A stretch of 64,000 nucleotides of DNA from a bacterium. Lineage in GTDB: Bacteria > Bacillota > Clostridia > Oscillospirales > Acutalibacteraceae. The notes beneath the pieces were generated by a model. The model saw only the letters and a program-made list of their open reading frames with translations. It had not been told where the DNA came from and ran no database searches. Positions within the stretch are counted from its first letter, which is position 1. Each line of letters begins with the position of its first letter. Below are positions 1 to 64,000 of this stretch, in pieces. The stretch is taken from contig CAVKLD010000003.1 in assembly GCA_963657065.1 (NCBI GenBank), positions 1,811 to 65,810 on the forward strand. Direction: 5' to 3'. The translations under genes were made by a program, and so were the position numbers.

Positions 1-82
1 TTTTTTGTACCCGGTTTTCGGCGGACCTTAGCCGTCCGAAACAAGCCAGAGGGAGGCTAACATTAAAAATGGAGGTGCCGTT

Positions 83-232
83 ATGAGAGTTAAGATCACT
101 CTTGCATGCACAGAGTGCAAGCAGCGCAACTACAACACAATGAAAAACAAAAAGAATTCCCCCGACAGACTTGAGATGAACAAGTACTGCAGATTTTGCA
201 GGAAACACACTCTCCACAGGGAAACCAAGTAA
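83..232 (+). CDS. rpmG: 50S ribosomal protein L33
   Basis: 49-aa ORF below the 60-aa cutoff of the ORF track: [49 protein letters not shown]. It has the paired CxxC zinc-ribbon typical of L33, GGAGG upstream, and lies directly 5' of secE-nusG. Confidence 0.9.
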
Positions 233-289
233 TTGACTTGCCGCACAAATTTCTTTTGCGGACAATTCAACCGAAAGGAATGAAATTGC

Positions 290-829
290 ATGGCTGAAAA
301 CAACGCCGACAAGGAGGCTCAGAAGCTCACTAAGGAAGCTGAAAAAGCCGCCGAAAAGGCTAAAAAAGAGAGAATTAAGCAGAGCAAGCCCAAAAAAGAG
401 GGCAATGTGTTTTCCCGCGCAGGCGCCGGCATCAAAAAGTTCTGGAAAGACTTTACCGGCACATGCAAAAAGGTCGTGTGGCCGAGCGGTAAACAGGTGC
501 TTAAAAGCAGCCTTGTCGTTCTCGTAAGCATCATCGTCGTCGGAGCGGTAATTTTCGGGTTTGACACCGGAATAAACGCCTTGTTCGAACAGGGCGCAAA
601 GCTTTCCTCGTCGCTTGGTGAAAAAGCGGCGGGCGACAGCACAACCGCAGCGGAAACGACCGCGGCGGATTCGACTGATGCGGATTCCACGGCGGCGGAT
701 TCAACCGCAGACGCGGAAGAAACGGCTTCATCACAGGCGGATGCTGCCGAAACGACCGAAGCCGGCACTTCGTCCGAAACAACGGGCGCTGCCGAAACAA
801 CAACGGCGGAAAACACAACCGAAGCATAA
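290..829 (+). CDS. secE: preprotein translocase subunit SecE, with a Lys/Glu-rich N-terminal extension and an acidic Thr/Ala/Ser-rich C-terminal extension
   Basis: The core IKKFWKDFTGTCKKVVWPSGKQVLKSSLVVLVSIIVVGAVIFGFD matches the SecE conserved region plus a single TM. Conserved position between rpmG and nusG. 179 aa. Confidence 0.8.
   Translation: MAENNADKEAQKLTKEAEKAAEKAKKERIKQSKPKKEGNVFSRAGAGIKKFWKDFTGTCKKVVWPSGKQVLKSSLVVLVSIIVVGAVIFGFDTGINALFEQGAKLSSSLGEKAAGDSTTAAETTAADSTDADSTAADSTADAEETASSQADAAETTEAGTSSETTGAAETTTAENTTEA
590..826 (+). repeat. low-complexity coding repeat (Thr/Ala/Asp/Ser/Glu) forming the SecE C-terminal tail
   Basis: AADSTDADSTAADSTADAEE...AETTEAGTSSETTGAAETTTAENTTEA. 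The DNA motif gcggcggattc recurs at 662 and 692 (30-nt period). The region generates spurious ORFs in several frames. Confidence 0.8.
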
Positions 830-913
830 TTTGTTTCGGCGCGGCTGTCTTGTGCCGCAAAACAGGCAAAATCACTCGGCGGATTTAAATCCGCATATTG
901 TTTGGAGGACAGT

Positions 914-1924
914 ATGGCTGAAGACTATAAATGGTATGTGATTCACACATATTCCGGCTACGAAAACAAAGTTGCCGATAACATACTGAAAACCGCAGTC
1001 AACCGCAACCTTACGGATCAGATATTGGAGGCGATTGTTCCCACCGAAACCGTCTACAGTCTTAAGTCTTACAAAGACAGAGCTGCCGACAGAAACGCTG
1101 AGATAAAAGCCGCCGACAACAAGATTCCCTATGTAAAGGTGATGGAGGGCGACGGGACGATGTACTACCTGCCGCAGGAGCTTAAAAACTGCGATTACGA
1201 TTCTGATGAAGTAAAAGAGCAGATGTATGTTGTCCGTGATATCGCCGGCGATCTTGCGTTCGAAGCAAAGGAAACGGTAACACGCAGAGATTTGCTGTCG
1301 CACTACGGTGTAAAAAACAGTGTCTTTAAGCTCAATAACGATTTTCAGAAATATGTTCCCGGCTACTTTTTCTTCGAAAACGCGAATTCATCGCCTGTCC
1401 TTCACGATGACATTGAAAGCAGAGTTTTCTATACCACCAAGATAACGAGGTGGCCCGAAAACTATTTCAATGGAAGAAATACGGCTCGTCTTGGAGACAT
1501 AATCGAACACGGCGGCGAAAGAAACACGATCAAAGCCGCCACGTCGAAGCTCATGCCCGGTTATGTTCTCGTAAAGCTCGCTGTGAGTTATCACGAAAAA
1601 GCGGGTGAGGACAGAATGACGGACGAAGTGTGGTACATTATCCGCAATACGCGCGGCTGTACCGGTTTCGTGGGTCCCGAAGGCGTTCCGGCTCCGCTCA
1701 CCGAATCCGAAATAGAGAAGTTCGGCGTTGAAATACACACCGTTGAGATTAACTTTGAAGAGGGCGATCTCGTCACGATTGTTGACGGTCCGTTTGCCGG
1801 TTATTCGGGCGTTGTGAGCAAAATCGATATCGATAACGATGTCGTTTGTGTCATTCTCCCGATTATGGGACGTGACACGCCTATCGATTTGTCGCTCGAC
1901 CAGGTCGAGTCGGCTGTCGATTGA
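914..1924 (+). CDS. nusG: transcription termination/antitermination factor NusG carrying a ~165-aa insertion in the NGN domain
   Basis: N-terminal NGN (YKWYVIHTYSGYENKV...EAIVPTE), then LMPGYVLVKL, then the KOW motif (GDLVTIVDGPFAGYSGVVSKID). ATG at 914 is preceded by GGAGGA; the TTG at 902 in the ORF track lies inside that RBS. Confidence 0.85.
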   Translation: MAEDYKWYVIHTYSGYENKVADNILKTAVNRNLTDQILEAIVPTETVYSLKSYKDRAADRNAEIKAADNKIPYVKVMEGDGTMYYLPQELKNCDYDSDEVKEQMYVVRDIAGDLAFEAKETVTRRDLLSHYGVKNSVFKLNNDFQKYVPGYFFFENANSSPVLHDDIESRVFYTTKITRWPENYFNGRNTARLGDIIEHGGERNTIKAATSKLMPGYVLVKLAVSYHEKAGEDRMTDEVWYIIRNTRGCTGFVGPEGVPAPLTESEIEKFGVEIHTVEINFEEGDLVTIVDGPFAGYSGVVSKIDIDNDVVCVILPIMGRDTPIDLSLDQVESAVD

Positions 1925-2035
1925 CATTTTTTTTGGTAAACCGACCGCAAGGTCTTTTTACGGCGTCGCTTCAGACGCTGTGGGAGGAACGTTCGGTGCG
2001 TTCCGCCACTACCACATTTTTTTTGGAGGTGCAAT

Positions 2036-2461
2036 ATGGCACAGAAAGTAACAGGCTTTATCAAGCTTCAGATCCCCGCAGGCAAGGCAACTCCCTCGCC
2101 CCCTGTAGGCCCCGCTCTTGGTCAGCACGGCGTCAATATCATGGCGTTCACAAAGGAATTTAACGAGAGAACGAAAAACGATATCGGTCTTGTCATTCCC
2201 GTTGTTATCACCGTTTATGCGGATCGTTCTTTCACATTCGTAACCAAGACTCCTCCCGCAGCCGTTCTTATAAAGAAGGCTTGCGGCATTGAAAGCGGCT
2301 CCGGCGTTCCCAATAAGACGAAGGTTGCCACTATCACCAAAGAGCAGGTAAGAAAAATCGCAGAACAGAAAATGCCCGACCTCAACGCCGCTTCGGTTGA
2401 AGCTGCTATGAGCATGGTAGCCGGTACGGCTCGTTCCATGGGCGTTACCGTTACAGACTGA
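2036..2461 (+). CDS. rplK: 50S ribosomal protein L11
   Basis: [43 protein letters not shown] is a canonical L11 N-terminus. GGAGG RBS. Confidence 0.97.
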
Positions 2462-2480
2462 TTGAGGGAGGCGTTATATA

Positions 2481-3185
2481 ATGAAACACGGTAAAAAATA
2501 TGTCGACAGCACAAAGCTCGTTGACAGATCAAAGTATTATGAGTCTCCCGAGGCTCTTGACCTCGCAGTCAAGACGGCTAAGGCGAAGTTTGATGAAACT
2601 GTGGAAGTTCACATCCGTCTTGGCGTCGACTCTCGTCACGCGGATCAGCAGGTCAGAGGCGCGGTCGTTCTTCCCAACGGCACAGGCAAGAAAATCAGAG
2701 TTTGCGTTTTCGCAAAAGGTGACGATGCAAAGGCTGCCGAGGCAGCAGGCGCAGAGATAGTCGGTGCGGAAGATCTCGTCGCGAGAATCCAGGGCGAAGG
2801 CTTCATGGATTTCGACGTTTGTATAGCTGCTCCCAACATGATGGGACTAGTCGGACGTCTTGGTAAAGTTCTCGGTCCTCGCGGACTCATGCCCAGCCCC
2901 AAAGCAGGCACGGTTACTCCCGATGTCGCAAAGGCTGTCAATGAAGCGAAAGCCGGTAAGATTGAGTACCGTCTTGACAAAACCAACATTATCCACTGTC
3001 CCATCGGTAAGGCATCTTTCGGAGTAGACAAGCTCTATGAGAACTACGCTACGCTTATGGATGCTGTCATCAAGGCAAAGCCTGCTGCATCAAAGGGTCA
3101 GTATATTCGCTCATGCGTTGTAACGTCAACTATGGGTGTCGGCATTAAGATTAATCCCAACAAGGTTCTTAAGTCCGCCGAATAA
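2481..3185 (+). CDS. rplA: 50S ribosomal protein L1
   Basis: [35 protein letters not shown] is the L1 signature. Follows rplK by 19 nt. Confidence 0.97.
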
Positions 3186-3245
3186 TTAAAATGAATGCGA
3201 GGGGCGCGCTGTTTGCAGCTCCGCCCCTCGATTTCAAAAAAACTA

Positions 3246-3436
3246 TTGACAAATGAGTTTTTATATGATAAACTGTTTGTCGTTGCTGTTCTAAAGACAG
3301 TAGGTGCTTTTAAGCATAAAGGCATTCGCCGCCTACCGAGGAATGTGCGCACATCACATTTTGTGTATCGTTGTGCTCTTTCGTCGGTTTTGGCGAAAGG
3401 GTTATTTTTATTTTTCAGAAGGCAGGTGAATTCATT
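3246..3436 (+). promoter_or_regulatory. sigma-A-like promoter plus ribosomal protein L10 (rplJL) leader with an attenuator hairpin
   Basis: TTGACA (3246-3251), 17-nt spacer, TG-n-TAAACT (3269-3274). The ~160-nt leader ends in stem ctttcgtc/ggcgaaag (3378-3399) followed by a T-rich run to 3415, just upstream of the rplJ start. A structured autoregulatory L10 leader is known at this position in Firmicutes. Confidence 0.5.
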
Positions 3437-3973
3437 TTGCCAAACGCAAAGGTTTTAGAAGAAAAGAAGGCTCAGGTCGCTGCTCTCAAGGCTAAGTTCG
3501 ACAGTGCCGTTGCCGGTGTTATCGTAGATTACAAGGGCACGACGGTTGAGGACGATACCAAGCTCCGTAAAGAGTTGAGAGAGGCAGGTGTCGAGTACTC
3601 CGTAGCTAAGAACACGCTTATACGTCTTGCTATCGACGGCACCGCTCTTGCGGCTATGGATGATATTCTTAACGGCACAACGGCTGTTGCCACAAGCGAT
3701 GCCGACTATGTCGCCGCCGCAAAGATACTTTCCAAGTTCGCAGAGAACCATGAGAACTTCACAATCAAGTCGGGTTTCCTCGACGGTGAGGTAATTTCTC
3801 TCGAAAAAATCGAGTCGCTTGCAAAGCTCCCCTCCAAGGAACAACTCCTTACGTCGGTTGCTTTCGCATTCCAGGCTCCCATGGCATCGTTTGCAAGAGC
3901 GATCAAGGCTATCGTCGACAAAAACGGCGAGGGCGACGCTGCACCCGCAGCGGAAGAAGCCGCAGCGGAATAA
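3437..3973 (+). CDS. rplJ: 50S ribosomal protein L10
   Basis: (M)PNAKVLEEKKAQVAALKAKFDSAVAGVIVDYKGTTVEDDTKLRKELREAGVEYSVAKNTL. TTG start at 3437, in frame with the longer track ORF. The upstream part of that ORF is the leader. Confidence 0.88.
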   Translation: MPNAKVLEEKKAQVAALKAKFDSAVAGVIVDYKGTTVEDDTKLRKELREAGVEYSVAKNTLIRLAIDGTALAAMDDILNGTTAVATSDADYVAAAKILSKFAENHENFTIKSGFLDGEVISLEKIESLAKLPSKEQLLTSVAFAFQAPMASFARAIKAIVDKNGEGDAAPAAEEAAAE

Positions 3974-4029
3974 TTCCGACGCTGTGCGCGTAATTACATT
4001 AAAAACTATTTATATTGGAGGATAAAAAA

Positions 4030-4410
4030 ATGGCATCCGAGAAAATTGTTGCTATTGTTGATGAAGTTGCTGCACTTTCAGTTCTTGAACTTGCAGAGCT
4101 TGTTAAAGAAGTTGAAGAAAGATTTGGCGTAAGCGCTGCTGCGGCAGTTGCAGTTGCCGCTCCCGCTGCAGGCGCAGCCGCAGCCGTAGAAGAGAAGACC
4201 GAGTTTGACGTTGTTCTTGAGTCCTTTGATGCTGCTGCCAAGATCAAGGTAATCAAGGTTGTTCGTGAAATTACCGGTCTCGGACTTGCAGATGCTAAAG
4301 CTGCTGTTGAAGGTGCTCCCAAGACCCTCAAAGAAGCTGTCGGCAAGGATGAAGCTGAATCCCTCAAGGCAAAGCTCGAAGAAGCAGGCGCAAAAGTCGC
4401 TCTCAAGTAA
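4030..4410 (+). CDS. rplL: 50S ribosomal protein L7/L12
   Basis: [34 protein letters not shown], an Ala-rich hinge, then [30 protein letters not shown] at 4030 follows GGAGGA. Confidence 0.97.
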
Positions 4411-4434
4411 TTTCGGTTTACTTAAAAAAACACG

Positions 4435-4464
4435 GACTGTCGCACAACGCGGCAGTCTTTTTTT
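4435..4464 (+). terminator. intrinsic terminator of the rplJL transcript
   Basis: Stem gactgtcgc/gcggcagtc (one G-U pair), 5-nt loop, then TTTTTTT (4458-4464). Confidence 0.85.
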
Positions 4465-4754
4465 ACTATGTACCGCGATTAAAACAAAGACGCGAAACGT
4501 GTACAAAACGATATCGTACACGTTTTGTGCTTATTGGTGACAATTCTTGTCCCCGCTGCACCCGCAGCGGAAACAAGAAGTAATAAGCGCGCAAACGGAT
4601 ACGGTGTACATGTGAGCGATAAACGGCGTTGCCATGTTTCGGTCTGAGGGAAGTCCGGGTAAAGCAAAGACTGTATTTCTTGTGAAGCCATTAGTTGTGA
4701 ACTTCGCGAAATACAGTCTGTTTTTGTTTTGTGCTTTAATTTGCGCGTGTGATT

Positions 4755-5972
4755 TTATTCTGTGGGATTTATATAGGTCGAGGGTACTTCAATTACGATG
4801 TCGGACAGTGCGAATGTTGCGCACGGGTGGATATATCCGTTTTCTTTGTCGGAGTATCTTCTGCCCTCGTCGTTTTCTTTTGGCACGTATACATTTCCGG
4901 CAAGGAGTTTTGAGCGGCACCAACCGCATTCGCCGCTTCTGCACCGTGACGGTGCGGCGATTCCCGCGCGTTCGATTGCAACGAGAATCGGTTCGTCTGC
5001 GGAAACCGTGATTTTTTCTTCGCCCGTGTTCGTTCGTACCGTGGCGGTGAAAGTCCGTCCCTTGCATTCGGACGGGTAGTCTTCATTCTCACTCACGTTT
5101 TTGGTGACGCCGAGGAGTTCGCGGCGAACGTGTTTTCTGTCAAGACCGAGTTTTTCAAGCTCCTTTTCGACAAAGCGGTACATTGCTTTCGGTCCGCACA
5201 TGAACACGGAAAATTCTTTTCCGTCAGGCGCGTATTTTTTGATGATGTCCGCCGTTATGAAGCCGTGTTCGCAACCATCCTTTTCCTCGTCGGAGAGTAC
5301 GTGTACCGTTTTCACGCGGTGACATCTCGCGGAGATTTCGTCAAGTTCGTTTCTAAACAGAATACTGTCAGATGTTCTGTTGCCGAACAGTATCGTGAGA
5401 TTGAAGTCTTCAGTGCCGTCGCACACGGCATGCGCCATTGACAGAAACGGCGTGATTCCGCTGCCGCCTGCAATCGCGATGACGTCCTTGCAGTCACGAA
5501 GCTCTTCGTAAAAGAAGTTTCCGAGCGGTTCCGATACCGTGACCGTATCGCCGACTTTCATTTCCGAAAGAAGATAATTCGACACGAATCCGTTCGGTTC
5601 GCGGCGAACGGTTATCTTGTATTGCCTGTACTCTGTGAGCGACGGCGCGGAGCTTATCGAATACGGCCGCGTTACGATACTGTTGCCTATTTTCAGGCTG
5701 ATGCTCAGATACTGTCCCGCTCTGAAATACGCCGCACTGTCTGCGGAAAGAGTAAAAGTCTTTGCGTCCGCTCCGACGTGTTCCGTTATGTCTGTGATTT
5801 TCATAATCTGGTAATCGGGATGGAGTATTTTCGCGTGTTTATTTATCGGAAACTCCGCCGATACCGCTATTTCGGGCGCGGCTTTGATAACACGGTTTTT
5901 CTCCGTTATATGGCTTATGAGCTTCTTTATGTCGCAAAATCCGTTTTTACCCACGTTCAATTTGAGTTCCAT
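4755..5972 (-). CDS. FAD/NAD(P)-binding oxidoreductase of the ferredoxin-NADP reductase fold with a C-terminal plant-type 2Fe-2S domain
   Basis: RPYSISS (FAD site), AIAGGSGITPFLSMA (NAD site), and the C-terminal CRSGECGWCRSKL...C cluster motif. Confidence 0.75.
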   Translation of the reverse strand: MELKLNVGKNGFCDIKKLISHITEKNRVIKAAPEIAVSAEFPINKHAKILHPDYQIMKITDITEHVGADAKTFTLSADSAAYFRAGQYLSISLKIGNSIVTRPYSISSAPSLTEYRQYKITVRREPNGFVSNYLLSEMKVGDTVTVSEPLGNFFYEELRDCKDVIAIAGGSGITPFLSMAHAVCDGTEDFNLTILFGNRTSDSILFRNELDEISARCHRVKTVHVLSDEEKDGCEHGFITADIIKKYAPDGKEFSVFMCGPKAMYRFVEKELEKLGLDRKHVRRELLGVTKNVSENEDYPSECKGRTFTATVRTNTGEEKITVSADEPILVAIERAGIAAPSRCRSGECGWCRSKLLAGNVYVPKENDEGRRYSDKENGYIHPCATFALSDIVIEVPSTYINPTE

Positions 5973-7510
5973 CAGTTTTTACCTCCCTTGCCGTTCAGCT
6001 CTTTTAACGCCGCCTTTGCGACGATGCTGCCGCACATGTATGTCGAGCTGTAGCCGTCGCCACGCTGTCCCGATGTGCCTATCGGTTTGAGTCCTTTTAT
6101 GGGGAAGTCCGCGCCCTGCGACGCGATTCTTGAGAGAATGCTATCCCAGTCCTTCGTCATGTAGCCGTATACACTGCCTTCGGGCACGCCGAGATAACGC
6201 GCAAATGTCAAGGGAGAGGCTATTGAAATTTCTTCGATGTACGGTGTCAGTTCTATGCCCGTCTTGCTCTCGAAATTCGATATGATTTTCTTGGCAAGGC
6301 TGTTTTTCAGTTTTATGTATTCCTCGTCCGTGACGTTGTTCCAATCATCGGCGGTTGTGAACATCGTGGTAAAGCTGCACATCGACGTTCCCTCGGGGGA
6401 TGCTTCGGGGTTCACAATGTTGTAGCAGAGAAAAATCGAATAGTTGTTCGTGTCTATTTTCTTTAAGCTGTTGAATTCTCTTTCCGAATTTGCGGAATCG
6501 GACAGAAAAATGCTGTAGTCCTTTATGCCAAGCTCTTCGGCAGTCTTGTTAAGGCCGAGATATACTGTGAACATTCTCGCGCCGAAATCACGGTTTCGCG
6601 CCGCGGAGAGTTTCTTTTCTCTCGCGGGGACAAGGGATTTCGGCATCATTCTGCCGTAAATTATGTCGGGGTTGATGTTCGCGAAAATGACATCGGCGTA
6701 AAAATCGCCCGCGTTTGTTGCTACACCGCAGCAGCGATCGCCGTCAAAGATAAATTCTTTCGCGCAGCAGTTGAATTTTATGTCGCCGCCGAGCGAACGG
6801 AATCTTTCCGCCATTGCGTTGCTTATCTCGTGTGAGGTGTGCGTTGGGATGTAGGCGCCAAGGGTAATGTAGTTGTAAACCATTGACGCGTAGTGGAAAA
6901 ACGAAAGATGATTGATGTCAACTCCGAGATATGACCAGTATACAGAGAGAATATCCTGACATTTTTGGGGAAGACCGAGCGCGTCGAAAACCTCCGCGGA
7001 TGAATATCCAGCCGATTTGAATACGTTCTTGTAGCTTTTCAGCAGGTGGCTGACAGATATTTTCGGACTGTCAAGGTATTTCACGAGTTCGTTAAGTTCA
7101 TGAAGAAGCTCGAAAAAAGCTGTCATCGGCTTACGACTGCCGGGAACGTATTCCTCTATCTTGTCAACAAAAGCGTCAACTCCGGCAGGAAGCGTAACAT
7201 CCATCGGCGTCCAGTCACTGTAGCGTGAAATGCATCTAAAGCAGTCGTCCACGCGCTGCCATTGAACTTTTACACCGTATCTGTCCATCAGCGTGCGCAC
7301 GTCGCCGGGATTCTCTTCGCTGCCGACTCCGCAAAGCTCGTGCAGCGACGGCTCGAATTCAAATCTGCCTCTGCAAAAGCTCGATGCGCATCCGCCCGGC
7401 AGGTTGTGCTTTTCAATGAGCAATGTTTTTTTACCGGAAGTTATCATTTCGAGTGCGGCGGCAAGTCCCGCGCATCCCGAACCGACAACAATTGCATCGT
7501 ATGTTTTCAT
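5972..7510 (-). CDS. NAD(P)/FAD-dependent oxidoreductase, phytoene desaturase (CrtI)-like family
   Basis: MKTYDAIVVGSGCAGLAAALEMITSGKKTLLIEKHNLPGGCASSF is a Rossmann GxGxxG plus the CrtI-family N-terminus. ATG at 7510 is preceded by GAGGTG. Its stop overlaps the start of the downstream reductase by 1 nt. Confidence 0.7.
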   Translation of the reverse strand: MKTYDAIVVGSGCAGLAAALEMITSGKKTLLIEKHNLPGGCASSFCRGRFEFEPSLHELCGVGSEENPGDVRTLMDRYGVKVQWQRVDDCFRCISRYSDWTPMDVTLPAGVDAFVDKIEEYVPGSRKPMTAFFELLHELNELVKYLDSPKISVSHLLKSYKNVFKSAGYSSAEVFDALGLPQKCQDILSVYWSYLGVDINHLSFFHYASMVYNYITLGAYIPTHTSHEISNAMAERFRSLGGDIKFNCCAKEFIFDGDRCCGVATNAGDFYADVIFANINPDIIYGRMMPKSLVPAREKKLSAARNRDFGARMFTVYLGLNKTAEELGIKDYSIFLSDSANSEREFNSLKKIDTNNYSIFLCYNIVNPEASPEGTSMCSFTTMFTTADDWNNVTDEEYIKLKNSLAKKIISNFESKTGIELTPYIEEISIASPLTFARYLGVPEGSVYGYMTKDWDSILSRIASQGADFPIKGLKPIGTSGQRGDGYSSTYMCGSIVAKAALKELNGKGGKN

Positions 7511-7585
7511 AAAACACCTCAAGCTATATTATTTTGTAAGTACATTTTACCACACGCGGCGCGGAAATACAACATGCGGCCGATG

Positions 7586-7618
7586 AAAAAAATACGCTTC
7601 GTCGGATTTCGGCGAAGC
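7586..7618 (-). terminator. intrinsic terminator downstream of the 7650-8471 lipoprotein gene
   Basis: On the minus strand: stem gcttcgcc/gacgaagc (one G-U pair) followed by gTATTTTTTT. Confidence 0.75.
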
Positions 7619-7649
7619 ATGTGTGCATATGTAAGTTTTTTTTGTTGAT

Positions 7650-8471
7650 TTATGCTGCAAATGCGGTGTGTATTGTCGTTGTGTCGTTATTGTATGTGTA
7701 CGTAAACGAGAAACGGTAGGTTTTTCCGCTTTCGAGCTGCTCGACCTTGTAAAAATCAAGCGATGCGGTTTCCGTTGAGTTTTCGCCGCTTTTTACGGTT
7801 CTGAACGAAGTAAATACATTCGCGCCGTCTATCAGCTGCGTGTATTTGCCGTCCGCTTCGACGCGGTCGACCCACGGCACGAACGTGAACGGAATTTCAA
7901 TGTCATGTGCGGAGTGGTTCTCGATAAGCGCACCTACTTCGTTCTTTTCAGCGTCGTACGACCATGTTATGCGGATGTCTTCGCACAATGCCGCGTTATT
8001 TCCGGCTTTTTGCGCGTCGGTCATTTTTCGCGGCGTAAAGTTGTGCATTATCACAGTCTTGTTGATGTCAGAGACAGTTCCGTCATTATCGTTGCGATAA
8101 TACGGCAGCGTCAGGCGGTATACCGTGTCAGTTTCAAGCGTCGTTATTCCCTCGCGGGACAGAGAGATTGATGCCGCGCCCGTTTTTCCTTTGTCGATGG
8201 ACAGCCTGTTTGAAAATTGCGATATCTTTTCGATTGTCGTTGAAAAATTCCCGTTCTCATCGGCTTGTTCAAGCGATACGGACGCAATGTCGGCTTCGAT
8301 TCCGTGAGAAGACCTGTTGTCAATGTCAACGGAAAGCTCGTTTTTATCCGTATCATATGACCACGTTATGCGGACATCTTCACCTTTGCCGTCGTCCTTG
8401 GCAACCGTGCATGAACAAAACAATATCGCAAGAATCATCACAACGGAACATAAGTGCATTGTAATTTTCAT
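7650..8471 (-). CDS. putative lipoprotein composed of two tandem homologous ~115-aa domains
   Basis: Signal peptide with lipobox (MKITMHLCSVVMILAILFCSC). The internal duplication is visible as DVRITWSYDTDKNELSVDIDNRSSHGIE versus DIRITWSYDAEKNEVGALIENHSAHDIE. Function unknown. Confidence 0.7.
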   Translation of the reverse strand: MKITMHLCSVVMILAILFCSCTVAKDDGKGEDVRITWSYDTDKNELSVDIDNRSSHGIEADIASVSLEQADENGNFSTTIEKISQFSNRLSIDKGKTGAASISLSREGITTLETDTVYRLTLPYYRNDNDGTVSDINKTVIMHNFTPRKMTDAQKAGNNAALCEDIRITWSYDAEKNEVGALIENHSAHDIEIPFTFVPWVDRVEADGKYTQLIDGANVFTSFRTVKSGENSTETASLDFYKVEQLESGKTYRFSFTYTYNNDTTTIHTAFAA

Positions 8472-8743
8472 GGCAAAACGGCTCCTTCGAATTTTATTGT
8501 CACTTGTATTTTATCACAAACTGTTTTTTTTAAGAGGTTAAAGTTTACAAAATTTTCATCTTTCGATTGTGTAAGATACAAGTTCTTTATCGGCAGGTGT
8601 TGTTACAATCCACAAAACGCGAGTTTGCAATTTGTGGAACATACCGAAAAATTCCGCAGTCGATTGCAAACGCCGGCGCGGGGTGTTATAATCATGATAT
8701 ATTATTTTAACTTGATTTAAACAAACGGAGTTGAGAAAACATC

Positions 8744-10660
8744 ATGAAAAAAACGTCAAAGTCATTTATTGCGGTTGTGCTCACGCTGTGTTTCGCGTTC
8801 TCGTGCGCGATTCCCGCGCTTGCCGCGCCGTCTGCGGGCAACACGGGCGTTACCGTTGCCGAAGCGGCGGCGGATAAAATTTCTTCCGCGACGGCAAAAA
8901 CCGTCGGTTTGGTTGCCGATAAACTCGGCAGTTTCGGCTGCGATATGCCGGATGCCGACGAAACGGGCAAAGCGGATTTCGCAGCGACCGCGAAGAAGCT
9001 GTTCGCGAAGCTCATAAACATGCTGAGCGACTTTTTTATCAATTTTGTTGTTGCGGGTTCGCTTAAAACGGTGATTCCCAATGCAAACACGGTTGAAAAT
9101 CTTGACGATTTTGACCTTGACGAATACGCGGGATTTTTGCCCGGAATGGAAACGTTCATCGATAAACCCGCCGGAAATGCGGTGTGGAGTCTTGGTTATT
9201 CGCGCAAGTCGATAATGCCCGCAAACTTCGGCGAAAAATCTTACGCGAAAGGCGCGTATCTTCCGTATATTTTCGGTAACTCGATGTACAAGGATGACGA
9301 CGGCGTCGACGAGGAACTGAGAGTTCGCACGGTTGTCATTAACGACGGTTCCGGCAGAGGAAATGCCGTATTTTGCGCACTTGATGCCATGGGGCTTTGC
9401 AATGCGGACGTGAGAAAAATACGTGTCGCGCTGGAAGAGTTTGCGAAAACTAACAATATTGTGAGCATAAATGTTTCGTGTACGCATATTCATACGGGTA
9501 TCGATTCGCAGGGTGTTTGGACAAATCCCGCAGGCGATCTGTTCCACAACACGATAAGACAGGACGAAACCGTTACGACGGGCGTCGACCCGGATTTCCT
9601 TGAAGCTGTGATAAACGGCTGCAAAGAGTCCGTCATTGAAGCGTTTAACGGCATGACGGAAGGCAAACTCATGTATTCGAAAATTGATATCTCCGAGTAT
9701 CTCCGCGACCGCACCGCACCCAAGTGCTATGACGAAAATCTCTATAAACTTGCATTTGTTCCGTTCGACTCGTCCGCCGCTCCCACGATTATTGCGACAT
9801 TCGGCTGCCATCCCGAGTCTTCGAGCTACGACTGGAACAACGGTGACGGGACGAAATACGACGAGAAATTCACCGCCGACTTTGTCTGGTATATCGAAAA
9901 ACTGCTCAATTCGCAGGGGTATAATTTTATCTATCTTCAGGGCAACGTCAGCACGACCACTTCTTCGAGAGGACTTACCGGCGACGGCATTGACGGCAAC
10001 GCGCATTATTCGGCTGTACGCTACGGTTACGAGATAGGTTACATTCTTCTTGGCATGGAAATGGATGAAGCCGGCAGAATCGCACTCAACGCCGCAACGG
10101 GTGATAAACTCGGCGTAAAGGAAAATGCCGCAAAAGACGGATATTCGATATGGTATGAGGGACTTCCGACAGTTGCTGCTCAGGAAGTGAAACCTTTGCT
10201 TAACATCGCAAATCGCGCCTTTGCTGTTGAAATTTCGAACAACGCTATGGCGATTATAGGCAAAACGTCAATTTCAAATAATTTCGTTCTGCGCGGCAAG
10301 CTCGGAAAGTACTACACCGTGTCAGAGGTCGGTTACATGGAAATAGGCGACGTTCTTAAAGTTTACATGAGCCCCGGCGAAACGTTTACCGAATTGCTCA
10401 AGGGCGGCTACGGCGCGGAAGGATTCGAGTTTAAGCCGCTGCGCGATGAGTACGGCGAAAACGTCATAATTATGGATCTCATGAACGATGCCGCAGGTTA
10501 CGTCGCGAATCCGGAAAACTATGTAATGGCGGGTCTTCAGTACAACCCCGAAACGGGCAAATATGACAGCGACACATGGTGTCTTATCTCTTACGGCAAG
10601 AACGCTGCGAGCGATTTCATCGGCAATTTCCGCGAGCTTGTCAGAAGCAAACGCGGATAA
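8744..10660 (+). CDS. secreted protein of uncertain function, possibly neutral/alkaline ceramidase-like
   Basis: Sec signal MKKTSKSFIAVVLTLCFAFSCAIPALA|AP. The SCTHIHTGIDSQG and FGCHPES motifs loosely resemble the metal-site motifs of the neutral ceramidase N-terminal domain. This family assignment comes from memory only. Confidence 0.6.
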   Translation: MKKTSKSFIAVVLTLCFAFSCAIPALAAPSAGNTGVTVAEAAADKISSATAKTVGLVADKLGSFGCDMPDADETGKADFAATAKKLFAKLINMLSDFFINFVVAGSLKTVIPNANTVENLDDFDLDEYAGFLPGMETFIDKPAGNAVWSLGYSRKSIMPANFGEKSYAKGAYLPYIFGNSMYKDDDGVDEELRVRTVVINDGSGRGNAVFCALDAMGLCNADVRKIRVALEEFAKTNNIVSINVSCTHIHTGIDSQGVWTNPAGDLFHNTIRQDETVTTGVDPDFLEAVINGCKESVIEAFNGMTEGKLMYSKIDISEYLRDRTAPKCYDENLYKLAFVPFDSSAAPTIIATFGCHPESSSYDWNNGDGTKYDEKFTADFVWYIEKLLNSQGYNFIYLQGNVSTTTSSRGLTGDGIDGNAHYSAVRYGYEIGYILLGMEMDEAGRIALNAATGDKLGVKENAAKDGYSIWYEGLPTVAAQEVKPLLNIANRAFAVEISNNAMAIIGKTSISNNFVLRGKLGKYYTVSEVGYMEIGDVLKVYMSPGETFTELLKGGYGAEGFEFKPLRDEYGENVIIMDLMNDAAGYVANPENYVMAGLQYNPETGKYDSDTWCLISYGKNAASDFIGNFRELVRSKRG

Positions 10661-10683
10661 TTCGAATTGACTAAAAAAACAAA

Positions 10684-10719
10684 GGGATGTGAAAGAGCCG
10701 ATTTTTCACATCCTTTTTT
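10684..10719 (+). terminator. intrinsic terminator after the 8744-10660 gene
   Basis: Stem ggatgtgaaa/tttcacatcc followed by TTTTTT. Confidence 0.85.
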
Positions 10720-10725
10720 ATTGAA

Positions 10726-10761
10726 AGAAAAAAGCGTCGAGTGTTGTGAAACATTCGACGC
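10726..10761 (-). terminator. intrinsic terminator of gap
   Basis: On the minus strand: stem gcgtcgaatg/cactcgacgc (one G-U pair) followed by TTTTTTC, 19 nt past the gap stop. Confidence 0.8.
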
Positions 10762-10779
10762 CGATGTTTTTATCGGAGA

Positions 10780-11814
10780 TTAAAGCTCTGCGAAATACTT
10801 GATGGTTCTGACCATCTGGCTTGTGTAGGAGTTTTCGTTGTCGTACCACGAAACGACCTGAACTTCGTAAAGACCGTTGCCGAGATCAGCAACCATTGTC
10901 TGAGTTGCATCAAAGAGAGAACCGAATTTCATGCCGATAACGTCGGAAGAAACGATAGGATCTTCGTTGTAGCCGAAAGAAGCCGATGCGGCAGCTTTCA
11001 TTGCAGCGTTGATGCCCTCTTTTGTTACGTCTTCGCCCTTGACAACAGCCGTGAGGATGGTTGTCGAACCTGTGGGAACGGGAACTCTCTGTGCGGAACC
11101 GATGAGTTTGCCGTTAAGCTCGGGGATAACAAGGCCGATAGCCTTTGCCGCACCTGTTGAGTTGGGAACGATGTTTGCTGCGCCGGCACGTGCACGGCGA
11201 AGGTCGCCCTTTCTGTGGGGACCGTCGAGAATCATCTGATCGCCTGTATAAGCGTGAATGGTGCTCATGATACCGCTCTGGATAGCGGCGTAATCGTTAA
11301 GAGCCTTAGCCATGGGAGCGAGGCAGTTCGTTGTGCAGGAAGCTGCGGAAATAATCTGATCGTCTGCGGTAAGAGTGTTTTCGTTTACCGAGAAAACGAT
11401 AGTCTTGAGGTCATTGCCTGCGGGAGCGGAGATAACAACTTTCTTTGCGCCTGCGTTGATGTGAGCCATGCTCTTTTCCTTGGAGCAGTAGAAACCTGTG
11501 CACTCAAGGACAACGTCAACGCCGATTTCGCCCCAGGGAAGATCCTTTGCGTCTTTTTCGGCGTAGATTTTGAGAACTTTGCCGTCTACGGTAATCGTGC
11601 CCGCTTCGTCATCAGCCGAAACAGTGTGAAGGCCTTCGCCTATTTTGCCGCAGTAACCGCCCTGTGCGGTATCATACTTAAGAAGGTGCGCAAGCATTGA
11701 GGGCTTGGTAAGGTCGTTGATGGCAACAACATCGTAACCCTCTGTGCCGAACATCTGACGGAACGCAAGGCGTCCGATTCTGCCGAAACCGTTAATAGCA
11801 ACTTTAACTGACAT
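10780..11814 (-). CDS. gap: type I glyceraldehyde-3-phosphate dehydrogenase
   Basis: [20 protein letters not shown] and the active site SCTTNCLAP. 344 aa. Confidence 0.97.
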
Positions 11815-11889
11815 TATATTTTTCCTCCGTTTTTAGAGTGACGCCGCCCCGAAAATCCGTAACTGCGTCCTCTTAATTTACCAATATAT

Positions 11890-11917
11890 AGTATACACGA
11901 TTTTTGTTTTTTTGCAA
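11890..11917 (-). promoter_or_regulatory. candidate sigma-A promoter of gap
   Basis: On the minus strand: TTGCAA (11917-11912), 16-nt spacer, TATACT (11895-11890) preceded by TG. Confidence 0.5.
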
Positions 11918-12031
11918 GCAATTTGTTAATTATTTAACTGATGCAAGTCAATGTTTGTGTACCTGACCGAAATTCCCGTTGCTGGGACTGCATGTTTTTT
12001 GCAATTTAACATAAAAAAGCGGATACTGCGG

Positions 12032-13006
12032 TTAGCTTTTATCTGACGGATGATTTACGACGTTGATCGGTGCGCCGCTGCAGAAAGCCTCGATATTTTT
12101 TTCGGTTACGCCCAGCAGGCGCTCTCTTGTTTCAAAAGGAGCCCATGCGATGTGGGGCGTTATCCATGCGTTTTTCGCGGTCAACAGCGGATTGTCGGAA
12201 AGAGGCGGCTCGGTTGAGAGGACATCGAGTCCCGCGCCGGAGAGTTTTCCGGAGTTCAGCGCGTCGGCGACTGCCTGTTCGTCAAGCTCCGCGCCGCGTG
12301 AGGTGTTTATGAGAAATGCGCCGTCTTTCATTTTTGAGATAAATTCAGCGTTGACCATCTTGTCCGTCTGCGGTGTGAGCGGGCAGTGTATTGTTACGAA
12401 ATCGCATTTTGGCAGCATTTCGTCAATAGACAGAAACTTTATGCCCGTGTCGGAATATTTTTCCGGGTGCGCGGTGTTCACAAGAACATTCATACCGAAC
12501 GCGTGCGCAATTTCACCGACGCGTCCGCCTATTCTGCCGTAGCCGATTATGCCGATCGTTTTGTCTTTCAGTTCGCACAGGGGCGCCGCGATGAAACTGA
12601 AATCGGCGCAATTCGCCCATTCGCCGCCGTGCACGCGGTCGGAGTGAACGCCGACGCGGTTGGCAAATTCGAGAATGAACGCAAAAGTCTGCTGCGCGAC
12701 GGCATCGGTCGAGTATGACGGAACATTTGAAACCGTTATGCCGAGTTTGTCGGCGGCGGTTGTGTCAACTACGTTGAAGCCTGTGGCAAGCAGCGTAATA
12801 AATTTCAGATTCGGCAGACGGCGCAGGGTGTTTTCCGACAGTACCGTTTTGTTGATTATGACGATGTCTGCGTCTTTTGCGCGTTCGACCGTTTCTGCGG
12901 GAGTGCTCCTGCTGTAGACGTCAAACGAGCCGTATTTTTTCAGAAAATCCCAACTTAAATCGCCGGGATTTGCAGTGGAAGAATCAAGAATCACTATGCG
13001 GTGCAT
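12032..13006 (-). CDS. D-isomer-specific 2-hydroxyacid dehydrogenase (glycerate/hydroxypyruvate reductase-like)
   Basis: GIIGYGRIGGRVGEIAHAFGMNV (NAD site), RGAELDEQAVADALNSGKLSGAGLDV, ITPHIAWA. ATG at 13006 is preceded by AAGGAGA; the longer track ORF is an upstream extension. Confidence 0.85.
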   Translation of the reverse strand: MHRIVILDSSTANPGDLSWDFLKKYGSFDVYSRSTPAETVERAKDADIVIINKTVLSENTLRRLPNLKFITLLATGFNVVDTTAADKLGITVSNVPSYSTDAVAQQTFAFILEFANRVGVHSDRVHGGEWANCADFSFIAAPLCELKDKTIGIIGYGRIGGRVGEIAHAFGMNVLVNTAHPEKYSDTGIKFLSIDEMLPKCDFVTIHCPLTPQTDKMVNAEFISKMKDGAFLINTSRGAELDEQAVADALNSGKLSGAGLDVLSTEPPLSDNPLLTAKNAWITPHIAWAPFETRERLLGVTEKNIEAFCSGAPINVVNHPSDKS

Positions 13007-13188
13007 GTTAAAATCTCCTTTCGGATGTTTTTTATCTGTCACAACACATGGTAGCACAAAAACGACGCAAAAGCAATCTTAATAATTCGCAAACCGCATC
13101 CGGAGCGCGTTTTCTTTTGCTGTAAAGATGTAAAGCCGACCGCTTGATATCAAAAAAACACAGCCGCGGCGAAACGCAGTCTGCGGCT

Positions 13189-13434
13189 TCACGCCGCGTT
13201 TTGACTTTCCGTTTTAAGTTTTTGCGGTACTTCGGGGGTATAGCGGACACGTGCGTTAATTCGGCGGCGTTTCTCCGCGGCTCTTTTCTTCGTGCGCAGA
13301 AGCACGGCAGTGCGTATTTTATGTGAAATTTTTTCTTCAAAAGCAATAAGTCTGCTTTCGTTGAGTATGCACCATGCGGCGAACGCGGCGAGAAAAACTT
13401 CAAAAATTATAAGACAGGTATAGATTGTGAGCAT
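13189..13434 (-). CDS. small membrane protein with one N-terminal TM and a basic tail
   Basis: MLTIYTCLIIFEVFLAAFAAWCIL followed by a Lys/Arg-rich C-terminus. Weak RBS. No recognisable family. Confidence 0.35.
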   Translation of the reverse strand: MLTIYTCLIIFEVFLAAFAAWCILNESRLIAFEEKISHKIRTAVLLRTKKRAAEKRRRINARVRYTPEVPQKLKTESQNAA

Positions 13435-13664
13435 AAAACATCCGCCTTTCATAATCGAACATTTGTTTTGTTTTGTGAGTACAGTATAACCTATAAAAAC
13501 GTGTTTGTCAATACATTTGTTCGATTTGTGTCGATTCCGAGTACATTAAATCGTACTTTGCTTTTTCGTTGTGCCTGCTGTTTAGAATATATCACAATAT
13601 ATGGTGTTCGTCAACGCATTCGACAAAAGCTCCCACGAAACGAATCGTGAGAGCCTTGATTTTG

Positions 13665-15194
13665 TCAGTAATCGTACACGCCGGAGTATTCGGTTCGCGG
13701 GTCGGCGGGTTTGTATTCATCGAGGGTAAGGGTAAACGTGAGATATTTTCCGGAACGCGATACCGTGACGTTCAGCGTGTCACCCGCCCGTTTTGATGAA
13801 AGAGCCGAGGACAATTCCGCTGCGCCCGTGACGGTTTCGCCGTCGATGCCCGTTATCACGTCGGCGGCTTTCAGTCCCGCGTTCGCTGCTGCGGTATCCG
13901 AACCGACCGCGACAATATACAGTCCCACGGGGATGGAGTAGCGCATTGCCATTGTCTGCGTGACCGGCTGCACGGAAACGCCGATACTCGGTTTGCCCGA
14001 AACATAGCCGTTTTCGATGATATCCGAAATCATGCTTTTTACATCGTTTAGCGGTATGAAAAATCCGAGCCCCTCGATTGATGAGGATTCGTATTTTGCG
14101 CTTGCGATGCCTACGGCTCTGCCCTGCATGTCGTAAACCGGACCGCCCGAATTGCCTTCGTTTATCGCGGCGTTTGTCTGGTACATGTTTATCACGTCGC
14201 CGTTTTCGGTGGTAATTGCGCGGTTTAGATAGCTTACCATTCCGTCGGTGAACGTGTAGGAAAGTTCGCCGAGCGCATTCCCGATGACGAGAATTTCGTC
14301 GCCTACCGAAAGTGAAGATGAGTCGCCTTCTTTTACGGGGGTAAATTCGCCGGTGACTTTTATAACGGCAATGTCGTTTGAGGCTTCATATCCGCGAACC
14401 GTCGCTTCGTACGCCTGTCCTGCGTAGGTGGTGACTGTGATTTTCGTTGCATTCTCTATAACGTGGTAGTTTGTCACTATATAGCCGTCGGACGTAATGA
14501 AAAATCCCGAACCCGTGGACGTAAACTGCGCCTTGGCTGTTCTGCCGAAGAGAGTGCTTACTTCTTTTGTGCCTTCGCACTTGATGCCGACTATGCTGTT
14601 TACCGATTCGGCATAGACTTCGCCTTTTGTTTTAGACGATTCCGCATTTTGCTGCGTCGTGCTCTCCGTTTGTGCTTCGGTGACGGTCGGTCCGGATTCG
14701 ACCGCATTTATGGGCATCTCACTGTCCGTTTCCGTCGGAACGGAGATGAGTTCGTCAGAATTTCGCACCGTGGTGTTTGCCGAATTGTCCTTGTTCTTAA
14801 TCACCTGAACCGCGACAAACGAAGATATCGTGCCCGATACCGCGCTGACGACCATGCACAAGATCAATGTGATTATTCCGAAAACTGCAAGCGTTTTGCG
14901 TGTCGGCGGTTTCTTCTTTTTCGAATTTCCCGACCGTGATATCATTGCCGGGTAAGGGATGTCGTCGCCCGACGGCGACTGTTCCGTGAACATAACATAT
15001 TGTGCGTTTGCATCGGACTCAGGTTTGCCGTACGTATATTTTTCGCGTTCACCGCCGATGCCGCCGTAAGAGCTTTGCCCGGCACCGCCGCCGTAAGAGC
15101 TTTGCCCGTCGGCACCGCCGCTCCCTGAAAATCCGTTCGCGGAAAATCCGTTTTTCGAAAACTCTCCGCCGTAGCCGCCGTTGTTATTATCCAT
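13665..15194 (-). CDS. htrA: HtrA/DegP-family trypsin-like serine protease with a PDZ domain, a TM anchor and a Gly-rich N-terminus
   Basis: GSGFFITSDGYIVTNYHVIE (His), GNSGGPVYD (Ser), and a C-terminal PDZ-like region. ATG at 15194 follows AGAGGTG. Confidence 0.9.
   Translation of the reverse strand: MDNNNGGYGGEFSKNGFSANGFSGSGGADGQSSYGGGAGQSSYGGIGGEREKYTYGKPESDANAQYVMFTEQSPSGDDIPYPAMISRSGNSKKKKPPTRKTLAVFGIITLILCMVVSAVSGTISSFVAVQVIKNKDNSANTTVRNSDELISVPTETDSEMPINAVESGPTVTEAQTESTTQQNAESSKTKGEVYAESVNSIVGIKCEGTKEVSTLFGRTAKAQFTSTGSGFFITSDGYIVTNYHVIENATKITVTTYAGQAYEATVRGYEASNDIAVIKVTGEFTPVKEGDSSSLSVGDEILVIGNALGELSYTFTDGMVSYLNRAITTENGDVINMYQTNAAINEGNSGGPVYDMQGRAVGIASAKYESSSIEGLGFFIPLNDVKSMISDIIENGYVSGKPSIGVSVQPVTQTMAMRYSIPVGLYIVAVGSDTAAANAGLKAADVITGIDGETVTGAAELSSALSSKRAGDTLNVTVSRSGKYLTFTLTLDEYKPADPRTEYSGVYDY
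15061..15107 (-). repeat. 27-nt tandem duplication encoding the GG(A/D)GQSSYG repeat in the HtrA N-terminus
   Basis: ccgccgtaagagctttgccc occurs at 15061 and again at 15088 (plus-strand reading). Confidence 0.8.
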
Positions 15195-15271
15195 GCGATT
15201 CACCTCTGGAATGAGTGTAACCTATTTGCTTTAAGTGAGCCTTATATACGCCCTATATGCACGCTGTATTT

Positions 15272-15511
15272 TTACAACAGCTTATACATTTCCGATGCGT
15301 TTTCTTTCGTCGCATATTCCCGAACGGATATAACTTCGGCTTTCGTAAGATTCGAGCCGGTTTGAATGGAAATGATGTCGCCGACTTTAACGTCGTAAGA
15401 TGCGCGAGCCGTTTTGCCGTTAACGTCGACGTGACCCGCGTCGCAAAGTTCGTTTGCGACCGTGCGCCGTTTGACAAGGCGCGATACTTTTAAAAATTTG
15501 TCAATTCTCAT
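15272..15511 (-). CDS. RNA-binding S4 domain protein
   Basis: MRIDKFLKVSRLVKRRTVANELCDAGHVDVNGKTARASYDVKVGDIISI is an S4 alpha-L motif. ATG at 15511 follows GGGGGA. Confidence 0.8.
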   Translation of the reverse strand: MRIDKFLKVSRLVKRRTVANELCDAGHVDVNGKTARASYDVKVGDIISIQTGSNLTKAEVISVREYATKENASEMYKLL

Positions 15512-15644
15512 GGTACGTCCCCCAAAAAATTTTTCTTTTATATTATACCGCAGTTGCAAAATAATTCAAGGTCTGCTAAAATAAAATAGGCAATAAATAA
15601 TCTGACGATAACAAACGGTAATAAATTGAAAGTGTGAAAATGAA

Positions 15645-16217
15645 ATGAAGTTAAAAGAATGGTACGAAAAACTTTACGGCAAAATATTTTCGGTGCCGTT
15701 TTTCGCAAAATTTTTGAAAATCCCCGGTTTGGAAAAACTTTTGCAATACGAAATGATGTCCTATCTCGTTTTCGGTGTGCTTACCACAGTTGTTAACTTT
15801 GTCGTTTTCGGCATTGCAAACAGGCTTGCGGGGGAGGGGTACGAATCGCTTGTGCTTTTTGACATAGGTTCATTCCGGTTCAAATGGCTCTACATTTCAA
15901 ACGCGATAGCGTGGGTGTGCGCTGTGACGTTTGCGTATATTACAAATCGGCTTTTTGTGTTTGAGAGCACCGCAAGCGGAGCGAAAGCGGTAACAAAAGA
16001 GATTGTTTCGTTTTTCGGCGCACGTATAATATCGCTGCTCCTGTTTGACGAGCTGCTTTATGCGCTGCTGCTCAATATCTTTGAAAAAATGAACGGCGGC
16101 GTGTGGATTGACAAAATCCTTGTGGCTGTTTTAACCGTTGTATTTAACTATATAGCGGGTAAATTCGTCATATTCAAAAAGCGCGGTGCGGACACTACGG
16201 AGGACAAGACAAAATGA
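15645..16217 (+). CDS. GtrA-family membrane protein
   Basis: Four predicted TM segments and the typical C-terminal NYIAGKFVIFKKR motif. Confidence 0.7.
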   Translation: MKLKEWYEKLYGKIFSVPFFAKFLKIPGLEKLLQYEMMSYLVFGVLTTVVNFVVFGIANRLAGEGYESLVLFDIGSFRFKWLYISNAIAWVCAVTFAYITNRLFVFESTASGAKAVTKEIVSFFGARIISLLLFDELLYALLLNIFEKMNGGVWIDKILVAVLTVVFNYIAGKFVIFKKRGADTTEDKTK

Positions 16218-16930
16218 TACTCGGTATAGCCGTGTGCGACGACGAGAGTGCCGTTTGCGAATATCTGCGCGACCGAATTACGGATTTGCTCGCGAAGTGG
16301 GATATCGACGGCAAAGTCTTCGTTTTTAACGACGGAGAACCGCTTGCCTCAGCTTTTGAATCGGGACAGGCGGATTTTAACCTGATTTTTCTCGACATCA
16401 CAATGAAAAGCTGTGACGGACTCTGTGCCGCCAAACGCATCAGAGCCGTAGACAAAGATGTTATGATAGTTTTTGTCACCGCGTCTGCGGAATACGTTTT
16501 TTCCGGTTACGAGGTGAGAGCGTTCCGATATATCCTCAAACCCGAGCTTATGAATGGGTTCCCGCGCGTGTTTAAGGAGTGCGTGGATGAAATTACGCAC
16601 AGCGGCGACGCACGTTATGTTTTTCAAAGCGGCTCGGAAAGCACGAGTCTGCCCGTTCGCGATATTCTGCTCTTTGAAAGCAATAAACGCATTATTACAC
16701 TTAAAACCGTATCGGGACGGGAATATACGTTTTACGGCAAGCTCGACGAGGTTGAGCAGACGTTGAAAAAACAGGATTTCGTGCGCTGTCATCAGTCTTT
16801 TCTTATAAACGCGACTAAAATCTCGTCTTTGATGCCATCTTCGGCGGTGCTGTCCGACGGTACGGTTGTACCCGTGAGCAAGCACAGGGCGCGGGAAACA
16901 AACGAGGCGTTTTTATGGGCGATGCGCTGA
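16214..16930 (+). CDS. LytTR-family response regulator
   Basis: The receiver domain (IAVCDDE...IFLDITM) is followed by a LytTR DNA-binding domain (FVRCHQSFLINATKI). ATGA overlap with the GtrA stop. Confidence 0.88.
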   Translation: MILGIAVCDDESAVCEYLRDRITDLLAKWDIDGKVFVFNDGEPLASAFESGQADFNLIFLDITMKSCDGLCAAKRIRAVDKDVMIVFVTASAEYVFSGYEVRAFRYILKPELMNGFPRVFKECVDEITHSGDARYVFQSGSESTSLPVRDILLFESNKRIITLKTVSGREYTFYGKLDEVEQTLKKQDFVRCHQSFLINATKISSLMPSSAVLSDGTVVPVSKHRARETNEAFLWAMR

Positions 16931-16950
16931 CGGGCAAAATGAGGTAAACC

Positions 16951-18297
16951 GTGCATATGGACTTGATTCGTGACTATAAAGAGATTTTGTTTAACACCGC
17001 GCTTATTTTTTCGTCGGTGTTTGAGCTTGTACTCGCGTATATCATGGCGAACAGTTTTTTCGCTTCGCGGTTCGGGCGCAGTCGATTCGATTATCTTCCG
17101 TTTGTGGGACTTGCGGCGGTGATAATTCTTCTGCGCAACGATTTTCCGTCGGAATTTGTCCGTTACGCCGTTGAATGTGCGCTGCTCGTTGTGATTTTGT
17201 TTTTGATGTACACCGACCCGATTCGGCGAAAAGTGATAGCATCTGCTGTATTCATTATTATAGTCGCGCTGTCCGAAACGGGAGCGCGCGCCCTTTTCGG
17301 TATCGTTTCGCGTGCCGTCGGGTTTGAGTCAAGCATGGACGCTTCGTATATCCGTCTTGGCAGGCAGACTCTTGCCAACGGGATAATGATAGCCGCCGCT
17401 GCGGCGGTCAGTATTTTTGCAAAACGCTACACAAAAGTTCCGACCTCATTCAGATTGTGGACGGCGTTATTTTTCGTGCCGATTGTTACGCTCGTCACGT
17501 TTTCGGTTTATCAGTACTTTTTTGAAAATTATTCTGTCGGTGACCGCATTGCCGCATATGTCTACGTGTCGTGCGGGGGATTGATATTTATAAACGTGCT
17601 CGTGTTTGTCCTGTTCGGAAAATTCCGCGACCAGCTTGCATTGGCGCGTGACACGGAGATGTTGTCATCGCTGCTTACTCAGCAGGAAAATTCCGTAAAA
17701 AGACTTGAAACGCTTTATAACAGGACGCGTTCTTTCCGTCACGACATGAAAAATCATATTTTGCTTTTGAATATGCTTGCGGAAAAAGGCGATATCGAAG
17801 GATTAAAAAAATATTTGAGCGACCTCGGCGGCGCGGTCGACGAATCGGATTATGTCCGCATTACGGGTATTTCGGCGGTTGACGCTATTTTGAACGAAAA
17901 AATGTACGAAGCACAGTCTAAGGACATAACGACGGAGTACAATTGCGTCAATCTTGAAAAAAATGATATTCTGCCGATAGATTTGTGTATTATTTTGAGC
18001 AATGCGCTTGATAACGCCATTGAAGCGAATGTGCTTATTGAAGAAAAAACACGTCGCTTCATAAAGGTGAAAGCGCACGGAAATGAAACGTTCACGGTTA
18101 TTTCGGTATCGAATCCGACCGACGCCGAACCGAAGAGGAATGCAAAGGGCTTTTTTGATACTTCAAAAGCGGATTCCGACTCGCACGGTTTCGGTTTGCG
18201 CTCCATCGAGAGCACCGTAAACAAATATCACGGAGAGATGATTGTAAAATGCGAGGACGGTGTGTTTACACTCGTTCTTCGGCTCAACGGCAAATGA
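16951..18297 (+). CDS. polytopic sensor histidine kinase (AgrC/HPK10-like, GHKL ATPase)
   Basis: About 6 N-terminal TM segments, SFRHDMKNH (phospho-His box), and the N-box/G-box LSNALDNAIEA...SHGFGLRSIE. The start could be GTG 16951 or ATG 16957. Confidence 0.85.
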   Translation: MHMDLIRDYKEILFNTALIFSSVFELVLAYIMANSFFASRFGRSRFDYLPFVGLAAVIILLRNDFPSEFVRYAVECALLVVILFLMYTDPIRRKVIASAVFIIIVALSETGARALFGIVSRAVGFESSMDASYIRLGRQTLANGIMIAAAAAVSIFAKRYTKVPTSFRLWTALFFVPIVTLVTFSVYQYFFENYSVGDRIAAYVYVSCGGLIFINVLVFVLFGKFRDQLALARDTEMLSSLLTQQENSVKRLETLYNRTRSFRHDMKNHILLLNMLAEKGDIEGLKKYLSDLGGAVDESDYVRITGISAVDAILNEKMYEAQSKDITTEYNCVNLEKNDILPIDLCIILSNALDNAIEANVLIEEKTRRFIKVKAHGNETFTVISVSNPTDAEPKRNAKGFFDTSKADSDSHGFGLRSIESTVNKYHGEMIVKCEDGVFTLVLRLNGK

Positions 18298-18416
18298 TTT
18301 TATAAAAAAAGTACAGTTTTTCCACCTGTCTTCGCGGTATATTTTTTCTTTTCGACAGTGCATTTTCTCGTCGAAGGGTGTATAATTATCTATTTGAAAG
18401 GACGGAGTTTTTTGTT

Positions 18417-19352
18417 ATGACGTCTGAAAATAACGTAATCAATGAAAAGCAGAATCTTATAAGACAGCTCAAGAGGGAAACGGGAGCGGTTATTCTCGCA
18501 CATACGTACCAGTCGCCCGAGATAACGGAAATCGCCGATGTTGTGGGTGATTCGTTCGCTCTTGCGTCAAAGTGTGTTTCCCTGCCCGAAAAAAAGGTGG
18601 TTATGTGCGGTGTCCGCTTCATGGCGGAGAGCGTGAAAATACTTGCTCCTGAAAAAGAGGTTCTTTTGCCCGCGTCGGACGCGACATGTCCGATGGCGGA
18701 GATGATATCTCCCGAACGCGTGCGCCGATTCAAAGAAGAACATCCGGACGCCGTCGTCGTTGCATATATCAACACAACAGCCGCGCTCAAAGCCGAATGC
18801 GACGTGTGCGTCACTTCATCAAGCGCACTCAAGATAGTGTCCCGCCTTGATGCCGGCGAAATACTGTTCATTCCCGACAAAAATCTCGGAGCATACGTCA
18901 AAAAAATGCTCCCGGACAAAAATATAATACAGTGGGACGGTTACTGCCCCGTACACAATTCGCTTACTGCGGAGGATATCATTAGCGCGAAACGCAGTCA
19001 TCCCGACGCGCTCGTTGCGGTGCATCCCGAGTGTCCGCAGGAAGTTGTTGACCTTGCCGATATGGCGGGTTCGACGGCGGAGATAATCAAGTTTGCGCGT
19101 GAGTCCGAAAAACCCGTGATAATAGGCACCGAAAGAGGTGTCGCCGATGGCTTTCTTGCGCATGAAAAGGGGTGCGAGGACAAATATATTTATCTTTGCC
19201 CCGAAAAACTTGTTTGCGCCGACATGAAAAAAATCACACTCGACGGCGTTATTGCCGCGCTGAACGGCATGGGCGGCGAGAGTGTGTCGGTTGACGAAAC
19301 GCTGCGTGTCAGGGCGAAAAAAAGCATAGACGAAATGCTTCGTCTTGGCTGA
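18417..19352 (+). CDS. nadA: quinolinate synthase
   Basis: GAVILAHTYQSPEI...MCGVRFMAESVKIL...CPMA...YINT...VHPECP are NadA motifs. ATG at 18417 follows AAAGGACGGAG. Confidence 0.93.
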   Translation: MTSENNVINEKQNLIRQLKRETGAVILAHTYQSPEITEIADVVGDSFALASKCVSLPEKKVVMCGVRFMAESVKILAPEKEVLLPASDATCPMAEMISPERVRRFKEEHPDAVVVAYINTTAALKAECDVCVTSSSALKIVSRLDAGEILFIPDKNLGAYVKKMLPDKNIIQWDGYCPVHNSLTAEDIISAKRSHPDALVAVHPECPQEVVDLADMAGSTAEIIKFARESEKPVIIGTERGVADGFLAHEKGCEDKYIYLCPEKLVCADMKKITLDGVIAALNGMGGESVSVDETLRVRAKKSIDEMLRLG

Positions 19353-19389
19353 AAACGTAAAAACTCCCATATAAAAGAGGTAATAATAT

Positions 19390-20853
19390 ATGAAACCCGA
19401 AAATGTTTATGACGTTCTCATTGTCGGTGCGGGCGTTGCCGGAATGTACGGTTCACTGCATTTTTCCGACGATACAAAGATAATGATGCTTGCGAAATAT
19501 TCCCCGACAACGTCAAGTTCCAACCTTGCCCAGGGTGGTGTTGCCGCCGTGTTGTCGCTCGAAAACGACAGTTACGACTTGCACATCAAAGATACTTTTA
19601 TCGCGGGTCGCCATGAAAATAATCCCGAAACGGTCGATATCCTTGTGCATGAAGGTCCCGACGACGTCAGAGAAATGATGACGCTCGGCGCGGAATTCGA
19701 CAGAAACGCCGACGGAGAGCTCGACAAAACGCTTGAAGGCGGGCACAGCCGCAGACGCATCGTGCATCATAAAGATACCACGGGCGCGGAGCTTGTGAGA
19801 GCACTTTATGAGCAGGTTCAAAAGAAAGACAATATTACATATTCCGACAATACCGACCTTTGCAGACTCGTCAGGGTGAGAAGCGGCTTCAGAGCCGACC
19901 TGCTCAAAGACGGCAAAGTGTTCAGTGTATTCTGCAGCTACTGTATGCTTTGCACGGGCGGCATCGGACGTGTCTACAAGTACACGACCAATCCGAAAAG
20001 TTCGACGGGCGACGGCATCCGCATCGCATACGACCTCGGAGCGCGTATCAAAGATCTGAGTTATGTTCAGTTTCATCCCACCGCGTTCAATTCCGACGAT
20101 GGCGAACAGTTCCTCATAAGCGAGTCAGTCAGAGGCGAGGGCGCGTATCTGCTCAACTGCCATCACGAGCGTTTTATGGACAGATACGATGAGCGGTTGG
20201 AGCTTGCTCCGCGCGACGTTGTTTCAAAGTCGATAATTCTTGAAAGCAGACGCACCGGCAGCAACGACTTTTTCCTTGATATTTCTTATGAAGACCCGGA
20301 TTTTGTCAGAAACCGTTTCCCCGGAATATATGAGGGGTGCATGCAGCACGGTGTTGACATGACGAAGGATCTTATTCCGATATTTCCCTGCCAGCATTAT
20401 CTTATGGGCGGCATAGAGGTAGATATTGATTCACGCACTACCGTGCCGCGTCTTTACGCGTGCGGCGAGTGCTCAAACACGGGTGTTCACGGCAAGAACA
20501 GACTTGCAAGCAATTCGCTGCTCGAAGCTCTTGTCTTTTCAAGACGCGCTGCCGAGAACATTAAGAGATGTATGGCTGTGGGTTATGCCGCCGTCGATGC
20601 TCTGCCCGTTGAGATAGACGCCGCGGGTGCACCCGTTCCCGACGATATGCAGACGGAGATAAGAAACATTATGCAGCGTGCGTATTTTGTTATTCCCGAC
20701 CCTGCGGCGATTCGTGTCGGGTTGAAACAGATAGACAATATATTGAAGCGTCTTAAAGGCGGCAAATACGCATGGACAACGGAGTATTTCGAAACGCTGT
20801 CGCTTGCGACGGTTGCTTATATCATACTTACCGAAGCCGAGGAGAGAAACTGA
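19390..20853 (+). CDS. nadB: L-aspartate oxidase
   Basis: YDVLIVGAGVAGMY, AQGGVAA, HPTA, and the GGIEVD...LYACGEC motifs of the NadB/FrdA family. Confidence 0.93.
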   Translation: MKPENVYDVLIVGAGVAGMYGSLHFSDDTKIMMLAKYSPTTSSSNLAQGGVAAVLSLENDSYDLHIKDTFIAGRHENNPETVDILVHEGPDDVREMMTLGAEFDRNADGELDKTLEGGHSRRRIVHHKDTTGAELVRALYEQVQKKDNITYSDNTDLCRLVRVRSGFRADLLKDGKVFSVFCSYCMLCTGGIGRVYKYTTNPKSSTGDGIRIAYDLGARIKDLSYVQFHPTAFNSDDGEQFLISESVRGEGAYLLNCHHERFMDRYDERLELAPRDVVSKSIILESRRTGSNDFFLDISYEDPDFVRNRFPGIYEGCMQHGVDMTKDLIPIFPCQHYLMGGIEVDIDSRTTVPRLYACGECSNTGVHGKNRLASNSLLEALVFSRRAAENIKRCMAVGYAAVDALPVEIDAAGAPVPDDMQTEIRNIMQRAYFVIPDPAAIRVGLKQIDNILKRLKGGKYAWTTEYFETLSLATVAYIILTEAEERN

Positions 20854-20854
20854 T

Positions 20855-21691
20855 ATGATACTTCCCGCGTTTTATGTTGACGACGTTATAAAAAATGCGA
20901 TAAAAGAAGATATAAATTACATCGACGAAGCCACCGCGTTCGTTATTCCCGAGGACAGTGTGACCTCTGCGCGTTTCGTTTCAAAGGCGGACGGTGTGCT
21001 GTGCGGGATTGAAATAGCGGTGCGTGTGTTCGAGCTGCTTGATTCCGACGTTGCGGCAGAGCTTTACAAAAATGACGGCGACGAAATAAAAAAAGGCGAC
21101 GTTATCGCCCGTTTCAAAGGCAAAACGCAGGCACTTCTCATGGGCGAACGCACCGCGTTGAATCTTGTTCAGCATTTGAGCGGAGTAGCCACGCAGACGC
21201 ATGCCGCCGTAAAACTTGTCGACGGGACAGGCGTGAGCATTGCCGACACGCGCAAGACGCTGCCCGGACTTCGCGCAATGCAAAAATACGCCGTCATATG
21301 CGGCGGCGGTAAAAATCACCGCTTTAATCTGTCCGATGCGGCTATGCTCAAGGATAATCACATCGACGCCGGCGGCGGTATTCTCAGAACCGTTGAAAAA
21401 CTTCGCGAACACATCGGTCATACGGTGAAGATTGAAGTCGAAACGCGCAATATGGACGAAGTTAAAGAAGCCATTGAAGCAAAAGCCGACATTATTATGC
21501 TTGACAATATGACTGCCGATGAAATGGCGGAATGCGTGAAGTATATCGGCGGACGTGCACTTACCGAGGCAAGCGGCAACATCACGCTTGAAAATATCCG
21601 CGAAAAAGCGCAGAGCGGCGTTGATATCATCAGCATGGGTTCGCTTACGCATTCGGTCGCCGCTTTCGATATATCAATGAAAATAGATTAA
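20855..21691 (+). CDS. nadC: nicotinate-nucleotide diphosphorylase (carboxylating)
   Basis: ERTALNLVQHLSGVAT, TRKTLPGLRAMQKYAV..GGG.NHRFNLSD..MLKDNH. ATG at 20855 lies 2 nt after the nadB stop. Confidence 0.93.
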   Translation: MILPAFYVDDVIKNAIKEDINYIDEATAFVIPEDSVTSARFVSKADGVLCGIEIAVRVFELLDSDVAAELYKNDGDEIKKGDVIARFKGKTQALLMGERTALNLVQHLSGVATQTHAAVKLVDGTGVSIADTRKTLPGLRAMQKYAVICGGGKNHRFNLSDAAMLKDNHIDAGGGILRTVEKLREHIGHTVKIEVETRNMDEVKEAIEAKADIIMLDNMTADEMAECVKYIGGRALTEASGNITLENIREKAQSGVDIISMGSLTHSVAAFDISMKID

Positions 21692-21753
21692 CTTAATCGA
21701 TTCCCGTCAGATAAAATTGCCCGGGGTTGATTCCTGGCGGTTTAACAAACAAA

Positions 21754-21788
21754 AAGGTTGTGTTTTTTGCGAAGCACAGCCTTTTTAT
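21754..21788 (+). terminator. terminator-like hairpin after nadC
   Basis: Stem aaggttgtg/cacagcctt (one G-U pair) followed by TTTATT. Confidence 0.6.
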
Positions 21789-21946
21789 TCAATCCTGTTC
21801 GTGTTTTCATTGACGCAAACCAAGAAAAAATGGGCGGAAAGGGGCGCCGGCGGGCGGCACGGGTTCAAATTCCCGCCGGCTTATAAAAAAACAACAGCAA
21901 CCCCCAAAGGAGCTGCTGCTGTTTCAAAATCAAAAACGGTCGGATA

Positions 21947-23071
21947 TCATGCGGTTGTTTTAAACATATCGGCGAACTGCTGGAAGAAGATTTTGATCGT
22001 TTCAAAGATGCTTCTTATCATCGAGAGAATGTCGCCGATAAGCGTGATGGTTTCATTCTTTACAACGCCGATAACGTAAACGGTGGTGTCGCCCTCGACG
22101 GAGCTTATGTTGTAGTATCCGTATTCGTCGGGTTTTGCGGGGGAGATGTCCTTGATGAGTGTTTCAGTGTCAAGATCCGTCCAGCCGTAGCCATTGTAAA
22201 TGTAGACTTCATAAGTTGACATGTCGTATTCGGGTTCGATTTCGACCTTGAACGAGAAAGACTGACCGTATTTGAGATAAACGGTTTCGCCTATTTCGCT
22301 GTGTTCGCCGTTTCTGCCGTATACAGTGTAACCCTTGTTTGAGGGGAGGTGTATTTTGAATGTCGAAAGAAAATCGTTGTCGGTGGTCCACTTGCCGTAG
22401 GTGATATCAGCGGACGAGCCTACTTTCATAATGTGTGAACCCTGTGTGTAGGGAACGCCGACGCCTTCCGCGTAAACATTCATGAGAGAGTCGTCAAACT
22501 TGTCCTTTGATTCATCGGGTTCGATTATGTGCGCCTTGATATACACGTACTGGTTTATCGGCATATAAACTTTTTCGCCATTGTCGGAAACGTCCGTGAA
22601 TGTAAGAGGTGACTGCTGATCTTCATATGCGTTGCCGTTTTCGGAAGTTGCATACGATACTTTGATCCTCACTGAACCGTCCGTTTTCGTAAGGCCCTGT
22701 TCTATGAGAGCGGGGAAACGGTACTGTGCGTAGCAGTCGCCCGAACCGCTGACGTTTGTCGCATTTTTGAGAACGCCGTCAACATAGAGAGCCGAGCCGG
22801 GCTGCGTAACGATGTTGCCGAGAACGTTGAGTGTTGCGCCATTGTCGACATAAAGTTTTGCGTCTGTGGGGATGTAGAGCGTCAGTCCTGAGGGGACTGT
22901 CATTGTTACGCCGCTTACGATGCGGTACGTATTCGAAGAAGTAAGCTGGTCGCCTTTTTCGAAGTCTGCGGATGCGTCAAACGTTATTTCTGCGCCTTCG
23001 GCGAAAGCCGCGAACGGCAGACAGCACACAGCCAAAATTACTGCAAGAAAAACGGAGAGAGTTTTTTTCAT
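21947..23071 (-). CDS. secreted protein of unknown function with a C-terminal Phe/Lys amphipathic tail
   Basis: Sec signal MKKTLSVFLAVILAVCCLPFAAFA|EG and a GGAGG RBS. The body looks beta-rich. It ends ...LSMIRSIFETIKIFFQQFADMFKTTA, resembling the tail of the giant protein. Confidence 0.75.
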   Translation of the reverse strand: MKKTLSVFLAVILAVCCLPFAAFAEGAEITFDASADFEKGDQLTSSNTYRIVSGVTMTVPSGLTLYIPTDAKLYVDNGATLNVLGNIVTQPGSALYVDGVLKNATNVSGSGDCYAQYRFPALIEQGLTKTDGSVRIKVSYATSENGNAYEDQQSPLTFTDVSDNGEKVYMPINQYVYIKAHIIEPDESKDKFDDSLMNVYAEGVGVPYTQGSHIMKVGSSADITYGKWTTDNDFLSTFKIHLPSNKGYTVYGRNGEHSEIGETVYLKYGQSFSFKVEIEPEYDMSTYEVYIYNGYGWTDLDTETLIKDISPAKPDEYGYYNISSVEGDTTVYVIGVVKNETITLIGDILSMIRSIFETIKIFFQQFADMFKTTA

Positions 23072-23336
23072 AATTTTTGCCTCCAGTTTCAGTTTCAAAA
23101 ACTTTTATACAACAGTATTATATAGTTGCGCCCGAAAAAAGTCAATACAAAATTGCGTATCCGCGTATGCCGGAAGCATAAAAAATCAACCGCAATTTTT
23201 GTGCACATTAATAAATTTTGCGGGACATCTTTCAATTTTTTACCATATGTGATAGCATGGAAGTCCGAATGCGGCTGTCGGCGCATACAAGCGCGGCGTG
23301 CTGTCAGGTTCGCAAACGAAAGGGTGTTAAGTCAGT

Positions 23337-24929
23337 ATGATAATTTCGGTGGTTCCCGTTTCTTCACTTATCAAAATATTCTCGGATGAATCGGTGTCTT
23401 CTCTGCACCGTGTAACCCGTCTGCCGCTTTTTTGCGGCGAAAAAAGCGCGGTTCAATTCGCAGTATGTTCCGACTGTGACTGCGACGCCGCCTTTACCGT
23501 CAAGTGCGCTCTCCCGGTCGAAACGGGTGTTGTGCGCGAAATTTACTCCGACCGCGCCGAAACGCCCGAAAACTCCGTCGTGCTGAAAAATGCCTCCGTC
23601 GGTTTTTATCCCGACCTGATAGTGCCCGTGCACGGTACGCTGCACCTCGAAAAGGGCAAGACGCTCGGAGTGTACTGTGAAGTCGCCGGCGAAATTTCAG
23701 GCGTATATCCGCTTGCTTTCAGCGTCGGCGGCGCGACTGCGGAAGTCGAAGTGTACGTATCAGCCGCAAAAATGCCCGACCGGACGCTGATATGTACAAA
23801 CTGGTTTCACTCCGACTGCCTTATGAGTTATTACGGCATTGAGGCTTTTTCCGAAGAGTATTGGCGGGTGACCGAAAACTTCGTGAAAAACGCGGCGGCG
23901 CACGGGATAAACATGCTGCTGACGCCGGTTTTCACTCCCGCTCTCGACACGGAAGTCGGCGGGGAGCGTCCGACTGTTCAGTTGGTGGATGTTACCAAAA
24001 AGCAATACAAGTATACTTTCGGCTATGAAAATTTTGACCGATGGGTAAAAATGTGCCTTGACTGCGGAGTAAAATACTTTGAAATTTCGCATCTTTTCAC
24101 GCAGTGGGGCGCGAAGAACGCGCCAAAGATTATGGCTCGCACGTCGCAGGGTTATCGCCGAATTTTCGGATGGGAAAACGATTCCCTGTCGCAGGGGTAC
24201 ATGAGTTTTCTTCGTCAGTTCGGCGCGAGTTTCAAAGAGCACACCGACGCGCTCGGTATAACCGAAAGATGTTATATTCACTGTTCCGACGAGCCGGGTA
24301 GTGACGATATCGCCCGTTACAGAAAATGCGCCGCCGCCGTCAAAGAGTATTTTCCGGCGTATACGCACATGGACGCGCTGTCAGACTACGAGTACTTTTC
24401 GGAAGGGCTTGTCGATTTGCCCGTGCCGGGTGAAGGTTCCATTGACGAATTTCGTGGACGGACAGACAGGCTTTGGACTTACTACTGCTGCGATCCGTTC
24501 GACAATAACTACCCGAACAGATTTCTGTTTCTGCCGCTCGTAAAAATGCGCGTCATCGGCGTACTGCTGTACAAATACGGCTGCGAGGGATTTTTGCACT
24601 GGGGGTTCAATTTCTGGTATACGCAGTATTCGCTCCGTCTTGCCGATCCGTTTGCGGAAACTACCGCGGGCGGCAATTTCCCTGCGGGCGACGGGTTTAT
24701 CGTATATCCCGGCGAAAACGGCGAGCCGCTGTGCTCCGTTCGTGAGAAGTCTTTCCGCGACGGCGTTCGCGATTATGAAGCTCTTAAGGCTCTCGAAAAG
24801 AAAACGAACAGGGAATATGCACTCGGTTACATAAAACGCACCCTCGGCGATATTACTTTTACGTCATATCCGCTCGATGAGGATGTTTTTGCGGAATTTG
24901 CGAACGGACTTGTAAAAGAGCTTGAATAA
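23337..24929 (+). CDS. DUF4091-like (glycoside-hydrolase-like) protein
   Basis: WFHSDCL..YYG, GINMLLTPVFTP, HCSDEP and GFLHWGFNFW resemble DUF4091-family proteins as I remember them. No signal peptide. Confidence 0.6.
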   Translation: MIISVVPVSSLIKIFSDESVSSLHRVTRLPLFCGEKSAVQFAVCSDCDCDAAFTVKCALPVETGVVREIYSDRAETPENSVVLKNASVGFYPDLIVPVHGTLHLEKGKTLGVYCEVAGEISGVYPLAFSVGGATAEVEVYVSAAKMPDRTLICTNWFHSDCLMSYYGIEAFSEEYWRVTENFVKNAAAHGINMLLTPVFTPALDTEVGGERPTVQLVDVTKKQYKYTFGYENFDRWVKMCLDCGVKYFEISHLFTQWGAKNAPKIMARTSQGYRRIFGWENDSLSQGYMSFLRQFGASFKEHTDALGITERCYIHCSDEPGSDDIARYRKCAAAVKEYFPAYTHMDALSDYEYFSEGLVDLPVPGEGSIDEFRGRTDRLWTYYCCDPFDNNYPNRFLFLPLVKMRVIGVLLYKYGCEGFLHWGFNFWYTQYSLRLADPFAETTAGGNFPAGDGFIVYPGENGEPLCSVREKSFRDGVRDYEALKALEKKTNREYALGYIKRTLGDITFTSYPLDEDVFAEFANGLVKELE

Positions 24930-25044
24930 AAGACGAACGTATGATAAAATATTTACGACAAATTTTCATGTAGCGAAAATATTCGATTTGATATCAAAAA
25001 AACACGGAGCAATCAATATTTTCGGCAGCGAAGGGGGGAGTCGT

Positions 25045-26685
25045 ATGAAAAAACGCATTGTCGCGGCTTTTGCCGCCGTGACGGTTATTTTGCTGTGTTT
25101 TTCCGCGTGCGGCTCCGAAACTGCGACTGTGCTGCGCTTTGCCGTCGAAACGCAGGCTGTGACGTTTGACCCGCAGATAGCCGAGAGCGGAACGGCGAAA
25201 ACGATTGTCAGAAATACGTTCGAGGGACTTGTCCGTCCCGACGAAAACGGAAACATATCGCCCGGCGTTGCCGCTAAATGGGATATCTCGTCCGACGGAC
25301 TCACGTACACGTTTTACCTGCGCGAGGACGCGGTGTGGCATATTACGAAAAACGCTGCCGATCAGCTTGCGGGGAAACTGCCCGAGGATTTCGCTCCGAA
25401 CACCGAAGACGGCGGCTACGTGACGCCGAGCGTAACGGCATACGATTTCGTGTTTGCGTTCAGGCGTGCGCTCGACCCGTCGACAGGCGCGCCCGATGCC
25501 GAACTGCTTGCATCCGTCGAAAACGCCCGCGAATCGCTTGCGGGAACGGTGCAGCCGAGCAGCATCGGAGTCAGTGCGCCTGACGAAAAAACGCTTGTGA
25601 TAAGGCTTGCGGAACGCAACGACGCGTTTTTGTCAATTCTTACCGAACCTGTATGCATGCCGTGCAGCGAAACGTTTTTTAACGCATGCAGCGGCAGATA
25701 CGGACTTCTTATAGCGTACAGTCTTTCAAACGGACCGTTTTACCTGTCGTATTTTGATGATACGACTTACAGATTGAGAAAAAACACCGACTATGTCGGT
25801 GAACATGCCGCCAAAGCCGACACGCTCTGGTTTTACTACGATTCCGATTCCGCTACGGTTTTGCAGAAACTGAAAAACAAAAATTACTCCGGCGCGTATG
25901 TGACGAGTGCACAGTTAAAGCAGCTTTCGCTCGGTAAGAACGACGAAGTAAAAAGCGTTGCGGACACAAACAGGGTTTTTCTCATAAACAACCGAAACGA
26001 AAAGCTCGCGGTGAAAGAGCTGCGCGACGCGTTTCTGTTTGCCACGGATACCGCCGCGATAGCCGCTGATGCGGGTGAGGATGCCGCCGTTTTTCCGGTT
26101 CCCGATATAGCGTGCGTCGAAAACACCGCCGCGCCCGCGTCCTCTTACGACGAAACAAAAGTGAGCGACGCTCTCGATGCTGCGCTTAAAGCCGCCGAAA
26201 CGGACAGCTTTTCACTCACCGTACTGTGCGAGAAGAAAGATGCGGAAACGCTTCGCCGTCAATTGCAGCGGTGGCAGAAAATTTTCGGCGTCCGTCTTGA
26301 GATAAAACTCGAGGAAACCGATGCTCAGACGCTTTTGTCGAGGGTGTCGGGTTCCGATTGGGAGATTGCATTCTATCCGCTGCGCGTTTCGTCCGATGAC
26401 GCCGGTGCGCTTTTCGGCGAATTTGTTACGGACTCGTCGTCTTCTCTCACGGGAACCGCGAACGAAGAAACGGATAAAAAGATTGCTCAGTACACCGCAT
26501 CGACCGGAGAAGACCGCGCAAGGCTTTTTTCCGAAATATGCGCTTCGCTTATTTCCGACGGCGCCGTTTTGCCGGTTTGGAAAGAAACGAGCTGCTTTGT
26601 CTGCGTTGAAGGCGTTCGCGGCGTTTACGTCGGCGCGGGTGCGGACAGAAGATATTTTGAAAATGCGTATATTAACGGGGACTGA
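25045..26685 (+). CDS. ABC-transporter substrate-binding lipoprotein, family 5 (peptide/nickel type), orphan
   Basis: MKKRIVAAFAAVTVILLCFSACGS lipobox, then FDPQIAESGTAKTIVRNTFEGLVR and WHI motifs typical of SBP family 5. No adjacent permease or ATPase genes. Confidence 0.75.
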   Translation: MKKRIVAAFAAVTVILLCFSACGSETATVLRFAVETQAVTFDPQIAESGTAKTIVRNTFEGLVRPDENGNISPGVAAKWDISSDGLTYTFYLREDAVWHITKNAADQLAGKLPEDFAPNTEDGGYVTPSVTAYDFVFAFRRALDPSTGAPDAELLASVENARESLAGTVQPSSIGVSAPDEKTLVIRLAERNDAFLSILTEPVCMPCSETFFNACSGRYGLLIAYSLSNGPFYLSYFDDTTYRLRKNTDYVGEHAAKADTLWFYYDSDSATVLQKLKNKNYSGAYVTSAQLKQLSLGKNDEVKSVADTNRVFLINNRNEKLAVKELRDAFLFATDTAAIAADAGEDAAVFPVPDIACVENTAAPASSYDETKVSDALDAALKAAETDSFSLTVLCEKKDAETLRRQLQRWQKIFGVRLEIKLEETDAQTLLSRVSGSDWEIAFYPLRVSSDDAGALFGEFVTDSSSSLTGTANEETDKKIAQYTASTGEDRARLFSEICASLISDGAVLPVWKETSCFVCVEGVRGVYVGAGADRRYFENAYINGD

Positions 26686-26745
26686 ATACGGTCGGCTTCG
26701 TGTCGGCTTCGTGTTTTTTTCGTTCCCTTACAGGAGGTTATATAA

Positions 26746-27984
26746 ATGTCAGAAATACGTCCTTTTTCGGCATTGCGTCCGAAAAAAGAGTACGCGTCCG
26801 CAGTGGCTGCGCTTCCGTATGATGTAATGAATTCGGAGGAAGCGCGCGAAAAGGTAAAAAATCTGCCTTATTCGTTTCTGCACGTCGATAAAGCCGAAAT
26901 AGATTTGCCCGTCGGCGTTGATCTTTATTCGGATGAAGTTTACGCAAAGGCTGCCGAAAATCTCAAAAAGCTCGAAACGGACGGCATTTGCGTGCGCGAC
27001 ACGAAAAAAAATCTTTACGTTTACCGCCAGACCATGGGCGAAACGGTTCAGACCGGTGTTGTCGGATGTGCGTCCGTCGACGATTATCTCGGCGGCGTTA
27101 TAAAGCGTCATGAACTCACCCGCGCCGACAAGGAAGAGGACAGAATCCGCCATGTCGATACGTGCGATGCGAACACAGGACCGATTTTTCTTGCGTACCG
27201 TGAAAACGCCGACATAAATGCGGTGCTGGACAAGTATACCGCTCTTGCGCCCGAGTACGATTTCGTGTCAGACGGGGATGTGAGAAACGAAGTGTGGATT
27301 GTCGAAGACGAAAATGATATATCCGCGCTTGTTGCCGCTTTTGAAAATGTGCCGTCGCTCTATATTGCTGACGGTCACCACCGCGCCGCAAGTGCGGTCA
27401 AGGTTGCCCTTAAACGCCGCGCAGCTCACCCGGATTATACGGGAGATGAGGAATTTAATTATTTTCTTGCCGTATATTTCAGGGCGGGCGACCTTAGAAT
27501 CCTCGATTATAACCGGCTTATAAAAGATCTCAACGGTCATTCCGTCGAGGAGCTTATTTCGCTTTTGAAAGAAAACTTCACTGTAACGGAACGCGACGGC
27601 GCGGTTCATCCCGCCGAACGCCATACGTTCGGTATGTATCTTGATGGGAAATGGTACGCTCTTCGCCTCAAGGACGGCATAGCCGACGAGAGCGATCCCG
27701 TGGGCAGTCTTGACGTATCGCTTCTTCAGAATCTCGTCATAAGCCGTATTTTCGGCATCGACGACCCGCGTACGGATAAGCGCATCGATTTTGTCGGCGG
27801 CATCAGAGGTTTGGCTGAACTTGAAAAACGCTGCGCTGCGGATATGCGCGTTGCTTTCTCGATGTTCCCCACCTCGCTCGACGAACTTATGAACATCGCG
27901 GATGCTTCTCAGATCATGCCGCCGAAGTCAACATGGTTTGAACCGAAGCTTTTGAGCGGGTTGTTTATCCATTTCCTTCGCTGA
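26746..27984 (+). CDS. DUF1015 domain protein
   Basis: MSEIRPFSALRP...LPYDVM...LYIADGHHRAASA is characteristic of DUF1015. Confidence 0.8.
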   Translation: MSEIRPFSALRPKKEYASAVAALPYDVMNSEEAREKVKNLPYSFLHVDKAEIDLPVGVDLYSDEVYAKAAENLKKLETDGICVRDTKKNLYVYRQTMGETVQTGVVGCASVDDYLGGVIKRHELTRADKEEDRIRHVDTCDANTGPIFLAYRENADINAVLDKYTALAPEYDFVSDGDVRNEVWIVEDENDISALVAAFENVPSLYIADGHHRAASAVKVALKRRAAHPDYTGDEEFNYFLAVYFRAGDLRILDYNRLIKDLNGHSVEELISLLKENFTVTERDGAVHPAERHTFGMYLDGKWYALRLKDGIADESDPVGSLDVSLLQNLVISRIFGIDDPRTDKRIDFVGGIRGLAELEKRCAADMRVAFSMFPTSLDELMNIADASQIMPPKSTWFEPKLLSGLFIHFLR

Positions 27985-28019
27985 TTTCGCGTTTCGCGCA
28001 AAAAAAGTTTAAAAAAGAC

Positions 28020-28048
28020 TTGCATTTGCATGCGATTTCTGTTATTAT
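28020..28048 (+). promoter_or_regulatory. candidate sigma-A promoter of rpmB
   Basis: TTGCAT, 17-nt spacer, TATTAT. Confidence 0.5.
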
Positions 28049-28107
28049 GTTTTTTGCTGATTTACAGAGGGGTTTATTACCCATTAACCAAAGGAGGTGT
28101 GCTCTCA

Positions 28108-28296
28108 ATGGCAAAGTGTGATTTTTGCGGAAAAGACGTAAAATTCGGTATCAAGGTATCTCACTCCCACAGAAGATCCAACAGAACATGGAAGCCCAAC
28201 ATAAAAAGGGTAAAAGCTGTTGTCAACGGTTCCCCCTGCAGAGTGTATGCATGCACGCGCTGCATTCGTTCGGGCAAGGTTACGAGAGCTGTCTGA
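28108..28296 (+). CDS. rpmB: 50S ribosomal protein L28
   Basis: MAKCDFCGKDVKFGIKVSHSHRRSNRTWKPNIKRVKAVVNG. AAAGGAGG RBS; the upstream part of the track ORF is non-coding. Confidence 0.93.
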   Translation: MAKCDFCGKDVKFGIKVSHSHRRSNRTWKPNIKRVKAVVNGSPCRVYACTRCIRSGKVTRAV

Positions 28297-28338
28297 TCGG
28301 TTTTATCAACGGTACTAATGGACGAAACATAAAAGAGA

Positions 28339-28368
28339 GCATCGGTATTTTCGCCGGTGCTTTTTTTT
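28339..28368 (+). terminator. intrinsic terminator of rpmB
   Basis: Stem gcatcgg/ccggtgc followed by TTTTTTTT. Confidence 0.8.
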
Positions 28369-28443
28369 GCGCTTTTGTTGAACCTTTAACTACGCTTTAG
28401 CTTGTCACCGTATGATATGGTCAAAACAAGGGAGGCGATAACA

Positions 28444-29169
28444 ATGAGCGCATTACAGTGCTTTGAACGCAGTGAAATAAAATATCTTCTTACGCGTGAA
28501 CAGTATCAGTTTTTTGTCAATCGCGCTTCAAACGAATTGACGCCCGATGCGTATCCCGAAGGGCGAATCAGAAGCTTGTATTTTGATACTCCCGAACACC
28601 TTTTGATTGCGCGTTCGTGCGAACAGCCGGAGTACAAGGAAAAAATAAGACTTCGCGCATATTCGGACGTTACCGAGCAGACTCCGGTGTTTGCCGAGCT
28701 TAAAAAGAAATATGATTCGGTGGTTTACAAGCGGCGCACAAGCGTTTCGGAAGAGGACGCAGTTATGTGGCTGGAGGGAAAAAAGCATTTTCGCGAAACG
28801 CAAATTGAACGTGAAATAGATTCGTTCGCGGAACACTACAAGACGCTTTGTCCCGCCGCGCTCGTGTTTTGCGATCGGCTTTCGTTCGTCACAAAATCGA
28901 ATCCCGACCTGCGCATTACGTTTGATATGAATGTAAAAGGACGCATGTTCGACCTGTCGCTTATGCGCCCGGTGTACGGCGAGGAACTTTGTCCGGGACG
29001 TATCATAATGGAAGTTAAAGCTCCGGGCGCGGTGCCCGTATGGCTTGCGAAAATTTTGTCCGAGGGCAAAATTTACAAAACGAGTTTTTCGAAATACGGT
29101 ACGCTGTATCTGAAGTCAATCAAATCAAGAAACAACGAAGGAGAGAATAACAATGTCTGCAATTTTTAA
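28444..29169 (+). CDS. VTC-domain (polyphosphate polymerase-like, CYTH/TTM fold) protein
   Basis: FERSEIKYLL...RSLYFDTPE...EKIRLRAY matches the N-terminus of bacterial VTC-domain proteins. ATG at 28444 follows AAGGGAGG. Confidence 0.7.
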   Translation: MSALQCFERSEIKYLLTREQYQFFVNRASNELTPDAYPEGRIRSLYFDTPEHLLIARSCEQPEYKEKIRLRAYSDVTEQTPVFAELKKKYDSVVYKRRTSVSEEDAVMWLEGKKHFRETQIEREIDSFAEHYKTLCPAALVFCDRLSFVTKSNPDLRITFDMNVKGRMFDLSLMRPVYGEELCPGRIIMEVKAPGAVPVWLAKILSEGKIYKTSFSKYGTLYLKSIKSRNNEGENNNVCNF

Positions 29170-29848
29170 CGGAATTTTTGATACAACGGGAACATCGGTG
29201 ATATCGGTGACGAATTTCCTTATTTGTCTTGTTTCATCGCTTATTCTCGGCATATTGATTGCAATTATTTGCACTCGAAAAACAACGGCGTCCAAGAGTT
29301 TTACCGTTACCGCCGCGCTTATTCCCGCGATAGTCTGCGTGGTGATTATGGCAGTCAACGGCAACGTCGGCGCGGGTGTCGCCGTGGCAGGCGCGTTCAG
29401 TCTTGTACGTTTCCGCTCCGCTCCCGGCACGGCTCGTGAAATAGCCGTTCTGTTTATGGCAATGGGAACGGGAATACTTACCGGCATGGGTTACATCGGA
29501 TACGCAGTGCTTTTTACGGCAGTTATGTGCGCGGTGTTTGCCGTGCTCAATGCGACGAGCTTCGGCGAAAACGGTAAATCGCTCGAACGGACGCTCAAAA
29601 TGACTGTTCCCGAAGACGTGGATTATACGCAGGCTTTTAACGGCGTGTTTGAAAAATACACGGTCTGCCATACGCGCCTCGGCGCAAAAACCGCAGGGCT
29701 CGGCAGTTTGTTTAGACTTACTTACAGACTGACACTAAAAAATGCTGAATGTGAAAAAGCGTTTATCGACGGACTTCGTTGCCTTAACGGCAACCTTGAA
29801 ATAATTATGCACGGTACTGAAAAGGAGAGTGACAGAGATGAACTTTAA
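29153..29848 (+). CDS. DUF4956 membrane protein
   Basis: Multi-TM protein that overlaps the VTC gene by 17 nt. VTC plus DUF4956 is a recurrent gene pair in Firmicutes. Confidence 0.65.
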   Translation: MSAIFNGIFDTTGTSVISVTNFLICLVSSLILGILIAIICTRKTTASKSFTVTAALIPAIVCVVIMAVNGNVGAGVAVAGAFSLVRFRSAPGTAREIAVLFMAMGTGILTGMGYIGYAVLFTAVMCAVFAVLNATSFGENGKSLERTLKMTVPEDVDYTQAFNGVFEKYTVCHTRLGAKTAGLGSLFRLTYRLTLKNAECEKAFIDGLRCLNGNLEIIMHGTEKESDRDEL

Positions 29849-31589
29849 GAAAATAATGTGCATTCTCACGGCAGCGGCGGCGATTCTTTCATTCGCCGGC
29901 TGTGCGGAACAGGGCGCAAACACAACAACTGTTTCTTCCGCGGCATCATCCTCTTTGTCAGCGTCGGATTCATCTTCTGACGCAGACGGCGGCACGGAAA
30001 GTCTGCTTTCCGATATGTTTACCGACCGCGACATTGAAGTCGGATACGACGAGAGCACCGACACGGTGATAACTCTCTCTGACAGCGGTTCGACATGCAA
30101 AGACTCGTCAGTCACGATATCGGATAACACCGTGACTATAACGGCGGCGGGTACGTATATCCTCAAGGGAACGCTTACCGACGGCAGCATTGTGGTTGAC
30201 GCGGACAAAAGCGATAAAATCCATATTGTTCTTGCGGGCGTCAGCATCTCAAAAAGCACCACTGCACCGTTTTACGTAAAAAGCGCGGATAAGGTGTTCG
30301 TGACTCTTGCGCCCGGCACGGAAAATACTCTTGTGAATACGGGCGAGTTTACCGCAATCGATGACAACAATATAGACTCTTGCATTTTCTCAAAAGAGGA
30401 CATCACATTCAACGGTTCGGGAAGCCTTACGGTTTCGAGCGAAAAAGGTCACGGTATCGTTTGTAAGGATACTCTTTGCTTTACCGGCGGCAGCTACACG
30501 GTGACATCGACTGAGCGTCACGCGCTTTCGGCAAAGGACGACATCAGAATCATGGACGGCACGTTTGTACTCACGGCTGGCAAGGACGGACTTAACGCAT
30601 CGAACGATGATGACGCAACGCTCGGATTTATCTATATCGAGGGCGGCGATTTCAAGATAACGGCAGGCGACGACGGCATGCATGCTGAGGCGTATCTGCA
30701 CATTCTCGGCGGCAGCATAGATGTTGCGGAGTCATACGAGGGACTTGAAGGACACACGGTTGAAATTTCCGGCGGCGACATAAAGGTAAAGTCTTCCGAC
30801 GACGGTATAAACGCTGCGGGCGGCGATACTGATTCCTCCGACCCGATGGCAAAGGATGAGGAAGCGTATGTAAAGATATCCGGCGGCACGGTTTACATTG
30901 ACGCAGACGGCGACGGAATAGACTCAAACGGCGATCTCTACGTCAGCGGCGGCATCGTTACCGTGTGCGGTCCGACGAGCGGCGGCGACGGTGCTCTTGA
31001 CTACGGAGAACGTGCAACGGCGCAGATAACGGGCGGTACGGTGTTCGCTTTCGGTGCGGCGAACATGGCGGAGAATTTTAACTCCGCCGAAAATCAGGGG
31101 GTCGCGCTTGTTTCCCTTTCGGGCAGTGCGGGTGATACCGTGACAATCAAAAACAGCGACGGCGAAACGCTTGCTTCGGCTGTGTCAGACAAGAATTATG
31201 AGTGCGTGGTTGTGAGTTGCGCGGGGATGACTGAAAACGGTACGTTTACGATTACAAACGACGCCGACAGCAAGGAATTTACCCTCAGCAGCTTCATTTA
31301 CGGCGAGAGCGGCATGGGCGGTATGAACGGCGGCGGCATGAACGGCGGCGGTCAACCAGGCGGCATGAACGGCGGCGGTCAGCCCGGAGGCGGCGAGATG
31401 CCGACGGGAGAGAACGGCGAACCTCCCGAAATTCCCACGGACGAAAACGGCGAACAGCGTCAAATGCCCGACGGCGAAATGCCTGCGGGCGGCAGCGGCG
31501 AACAGAATCGTATGCCGAACGGCGGCGCGGGCGAGGAACCGCCTACGGGTGAGGACGGAAAACCGCAGCAGCCGTCAACCGAAGCGTAA
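29838..31589 (+). CDS. lipoprotein with a Cthe_2159-type beta-helix carbohydrate-binding domain and a Gly/Met/Pro/Glu-rich tail
   Basis: Lipobox ILSFAGC. MFTDRDIEVGYDES...ITLSD...VTITAAGTYILKGTL...FYVKSADKVFVTL, and repeated (S/D)DDG(I/M)(N/H)A turns as in PF14262 proteins. Overlaps the DUF4956 gene by 11 nt. Confidence 0.7.
   Translation: MNFKKIMCILTAAAAILSFAGCAEQGANTTTVSSAASSSLSASDSSSDADGGTESLLSDMFTDRDIEVGYDESTDTVITLSDSGSTCKDSSVTISDNTVTITAAGTYILKGTLTDGSIVVDADKSDKIHIVLAGVSISKSTTAPFYVKSADKVFVTLAPGTENTLVNTGEFTAIDDNNIDSCIFSKEDITFNGSGSLTVSSEKGHGIVCKDTLCFTGGSYTVTSTERHALSAKDDIRIMDGTFVLTAGKDGLNASNDDDATLGFIYIEGGDFKITAGDDGMHAEAYLHILGGSIDVAESYEGLEGHTVEISGGDIKVKSSDDGINAAGGDTDSSDPMAKDEEAYVKISGGTVYIDADGDGIDSNGDLYVSGGIVTVCGPTSGGDGALDYGERATAQITGGTVFAFGAANMAENFNSAENQGVALVSLSGSAGDTVTIKNSDGETLASAVSDKNYECVVVSCAGMTENGTFTITNDADSKEFTLSSFIYGESGMGGMNGGGMNGGGQPGGMNGGGQPGGGEMPTGENGEPPEIPTDENGEQRQMPDGEMPAGGSGEQNRMPNGGAGEEPPTGEDGKPQQPSTEA
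31301..31586 (+). repeat. low-complexity coding repeats (GMNGGGQPG units, then MP.GE-type units)
   Basis: ggcatgaacggcggcggtca is repeated at 31336 and 31363 (27-nt period). The protein reads GGMNGGGMNGGGQPGGMNGGGQPGGGEMPTGENGE... Confidence 0.8.
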
Positions 31590-31607
31590 AATAGTATAGC
31601 AAAAAAA

Positions 31608-31638
31608 GCGTCGAAGCTCAGTTTTCGACGTTTTTTTT
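31608..31638 (+). terminator. intrinsic terminator after the VTC cluster
   Basis: Stem cgtcgaa/ttcgacg followed by TTTTTTTT. Confidence 0.85.
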
Positions 31639-31671
31639 GATGTCCGGCGCGGAAAACAGCCGAAAATACGG

Positions 31672-31985
31672 TTGACTTTTTCCGCGCTTGCGCATATAAT
31701 ATAACCGTAAAGCGATGAAGGAGAAATGCTTTTGCCGTTCGGCTTTCAGAGAGACCGCCGTTTTGCTGTGAGACGGTCAGGCTTTGGCGAAAGCGTACCG
31801 CTCCGGAGTGCCGCCGACCGTGTTTTTTTTCGCCTAAGGTGTGCCGTAGGTGCTGCGTTAAAGCCTTAATAAGCGGCGGATATTTTCCGCAACATGGGTG
31901 GAACCGTGGGGCAGTTGTGCTTCACCCCGTTATCAGCGGGGCGGAGTTTATTTTTTTTGCCCCGAACGAAAGGATTGTTGACACT
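31672..31985 (+). promoter_or_regulatory. promoter plus T-box leader (putative Thr ACC specifier) controlling thrS
   Basis: TTGACT (31672), 17-nt spacer, TATAAT (31695). Stem I base AAAGCGATGAAGGAGAA, AGAGA bulge, GAAAGCGT-ACC-G specifier candidate, T-box sequence AACATGGGTGGAACCGTGGGG (31891-31911), and a terminator hairpin CCCCG/CGGGG with a T8 run (31925-31958). Confidence 0.85.
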
Positions 31986-33896
31986 ATGGTAAAAGTAAAG
32001 TTGAGAGATGATGTTCGCGAGTTTGAGTGCGGCGCTACAGCTATGGACATCGCAAAATCGATAGGCGCGGGACTGTACAAGGCTGTTTGCGTTTGCAAAA
32101 TAGACGGCGAGGAAAAGGATTTGCGTACGCCGATAAATGAGGACTGCGAGATTGAATTTCTTACGTTTGACTCCGACGAAGGCAAGCGTACTTTCCGTCA
32201 TTCCGCGTCGCATGTGCTTGCGCAGGCGGTGAAACGTCTTTATCCCGAAACGCTTCTTGCGATAGGCCCCGCGATAGAAAACGGTTTCTACTACGACTTT
32301 GACAGAAGCGCGCCGTTTACACCCGATGACCTTGAAAAAATCGAGGCTGAGATGAAAAAGATAGTCAAAGAGGCTCTTCCCATCGAGCATTTCGAGATGA
32401 GCCCCGAAGACGCGATAAAATACTACAGGGACAAAGGCGAGATATATAAAGTGGAGCTTGTCGAGGAACATGCCGACAAGGGCGAAAATATCAGCTTTTA
32501 CAAGCAGGGCGAGTTCACCGAACTTTGCGCGGGTCCCCATATTCCCGACACCGGCAGGATAAAGGCGTTCAAACTTACGTCCTGCACGGGCGCATACTGG
32601 CGCGGCAGTGAGAAAAACAAGATGCTGCAGCGCATCTATGCCACGGCTTTCACGAAACAGGCGGACCTTGATGCTTACCTTGAAGCGATAGAAGAAGCAA
32701 AACGCCGCGACCACAGAAAACTCGGACGCGAACTCGGACTTTTCGCACTGCGCGACGAAGCTCCCGGTATGCCGTTCTTCCTTCCGAAAGGCATGGTGCT
32801 TCAGAATACCCTCATAAACTACTGGCGCGAGGTGCACAAAAAGTGGGATTATCTTGAAATTTCCACTCCGCAAATAATGCGCCGTTCATTGTGGGAAACA
32901 TCGGGTCACTGGGAGCATTACCACGACGATATGTACACTACGCAGATCGACGGTGAGGATTTCGCGATAAAACCCATGAACTGCCCCGGCAGCATTCTTG
33001 TCTACGAGCTTGAGCCTCATTCGTATAAAGAACTTCCCCTGCGTTACGGTGAGCTTGGCAGAGTGCACAGAAACGAGCTTTCCGGTGCGCTGCACGGTTT
33101 GTTCAGAGTGCGTTGTTTTACGCAGGATGACGCGCATATTCTGCTTGCTCCCGAACAGATAAAGGACGAAGTCATACGCATTGCAAGCCTGTTCGACGAG
33201 GTATATTCACTGTTCGGACTGCCTTATGAAATAGAACTTTCCACGATGCCCGACGACCATATCGGCAGCGAAGAGGACTGGAAAATTGCGACCGATGCGC
33301 TTGCAAATGCAATCACGAGTGTGGGCAAAACGTATATCGTAAACGAGGGCGACGGCGCATTTTACGGTCCGAAACTCGATTTCCACATAAAGGACAGCCT
33401 TGGCAGAACATGGCAGTGCGGCACTATTCAGCTTGACTATCAGCTGCCCGGACGTTTCGGTCTTGAGTATACGGGTGCGGACGGCGAGAAGCATTGCCCC
33501 GTAATGATTCACCGCGTTGTTTTCGGTTCGGTCGAGAGATTCATCGGAGTTATCACAGAGCATTTCGCGGGCGCGTTCCCGCTGTGGCTCTCTCCCGTTC
33601 AGGTCGAAGTCCTTCCCATTGCCGACCGCCATCATGAAGCGGCAAACGCAGTCAAGGATAAGCTCGAAGCAGCCGGTATCAGGGTTCAGGTTGACACGAG
33701 AAGTGAAAAACTCGGCTACAAGCTCAGAGAAGCGCAGCTGCAGAAGATACCCTATATGCTCGTTGTAGGCGACAAAGAATCCGAAGAGGGCACCGTTTCC
33801 GTCCGCAAACGCGGAGAGGGCGATAAGGGCAGCATGGCGGTTGATGATTTCATAAAACTTGCTCTTGACGATATAGTTTCGAAAAAACTTTGGTAA
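31986..33896 (+). CDS. thrS: threonine--tRNA ligase
   Basis: TGS domain at the N-terminus (MVKVKLRDDVREFECGATAMDIAKSIG), editing-domain HSASHVLA, and class II motifs (FRHSASH, RVHRNELSGALHGLFRVRCFTQDDAH, GAFYGPKLDF). The start at 31986 excludes the leader. Confidence 0.96.
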   Translation: MVKVKLRDDVREFECGATAMDIAKSIGAGLYKAVCVCKIDGEEKDLRTPINEDCEIEFLTFDSDEGKRTFRHSASHVLAQAVKRLYPETLLAIGPAIENGFYYDFDRSAPFTPDDLEKIEAEMKKIVKEALPIEHFEMSPEDAIKYYRDKGEIYKVELVEEHADKGENISFYKQGEFTELCAGPHIPDTGRIKAFKLTSCTGAYWRGSEKNKMLQRIYATAFTKQADLDAYLEAIEEAKRRDHRKLGRELGLFALRDEAPGMPFFLPKGMVLQNTLINYWREVHKKWDYLEISTPQIMRRSLWETSGHWEHYHDDMYTTQIDGEDFAIKPMNCPGSILVYELEPHSYKELPLRYGELGRVHRNELSGALHGLFRVRCFTQDDAHILLAPEQIKDEVIRIASLFDEVYSLFGLPYEIELSTMPDDHIGSEEDWKIATDALANAITSVGKTYIVNEGDGAFYGPKLDFHIKDSLGRTWQCGTIQLDYQLPGRFGLEYTGADGEKHCPVMIHRVVFGSVERFIGVITEHFAGAFPLWLSPVQVEVLPIADRHHEAANAVKDKLEAAGIRVQVDTRSEKLGYKLREAQLQKIPYMLVVGDKESEEGTVSVRKRGEGDKGSMAVDDFIKLALDDIVSKKLW

Positions 33897-33910
33897 ATTA
33901 AAACGCAAAA

Positions 33911-33941
33911 CCGCCGCTTCAACTGCGAAGCGGCGGTTTTT
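33911..33941 (+). terminator. intrinsic terminator of thrS
   Basis: Stem ccgccgcttc/gaagcggcgg followed by TTTTT. Confidence 0.9.
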
Positions 33942-34337
33942 GCACATGTTTATGTGCACATTGGTGCTCATAGACACAATTAACTTATGTTTTACGGCAT
34001 TTATGGCTTTAAACAAAAAAAATAACCGCCCCGGCCGCAAACTCATGACGGTTTATTTCTTAACCAACGAGGGGGCGCAACCGTCTATCAGCCGGAAACG
34101 TCCTTCGGTTGTTATTATACAACGCGACACGCAAAATGTCAACTGTTTTGCGTATTCTGTTTTAATATTCAAATTAAAAGAAGTTGCCGGCGGTGTTGTC
34201 GAGGCGGCTGTTTTTTTGTCGTGAGATGTTAGCATATTCGCCAAAAGTGTCGGATTATAAAGACAAGAAAATGCTCTTTTGTGCAAAACGCACACTTTGG
34301 ACGTTCATTTTTTGGACATAAGTTTTGGCTGCAAGCG

Positions 34338-34367
34338 TTGACAACTGTGTTTTAAATAATATATAAT
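34338..34367 (+). promoter_or_regulatory. candidate sigma-A promoter of the giant gene
   Basis: TTGACA (34338-34343), 18-nt spacer, TATAAT (34362-34367). This implies a ~300-nt 5' leader. Confidence 0.55.
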
Positions 34368-34673
34368 AGTGATGATGTAGTATGCCCGAAGTGTACCCTT
34401 TTCTTTTGGGTAACAGCGGACGGCGTATTCGTCGCATTCCGGCAAAAAATCGAGTGACGGAACCCAAACCTCACGGGGAAACATGCCGGCGGATATATTG
34501 AAGCTTCGCGCAGTGCCGTTAGGAGTTCGGAAGGACTTTTGTGTCAGTTGCGGTACGCGGTAACGGGACTTTGTATGTTTGCCGTACGCACGAGTTTCTC
34601 ACAGGGGGATAGGCTCCGAATGGGGCTTGGCTTCCCTCACTCACGAAAATACTTAAAAGGAGTGTTTTTTTAC

Positions 34674-37600
34674 ATGGAAACAAGGTATAAGCTTTCGACT
34701 AAGATCTTAAGCTCGTTTCTTGCGGTTCTGATGGCGGTGTCATGTTTTGGTATCGCTCTGCCCAATCTTGCCCCGACGGCAAGCGCGGCGGCGACAAGCC
34801 AGGACTACAAGTCGCTTGAAAACGCTTTTGACGCCGTTAAAGAAGACGACGGCAGCATCAGCGCGTCCAAGTACACCGTTACCGCCGGCGAAGACGGCGT
34901 GACGCTCATTGAGGACGCAACCTCGGACGGCAGCATCTATAAGCTCGCCGAGGCTCTGTTCAATGTTGCGAGTGCCGAAAACGGCGAGTATAAGCACAAT
35001 ACGCTTATACGCGAGCGCATCAAAACCATACTTGCAAAGAACGGCTACACGTACACTTCTTCGATGGAAGACTTTGTTAACACGCTTCTTCCCGTTGACG
35101 GAGATTACGCTACGGATTCCACGAATCCCGCGAAAGGTACGCCCAAGCTCGTTGACGCAGGCGAACCCGAAGCCGTCTACACAAAGACGCTTACGACTAC
35201 GGTTAAGGTGACGCGTTCCGAAAAGTCCGTTGTCCTCACTTACGACGACATTAACGATGTTCCCTCAAAGCTTGACCTTACCGTTAAGCTCACGACGGTT
35301 GCCGAGCCTAAAAGCTCCAAAAAAACTTTTACCGACGCTGCGGGGCTCGAGTATGGTCAGCTTTCCGAATGGTACGAGAATACATCGTGCGCGGTAGAGT
35401 ATGAACAGGCGGACACGACCGATTTCTCCGCTCTCAAAAAGTTCATGAGCTACATAAAGAGCGATTCGTTCGCGCCTTACTACGAGCAGTATTCGAATAA
35501 CGCGGACAACGTTTACACTTTCGACGCATCCGTTCTTGAAGGCTTCGAGGAGAAATTCAACGGCTACTATACCGAGTCTGTCTACGGTCTTGACAACGAC
35601 TACCTCGACAAGTACCTCACCACGGGCGAGGGCGAAACGCTCAAAACCGGTCTTGCGAACATGTCGGCTTATCAGTCGTTTGCTGTCAAGATGACTGCCG
35701 TTTACGACCCCGTCTTCAACAAGCGTTTCGTTGACTGGGCGATGAAAGGCACGTCCGTTTCGGGTTACATCGACAGAGATGCGTATCTTGCACGCGAAAA
35801 CAGCGCGGGCGAGGTGGTTGAACCCGATAAGGATACCGTCGGCAAACTCCTCGAACAGGCTAAAACGTTCAAGGATATCCTTAATGACGCTACATACAAT
35901 AATATATATGTAGAGAAGTACGGTTACGTAAACGGAACGATTGAGGATCTCATTCAGAAAATCTATGTCGCTTACCAGCATTTTACGCTCGACGGATATT
36001 TTGAAAATATCGTTTTCCGTATGGAGAACACTTCCGACAAATACTTCAATGACGACATGGCGTATTTCGGTCTTGCCGATTACGACAGCTCGAAGTATGC
36101 CGCCGGCGAGATGCCCATCACCGACGCAATGCTCGATACGGCTATCGCGTGGTTCGGTGACTTGCTTGTAAAGATTGATAATAACGAGGATTACGATGAC
36201 GAGGGCAGAGATGCCGCCGTTGCCGCCGCGGGTTCTTCAACGATAACGACCTACGCGCAGGTTGTGGATTTCTATAATAATCTTGTTGCCGAGCGTCAGT
36301 CCGAAAACCGCGAGCAGGTCAATGCCTACATCGATAACTACTACAGCTATTTCCAGAACTTTATCGACAACGCTCCCATGCTCGATACCGTCTACATGAC
36401 TAACGCTTATGCGACCGGTATCGACGAGAAAGTTAAGGAATGCGACACGGCGTATGCCGAAGCCGTTACGGCTGTCGGTGCGACTGCCGCAGCGAAGATT
36501 TTCGGTGACTACAAGGGCAGAGCCACTCGTGCAAAGGATGCGATAAAGAATGCGCTGAATGCGCGTCTGCTTGCGATGTGCCAGCTTATGGAAACGTATG
36601 CAGGCAGCAGCATTTCCGAGGCGAACTTCTCGCTTGTCAAGGCACAGTACGGTACTATTAACAATGCCATAATTCCCGCAACCGTCAACGGAACGGAAAC
36701 CACGATAAGCCTTTATCAGTGGTGCAAGAACCAGGGTTACACGGGCGCGGACAGCATATATAACAAGTATGCAAGCACCTACAACGCGCAGATAAATACC
36801 GTTATCGCAAAGAAGTTTTCTAACTTCTCAAAGATGGATCTTGCGACGAGCGGCGTATACACGGTTCGTCATGCGACGGCTCACGATATGGCGAGATACG
36901 TTGCGGGCGACGGCGCGACAGACGAACGCTATGAGTACACGGTAAACAAGGATCGCGTTAACAAGGTTATCACGAAGCTCGATACTTTCCTTACGTCGAA
37001 GAGCTTTACTCAGCTTCTCGGTGTTGACGGCGAGTCGAAATTCGGCACCGGCAGAACAATAACGAACATCTCCGATTATATCGAAGATTTACTTATCGCA
37101 AACGTGTTCAGCGACAAGGTCGTTAACTCCGTTATTGCGATGCTGTTCCCGACGATTACAGACATCCTTGATAACTTGTTTAACAACCTTCAGAGTATGC
37201 TTCCTTCAGATATGAGAGGAACCATATCGGGCGGTGCGAATGCGGCGCTCAATCTCAGTTCACTTGGCGTTAAGGTTGGTGGTTCTTTTGCAGGTGTTAA
37301 GAATCTGAGAGGTAACGGTCTTATTTTCGTTAACGGCAACAGGGGAACAACTCTTCTGTCCAAGGCTTTCAGTGATCTCGGCGTTAAGATTTATCCTACG
37401 TATTTTGCGGACGCAATCGGCAGCACCGTTTCACCGCAGCTCTATAAAGACCTCAAGAGCGCAAACCTTGACTGGAAATGGTTCGATCGCAACGGTAATA
37501 ATGACGGCAAGGTGGATGCGGAAGACTTCATCAAGCTCGATTCGAACGGCGACCCGATTCTTGATGCTAACAAGAATACGCAGCCGAAATATACCTGGAA

Positions 37601-40600
37601 CGTAACGGATTATAACAGCTTTACAAGCGCAATGGGTAGAGTTTTCAGCTCCGTTCTTCCGATACTTCAGGTTGTTCTCTGTAACTATACATATCAGACC
37701 AGTCAGATAAACAATTTGCTTTATCTCGAAATGGACAGTAGCTCAAAGGTTGATGTTACTGCACTTTGGATTACGGATGACCACAGCGTTGCCGGTACGT
37801 ACGCGTGGGCTAACGCCGCCATAAAGATGACCGGTACACAAGGGTACAACAACCTTTGGGGACCCATTATGGAGGCGGCAGGCATTACCGCAACCACTGG
37901 GGGCTATAATGTTTCGGAATCAACTCCGATTTCCACGTCGATAGGTACATCGGGCAACGGCGCAAGTGCGCAGCAGCTGGTTAACGCGCTGTTCATGCCC
38001 ATTTACGCTCTTGTGAAAAAGGTTGCAAAGCAGCCTATCGCAACCGTGATGGACATTCTCCCGAATGCGGCGTACTACGTTTCATACGGTCTTATAGAAC
38101 CCTTGCTTAAGAACATTCAGACGAGCGTTTCCGTATACGCCAACATAAGCAATATGGAGCTTAAGGGCAGTTCGATAGCAAGTATCGCTAACTGGTTCAA
38201 CGGAACGATAAAGAGTGAGATTAACAAGGTTCTCCAGCTTGAAAACATCGCAACGGTAAACGTCGGCGATCTGCTCAATCTCTCCGACCTGCTCGGCTGC
38301 GACGTCACTGACCTTAACGCGATAGCGAACATGGTTATCGGCAAGATAAGCAGCGACAGCAGCACCGACAAAAAGGTTGACATTCCTGCAATTAACGCAA
38401 GTAAGCTCGGTCACCTCGGATCTCTGTCCACAGTATCGAGTATCAGAACGGTTAACACCGCGGGAGCGGGTTCGGGCAAACGTTACACGATAAACGCCGA
38501 CCGCGCCGACGTGCTCTATGATATTCTTTCGTGGGTGCTCAAGTTCATCTCCGGCGACGGAAATCTCTCCGCTCTTTTGTCAACGTTCGGTTCGAGCGGC
38601 CTTGGCAGCGAGCTTGACAGCCTTCTCGCCGAGATAAATTCCGAAAAGGCTCTTGCCTCTCTCGTTGAGCTGTTCCTGCCCAGAGGTTTGGAAGGCAGCG
38701 GATATGACAGCGGTTATGATTTCGCAAAATATAACTGGTATCATGCATCCGAGGGCGACTGGTCATACGACGTTCCCTACACCGCTTTTGTCTATACCAA
38801 GTATGAGAATTACTGGACGAAAGAAAAAGCCGCATATCTCTTCGAAAACCTCGAAACGGTTGCAAATGACGTCCTTAAGAAGTACGCTTCGGGTCTTCTC
38901 GGAGATTACGACGGCATTAACGAATGGCTTGCCGCAAAAATCAACAGCATATTTGACAATGACAACGTCACGGGCATCGTCAAGCTGTTCACCGGCATAG
39001 GCAAACTTCTTGCCGGCAATCAGACGATAATCGACCTGCTTAAAGAGCAGATAAACGGCGGTCAGGGTGTCGACCTTGCCGCATGGTACAATACGTTCGG
39101 CTATCTCGATTACGATTACACCGCTCTTGACGAGGCTCTGGCGGTTCTCGACGATGCTGACGCGACTGATGAAGAAAAGGCAGCCGCTCTCGAAACCGTC
39201 GCTACCGCTCCGCTCAAACCCGGTCAGTCGATAACCTATACCGATGCCGACGATAAAACGCAGACGCGCACGTATGAAAATTCTTTCGATAAACTCGTCG
39301 CGACAAAGGGCGAGGACGGAAAAGTCAGCTGGACATACGACGGAAAAGCTCTTGACGGAACTGACGAGGGACGCCGCCTGTTCATGGATATCGTTTCGTA
39401 CCTTATCACTCCGGCTCTTCCCATCGTTAACATTATTCTTACCGGTGAAGATTGCACGTTCTTCGAAAACGCACTTGTCATAAAGGGTTACGACTGCTAT
39501 TCGAACGGACTTGTTCCGCTTCTCGAAATGCTCGGCGTGTCGGATCTTCCCACGACTGCGGAGTTCCACGCAATGGATGCGCAGACGGGACTCAGCACAA
39601 TATTCAACAAGCTCTATGACTACGTGACTTATCTTCTTACTGCCGACGAAGACGGTACTACCATTCAGAAGATAGTCGGTATTCTTCCGAGATTGTTCTA
39701 CTTCCTTCAGAGCGACGGACTCTCGGCTATGCTCAAGAACCTTATTCAGCCTCTTTGGGTTCTCATCGATACGGTTCGCCCGATAGCCGACGTGGATCTT
39801 GACGGGTTCCTTCATCAGTTCCTTTGCGACTATCTCGGCCTTGCCTACGACAAGAACGCCGAAGACTACAAGGTCGGTGCAGTGGTTCAGCTTGTTATGA
39901 ATCTCCTTAGCAAGAACAAGCTCGAAAAGACATACACCGACGCGCAGATAGCCGCCGACAAGGAAAAAGTGGACGCTATCTACACTCTCTCGATTGAAGA
40001 TCTCAGCCTTACTTCCATCTTTACGGTCGTAAGCCTCATGTTCGATATCGACCTTACTCCGCTCGCATATGCGTTCGAAGGCATGTGCATCAGCTACACT
40101 GAAAACGGCGAAGATTATGGTATCGTGTCTTTCGAATCCAAGAGGGGCGAAACGGATTACACCGTTAACTACTCCGGCGCGGATATTATCACTGTTGTTG
40201 TTTCCGTTCTTCTTGACGTGCTCCGCTACGGCGATAACGCGAAAGGCTTCGACAAACTCTTTGGCTTCGTTAAGGAAAGATCTGACCGCGAGGGCGTTGA
40301 AATCACAGCTGCGGGACTTCTTGAAACAATTCAGGCAGTATTCACCGACAAGCCGTTCGACCTCGGCAAACAGCCCAACTGGGACTATATCCTTGAGGGC
40401 AAGGACGTTAAGCGTTCCGACGGCAGCTCTTCCGTGTGGGTCGACATTGACGCCGACAGCACGGACTATGCGGCACTTCTTCCTTTCAACAACGAAGACA
40501 TGAGCGCATACCATTCCATTTATAATCTTCAGTACTTCACCGACTGGACGGAAGATACGGCGAAGAGCACCGTTACAATGCTTTCAAACGTTCTCGACTA

Positions 40601-43600
40601 CGTCGCGGGTCTTCTTAAAAAGTCCAACGGTCAAAACGCGTTCAGCTTCAAGGATTACATCGACGATCTCCTCGAAAGCAAGGTGTTCAACGGCAAGACG
40701 CTCAAGAGCCTTGCGGATCTCATGTGCAAGATATACAACGCTCTTCCCGAGTCGGCTGTCGCGCTTATCGACAAACTGCTTGACACAAGCGTTACCGAGT
40801 GGAGAGATGCGTATCTTGAAATCGACGAAAACAATACTTACGTTCCCAAAACCGACCATGTTTGGTGGGCGGATGAAACGCTTGCCGGTTACGTAGACAC
40901 TACCGATGAGTTTATCAAAGCTCTGCATGAGCTTCTTGATCCCGCATCCAAGGTCTTTGCGTGGGTGCTGCTCGATCAGGATATTAAGCTGTTCTACACC
41001 TACGGCAAGGGCGTCAATCAGGAAGGCTACGGCGACGACGCTGTAATTCTCGACGGTATCGGCCTTTACACCAAGGCGTTTATCCCGGTACTTGAGGCTC
41101 TCGGCTACACCGACCTTGAACACTTCGAATTCAAGGACGGCTCAAAGCACAATGTCACCACGGCTCACTATGAAGAAGCCGTTACGGATGAATCCGGCGA
41201 TATCATAATGGGATTCAAGCTCAAAGAAGACGCCGACTTCACATATGATTTCGTCGAGATGCTCGCGAAAATCATTGAAGACATTACCCGCGATCCCATA
41301 AACTGGATTCTCGACAGACTTCCCGGTTTTATCTACTTCATCAACGCAAACGGCTTTACCACAATCGTTGAGAACGTATTCGATTCCGTCGGCGACGTTA
41401 TCGACATCATCAATACGCAGCTCAGCGCAGACAGTCAGATAAGCCTTGCATCCATCGCGAAGATAATCAACGAAAAAGTCGGTTCGGAAGTAACCGACAT
41501 CACCGGCACACTGGACGACGAGCTTAACGGCAAACTTGTGATTGACTTTGATACGATTATTTCTCTTATCGAAAAATTCACAGGCATTCACTTCGACTCC
41601 GTGCTTGTTAAATTCATGAAGAGCCTCAACGTCGGCAAACTCGTAGCGTTTACTTCGGGCAACGGCAGACAGTCCTTCACGATGCAGTATTCCGATACGG
41701 AAGAAAAGCACGACATGGTGACAATCATCCTTGCGCTTCTCCTCGAAATCCTTGAGGGTAAGGGTACCGATGCGGAAACGGGCGTTGAATACGACAACCC
41801 CGCAGCTATCGATAAGCTCATTACCAAAGAAGACGAAGAGAATAAGGGCACGGTAAGCTCCATTATCAATGCCATAAAGAATCCTTCCGATGTTATCGAG
41901 AAGGAAATGAACTGGAACTATTTCGATGAAGAGATGGTTATCGCGGAGAAAGAGGGCGGCGATACTGCCGGTCAGACCGTTACCATCCCCGCTTACAAGT
42001 TCCTCTACCTCAACTACACCACCGACTGGACGAGAGATAAAGCAAAGTCAGTCAAGGAAAGCCTGAACGACCTCGTTCTTGCGGTCCTCAAGATGACGGG
42101 CAGCAAGTATGCCGACGCGACGGACGTTTCCGCAGTCGTAAACGACCTGCTCAAACTCGACAAATTCTACACCGCCGAGAACCTCAATACGGTGCTCAGA
42201 CTGCTTGCGGATAACCTCTACGGTGTAAATGCCATTATTCCCAACGCGCTCTCCGAATTTGCGGGCGCACTCCTCGGTGCGGACATCACCTCGTGGAATT
42301 ACAAGTATTCGTTCGAAACGGTAGACTCCGTCGATGGTTTCAATGAACCCGACGACACCGGTCTTTACTGGAAAGAGGGCGAAATCAGCACAAACGAGCG
42401 CGTGACCGACGAGAACGGCGACCCCGTTGTCGACGAAGACGGCAACACCGTATATAAGACGAGGACGGGTATCGTTTACGCTGTCAGAACGGATGAAAAC
42501 GCGAGAGCGGACTTCATCAATGGCGTAAATCTCATCGTTGAGCCTGCATACAGACTCATTGAATGGCTTCTTCTCGGTTCGGATTATACTTTCTTCAACG
42601 CTCAGAAGAGCGAAGGTCTTGACGAACTCGAAAACGAGATTCACCCCGCACTCATCACCCTTAAGGGCGCGAACGGCTACGGCGAGGCGTTGGGTTATTT
42701 CCTCGAAGCTCTCGGCTGCGTAGGCGGCAACTGCCAGCTTAAAGCTGCAAGTTACTACAGCTACACCGAAGTACAAAACGGTCAGAACGTTACGCTTTAC
42801 AAGACGAAAGAGCTTGTCAACGACATCCTTACGGTTCTTTGCAACAGAGTAGACAAGATAGTCGCCGACCCCGTTTATGAAATAGCCGGAATGATTCCCG
42901 AGCTCCTCTATTTCATCAACGCAAACGGTTTGAGCGTCGTTGTAAACAATCTCCTCGGCGGAGTGCTCGACCTCATCGGTTCGGATGCTGTCAAGAACCT
43001 CACCGGCAAGAACCTCAACATCAACGACCTTGTCACCGATATTCTCCGTAAATCTCTCAACAACAGCGATATTACATTTGATATCGACGGCATCAACATT
43101 CAATACATCTTTGAGATCGCCGAAAAGCTCACCGGCCTTTCGATTAACGATGCAATAGGTTCAAACCTTAAGTACTTCTACATGGGCGACCTCCAGAGTT
43201 ACTCCTCCGCAAGCGGCAAAATAGCTTACAGACTCGTGTTCAGCGAGAATGATTTGACGAGCGGCGGCAACGGTCAGCTTCAGGACTTCATCACGATTCT
43301 TCTTTCGATGGTCGTGGATGTGCTCATGTACAAGCAGAACGCTGCGACTATAGTCAGCCTTGCGAATATTGACATCAGCGTTGAAGTTATCGAAGGCATA
43401 GTTGAGTTCCTCAAGGAAGGCTTCGAAGTTAACACTCTTCCTTACGACTGGTTCTATTTCGATGACAGCCTGACAAAATATGAAATCGATTCCGAAACAG
43501 GCAAGCTCGTCGTGAAGAAAGATGAACCTCATATAGATGAAACTACCGTCGCTGTTATTCCCGCAAAGACGACAATGAGCTACCTTAAGTACGCTTCGGA

Positions 43601-46600
43601 CTGGACGGAAGAAACAGCAGAGTACATCTATCAGAACCGCAATGAAATCATTAAGTCCGTGCTTCGCATTATGAAAGCGGATTCCACGGATCTCGGCGCA
43701 ATCATCAGCGATAAAGTAAACCTCGAAAAGACTCTCTACACTGCCGAAAACCTCAACAAGATACTCAATCTTGTTAAGCCCACGCTCGGCAAGATAGACG
43801 ACACTCTTCTTAGCTTGCTTAACATCGCGATTGATATTGACCTTTCCTCTCTCAAGAATATGGAGGAATTCACGGATGAACAGATTACCGGCAGAACGTC
43901 GTTCGTCAACGGCCTTTGCTCGATAATTCAGCCGCTGTCCCCCATCCTCGATTGGCTGCTGTTCGGCAACGCCATCGAATACTTCGACAAGAAGGATTAC
44001 GATACGGGTAAGGTTGAAACTCTCATCTCGCTGCCCGGCTCGAACGGCTACCTCAACGGACTTGTTCCGCTGCTTGAGGCTCTCGGCGTAATTCTTCCCA
44101 AGTACGAGGAAGGTCAGACAACAAAAGACGTGTTGTATGTTCTTATAAACAACACGCTTGCAAGAATCGAAGGCATTCTCGCTAACCCCGTGGACGAAGC
44201 TCTCGCACTTATCCCCGAACTTCTCTACTTCATCAATGCAAACGGTCTTGCAACCTGCATCAACAATATGCTCGCAGGCGTGGTTGCTCTCCTCGAAAAG
44301 ATCAATCCCGCTCTCGGCGACAATGCGATTGAGCTTCAGACGCTCCTCAACAAGGTTCTCGAAGGCGCAAACGTCAATCTTGATCTCTCCAAACTCGACC
44401 TCCTTGCAATCGCGGGCGTTATCGAAGAAGCTACCGGCATTGAAATTACCGACATCTTCACCGAAACGAAGATCGATAAATTCTACTTCGGCACGATAGT
44501 TCACAATAAGGATTCCGCAGATCCGACGAACGTAAGCTTCAAGATGGTTTACTCCGAGGACGAAGGTCCCGAAGATATGCTTACTTTCATAGTGAACCTT
44601 GTAATAGAGATACTTCTCTATAAGGACGAAGAAAAAGGTTACGACAATGCGAAGGCTATCGACATTATTATCAACGGCAAAGACCCGATAACCGGCGAAC
44701 CTATGAAGAGCACCGTTCAGGCGGTAGTCAACATTCTCCTCGGCATAAAGAACGTTGAGAAGATTGACCTTAACTGGAATTACTTTGATGAGTCGGCGAC
44801 GCTTTCGGACGAAATTACCGTTCCCGCAAATGCATTCGTTTACCTCAACTATTCCAACGACTGGACCTATTCCAAGGCGGCGTACCTTGACGAGAATCTC
44901 GACAATATCATTGTTGAAGCTCTCAAGCTCCTTGGCAAGGACGTTGACAATGTCGGCGATCTTATCAACATCGACCTTAACGGTTTCATGAACGCCGATA
45001 CGCTTAATAAGCTCCTCGACACACTCAAAAACTTCCTCTACGGCGAAAACTCCGTGCTCGACGATACACTCTTTGAGCTTGTGGGACTTGTGCTCGGCGC
45101 AGATCTCACGCAGTGGAGAGATAGTTACAGATTTGAGGTTTACGATGAAGCGAATACCTATGAAGGCACCGAATACGGTCTTTCCTACAGAACGGTTGAC
45201 GGTGTTAAGACTTATGCCATTGGTTCTCCCGACAACTTCGCGGACGGTCTTGCGGTTGTTCTTCAGCCTGCGGAAAGACTTCTCGGCTGGCTCCTTATGG
45301 GCGAAAGCTACGGATTCTTCGTTGACAACAAGACCGGCAACGTCGATGCAAACGGCGTCCGTCAGAACGGTGAACTCATCAAGATAACCGGCGCGGACGG
45401 ATACGATGCGGCTCTTACCGTTCTCCTTGAAGCTCTCGGCTGCACAGGACTTAAGAAAGCGGATGAATACGCTAACTGCGGCGAAATGCTCTCTGCGGTC
45501 ATTAAGTCGGTCGTTGCCAGAATCGGCGAAATTCTCAAAGATCCCGTAAACGAAGTATTCGCTCTTATCCCCGAGCTTATCTACTTCATAAACGCCGGCG
45601 GACTCAATTCTGTCGTGAATAACCTTGCGGGTGCGGTCGTTGCGCTGCTCAAGGAAGCCGAACCTCTTACAGGCAAGGCGGTCGACATTGATACGCTTAT
45701 TACCGGCGTTATCAAGAATGCTCTCGGCAGCAAAGCTCCCGATGACTTCAAGTTCACTCTCGAAGGCGTTAACCTTCAGTGGGTTATCGAATTTGCGGAA
45801 ATGTTTACCGGTATCGAAATAAGCGAAGCAATCGGCTACGGCCTTGAAAAGTTCGCTCTCGGTGTCGTTGAAAAATACGAATCCGCTTCGAGCTACTACA
45901 ACGAAACGTACAAGATGCACTTCGCAGCCGATCACGACGGCGATGATTACGCTCGCGACAGAGCCGACCTTATAACGATTCTGTTCAGCGTTGTGCTCGA
46001 CGTTCTCGAATATGACCCCGAAGGCAATGAGGCATATCCGAATGCCGACGCTCTCGCAAAACTTATCAACAACGATAAGGTTTCCGCGGATACGGTGAAG
46101 AGCATAATCAAGATTCTCAAGGGGTATGTCATCGACGGCGTTAAACCTATCGACTGGTTCTACTTCGATGAGGATAAGACGGTTTACACAACGGATGCGG
46201 AAGGCAACCGCGTTGTTAAGAATCCGCTTCCCGAATTTGACGAGAACTCCGTAAAGAACGTTCCCGAAAACACTATCAATTATCTCACCTATGCTTCCGA
46301 TTGGAATAAGGATACCGCACAGTATCTCGATAACAATCTTGACGCGATCGTTGCGGAGGTTCTTACCCTCATGGGCAAGGGCAACACAACCGTTGCCGAG
46401 ATAATCGCAGACAAGTTTGACTTTACCGATCTTTACAGTGCGAACAACCTTAACAAGATGGTCAAGGCTGTCAAGGGTCTTACCGATCAAATAGGCGAAA
46501 CATTCACCAACATGGTCGGCATGATTCTCGGCGCGGATCTCACCGCTTACTCTACGATGAAGTTTGCCGATGACGAGATAACCGACAGAGAGTCATTCGT

Positions 46601-49600
46601 AAACGGTCTTGTTACGGTTCTCACTCCTGTTACTCCTCTCCTTGACTGGCTGCTCTTCGGCAATTCGCTTCAGTTCTTCTCCGCCAAAGACACGCCTGTT
46701 TCCACGGACGTTAAGGATCTTATCAACATCACCGGATATGAAGGATATGCAACGGGTCTTGTACCGATTCTCGAAGCTCTCGGTGTGGAAAATCTTCCCG
46801 AGTGCAGCGGCGTCGACACAGTAACCGAAATTCTCAAGGATGTTGTTGATTCCATTCTCGCAAGAATCGAAGGCGTTCTTGCCGACCCCGTAGACGAAGT
46901 TCTCGGACTTATCCCGAATCTCCTCTACTTCATCAATGCCAACGGTTTGTCAGCATCCGTTCAGAACCTCCTCGGTGCTGCTTTCGGACTTCTCGACACC
47001 GTTAACCCGATACTCGGCGACAAGAAGATAGATGTTAACGCAATCATTAACGATCTCCTGTCGAAAAACAATATCGAAGCCGCCGTTGATATCGACAATC
47101 TCGACCTCCTTGCCATAGTCAAGGTTGTTGAAGGCGCAACCGGTCTTACCATAGCCGACGTCGTTACGGAAAACAAGATTGACAACTTCCGTCTTGGCAA
47201 CATCGAGTACTTCCGTTCCTCCAACGGCAAAGCGGCGTTCAGAATGAGATATTCCGACACGCAGGGCAGAATCGATATGATAACCGTACTCGTCAACTTC
47301 CTCATCGAGGTTGTAACAACAGGCGAAAATGCTGCGGCTCTCGAGAATCTGCTTAAACTCGACGCGGGAACGATTACCAAGGTAGTCGGTGTCCTCACAG
47401 GCAGTGATACGGACTTTGCTTACAAGGCATTCAATTGGAACTACTTCGATAAAACCGTCGATCTCAACAATGCGGTTACCGCAGTTCCCGAATATTCGTT
47501 TGTATACCTCAACTATGCAAACGACTGGACTTACGACAAGGCGGTATATCTCGACAGCGGTCTTAACGCTCTCGTTAACAGCGTTCTCAAGCTGCTTGGC
47601 AAGGATGTAACCGTTGAAGAGCTTATCGCTCAGACGGTCGACCTCAACACGCTGGTATTCAACGCCGACACGCTTAACAAGCTGCTCAATACCGTTTCCG
47701 GATTGTTCTACGGCGAGAACGCGGTTATAGGTCAGCACCTCGGCGAGGTTGCGGGTCTTATACTCGGCGGTGAGCTTGCACAGTGGAATGACAACTATTC
47801 CTTCGCGGCTTACGACGCATCGACTGAATACCTTACCGATGGCATTACGGGACTCAAGTACGTCGTTGACAACGGAAAGGCTATCTTCGCGATAGAAAAC
47901 TCCGATGACTTCATCGCAGGTCTTTGCAAGATACTTAATCCTCTCCACAAGATTCTCGGTTGGCTTCTTCTCGGTGACAGCTATGAGTTCTTCGTGAAGA
48001 ATACAATCAACGAAGACGGTACTCAGGATACAATCCTCAAGATACCCGGCAAGAAGGGTTATGCAAACGGACTTTCCTACCTCCTTGAAGCTCTCGGCGT
48101 CAAGAATCTCAAGTCCGAATACGCGGATGCCGACGCACTTCTCAAAGACGTTCTTACGCAGATCGTTGCAAGAGTTACCGAAATTCTTGCGAACCCGATT
48201 GACGAAGTCCTTGCGCTTATCCCCGAAATCATCTACTTCATAAATGCAAACGGCCTCGGCGTGACGGTTTACAACCTTACTTCCTCCGTGATGAACATTT
48301 ATGATACCGTTAAGAAGACGGGTCTTCTCGACAGCATCGAGCAGATAAAGAACTACAGCACGGGTGAAGAGCTTGTCAACGGTCTTGTTGACAGCATCAT
48401 CAAGGATAAGGTCAGCGCGGATCTCACATTCACGCTCGACGGCATTAACCTCGAATGGATTCTCAAGGTTGTTGAAACCGTAACCGGACTTGATCTCCGC
48501 AGCCACATCAACTCCCTTGAAAAGTTCGCTATCGGCGAAGTTTATAAGTATGAATCCGTATCCGGCATCAATGCTTATAAGATGCGCTTCGGCAAGTCGG
48601 GCGACGGCAGCGACAATCTCCGCGACAGAGCGGACATGATAACCATTGTTTTGAGTTATGTCATTGACCTTCTCACGATTGAACAGAATCAGACGAAGAT
48701 CGAAGAAATGGCAAACCTCAACGCAGGCACTGTTGCCTCCATACTTGCACTCCTCTCCGAGAAGAAGTACGAAATCGGTGTTGACGTTAAATGGTTCTAC
48801 TTCGATCCGGATGTAGACGTTAAAACGATTGATTCCGAAACCGATCTTAAGGAATTTACTCCCACTATAAACTACCTTACTTATCAGTCCGCCTGGACGG
48901 AGCAGCTTGCTGATTATCTCAGCACAAACCTTGATGATGTCATTGCAAATATTCTCGACATCGCTGGTAAGGGCGATACCACGGTTGCTCAGATAGTAAA
49001 GGATATGTTTGATCCCGAAACGGATCTCTATACCGCAGAGGTTCTCAATAAGCTTGCAAACGGCATTTCGAGCCTTGTTTCCAAGGTTGACGAAACGCTT
49101 ACCGGCACGCTTGGCATCCTTCTCGATGTTGACCTCGGCGCGTATGCGAAGATGGACTTCGGCACGGGCAGAGTAGGTAAGGATGGCTTCATCGAAGGCA
49201 TCTGCGAAATCGTCAAGCCCCTCTCTGGCGTTCTCGATTGGCTTCTGTTCGGCGACGCGTACGACTTCTTCAGCAACGAAAAGACGGGCGTTCAGAATCT
49301 TCTGACAATCAACGGCTACAGCGGTTATGCTTACGGTCTTGTACCTCTCCTTGAGGCTCTCGGCGTTGCACTTCCCGACGTTTCGGCGGAGGCAAATACC
49401 GAAAACACCGTAAACGGTCTTGTTACCGCTCTTGTCGACAGAATCGAAGAAATTCTCGTTGACCCCGTAAACGAAGCTCTCGCACTTATCCCCAACATTC
49501 TCTACTTCATCAACGCCAACGGTCTTGCAAGCGCAGTCAATAACCTTCTCGGCGCGGCTGTCGGACTTGTCGACAGATTCAACGAGGAAAATCTTGTTGA

Positions 49601-52600
49601 AAAGCTCGGTCTTAACCTTGACCTTGACGGCGACGGCGTAAACGATACGAAGATAGATCTCAACGGTCTTATCAACAAACTTCTCAAGGACAACGGAATT
49701 GGCGCAACGGTTGATATCAAGAATATAAACCTCTTGTCCATAATCAGCGTTGTCGAAGCTGTTACCGGACTGGATCTTACGACGTTTGTAAGAGAGAACG
49801 GCATTGAAAACTTCTACCTCGGTCAGATAACCTACTTCAAGTCGGCAAACGGCTCCGCAGCATTCAAGATGGAGTACTCGTCCGATAAGAACAAAGACAG
49901 ATCCGACCTTATCACCGTTGTTGTTAACTACCTCCTTGAGGCAGTCCTCTACAAGAATGAAGAAACCGGTGCGGACAACGCAAAGGCAATCGACATTCTC
50001 ATAAACGGCAAGAACGATGACGGAACACCCAAGAAGAACACCGTCGGAGCTATCGTCGAAATGCTCGGCAAGCTCGGTACAAAGGCTCTTCCCGGCGATT
50101 ACCACTGGAACTACATGAACGAAGACAGTGACGACGTAACGCCCGAATCCGAGTACAGCGAAATTGTTCTTCCCGCAACTCCGTTCAACAATTACCTCAC
50201 CTACTGCACGGATTGGACGCAGAACACGGCGGATTACCTTTACGATAATCTCGGCACAGTCGTAGATGCCATCATTAAGATGACCGGCAACGGCGATACG
50301 CTTGCAGACTTCGTAAACGGCAAATTCACACTCTACAAGGCTGAGTATCTCAACAAGATTCTCGACGCTGTCAAGAAGCTCTACAACCTTGCAGATACAA
50401 AGGTTCTTAAGCTCCTCGGTCTTGTTGTTGACTGCGACCTCACCAAGTGGGACGGCATGAAGTTCGAAGATGCAGACATCACGGATGCGGCTACATTTGC
50501 AGCCGGCATTACGGAAATAGTCGAACCCGTATACACGCTTCTCGACTGGCTCCTGTTTGGCAAGGACTACGGCTTCTTCGTAGACGATAAGACCGGCAAC
50601 ACGGGCGCAGACGGCAAGACGCTCCTTAACATCGCGGGCGCGGACGGCTACATCAACGGCCTTGCTCCCCTCTTCATCGCTCTCGGCGTTGACCTTCCCG
50701 AATACGCGGCCGGTTACACCTGCAAGACGATGGTCGATGTCGACGGTGTTCAGATGACATTCTTCAGCGCGGTTATCAAGTCCGTACTCGCAAGAGTCGA
50801 CGAGATACTCGCAAGTCCCGTAAACGAAGCGCTTGATCTTCTTCCCGGACTTCTCTACTTCATCAATGCAAACGGTGTTTCCACCGCAGCATACAATCTC
50901 CTCGGCGGCGTTCTCAACGCGGTTAACGTGCTTGTCGAAAACAACATTATCAGCCTTGGCGGAACATCTGTCGAAGAATATGTTGAAACAAAGCTCGGTC
51001 TTAACGTTAAGGACCTCGACCTTGAAGGCATAGTTAAGTTCCTCGAGAACAAGAACATCACCAAGGGCATCAAGATTTATGATGTATTCAATGGTATTTA
51101 CAATGTCGATGAAAACGGCAGCGTAACGTTTACTCCCGATGCATCCGCAGACGGCAACATTCTTGAAAAGTTCTACTGCGGCGAGGTCACGTCCTACACC
51201 TACTCCGGCGTCAACGGCTGGCAGATGGTTACAAAGACGGGCGAAGGACGCGGCGACATGATTACAACGCTCCTGAGCATTGTCCTCGAAGTTCTGTTCT
51301 ACGAAAGCAACGAACAGCCGATAACCGATATCGTTGCAGGCATGATCGACGGCTTCACGGTTGAAAACTTCAGAAATCTTAAGGCACTCCTTGCAACGGG
51401 TGTTAACCTTGAAGACGCTATGAAGGATATCGACTGGGTATATTTCAACAAATACGCAACCGACGCAGAGCGCGAAGAAGCACTGAAGAAAGTTCTCCTC
51501 GATCCATCTTCAAACGTTCTTCCCGCAACGCAGCCCGAACGTACTACACATTATCTTGAGTACGACAATAACTGGAACAAGAAGACCGCGGAGTACATTG
51601 ATGATAACATCGTTTCAATAGTCGACCTCGTTATAGCCAAGTTCGTTGACGGTTCCGACAGTCTTACAGACTTAATCAACAACAACCTCAACATCTATTC
51701 CGACGATGTTGCGAACAAGATACTTGCAAAGATCGGCAGCCTGCTTCAGAAGCTCGACGACAGCCTTGTTGATACGATAGGCGTTGTTCTCGACGCGGAT
51801 CTCAACGCTCTCACCGCTCCCGTAAGCGGCGTGACCGACAAGACAACATTCGTTGCGGCTCTTGCAAACAGACTTTCCAACATTGGCAATGTTCTCGATT
51901 GGCTCCTGTTCAATCAGCAGATGACATTCTTCACCGACCTTGAAACAGGCGCTCAGGCGAAGATAGTTCTCAACGGCGGCGAAGGCTACAAGTACGGTCT
52001 TGCACCTATCCTTGAAGCAATCGGTGTTAATACTCACATTACTGTTCCCGCTCCGGCGGCAGGTACGACGATTACCGCTCGTGTTCTTGTTGAACTTCTC
52101 ACGAACGTTTGCGACAGAATCGACGAAGTTCTCGCAAATCCGATAGACGAAGTTCTCGCACTTCTTCCCGAGCTTATCTACTTCATCAATGCAAACGGCG
52201 TAAGCGTGTCTGCAATGAACCTTGTAGCTCCCATCGACGTACTGCTCAAGGAAGTTGGCTCGAATATCGGCAAGAATGACCTTGACTTCTCAAGCCTCGT
52301 CAAGTTCGATATCTCCAACCTCGACTTCGAAGGCATATTCGCTATCGTTCTTGACAAGACCGGCATCGACGCCCAGTCCCCGATAGGCGAATATCTCGCG
52401 AAGTTCTACTTTGGACAGCTTGAATCCTATCAGTCTTACGACGGCATTCAGGGCTTCAGAATGGTTTACTCCGAGACGGAAAAACGCTACGAGTTCGTAA
52501 CCGTTCTTGTGACACTCCTTCTCGACGTTGCTTCTTACGAAGGCAACAAGGACGCCATCATCAAGCTCCTCGGCAACAACGAAAAAGCTGAATCCATCTA

Positions 52601-64000: not shown

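Follow-up and report, generated by a model that had tools for sequence, protein, structure and literature searches.

A giant modular protein with a conserved C-terminal tail, a candidate surface fiber of uncultured Oscillospirales

A protein family can occupy 20 kb of a small genome, under purifying selection throughout, and yet be invisible to Pfam, NCBIfam, and PDB. What such a protein is, and how its cell keeps hold of it, are the questions raised by a 64,000-nt stretch of Acutalibacteraceae DNA (the whole stretch analyzed, referred to here as the window) in which one open reading frame (ORF) encodes 6,517 aa. Oscillospirales (Acutalibacteraceae, Ruminococcaceae, and their relatives) are abundant and mostly uncultured in the human and ruminant gut, and their surface display is poorly known. 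A first-pass annotation had described the product as a Sec-exported protein, possibly of an undescribed family, that lacked any recognizable anchor.

An intact gene under purifying selection

The coding sequence (34674..54227, plus strand) translates without a break from the ATG at 34674 to the stop codon at 54225-54227, in agreement with the single uninterrupted ORF reported earlier. The sequence comes from a metagenome-assembled genome (MAG) contig, and repeat-rich genes tend to misassemble, which would speak for an assembly artefact, a chimera, or a decaying pseudogene. However, the repeat copies are merely 60 to 80% identical at the DNA level (maximum, 80% over ≤163 nt). An identical product with the same start is already recorded elsewhere (NCBI contig; 66,476 bp), and dozens of independent assemblies carry the ORF unbroken, with near-full-length orthologs in many of them. 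One full-length ortholog (77% identical) sits in a 90% cluster of 62 sequences, and 15 of the 15 members among those listed were 6,546 to 6,572 aa long, on contigs of ≤304 kb. Compared with the gene at locus L003, dN/dS was 0.15 over 5,243 codons, and no frameshifts were found in the whole gene; the giant gene is under purifying selection along its full length. Its GC content equals that of its flanks. These results confirmed that the giant ORF is a real gene and effectively refuted an artefactual origin, which we consider scarcely credible. Long antisense ORFs (≤1,109 aa) were not accepted as genes, since they occupy the codon-aligned reverse frame, which is kept free of stops by the near absence of TTA, CTA, and TCA codons.

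The expression signals described in the first-pass annotation were also recovered. A sigma-70-type promoter (TTGACA-18 nt-TATAAT; 34338..34367, plus strand) matches the consensus at 12 of 12 positions and lies approximately 307 nt upstream of the ATG, and both hexamers are kept at the orthologous locus L002. The putative 5′ leader of about 300 nt (34375..34673, plus strand) contains blocks conserved in the closest ortholog (nhmmer match to L002 only; E value, 8.5e-32). It was rejected as a known RNA element, with no Rfam match at an E value of ≤1. A strong ribosome-binding site (AAAAGGAG; 34655-34662) is located 11 nt 5′ of the ATG. Beyond the gene, a GC-rich hairpin (54260..54289) begins 33 nt past the stop codon. 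Because the adjoining T-run is on the minus strand, this hairpin probably terminates the convergent nrdG-like gene and could stop transcription of the giant gene only if it works in both directions; a simple terminator scan found none on the plus strand.

The gene stands alone, as had been stated, with thrS upstream and the convergent nrdG-like radical-SAM gene and metINQ downstream. No neighbor gene was conserved across 53 family loci, and the largest neighbor-gene cluster covered 5 of the 53 (i.e., local synteny only).

Twelve modules, a variable head, and an unannotated family

The repeat unit of about 440 aa noted earlier was resolved into an array of 12 module-HMM matches, i.e., 10 canonical modules of 412 to 512 aa preceded by two divergent ones, all encoded on the plus strand. 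Divergent module 1 (aa 933-1321; 37470..38636; i-E value, 1.9e-15) resembles the modules of P0001, a two-module relative, and is followed by divergent module 2 (aa 1348-1893; 38715..40352; 1.2e-44). The canonical series starts with module 3 (aa 1922-2413; 40437..41912; 4.8e-131). Two types then alternate: modules 4 (aa 2414-2925; 41913..43448), 6 (aa 3368-3827; 44775..46154), and 8 (aa 4255-4705; 47436..48788) are of the WNYFD type, and modules 5 (aa 2926-3365; 43449..44768), 7 (aa 3828-4254; 46155..47435), and 9 (aa 4707-5140; 48792..50093) are of the WFYFD type. The array ends with modules 10 (aa 5145-5587; 50106..51434), 11 (aa 5588-5999; 51435..52670), and 12 (aa 6000-6414; 52671..53915; i-E value, 2.8e-120). 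This alternation and the spacing of the DNA repeats (about 2.66 kb) point to growth of the array by duplication of a two-module unit.

Pairwise identity between modules was 20 to 49%. Several motifs are strongly conserved (YLxYxxDWT, DWLLFG, GxxGYxxGLxPLLEALG, and PELLYFINANGL), and the positions that never vary hold W, F, Y, P, G, or N and do not make up a catalytic-type set. Module 7 was chosen for an AF2 model, which is of moderate confidence (pLDDT, 75; pTM, 0.74; from a 10-sequence alignment) and contains approximately 20 helices and two beta-hairpins. The AlphaFold models of the module and the head are mostly helical, as the first-pass annotation had supposed for the whole protein. A Foldseek search of the module model against PDB and BFVD returned nothing at an E value of ≤0.001, and the best matches were generic helical rods with a TM value of about 0.1.

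The N-terminal head (aa 39-800; 34788..37073, plus strand; about 760 aa) is hypervariable. In its AF2 model (pLDDT, 77; pTM, 0.40), an alpha/beta subdomain with 20-residue beta-hairpins is followed by long helices. Residues 201 to 600 matched only 2 of 151 relatives, Foldseek returned nothing from PDB at an E value of ≤0.001, and a PDB-sequence profile search with the head gave noise. Identity to orthologs climbs from 25 to 28% in the head to 62 to 67% in the C-terminal domain (up to 85% among all orthologs compared), and dN relative to L003 drops from about 0.26 to 0.30 near aa 1,700 to 2,700 to about 0.10 near the C terminus. This gradient is as would be expected if the N terminus were exposed and distal.

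Searches for known domains agreed with the earlier statement that the hallmarks of adhesins are absent. The full-length protein had no Pfam match at an E value of ≤1; the sole near match, CshA_repeat, was subthreshold (17.6 bits versus a cutoff of 27). Pfam and NCBIfam detected no SLH, CWB2, LysM, GW, or choline-binding wall-binding domains, no FIVAR/GA domains, and no short beta-rich repeats of the RTX, cadherin, or Ig-like (Big and Cna-B) types, and Pfam detected neither the cohesin/dockerin modules of cellulosome or amylosome scaffoldins nor RCC1 (PF00415). Profiles run against PDB sequences yielded nothing above noise. No LPXTG motif occurs anywhere in the protein, and its C terminus lacks the sortase-type arrangement of LPXTG, a transmembrane (TM) stretch, and basic residues; the looser pattern LPx[TSA][GNAS] has four matches, every one of them internal and N-terminal to aa 3,125. 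Pfam searches of 31 other family members found no consistent domain.

An exhaustive HMMER search with a family profile (an HMM from alignment A1) detected 576 cluster representatives, 359 of them at an E value of ≤1e-30. Many representatives are 2,000 to 7,700 aa long with 4 to 16 modules, and 2 to 16 module stretches were matched among the 150 listed. Members that could be located came from Oscillospirales gut and rumen MAGs, labeled Acutalibacteraceae, Oscillospiraceae, Ruminococcaceae, or plain Clostridia, with one labeled Bacteroidaceae; tblastn against PLSDB found no plasmid-borne or cultured relatives. Extreme rarity was rejected: a double module and the head each returned a single match in word-index searches, which proved a sensitivity artefact given the 576 found by HMMER. 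We define the family by two or more modules in tandem, each about 400 to 500 aa long and bearing the family motifs, and by a Sec signal peptide together with a C-terminal element (a Phe-heptad tail, a TM helix with KKKK, or a W/F-rich end); the giant protein carries all of these features, with the Phe-heptad tail as its C-terminal element. On sequence grounds, it founds a family of considerable size, so far unannotated and built of helical modules of about 430 aa, and the earlier suspicion that the family was undescribed is borne out by the lack of Pfam, NCBIfam, PDB-sequence, and Foldseek matches for its modules and head.

Export signal, C-terminal tail, and proposed tethering

The signal peptide claimed by the first-pass annotation was readily recognized. 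It is of the Sec type (aa 1-38; 34674..34787, plus strand), and the N terminus (METRYKLSTK-ILSSFLAVLMAVSCFGIALPNLAPTASA, then AAT) has an n/h/c layout and an AXA site, with predicted cleavage between ASA and AA. It is the sole TM-grade hydrophobic segment of the protein. Relatives whose heads share 25 to 28% identity have signal peptides that are 57 to 95% identical. A signal peptide was found in 106 of 150 listed relatives, and those inspected among the remainder begin midprotein, like fragments. A lipoprotein reading was rejected, as the residues around the Cys (AVSC) do not make a lipobox. The composition is acidic and rich in the residues named earlier (L, 11.3%; D, 8.5%; A, 8.1%; N, 7.0%; E, 6.0%), the net charge is −448 and the pI 4.3, and the mature protein would have a mass of about 713 kDa.

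At the other end, a conserved C-terminal domain and an acidic linker with a net charge of −5 (aa 6415-6487; ...YYIFYGANVAAHETKNW...LGDLLNKYTPDIVDDDEI; 53916..54134, plus strand) precede the tail VPNGFVKFFKSILDFFKKILAFFQKMFKTK (54135..54224, plus strand), and the last 120 aa or so matched 104 of 151 relatives. The tail is predicted to form a cationic amphipathic Phe-heptad helix comprising the last 26 or so residues, whose three heptads follow a strict hydrophobic period of 7 residues. Its hydrophobic moment (0.72) is the maximum of the protein (background, 0.34 ± 0.11), and its charge is +6 (family mean, +2.2), compared with −8.9 charges per 100 aa in family bodies. In the family, a short conserved motif, (V/I)(A/V)PNG, directly precedes the helix. 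The tail falls short of the hydrophobicity of a membrane-spanning segment, and its heptad periodicity could equally drive oligomerization. Of 150 representatives, 101 carry the tail motif, as do 56 of 57 family ORFs at the loci. The tail is replaced by a TM helix and KKKK in six strong family members and P0001 (a signal peptide was found in five of these seven, the other two being 5′ truncated) and by a W/F-rich hydrophobic C terminus in about 10 members.

Similar tails also end proteins outside the family, in three protein types. A tail HMM built from family sequences only matched the C terminus of a signal-peptide-bearing metallophosphoesterase at two loci that had not been selected for the tail (E values, 7.6e-5 and 2.7e-3). 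At locus L137, a cell-envelope-type protease (S8+PA+Fn3_5) that adjoins an OppA-like lipoprotein has the tail at its C terminus; this locus was retrieved by the tail pattern, and its tail E value is therefore not independent. The S8+PA+Fn3_5 architecture is normally LPXTG anchored. A 374-aa protein of the window has loose similarity to the tail (E value, 4.4). A search of a 5.8-billion-protein index with the tail profile brought up nothing but C-terminal pieces of family proteins, and a scan of metagenomes with the tail DNA pattern gave, among the matches listed, mostly T-rich low-complexity sequence, L137 being the only informative one.

These observations change the earlier picture of a protein without an anchor. 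Given the family-wide cationic helix, the TM helix and KKKK of distant relatives, and the tails of unrelated enzymes, the giant protein probably stays on the cell through its positively charged C-terminal helix. An alternative is that the protein is released as an extracellular matrix fiber and that the heptad helix is an oligomerization element (a coiled coil or bundle) instead of an anchor. The strict periodicity over three heptads would suit such an element, and the tail has too many Lys residues for membrane crossing. We nevertheless judge release improbable: true TM anchors with KKKK take the place of the tail in relatives, retention is more sensible for the monomer-type enzymes (phosphoesterase and S8 protease) that end in it, and the hydrophobic residues occupy heptad positions 1, 2, 5, and 6, forming a wide aromatic face that is not a canonical a/d core.

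The conserved motif ahead of the helix, and the position of the tail at the extreme C terminus of several unrelated exported proteins, also recall sorting signals such as those of sortase, exosortase, and rhombosortase. The tail might accordingly be read by an unknown dedicated enzyme that cleaves it and attaches the protein covalently to the wall or to a lipid. However, the nonfamily tails lack the PNG motif, no conserved neighbor gene encodes a candidate enzyme, and the tail does not have the tripartite motif-TM-basic layout of known signals. Curated NCBIfam models of sorting signals (PEP-CTERM, GlyGly-CTERM, Firmicu-CTERM, and others) also matched none of five tails at an E value of ≤10. 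We regard a dedicated sorting signal as highly doubtful.

We return to membrane tethering and favor, with moderate confidence, a model in which the protein is a Sec-exported surface fiber, tethered to the membrane at its C terminus and with the variable head outermost, that could serve as an adhesin, a spacer, or an envelope scaffold. The gene, which has a consensus sigma-70-type promoter, would be transcribed from it; the product would be exported by Sec and cut by signal peptidase I after ASA. The Phe-rich helix would then lie in the outer leaflet of the cytoplasmic membrane and tether the C terminus in the manner of PBP5, a step supported by the TM helices that take the place of the tail in relatives and by its recurrence on other exported enzymes. 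The 12 modules, which are helical and vary in copy number among relatives, would form a long stalk through and past the wall, and this stalk would hold the head at its distal end, where it may bind a target. The "scaffold or fiber" label used earlier is likewise inferred, as is an adhesive or envelope-scaffold function.

Should the protein be a membrane-tethered scaffold and not an adhesin, it would link membrane and wall, set envelope spacing, or form a surface lattice through module contacts. Ebh offers a parallel, as it helps to maintain envelope integrity. Minimal relative P0001, with its two modules and TM anchor, is headless, so that the modules might do a job themselves beyond spacing. 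The strong conservation of module motifs (e.g., PELLYFINANGL and GxxGYxxGLxPLLEALG), the selection over the whole length, and a promoter of housekeeping-type consensus are also in line with a scaffold, as is the extreme acidity, which is typical of wall-associated or S-layer-like proteins. In contrast, the hypervariable head and the varying number of modules (4 to 16) better fit an exposed, environment-facing protein, and SLH, CWB2, LysM, and other wall-binding domains are absent. A purely structural role thus seems rather unlikely to us, though the most serious competitor of the exposed fiber.

A broader proposal, which we advance only tentatively, is that the module is a new stalk fold and the Phe-heptad tail an unrecognized, sortase-independent surface-retention signal of many exported proteins. 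The fold may form the stalk of lineage-specific giant surface fibers in uncultured Oscillospirales, and the tail may play the role that LPXTG has elsewhere, on giant fibers, a phosphoesterase, and an S8 cell-envelope protease. If the protein is a surface fiber, it becomes a leading candidate for mediating attachment to particles, mucus, or partner cells and would come under phage and immune pressure. If the tail is a general anchoring device, the surface proteome of Oscillospirales could be predicted by a simple sequence rule, and there would also be a portable surface-display tag for anaerobic Firmicutes and a family-level HMM for annotating hundreds of "hypothetical" giant genes.

Comparison with known systems

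Fibrillar adhesins consist of a head, a stalk, and an anchor, with stalk domains of 70 to 130 aa that are mostly beta rich and covered by Pfam and with an LPXTG end. The giant protein resembles the Gram-positive examples (SasG/Aap, Rib/SHIRT, and Cna-B stalks) in its variable head, its repeat stalk of varying number, and its proposed C-terminal anchor but has none of their small beta-rich, Pfam-covered stalk domains and no LPXTG. The L137 protease, which bears on the tail and not on the giant protein, shares the S8+PA+Fn3_5 set and an Opp-like binding-protein neighbor with cell-envelope proteinases of the PrtP/ScpA type. Those proteinases end in LPXTG-TM-basic, whereas the L137 protease has a Phe-heptad tail in that place.

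PBP5 is attached to the membrane through a C-terminal amphipathic helix (PMC2909392). The giant protein has in common with DD-carboxypeptidases of the PBP5/PBP6 type Sec export, a predicted cleavable signal peptide, and a short amphipathic helix (about 20 aa) at the extreme C terminus (PMC2909392), which would place it in the same mechanistic class and not in a homologous family, as there is no sequence relationship. It differs in its Phe/Trp-rich three-heptad tail after PNG and its non-PBP cargo, and its membrane binding is predicted. The RCC1-type giants of Oscillospiraceae, which are arrays of RCC1 beta-propellers (PF00415) of 10,000 to 40,000 aa and were reported as anchorless, are likewise giant, repetitive, predicted extracellular proteins of uncultured gut Oscillospirales (West-Roberts et al., bioRxiv 10.1101/2023.11.21.568195); the giant protein differs from them in having no RCC1 match.

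The first-pass annotation had named Ebh as a conceptual analog, which was fair. Ebh of Staphylococcus aureus and Embp of Staphylococcus epidermidis combine an export signal, rod-forming helical-bundle repeats, and a C-terminal TM region (PMC7587433), and the giant protein of Oscillospirales shares with these staphylococcal proteins their megadalton size, N-terminal export signal, long alpha-helical array of acidic repeats, stand-alone gene, and a C-terminal membrane attachment (proposed here) that is not LPXTG (PMC7587433). It differs in the absence of FIVAR, FIVAR-GA, and DUF1542 (Pfam; E value, ≤1), in an N terminus (METRYKLSTKILSS) without YSIRKxxxGxxS, and in a repeat unit of about 430 aa versus 125 to 170 aa, and neither sequence nor Foldseek searches found similarity to the solved Ebh/Embp repeats. 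The proposed anchor is an amphipathic helix where Ebh and Embp have a TM helix, which distant relatives of the giant protein do have. Judged from its sequence, the giant protein is Ebh/Embp-like in layout and is built from a signal peptide, modules, and a putative anchor that are all unrelated to theirs.

Integrity and genomic setting of the giant gene

The giant ORF extends without interruption from an ATG at window position 34674 to a stop codon at 54225-54227 (6,517 codons). Its RBS (AAAAGGAG) is located 11 nt 5' of the ATG, and a promoter (TTGACA-18-TATAAT; perfect match) lies upstream at 34338-34367. The thrS gene is on the 5' side, with a convergent nrdG-like radical-SAM gene and metINQ on the 3' side. 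The single ORF, RBS, promoter, signal peptide, composition, and thrS/nrdG-met setting proposed in the first-pass annotation were thus all found in the window. The 5' leader (34375-34673; ~300 nt) shares several blocks (e.g., AAATCGAGTGACGGxACCCAAACC and GGGGCTTGGCTxCC) with the 63%-identical orthologous locus L002. It had no match in Rfam and was not found 5' of more distant family genes.

DNA copies within the giant gene were only 60 to 80% identical over stretches of no more than 163 nt, no tandem arrays were found in its DNA, and its GC content equaled that of the flanks. The identical product, with an unchanged start, is also recorded at NCBI from a 66.5-kb contig. A full-length orthologue (P0003; 77% identical) stands for 62 sequences clustered at 90%; the 15 members listed, which come from ENA and Logan assemblies (contigs up to 304 kb), all span 6,546 to 6,572 aa. 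Regarding selection, dN/dS against the family locus L003 was 0.15 (Nei-Gojobori; 5,243 aligned codons) and 0.10 to 0.18 in every 500-codon bin. We conclude that the giant gene is real and reject its interpretation as an artefact. Long antisense ORFs inside it (351 to 1,109 aa; minus strand, codon-aligned reverse frame; 38763-40514, 42048-43103, 43161-46490, and 46950-50105) were rejected as genes; they represent a codon-usage artefact, staying open because TTA, CTA, and TCA are nearly absent (together 27 of 6,517 codons).

Several other features were identified in the window. The thrS-giant gene intergenic region contains a second perfect promoter (TTGACA-17-TATAAT; 34114-34142, minus strand) that points to the thrS 3' end, overlaps a hairpin (34129-34153; 10-bp stem), and has no obvious gene downstream. 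The intergenic stretch 3' of the giant gene, up to the convergent nrdG-like gene, has a perfect 13-bp inverted repeat (54335-54382) and several imperfect copies of an ~18-nt GCAAA(C/G)G-containing unit (54400-54560; TRF consensus, GTTGCAAAGGACGCAAAC). Just 5' of thrS, the plus strand (28402-31589) encodes a VTC-domain protein, a 231-aa ORF, and a 586-aa member of the Cthe_2159 family, which is carbohydrate binding and beta-helix-like. A radical-SAM/SPASM enzyme is encoded immediately 3' of a sulfatase (58574-61686, minus strand); this is how anaerobic sulfatases and their maturases are usually paired, and it fits a lifestyle of desulfating glycans in the gut. The only Rfam family reaching its gathering score within the window was the ribosomal protein L10 leader (RF00557; 3273-3417, plus strand; 63.7 bits).

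Module architecture and family distribution

The giant protein begins with a basic n-region and a long hydrophobic core, followed by ASA|AA; this signal peptide is its only segment of transmembrane (TM)-grade hydrophobicity. The protein is rich in Leu/Asp/Ala/Asn/Glu (net charge, -448; pI, 4.3), and its mature form is ~713 kDa. Fragment self-comparison and motif mapping placed module starts at a W-x-Y-F-D motif, and each module contains YLxYxxDWT, DWLLFG, GxxGYxxGLxPLLEALG, and PELLYFINANGL. An HMM built from ten modules detected ten full copies of 412 to 512 aa (aa 1922-6414) together with a divergent pair at aa 933-1321 and 1348-1893. WNYFD-type modules alternate with WFYFD-type modules, and a spacing of ~2.66 kb separates the best DNA repeats; these sequence patterns point to amplification of a two-module unit. 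The invariant residues are aromatics, Pro, Gly, and Asn and do not resemble a catalytic set. A single-module AlphaFold2 model, using the protein's own internal repeats as the alignment, contained ~20 helices and two beta-hairpins (pLDDT, 75; pTM, 0.74). The head model (aa 38-800; pLDDT, 77; pTM, 0.40) consisted of an alpha/beta subdomain containing 20-residue hairpins and, C-terminal to it, long helices.

Nothing above noise was obtained with Pfam and NCBIfam for the whole protein, PDB sequences were not matched in single-sequence or profile searches, and a Pfam scan of 31 other family members gave no consistent domain. Foldseek searches of PDB (module and head) and BFVD (module) yielded no match at an E value of ≤0.001, the best matches being generic helical rods (MUN, cullin, spectrin, and importin; TM, ~0.1). 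In these searches the claim of an undescribed family held, and the predicted module may be a new fold relative to PDB and BFVD. The giant protein failed the tests for assignment to Ebh/Embp, LPXTG adhesins, S-layer proteins, scaffoldins, RTX/Ig-type adhesins, and RCC1 giants.

When 1.84 billion representatives were searched exhaustively with hmmsearch, 576 proteins were detected at an E value of ≤1e-3 (359 at ≤1e-30), many with 2,000 to 7,700 aa and 4 to 16 modules. The family is not rare; its near absence in a word-index search reflected a sensitivity limit. Scanning one genome per GTDB species gave 66 family loci, all from MAGs, from guts of humans, goats, buffalo, deer, and rabbits. The loci were labeled Acutalibacteraceae, Oscillospiraceae, Ruminococcaceae, or plain Clostridia, apart from one Bacteroidaceae contig. 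Some genomes contained two or three paralogues, and no neighbor gene was conserved across the 53 loci compared. The sole source name encountered was "hypothetical protein [Clostridia bacterium]."

Conservation was highest at the two ends (signal peptide, 57 to 95%; C-terminal domain, 62 to 85% identity with orthologues). The head was 25 to 28% identical in relatives whose modules reached 40 to 50%, aa 201-600 were recognizable in only 2 of 151 relatives, and dN against L003 decreased from ~0.26 to 0.30 near aa 1,700-2,700 to ~0.10 near the C terminus. Within the same protein pairs (alignments A3 and A7), the signal peptide (M-x-x-KK-x-LSV-x-L-x-x-x-M...) was 57 to 65% identical versus 25 to 28% for the adjoining mature head. 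Such conservation, odd for a generic Sec signal, might reflect a specialized targeting function.

A C-terminal tail within and beyond the family

Family members end in the consensus ...(V/I)(A/V)PNGF(I/V)xFFQKIxxFFKKIxxFFKNLF (giant protein, VPNGFVKFFKSILDFFKKILAFFQKMFKTK). The hydrophobic moment of the tail (0.72) is the maximum of the giant protein (background, 0.34 ± 0.11). Its charge is +6 (family mean, +2.2), and it follows an acidic linker; family bodies average -8.9 charges per 100 residues. The motif was present in 56 of 57 family ORFs of the loci and in 101 of the 150 representatives listed (of 576); of the other 49, 6 were of TM type, and most of the rest were variants, including some clear fragments. 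Six strong members (P0088, P0120, P0121, P0124, P0142, and P0152) and the two-module relative P0001 instead finish with a classical TM helix, KKKK, and a short tail in the cytoplasm; a W/F-rich hydrophobic hairpin terminates ~10 more. Because three membrane-type endings interchange at one position, the sequences argue that the tail serves membrane attachment. The interpretation in the first-pass annotation was thus partly supported: the family is new, but the protein, described there as having no anchor motif, ends in a family-wide amphipathic cationic tail that is its probable anchor.

Two Acutalibacteraceae MAGs encode, ~2 kb 3' of their giant gene, a calcineurin-like metallophosphoesterase (PF00149) with a signal peptide (L013, 15549-17246, minus strand; L020, 15219-16898, minus strand) and ending in ...SFLDKIKKFFKDIFDFFHMLFAMIA (consensus, ...SF(L/I)(D/E)KI(K/R)(K/R)FFKDIFDFFHMLFAMIA) in the heptad register of the family tail. 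These proteins were drawn from ORFs adjoining family genes rather than chosen for their tails, and a tail HMM trained on family sequences only gave E values of 7.6e-5 and 2.7e-3 (among 2,779 ORFs). A metagenome pattern scan returned mostly noise; the matches listed included contig L137 (GC, 37%), which encodes a cell-envelope-type S8+PA+Fn3_5 protease (3-3035, plus strand). This architecture is LPXTG anchored in lactic acid bacteria; the L137 protease has instead a Phe-heptad tail (...GFFAKIAEFFKKIGEFFASLFSKK), with an E value (2.9e-6) biased by its discovery through the tail pattern. An OppA-like SBP_bac_5 lipoprotein lies directly 3' (3048-6092, plus strand), and the two appear to form a unit for proteolysis at the surface and peptide uptake. 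NCBIfam sorting-signal models matched neither these tails nor that of the exported window protein described next.

In the window, a Pfam-dark, beta-rich exported protein of 374 aa (21947-23071, minus strand; signal peptide, MKKTLSVFLAVILAVCCLPFAAFA) ends in a looser Phe-rich amphipathic helix (ILSMIRSIFETIKIFFQQFADMFKTTA) resembling the giant-protein tail, with a nonsignificant tail HMM E value (4.4). Identical copies were present in two other assemblies (including GCA_963649385.1). As a by-product, the pattern scan yielded four adjoining small Cys-rich ORFs on a freshwater metagenome contig (L096; Ga0114974_10037281), each with a hydrophobic C terminus (...NFFN(L/I)IILFIxNLF(K/R)); these resemble a cassette of paralogues and have no relation to the giant family.

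Proposed model and comparison with known systems

The best-supported model is a Sec-exported, C-terminally membrane-tethered stalk protein with a fast-evolving head. Sec would export the protein, the C-terminal amphipathic helix would tether it to the membrane's outer face, and the long helical-module stalk would project the head. Alternatively, the protein may mainly scaffold the envelope. The modules may also have a function of their own, because the two-module P0001 has no head. Under the tethered-stalk model, the protein would belong to a known class (giant head-stalk-anchor surface proteins); its family is new. That the module is a new fold and that the tail is also a new signal by which Oscillospirales generally retain proteins at the surface, taken jointly, is possible but on balance improbable.

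Published giant Oscillospiraceae proteins are RCC1 beta-propeller arrays (bioRxiv 10.1101/2023.11.21.568195), a family distinct from that described here. The modeled layout is like that of Ebh/Embp, which combine a signal for export with rod-forming helical-bundle repeats and a C-terminal TM region (PMC7587433), and the proposed anchoring principle is like that of PBP5, which is attached to the membrane by a C-terminal amphipathic helix (PMC2909392). No component of the giant protein is related in sequence to either system.

What the first reader, a model, noticed from the sequence alone, without database searches (positions are those of the whole stretch)
37080..53830. Module architecture: at least 11 tandem ~440-aa units, with the centre organised as an alternating A/B two-module super-repeat
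Every unit has the same motif order. (1) W.YFD, then a 20-40 aa variable stretch, then YL.Y..DWT...A.YL..NL. (2) LYTAENLNK(I/L)L. (3) a (W/Y)-containing linker. (4) F..GL....P....LDWLLFG..Y.FF. (5) I.G..GY..GLVPLLEALGV. (6) DPV(D/N)E(A/V)LALIPELLYFINANGL...V.NLLG. (7) KF(Y/A).G...Y.S......(F/Y)(K/R)M.YS. (8) (R.)D(M/L)(I/L)T(I/V)(L/V)... The YFINANG anchors are spaced 1626, 1635, 1575, 1317, 1356, 1344, 1308, 1269, 1353, 1323 and 1236 nt apart. Units opening with NWNYFD (41913, 44775, 47436) alternate with units opening with DWFYFD/KWFYFD (43449, 46155, 48792), and each subtype has its own linker and C-terminal consensus. For example, the A type has L(T/A)QW(R/N)D.Y.F..YD and RADLITI; the B type has F.DE(Q)ITGR.SFVNGL and KIDKFYFG...DM(L/I)T. 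So the evolutionary unit appears to be an ~880-950-aa A+B dimer (A-to-A spacing 2862 and 2661 nt). Copies are conserved at the protein level but differ at many synonymous sites, and I saw no long identical DNA runs. That argues for old duplications kept by selection rather than a recent expansion or an assembly artefact.
Basis: seen in the sequence. Interest (0 to 1): 0.8.

Follow-up and report, generated by a model that had tools for sequence, protein, structure and literature searches.

The report
Giant modular secreted protein, A/B super-repeat
The region is the repeat core of one intact gene for a 717-kDa secreted protein built from twelve related ~430-residue helical modules. The protein belongs to an unnamed family found only in gut and rumen Clostridia, and it grew by copying a two-module block long ago.

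Summary
Observation confirmed; interpretation supported. Window 34674-54227 (+) is one gene of 6,517 codons: Sec signal peptide, ~730-aa head, 12 homologous modules (one degenerate, 11 clear), and a ~100-aa basic tail ending in a strongly amphipathic helix.

Modules are 20-48% identical in protein and 41-58% in DNA. The longest exact shared DNA run is 28 nt, and synonymous sites between copies are saturated. It is therefore neither an assembly artefact nor a recent expansion.

Modules U3/U5/U7 (A) and U4/U6/U8 (B) form two clades (97% bootstrap each) with matching internal branching. Five relatives only ~40-50% identical keep all 12 positions as orthogroups (A clade 100%, B clade 96%). Three 8-module relatives have one A+B pair and lack U5-U8. 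The two-module block was the unit of expansion.

dN/dS against a syntenic relative is 0.09-0.20 in every module.

The module has no Pfam, NCBIfam, PHROGs, PADLOC, PDB-sequence or Foldseek match. A profile search found 593 representative relatives with 2-15 matched module stretches, all unnamed, in Oscillospirales (Acutalibacteraceae, Oscillospiraceae, Ruminococcaceae) metagenome-assembled genomes (MAGs).

Function is inferred, not shown: an acidic extracellular fibre or tether held at the envelope by its C-terminal helix.

The parts
34338..34367 (+). Candidate promoter of the giant gene (TTGACA-18 nt-TATAAT, 12/12 consensus match). It lies in a ~130-nt block almost invariant between the window and the relative L063.
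34674..54227 (+). Giant gene: 6,517 codons plus stop. The product is 717 kDa with pI 4.3. The real start is ATG 34674, preceded by an AAGGAG ribosome-binding site.
34674..34787 (+). Sec-type signal peptide (METRYKLSTKILSSFLAVLMAVSCFGIALPNLAPTASA|AAT). It is the only transmembrane-like segment in the protein. The AxA cleavage motif is conserved across the family.
34788..36863 (+). Non-repeat N-terminal head (~690 aa after cleavage). It has no known domain.
36864..38702 (+). Module U0, degenerate (HMM E 2e-15).
38703..40379 (+). Module U1 (with long inserts).
40380..41912 (+). Module U2.
41913..43448 (+). Module U3, type A (NWNYFD start, strand-rich insert).
43449..44774 (+). Module U4, type B.
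44775..46154 (+). Module U5, type A.
46155..47435 (+). Module U6, type B. This is the module modelled alone: pLDDT 74.9, pTM 0.75, 55% helix, 8% strand.
47436..48791 (+). Module U7, type A.
48792..50105 (+). Module U8, type B.
50106..51434 (+). Module U9 (lacks the insert; groups with the B clade).
51435..52676 (+). Module U10.
52677..53927 (+). Module U11, the terminal module. It is recognisable as the last module in nearly all family members.
53928..54224 (+). Conserved ~100-aa basic tail (pI 8.1).
54147..54224 (+). C-terminal cationic amphipathic helix FVKFFKSILDFFKKILAFFQKMFKTK. Its hydrophobic moment of 0.64-0.66 is at the 99.9th percentile for this protein. It is conserved family-wide.

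Best explanation
**Shown.** The region is the repeat core of a single intact, selectively maintained gene (34674-54227). The gene encodes a 6,517-aa Sec-exported protein of an unnamed family specific to Oscillospirales.

The protein's layout is: signal peptide, ~690-aa head (after signal-peptide cleavage), 12 homologous modules (each mostly helical with 2-3 short strand hairpins), then a ~100-aa basic tail.

The array grew in its centre by tandem duplication of a two-module block. The block is an A module carrying a strand-rich insert plus a B module without it. The growth took an 8-module form (0-1-2-A-B-9-10-11) to the present 12-module form. These duplications are older than the split of lineages that are now only ~40-50% identical. 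Every module has been under purifying selection since.

**Inferred.**
- The conserved residues of the module are almost all aromatic, aliphatic, Gly or Pro, so the module is a structural building block rather than an enzyme.
- The mature protein is a very acidic, elongated extracellular fibre or tether whose length is set by module number.
- After the signal peptide is cleaved, the protein stays at the cell envelope through its basic tail and terminal cationic amphipathic helix. The helix would lie in the outer face of the membrane or bind anionic wall polymers.
- The faster-evolving head and first modules are the distal, interacting end.
- The A/B alternation keeps neighbouring modules less alike (mean 34% identity) than next-neighbours (mean 43%). 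In other tandem-domain proteins this pattern is thought to limit misfolding between adjacent domains.
For: **Gene and modules.** One ORF, 12 module hits.

**Duplication history.**
- A and B clades with matching topology.
- Positional orthogroups across six proteins.
- 8-module relatives lacking exactly U5-U8.
- A distant relative (P0011) has its own separate alternating pair repeated three times, so pair-wise expansion recurs in the family.

**Age and selection.**
- pS between copies is 0.62-0.76 and the longest shared DNA run is 28 nt.
- dN/dS is 0.09-0.20 in every module against the syntenic relative L063.
- 62 sequences in the 90% cluster of that closest relative (P0002); the 15 listed are 6,546-6,572 aa, so module number is stable.

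**Export and retention.**
- A conserved signal peptide with an AxA site is the only hydrophobic segment.
- Every module has a net charge of -24 to -51, while the tail has pI 8.1 and ends in one of the most amphipathic helices in the protein (99.9th percentile).
- The tail is ~100 aa in nearly all relatives, and the FFxKIxxFFxxLF ending is conserved even in distant ones.
- There is no LPXTG motif.

**Structural role.**
- Over 594 modules from 150 proteins the conserved positions are W, Y, F, L, G and P plus a few E, N, D, T and S. There is no conserved His, Cys, Lys or Arg.
- The single module folds with pTM 0.75.
- In the two-module model each module folds (pLDDT 70-88), but the junction is below 50 and pTM falls to 0.48.

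**Polarity.** Amino-acid identity to the relative rises from 61-70% in U0-U2 to 85-90% in U5-U10.

**Expression signals.** A perfect consensus promoter sits in a conserved block, followed by a good ribosome-binding site.
Against: - There is no experimental or annotation evidence for location or function. Every relative that carries a name is called 'hypothetical protein'.
- No recognised wall-anchoring or adhesive domain is present.
- The amphipathic helix could instead drive oligomerisation or act as a sorting signal.
- The structure models rest on alignments of only 8-11 paralogous rows. The low confidence at the junction may reflect that shallow alignment rather than real flexibility.
- No partner genes are conserved around the gene.
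- The 'elongated fibre' shape was not measured, because the tools return no model coordinates.
Confidence: 0.6

Rival explanations
1. The protein is released rather than anchored. It would act as an extracellular matrix, biofilm or coat scaffold, with the C-terminal amphipathic helix bundling several chains together instead of binding the membrane.
For: - Signal peptide and no covalent anchor motif.
- Very acidic composition, typical of matrix and coat proteins.
- No partner genes.
Against: - The tail is the only basic part of the protein, and its helix is rich in Phe and Lys like in-plane membrane anchors.
- In one distant member (P0135) the C-terminal segment is plainly hydrophobic and looks like a membrane tail anchor.
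- Nothing here separates this rival from the main reading decisively.
Confidence: 0.2
2. Each module is a ligand-binding or catalytic unit, for example for plant or host polysaccharide. The array would then be a multivalent binding or processing machine rather than a passive spacer.
For: - The hosts are gut and rumen fibre-associated Oscillospirales.
- The window carries glycoside-hydrolase and carbohydrate-binding genes nearby.
- Conserved motifs (DPV(D/N)E, YFINANG, LLEALG) include some polar residues.
Against: - No match to any carbohydrate-active or binding family in Pfam or NCBIfam.
- No fold match to solved structures; best TM-score is 0.14.
- Conserved positions are overwhelmingly of the hydrophobic-core type, with no conserved His, Cys, Lys or Arg.
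- The nearby carbohydrate genes are not conserved neighbours in relatives.
Confidence: 0.12
3. The repeat array is an assembly artefact or a very recent expansion: collapsed or duplicated reads, or a pseudogene.
For: Giant repetitive genes are often mis-assembled. The same species' public assembly breaks this gene at a contig end.
Against: - Copies are only 41-58% identical in DNA, and the longest shared run is 28 nt.
- The frame stays open for 19.6 kb.
- dN/dS is 0.09-0.20.
- The 12 modules are collinear in independent assemblies and in distant relatives.
Confidence: 0.01
4. The protein is a secreted toxin or effector delivered by a giant carrier, of the polymorphic-toxin type.
For: Large size, export signal, and a variable N-terminal part.
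Against: - No toxin, Rhs/YD, peptidase or immunity-gene signature in the protein or beside it.
- The C-terminus is the most conserved end, not a variable toxin tip.
Confidence: 0.03

Closest known systems
Titin and nebulin super-repeats (eukaryotic giant muscle proteins) - comparison from general knowledge, not tested here
   Same: Long tandem arrays of homologous domains grew by duplicating multi-domain blocks. Domains at equivalent positions in successive blocks are therefore more alike than neighbours. Here next-neighbours average 43% identity and neighbours 34%.
   Different: Different domain (Ig/Fn3 or nebulin repeats of 35-100 aa, versus a ~430-aa helical module), different kingdom, intracellular. 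There is no sequence or fold relation.
Staphylococcal SasG/Aap (alternating G5 and E domains) and Ebh (alternating FIVAR and GA modules): giant Gram-positive surface rods - from general knowledge
   Same: Sec-exported proteins of Gram-positive bacteria built from an alternating two-part repeat. The repeat makes a long surface rod whose length depends on repeat number. Ebh is also helical and very large.
   Different: Those repeats are 50-130 aa and belong to Pfam families, none of which matches here. SasG and Aap are sortase-anchored through LPXTG, which is absent here. Here A and B are diverged copies of one module, not two unrelated domains.
Giant genes of Oscillospiraceae and other Clostridia surveyed by West-Roberts et al. 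(bioRxiv 10.1101/2023.11.21.568195)
   Same: Very large repetitive predicted proteins from mammalian-gut Clostridia known only from metagenomes.
   Different: Those are described as arrays of RCC1, Listeria-Bacteroides repeat, YG-repeat, dockerin and leucine-rich repeat domains, which are beta-rich known families. The present protein has none of them.
C-terminal amphipathic-helix membrane anchors, e.g. E. coli PBP5/PBP6 - from general knowledge
   Same: An exported protein with a cleaved signal peptide is held on the outer face of the cytoplasmic membrane by a terminal amphipathic helix. The tail here has the same character.
   Different: No homology. Anchoring is untested here. The cargo is about 15 times larger.

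Membership tests
Any curated protein family (Pfam-A, NCBIfam) | Score at or above the family's curated cut-off | tested here: not met
   There were no hits above cut-off for the head, U0-U2, U5+U6 or U10-to-tail. The best were sub-threshold chance hits. The same held for five relatives scanned whole.
Sortase-anchored Gram-positive surface proteins (LPXTG type) | C-terminal LPXTG-like motif followed by a hydrophobic segment and a basic tail | tested here: not met
   No [LIS]Px[TSA]G motif occurs anywhere in the protein. The only hydrophobic segment of membrane-spanning strength is the N-terminal signal peptide.
Cellulosomal scaffoldins and dockerin-bearing proteins | Cohesin and/or dockerin domains | tested here: not met
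   There is no Cohesin or Dockerin_1 hit at E<=1. One DxNxDG-like loop pair at 37485-37577 is a resemblance only.
Ebh/SasC-type helical repeat adhesins (FIVAR, GA, DUF1542) | Pfam FIVAR, GA or DUF1542 repeats | tested here: not met
   No hits.
Phage or plasmid-borne structural proteins (e.g. tape measure) | Match to a PHROG family, or presence in phage or plasmid records | tested here: not met
   The only hit is a sub-significant one to phrog_305 (E 0.0035, no stretch passing). tblastn of U6 finds nothing in 50,697 phage and 72,556 plasmid records. The gene's neighbours are chromosomal housekeeping genes.
Known anti-phage defence proteins | Match to a PADLOC model | tested here: not met
   No hits.
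Any solved protein fold | Sequence match to PDB chains, or Foldseek match with E<=0.001 or TM>0.5 | tested here: not met
   The profile search against PDB sequences gave a best E of 0.064 and the head gave none. Foldseek of the U6 model gave a best E of 0.13 and TM 0.13-0.14 against PDB, and E 0.32 against BFVD. The two-module model gave a best E of 0.095. No AlphaFold DB library was available.
The unnamed Oscillospirales giant-protein family defined here | Signal peptide + head + at least 2 of these modules + terminal module + ~100-aa tail with an FFxKIxxFFxxLF ending | tested here: met
   The profile search found 593 representative proteins at E<=0.001 and 369 at E<=1e-30, with 2-15 matched module stretches. 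Architecture and termini are shared. Hosts are Acutalibacteraceae, Oscillospiraceae and Ruminococcaceae MAGs from rumen and gut.

The most novel reading that the evidence does not exclude
The ~430-residue module is a fold with no solved or curated relative. Gut Oscillospirales string 4 to about 14 copies of it into a new class of very acidic surface fibre of more than 250-800 kDa. The fibre is held by a new kind of C-terminal amphipathic-helix anchor rather than sortase, SLH or choline-binding domains. The A+B pair is not only the unit that was duplicated but also the mechanical or structural repeat of the fibre. Pair-wise expansion arose independently at least twice in the family.
Probability: 0.3. 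Interest if true: 0.7.

Novelty: new variant of a known kind. Interest (0 to 1): 0.55.

Why it matters
Giant tandem-domain surface proteins are a known kind, and block-wise ('super-repeat') growth is known from titin and from some staphylococcal adhesins. What is new is the building block. It is a large helical module with no curated family, no solved relative and no literature. It sits in about 600 sequence clusters confined to uncultured gut and rumen Oscillospirales, where these are among the largest genes in the genome.

The family is a clean natural case for studying how repeat proteins lengthen:
- 8- and 12-module forms differ by exactly two A+B blocks.
- Positional orthology is preserved down to ~40% identity.
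- A second, independent pair expansion exists in a distant member.

If the protein is a surface fibre, it is probably a major factor in how these abundant but little-studied bacteria contact fibre, mucus, phages or other cells. It would also add a new anchoring mode for Gram-positive surface proteins.

The case also shows a practical gap. Word-indexed homology search almost missed the family entirely, and the public short-read assembly of this species breaks the gene at a contig end.

Tried and rejected
- **Family and fold searches.** None of these gave a hit: Pfam, NCBIfam, PHROGs and PADLOC on the head, modules and tail, and Pfam on five relatives; PDB sequence search with the module profile and with the head; Foldseek of both models against PDB and of the U6 model against BFVD, where only generic helical-solenoid noise appeared.
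- **Word-indexed homologue search.** It found only 1 fragment with U6 as query and 3 with the module alignment, so it gave no usable alignment partners. The exhaustive profile search was needed.
- **Internal duplication within a module.** The first half against the second half of the family profile gave hhalign probability 10%. Rejected.
- **Conserved operon partners.** Five loci with different neighbours showed none. One relative (P0022) sits among cell-envelope glycopolymer genes, which is suggestive only.
- **Mobile-element origin.** There was no phage or plasmid match.
- **Known RNA element in the ~300-nt leader.** Rfam found none.
- **Small ORFs in the upstream intergenic region.** Nothing convincing.
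- **Off-register module pairs for the two-module model.** MAFFT slid them by one module, so the alignment has only four informative in-register rows. The low confidence at the junction is therefore weak evidence.
- **Literature.** Searches found no description of the family.
Full report
**1. What is at the coordinates**

The window has one open reading frame from 34539 to 54227 on the + strand (translation). The true start is ATG 34674. It follows an AAGGAG ribosome-binding site and gives the N-terminus METRYKLSTK..., matching the METR/METK starts of relatives.

The product has 6,517 residues, a mass of 717 kDa and pI 4.3. The finding's span, 37080-53830, is the repeat core of this gene.

Neighbouring genes are ordinary chromosomal ones:
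- Threonyl-tRNA synthetase lies upstream.
- A radical-SAM activase and a methionine ABC transporter lie downstream on the other strand.
- NAD biosynthesis genes, glycoside hydrolase family 123 and other genes lie further away.

**2. Check of the observation**

All quoted anchors and spacings are correct.

A profile built from the units finds 12 consecutive modules from residue 776 to 6462. Eleven are strong (E 3e-107 to 2e-159). The first, U0, is degenerate (E 2e-15).

| Measure | Value |
|---|---|
| Module length | 414-613 aa |
| Pairwise protein identity | 20-48% |
| Pairwise DNA identity | 41-58% |
| Best DNA repeat families | 60-76% over 65-163 nt |
| Longest exact run shared by two units | 28 nt |

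Tandem Repeats Finder reports nothing relevant.

This does not affect the conclusion.

**3. A/B alternation and the unit of duplication**

*Within the window.* In a neighbour-joining tree of the 11 clear modules (402 trimmed columns, 500 bootstraps):
- U3, U5 and U7 form one clade (97%).
- U4, U6 and U8 form another (97.4%).
- The internal branching matches: (U3,(U5,U7)) and (U4,(U6,U8)).

*Across relatives.* I extracted modules from five relatives that are only about 30-55% identical to the window protein. In a 65-module tree:
- Each of the 12 positions forms its own orthogroup (bootstrap 51-100).
- The A clade has 100% support and the B clade 96%.

*Module order in relatives.*
- Seven proteins (the window protein, P0002-P0006 and P0179) share the order 0-1-2-A-B-A-B-A-B-9-10-11.
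- P0008, P0009 and P0013 have 0-1-2-A-B-9-10-11. That is one A+B pair, lacking exactly U5-U8. P0013 is cut at its N-terminus and starts at module 1.

The two-module block was therefore the unit of expansion. The expansion predates the divergence of these lineages.

A distant member, P0011, shows a separate alternation of two other module types repeated three times. Pair-wise growth therefore recurs in the family.

*What distinguishes A from B.* The main structural difference is an insert after the 'DL..W' motif. It is about 30 aa in U2, U5 and U7 and longer in U1 and U3. In the U5 model it forms a small strand-rich element. It is present in U1, U2, U3, U5 and U7 and absent from U4, U6 and U8-U11.

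**4. Age and selection**

- Between paralogous modules the proportion of synonymous differences is 0.62-0.76, which is saturated.
- Against the syntenic relative L063 (protein P0002), dN/dS is 0.09-0.20 in the head, in each module and in the tail.
- 62 sequences fall in the 90% cluster of that closest relative, P0002. The 15 listed are 6,546-6,572 aa, so module number does not vary among them.

An assembly artefact, a pseudogene and a recent expansion are all excluded.

**5. The family**

The module, the head and the tail match nothing in Pfam, NCBIfam, PHROGs or PADLOC. Five relatives scanned whole also match nothing. There is no relative among PDB sequences.

An exhaustive profile search of 1.84 billion representative proteins found:
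- 593 relatives at E<=0.001 and 369 at E<=1e-30.
- Lengths up to 7,691 aa, with 2-15 matched module stretches.

Every member that carries a name is called 'hypothetical protein' from Clostridia metagenome-assembled genomes (MAGs). In species-representative genomes the hosts are Acutalibacteraceae, Oscillospiraceae and Ruminococcaceae MAGs from rumen and animal or human gut. There is no phage or plasmid match.

The shared frame is: signal peptide, a head of 700-1,900 aa, module 0, usually module 1, a variable centre, a recognisable terminal module, and a tail of about 100 aa.

No neighbouring gene is conserved. I found no paper describing the family. The one survey of giant Clostridia genes describes different, beta-rich repeat types.

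**6. Anatomy that bears on mechanism**

- **Export.** The only hydrophobic segment of membrane-spanning strength is the N-terminal signal peptide. Its AxA cleavage motif is conserved in relatives.
- **Charge.** Every module is strongly acidic (net -24 to -51). The tail is basic (pI 8.1).
- **Tail helix.** The tail ends in FVKFFKSILDFFKKILAFFQKMFKTK, one of the most amphipathic helices in the protein (99.9th percentile). The ending is conserved in distant relatives.
- **No LPXTG motif** is present.
- **Conserved positions.** Over 594 modules the conserved positions are aromatic, aliphatic, Gly or Pro, plus a few E, N, D, T and S. There is no conserved His, Cys, Lys or Arg. This points to a structural module.
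- **Single-module model.** AlphaFold2 on U6, with the 11 paralogues as its alignment, gives pLDDT 74.9 and pTM 0.75, with 55% helix and 8% strand. The model has no Foldseek match in PDB or BFVD.
- **Two-module model.** Each module is folded, but the junction has pLDDT below 50 and pTM is 0.48. The junction covers the end of one module, the W.YFD motif and the variable stretch. The alignment for it was shallow, so this is only weak evidence for flexible joints.
- **Polarity of divergence.** Identity to the relative rises from 61-70% in U0-U2 to 85-90% in U5-U10. The N-terminal part is the fast-evolving end.

**7. Most likely mechanism (inferred)**

- The protein is exported by Sec and its signal peptide is cut off.
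- The acidic chain of helical modules extends from the cell.
- The basic tail and its cationic amphipathic helix hold it at the membrane outer face or on anionic wall polymers.
- Module number sets the reach.
- The head and first modules form the variable interacting end.

None of these steps was tested. The main rival is a released, self-associating matrix or coat protein. A multivalent binding or enzymatic array is less likely, and a toxin reading is unlikely.

**8. Comparison with known systems**

- The growth pattern works like the super-repeats of titin and nebulin.
- It also resembles the alternating repeats of staphylococcal SasG/Aap and Ebh.
- The proposed retention works like the C-terminal amphipathic anchors of PBP5 and PBP6.

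These comparisons rest on general knowledge. Membership of each family that could be tested was tested and not met. The protein is best filed as a new domain family within the known kind 'giant tandem-domain secreted proteins'.

**9. Verdict**

- Function remains inferred.
- Interest is moderate to fairly high. The family is large, is restricted to an important gut clade, and lacks any annotation or detectable structural relative. Its general kind, however, is familiar.

Noticed in passing
window 43161-46490 (-), 46950-50105 (-), also 38763-40514 (-), 42048-43103 (-): Very long antisense ORFs (up to 1,109 aa) lie inside the giant gene, in codon register with it. They are shadow ORFs. The sense strand uses TTA 3 times, CTA 0 times and TCA 24 times in 6,518 codons, so the antisense frame has almost no stop codons. 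They are not genes.
   Followed up: yes
window 34260-34400, including the palindrome TGTGCAAAACGCACA at 34280-34294: The promoter region and the first ~40 nt of the leader are almost invariant between the window and relative L063, although synonymous sites in the gene differ by dS ~0.5-1.5. A perfect inverted repeat sits ~45 nt upstream of the -35 box and could be a regulator site. Further conserved blocks lie in the ~300-nt leader. Rfam finds no match there.
   Followed up: partly
window 34114-34142 (-) and hairpins at 33907-33940 and 34129-34153: A second perfect consensus promoter (TTGACA-17-TATAAT) points leftwards, towards the thrS terminator hairpin. It might drive a short transcript of ~200 nt, or it may be a chance match. 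No convincing small ORF was seen.
   Followed up: partly
window 34674-54227 compared with L063 606-20309: Synonymous divergence falls steadily along the gene, from dS ~1.4-1.5 in U0-U2 to ~0.5 in U8-U10, and rises again in the tail. This suggests recombination between lineages within the gene, or region-specific constraint on the DNA.
   Followed up: no
window 54228-54606 compared with L063 20309-22897: The relative carries two extra genes (DUF2238 and a metallophosphoesterase) between the giant gene and the radical-SAM gene. The window has only ~380 bp there, so this is an indel at the 3' flank.
   Followed up: no
window 37485-37577 (module U0): The sequence DRNGNNDGKVDAEDFIKLDSNGDPILDANKN looks like a pair of calcium-binding loops of the EF-hand or dockerin type. 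A similar DRNGDGVVTSADL occurs in the head of relative P0102. There is no Pfam dockerin or EF-hand hit.
   Followed up: partly
protein P0011 (5,020 aa; distant family member): Its centre alternates two other module types three times (best matches to window modules U6 and U10 in turn). This is an independent two-module super-repeat.
   Followed up: partly
locus L066 (GCA_963645085.1, contig CAVISA010000081.1): This public assembly carries an identical copy of the downstream radical-SAM protein and so looks like the same species. It breaks the giant gene at a contig end, leaving a 3,668-aa fragment. Module counts taken from short-read MAGs will often be underestimates.
   Followed up: no
window 3273-3417 (+): Ribosomal protein L10 leader (Rfam RF00557, 63.7 bits). 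It is the only Rfam match in the window.
   Followed up: no
window 28402-31589 (+): A VTC-domain protein, a DUF4956 protein and a Cthe_2159-type carbohydrate-binding protein lie in a row upstream of thrS. This three-gene group was not examined further.
   Followed up: no
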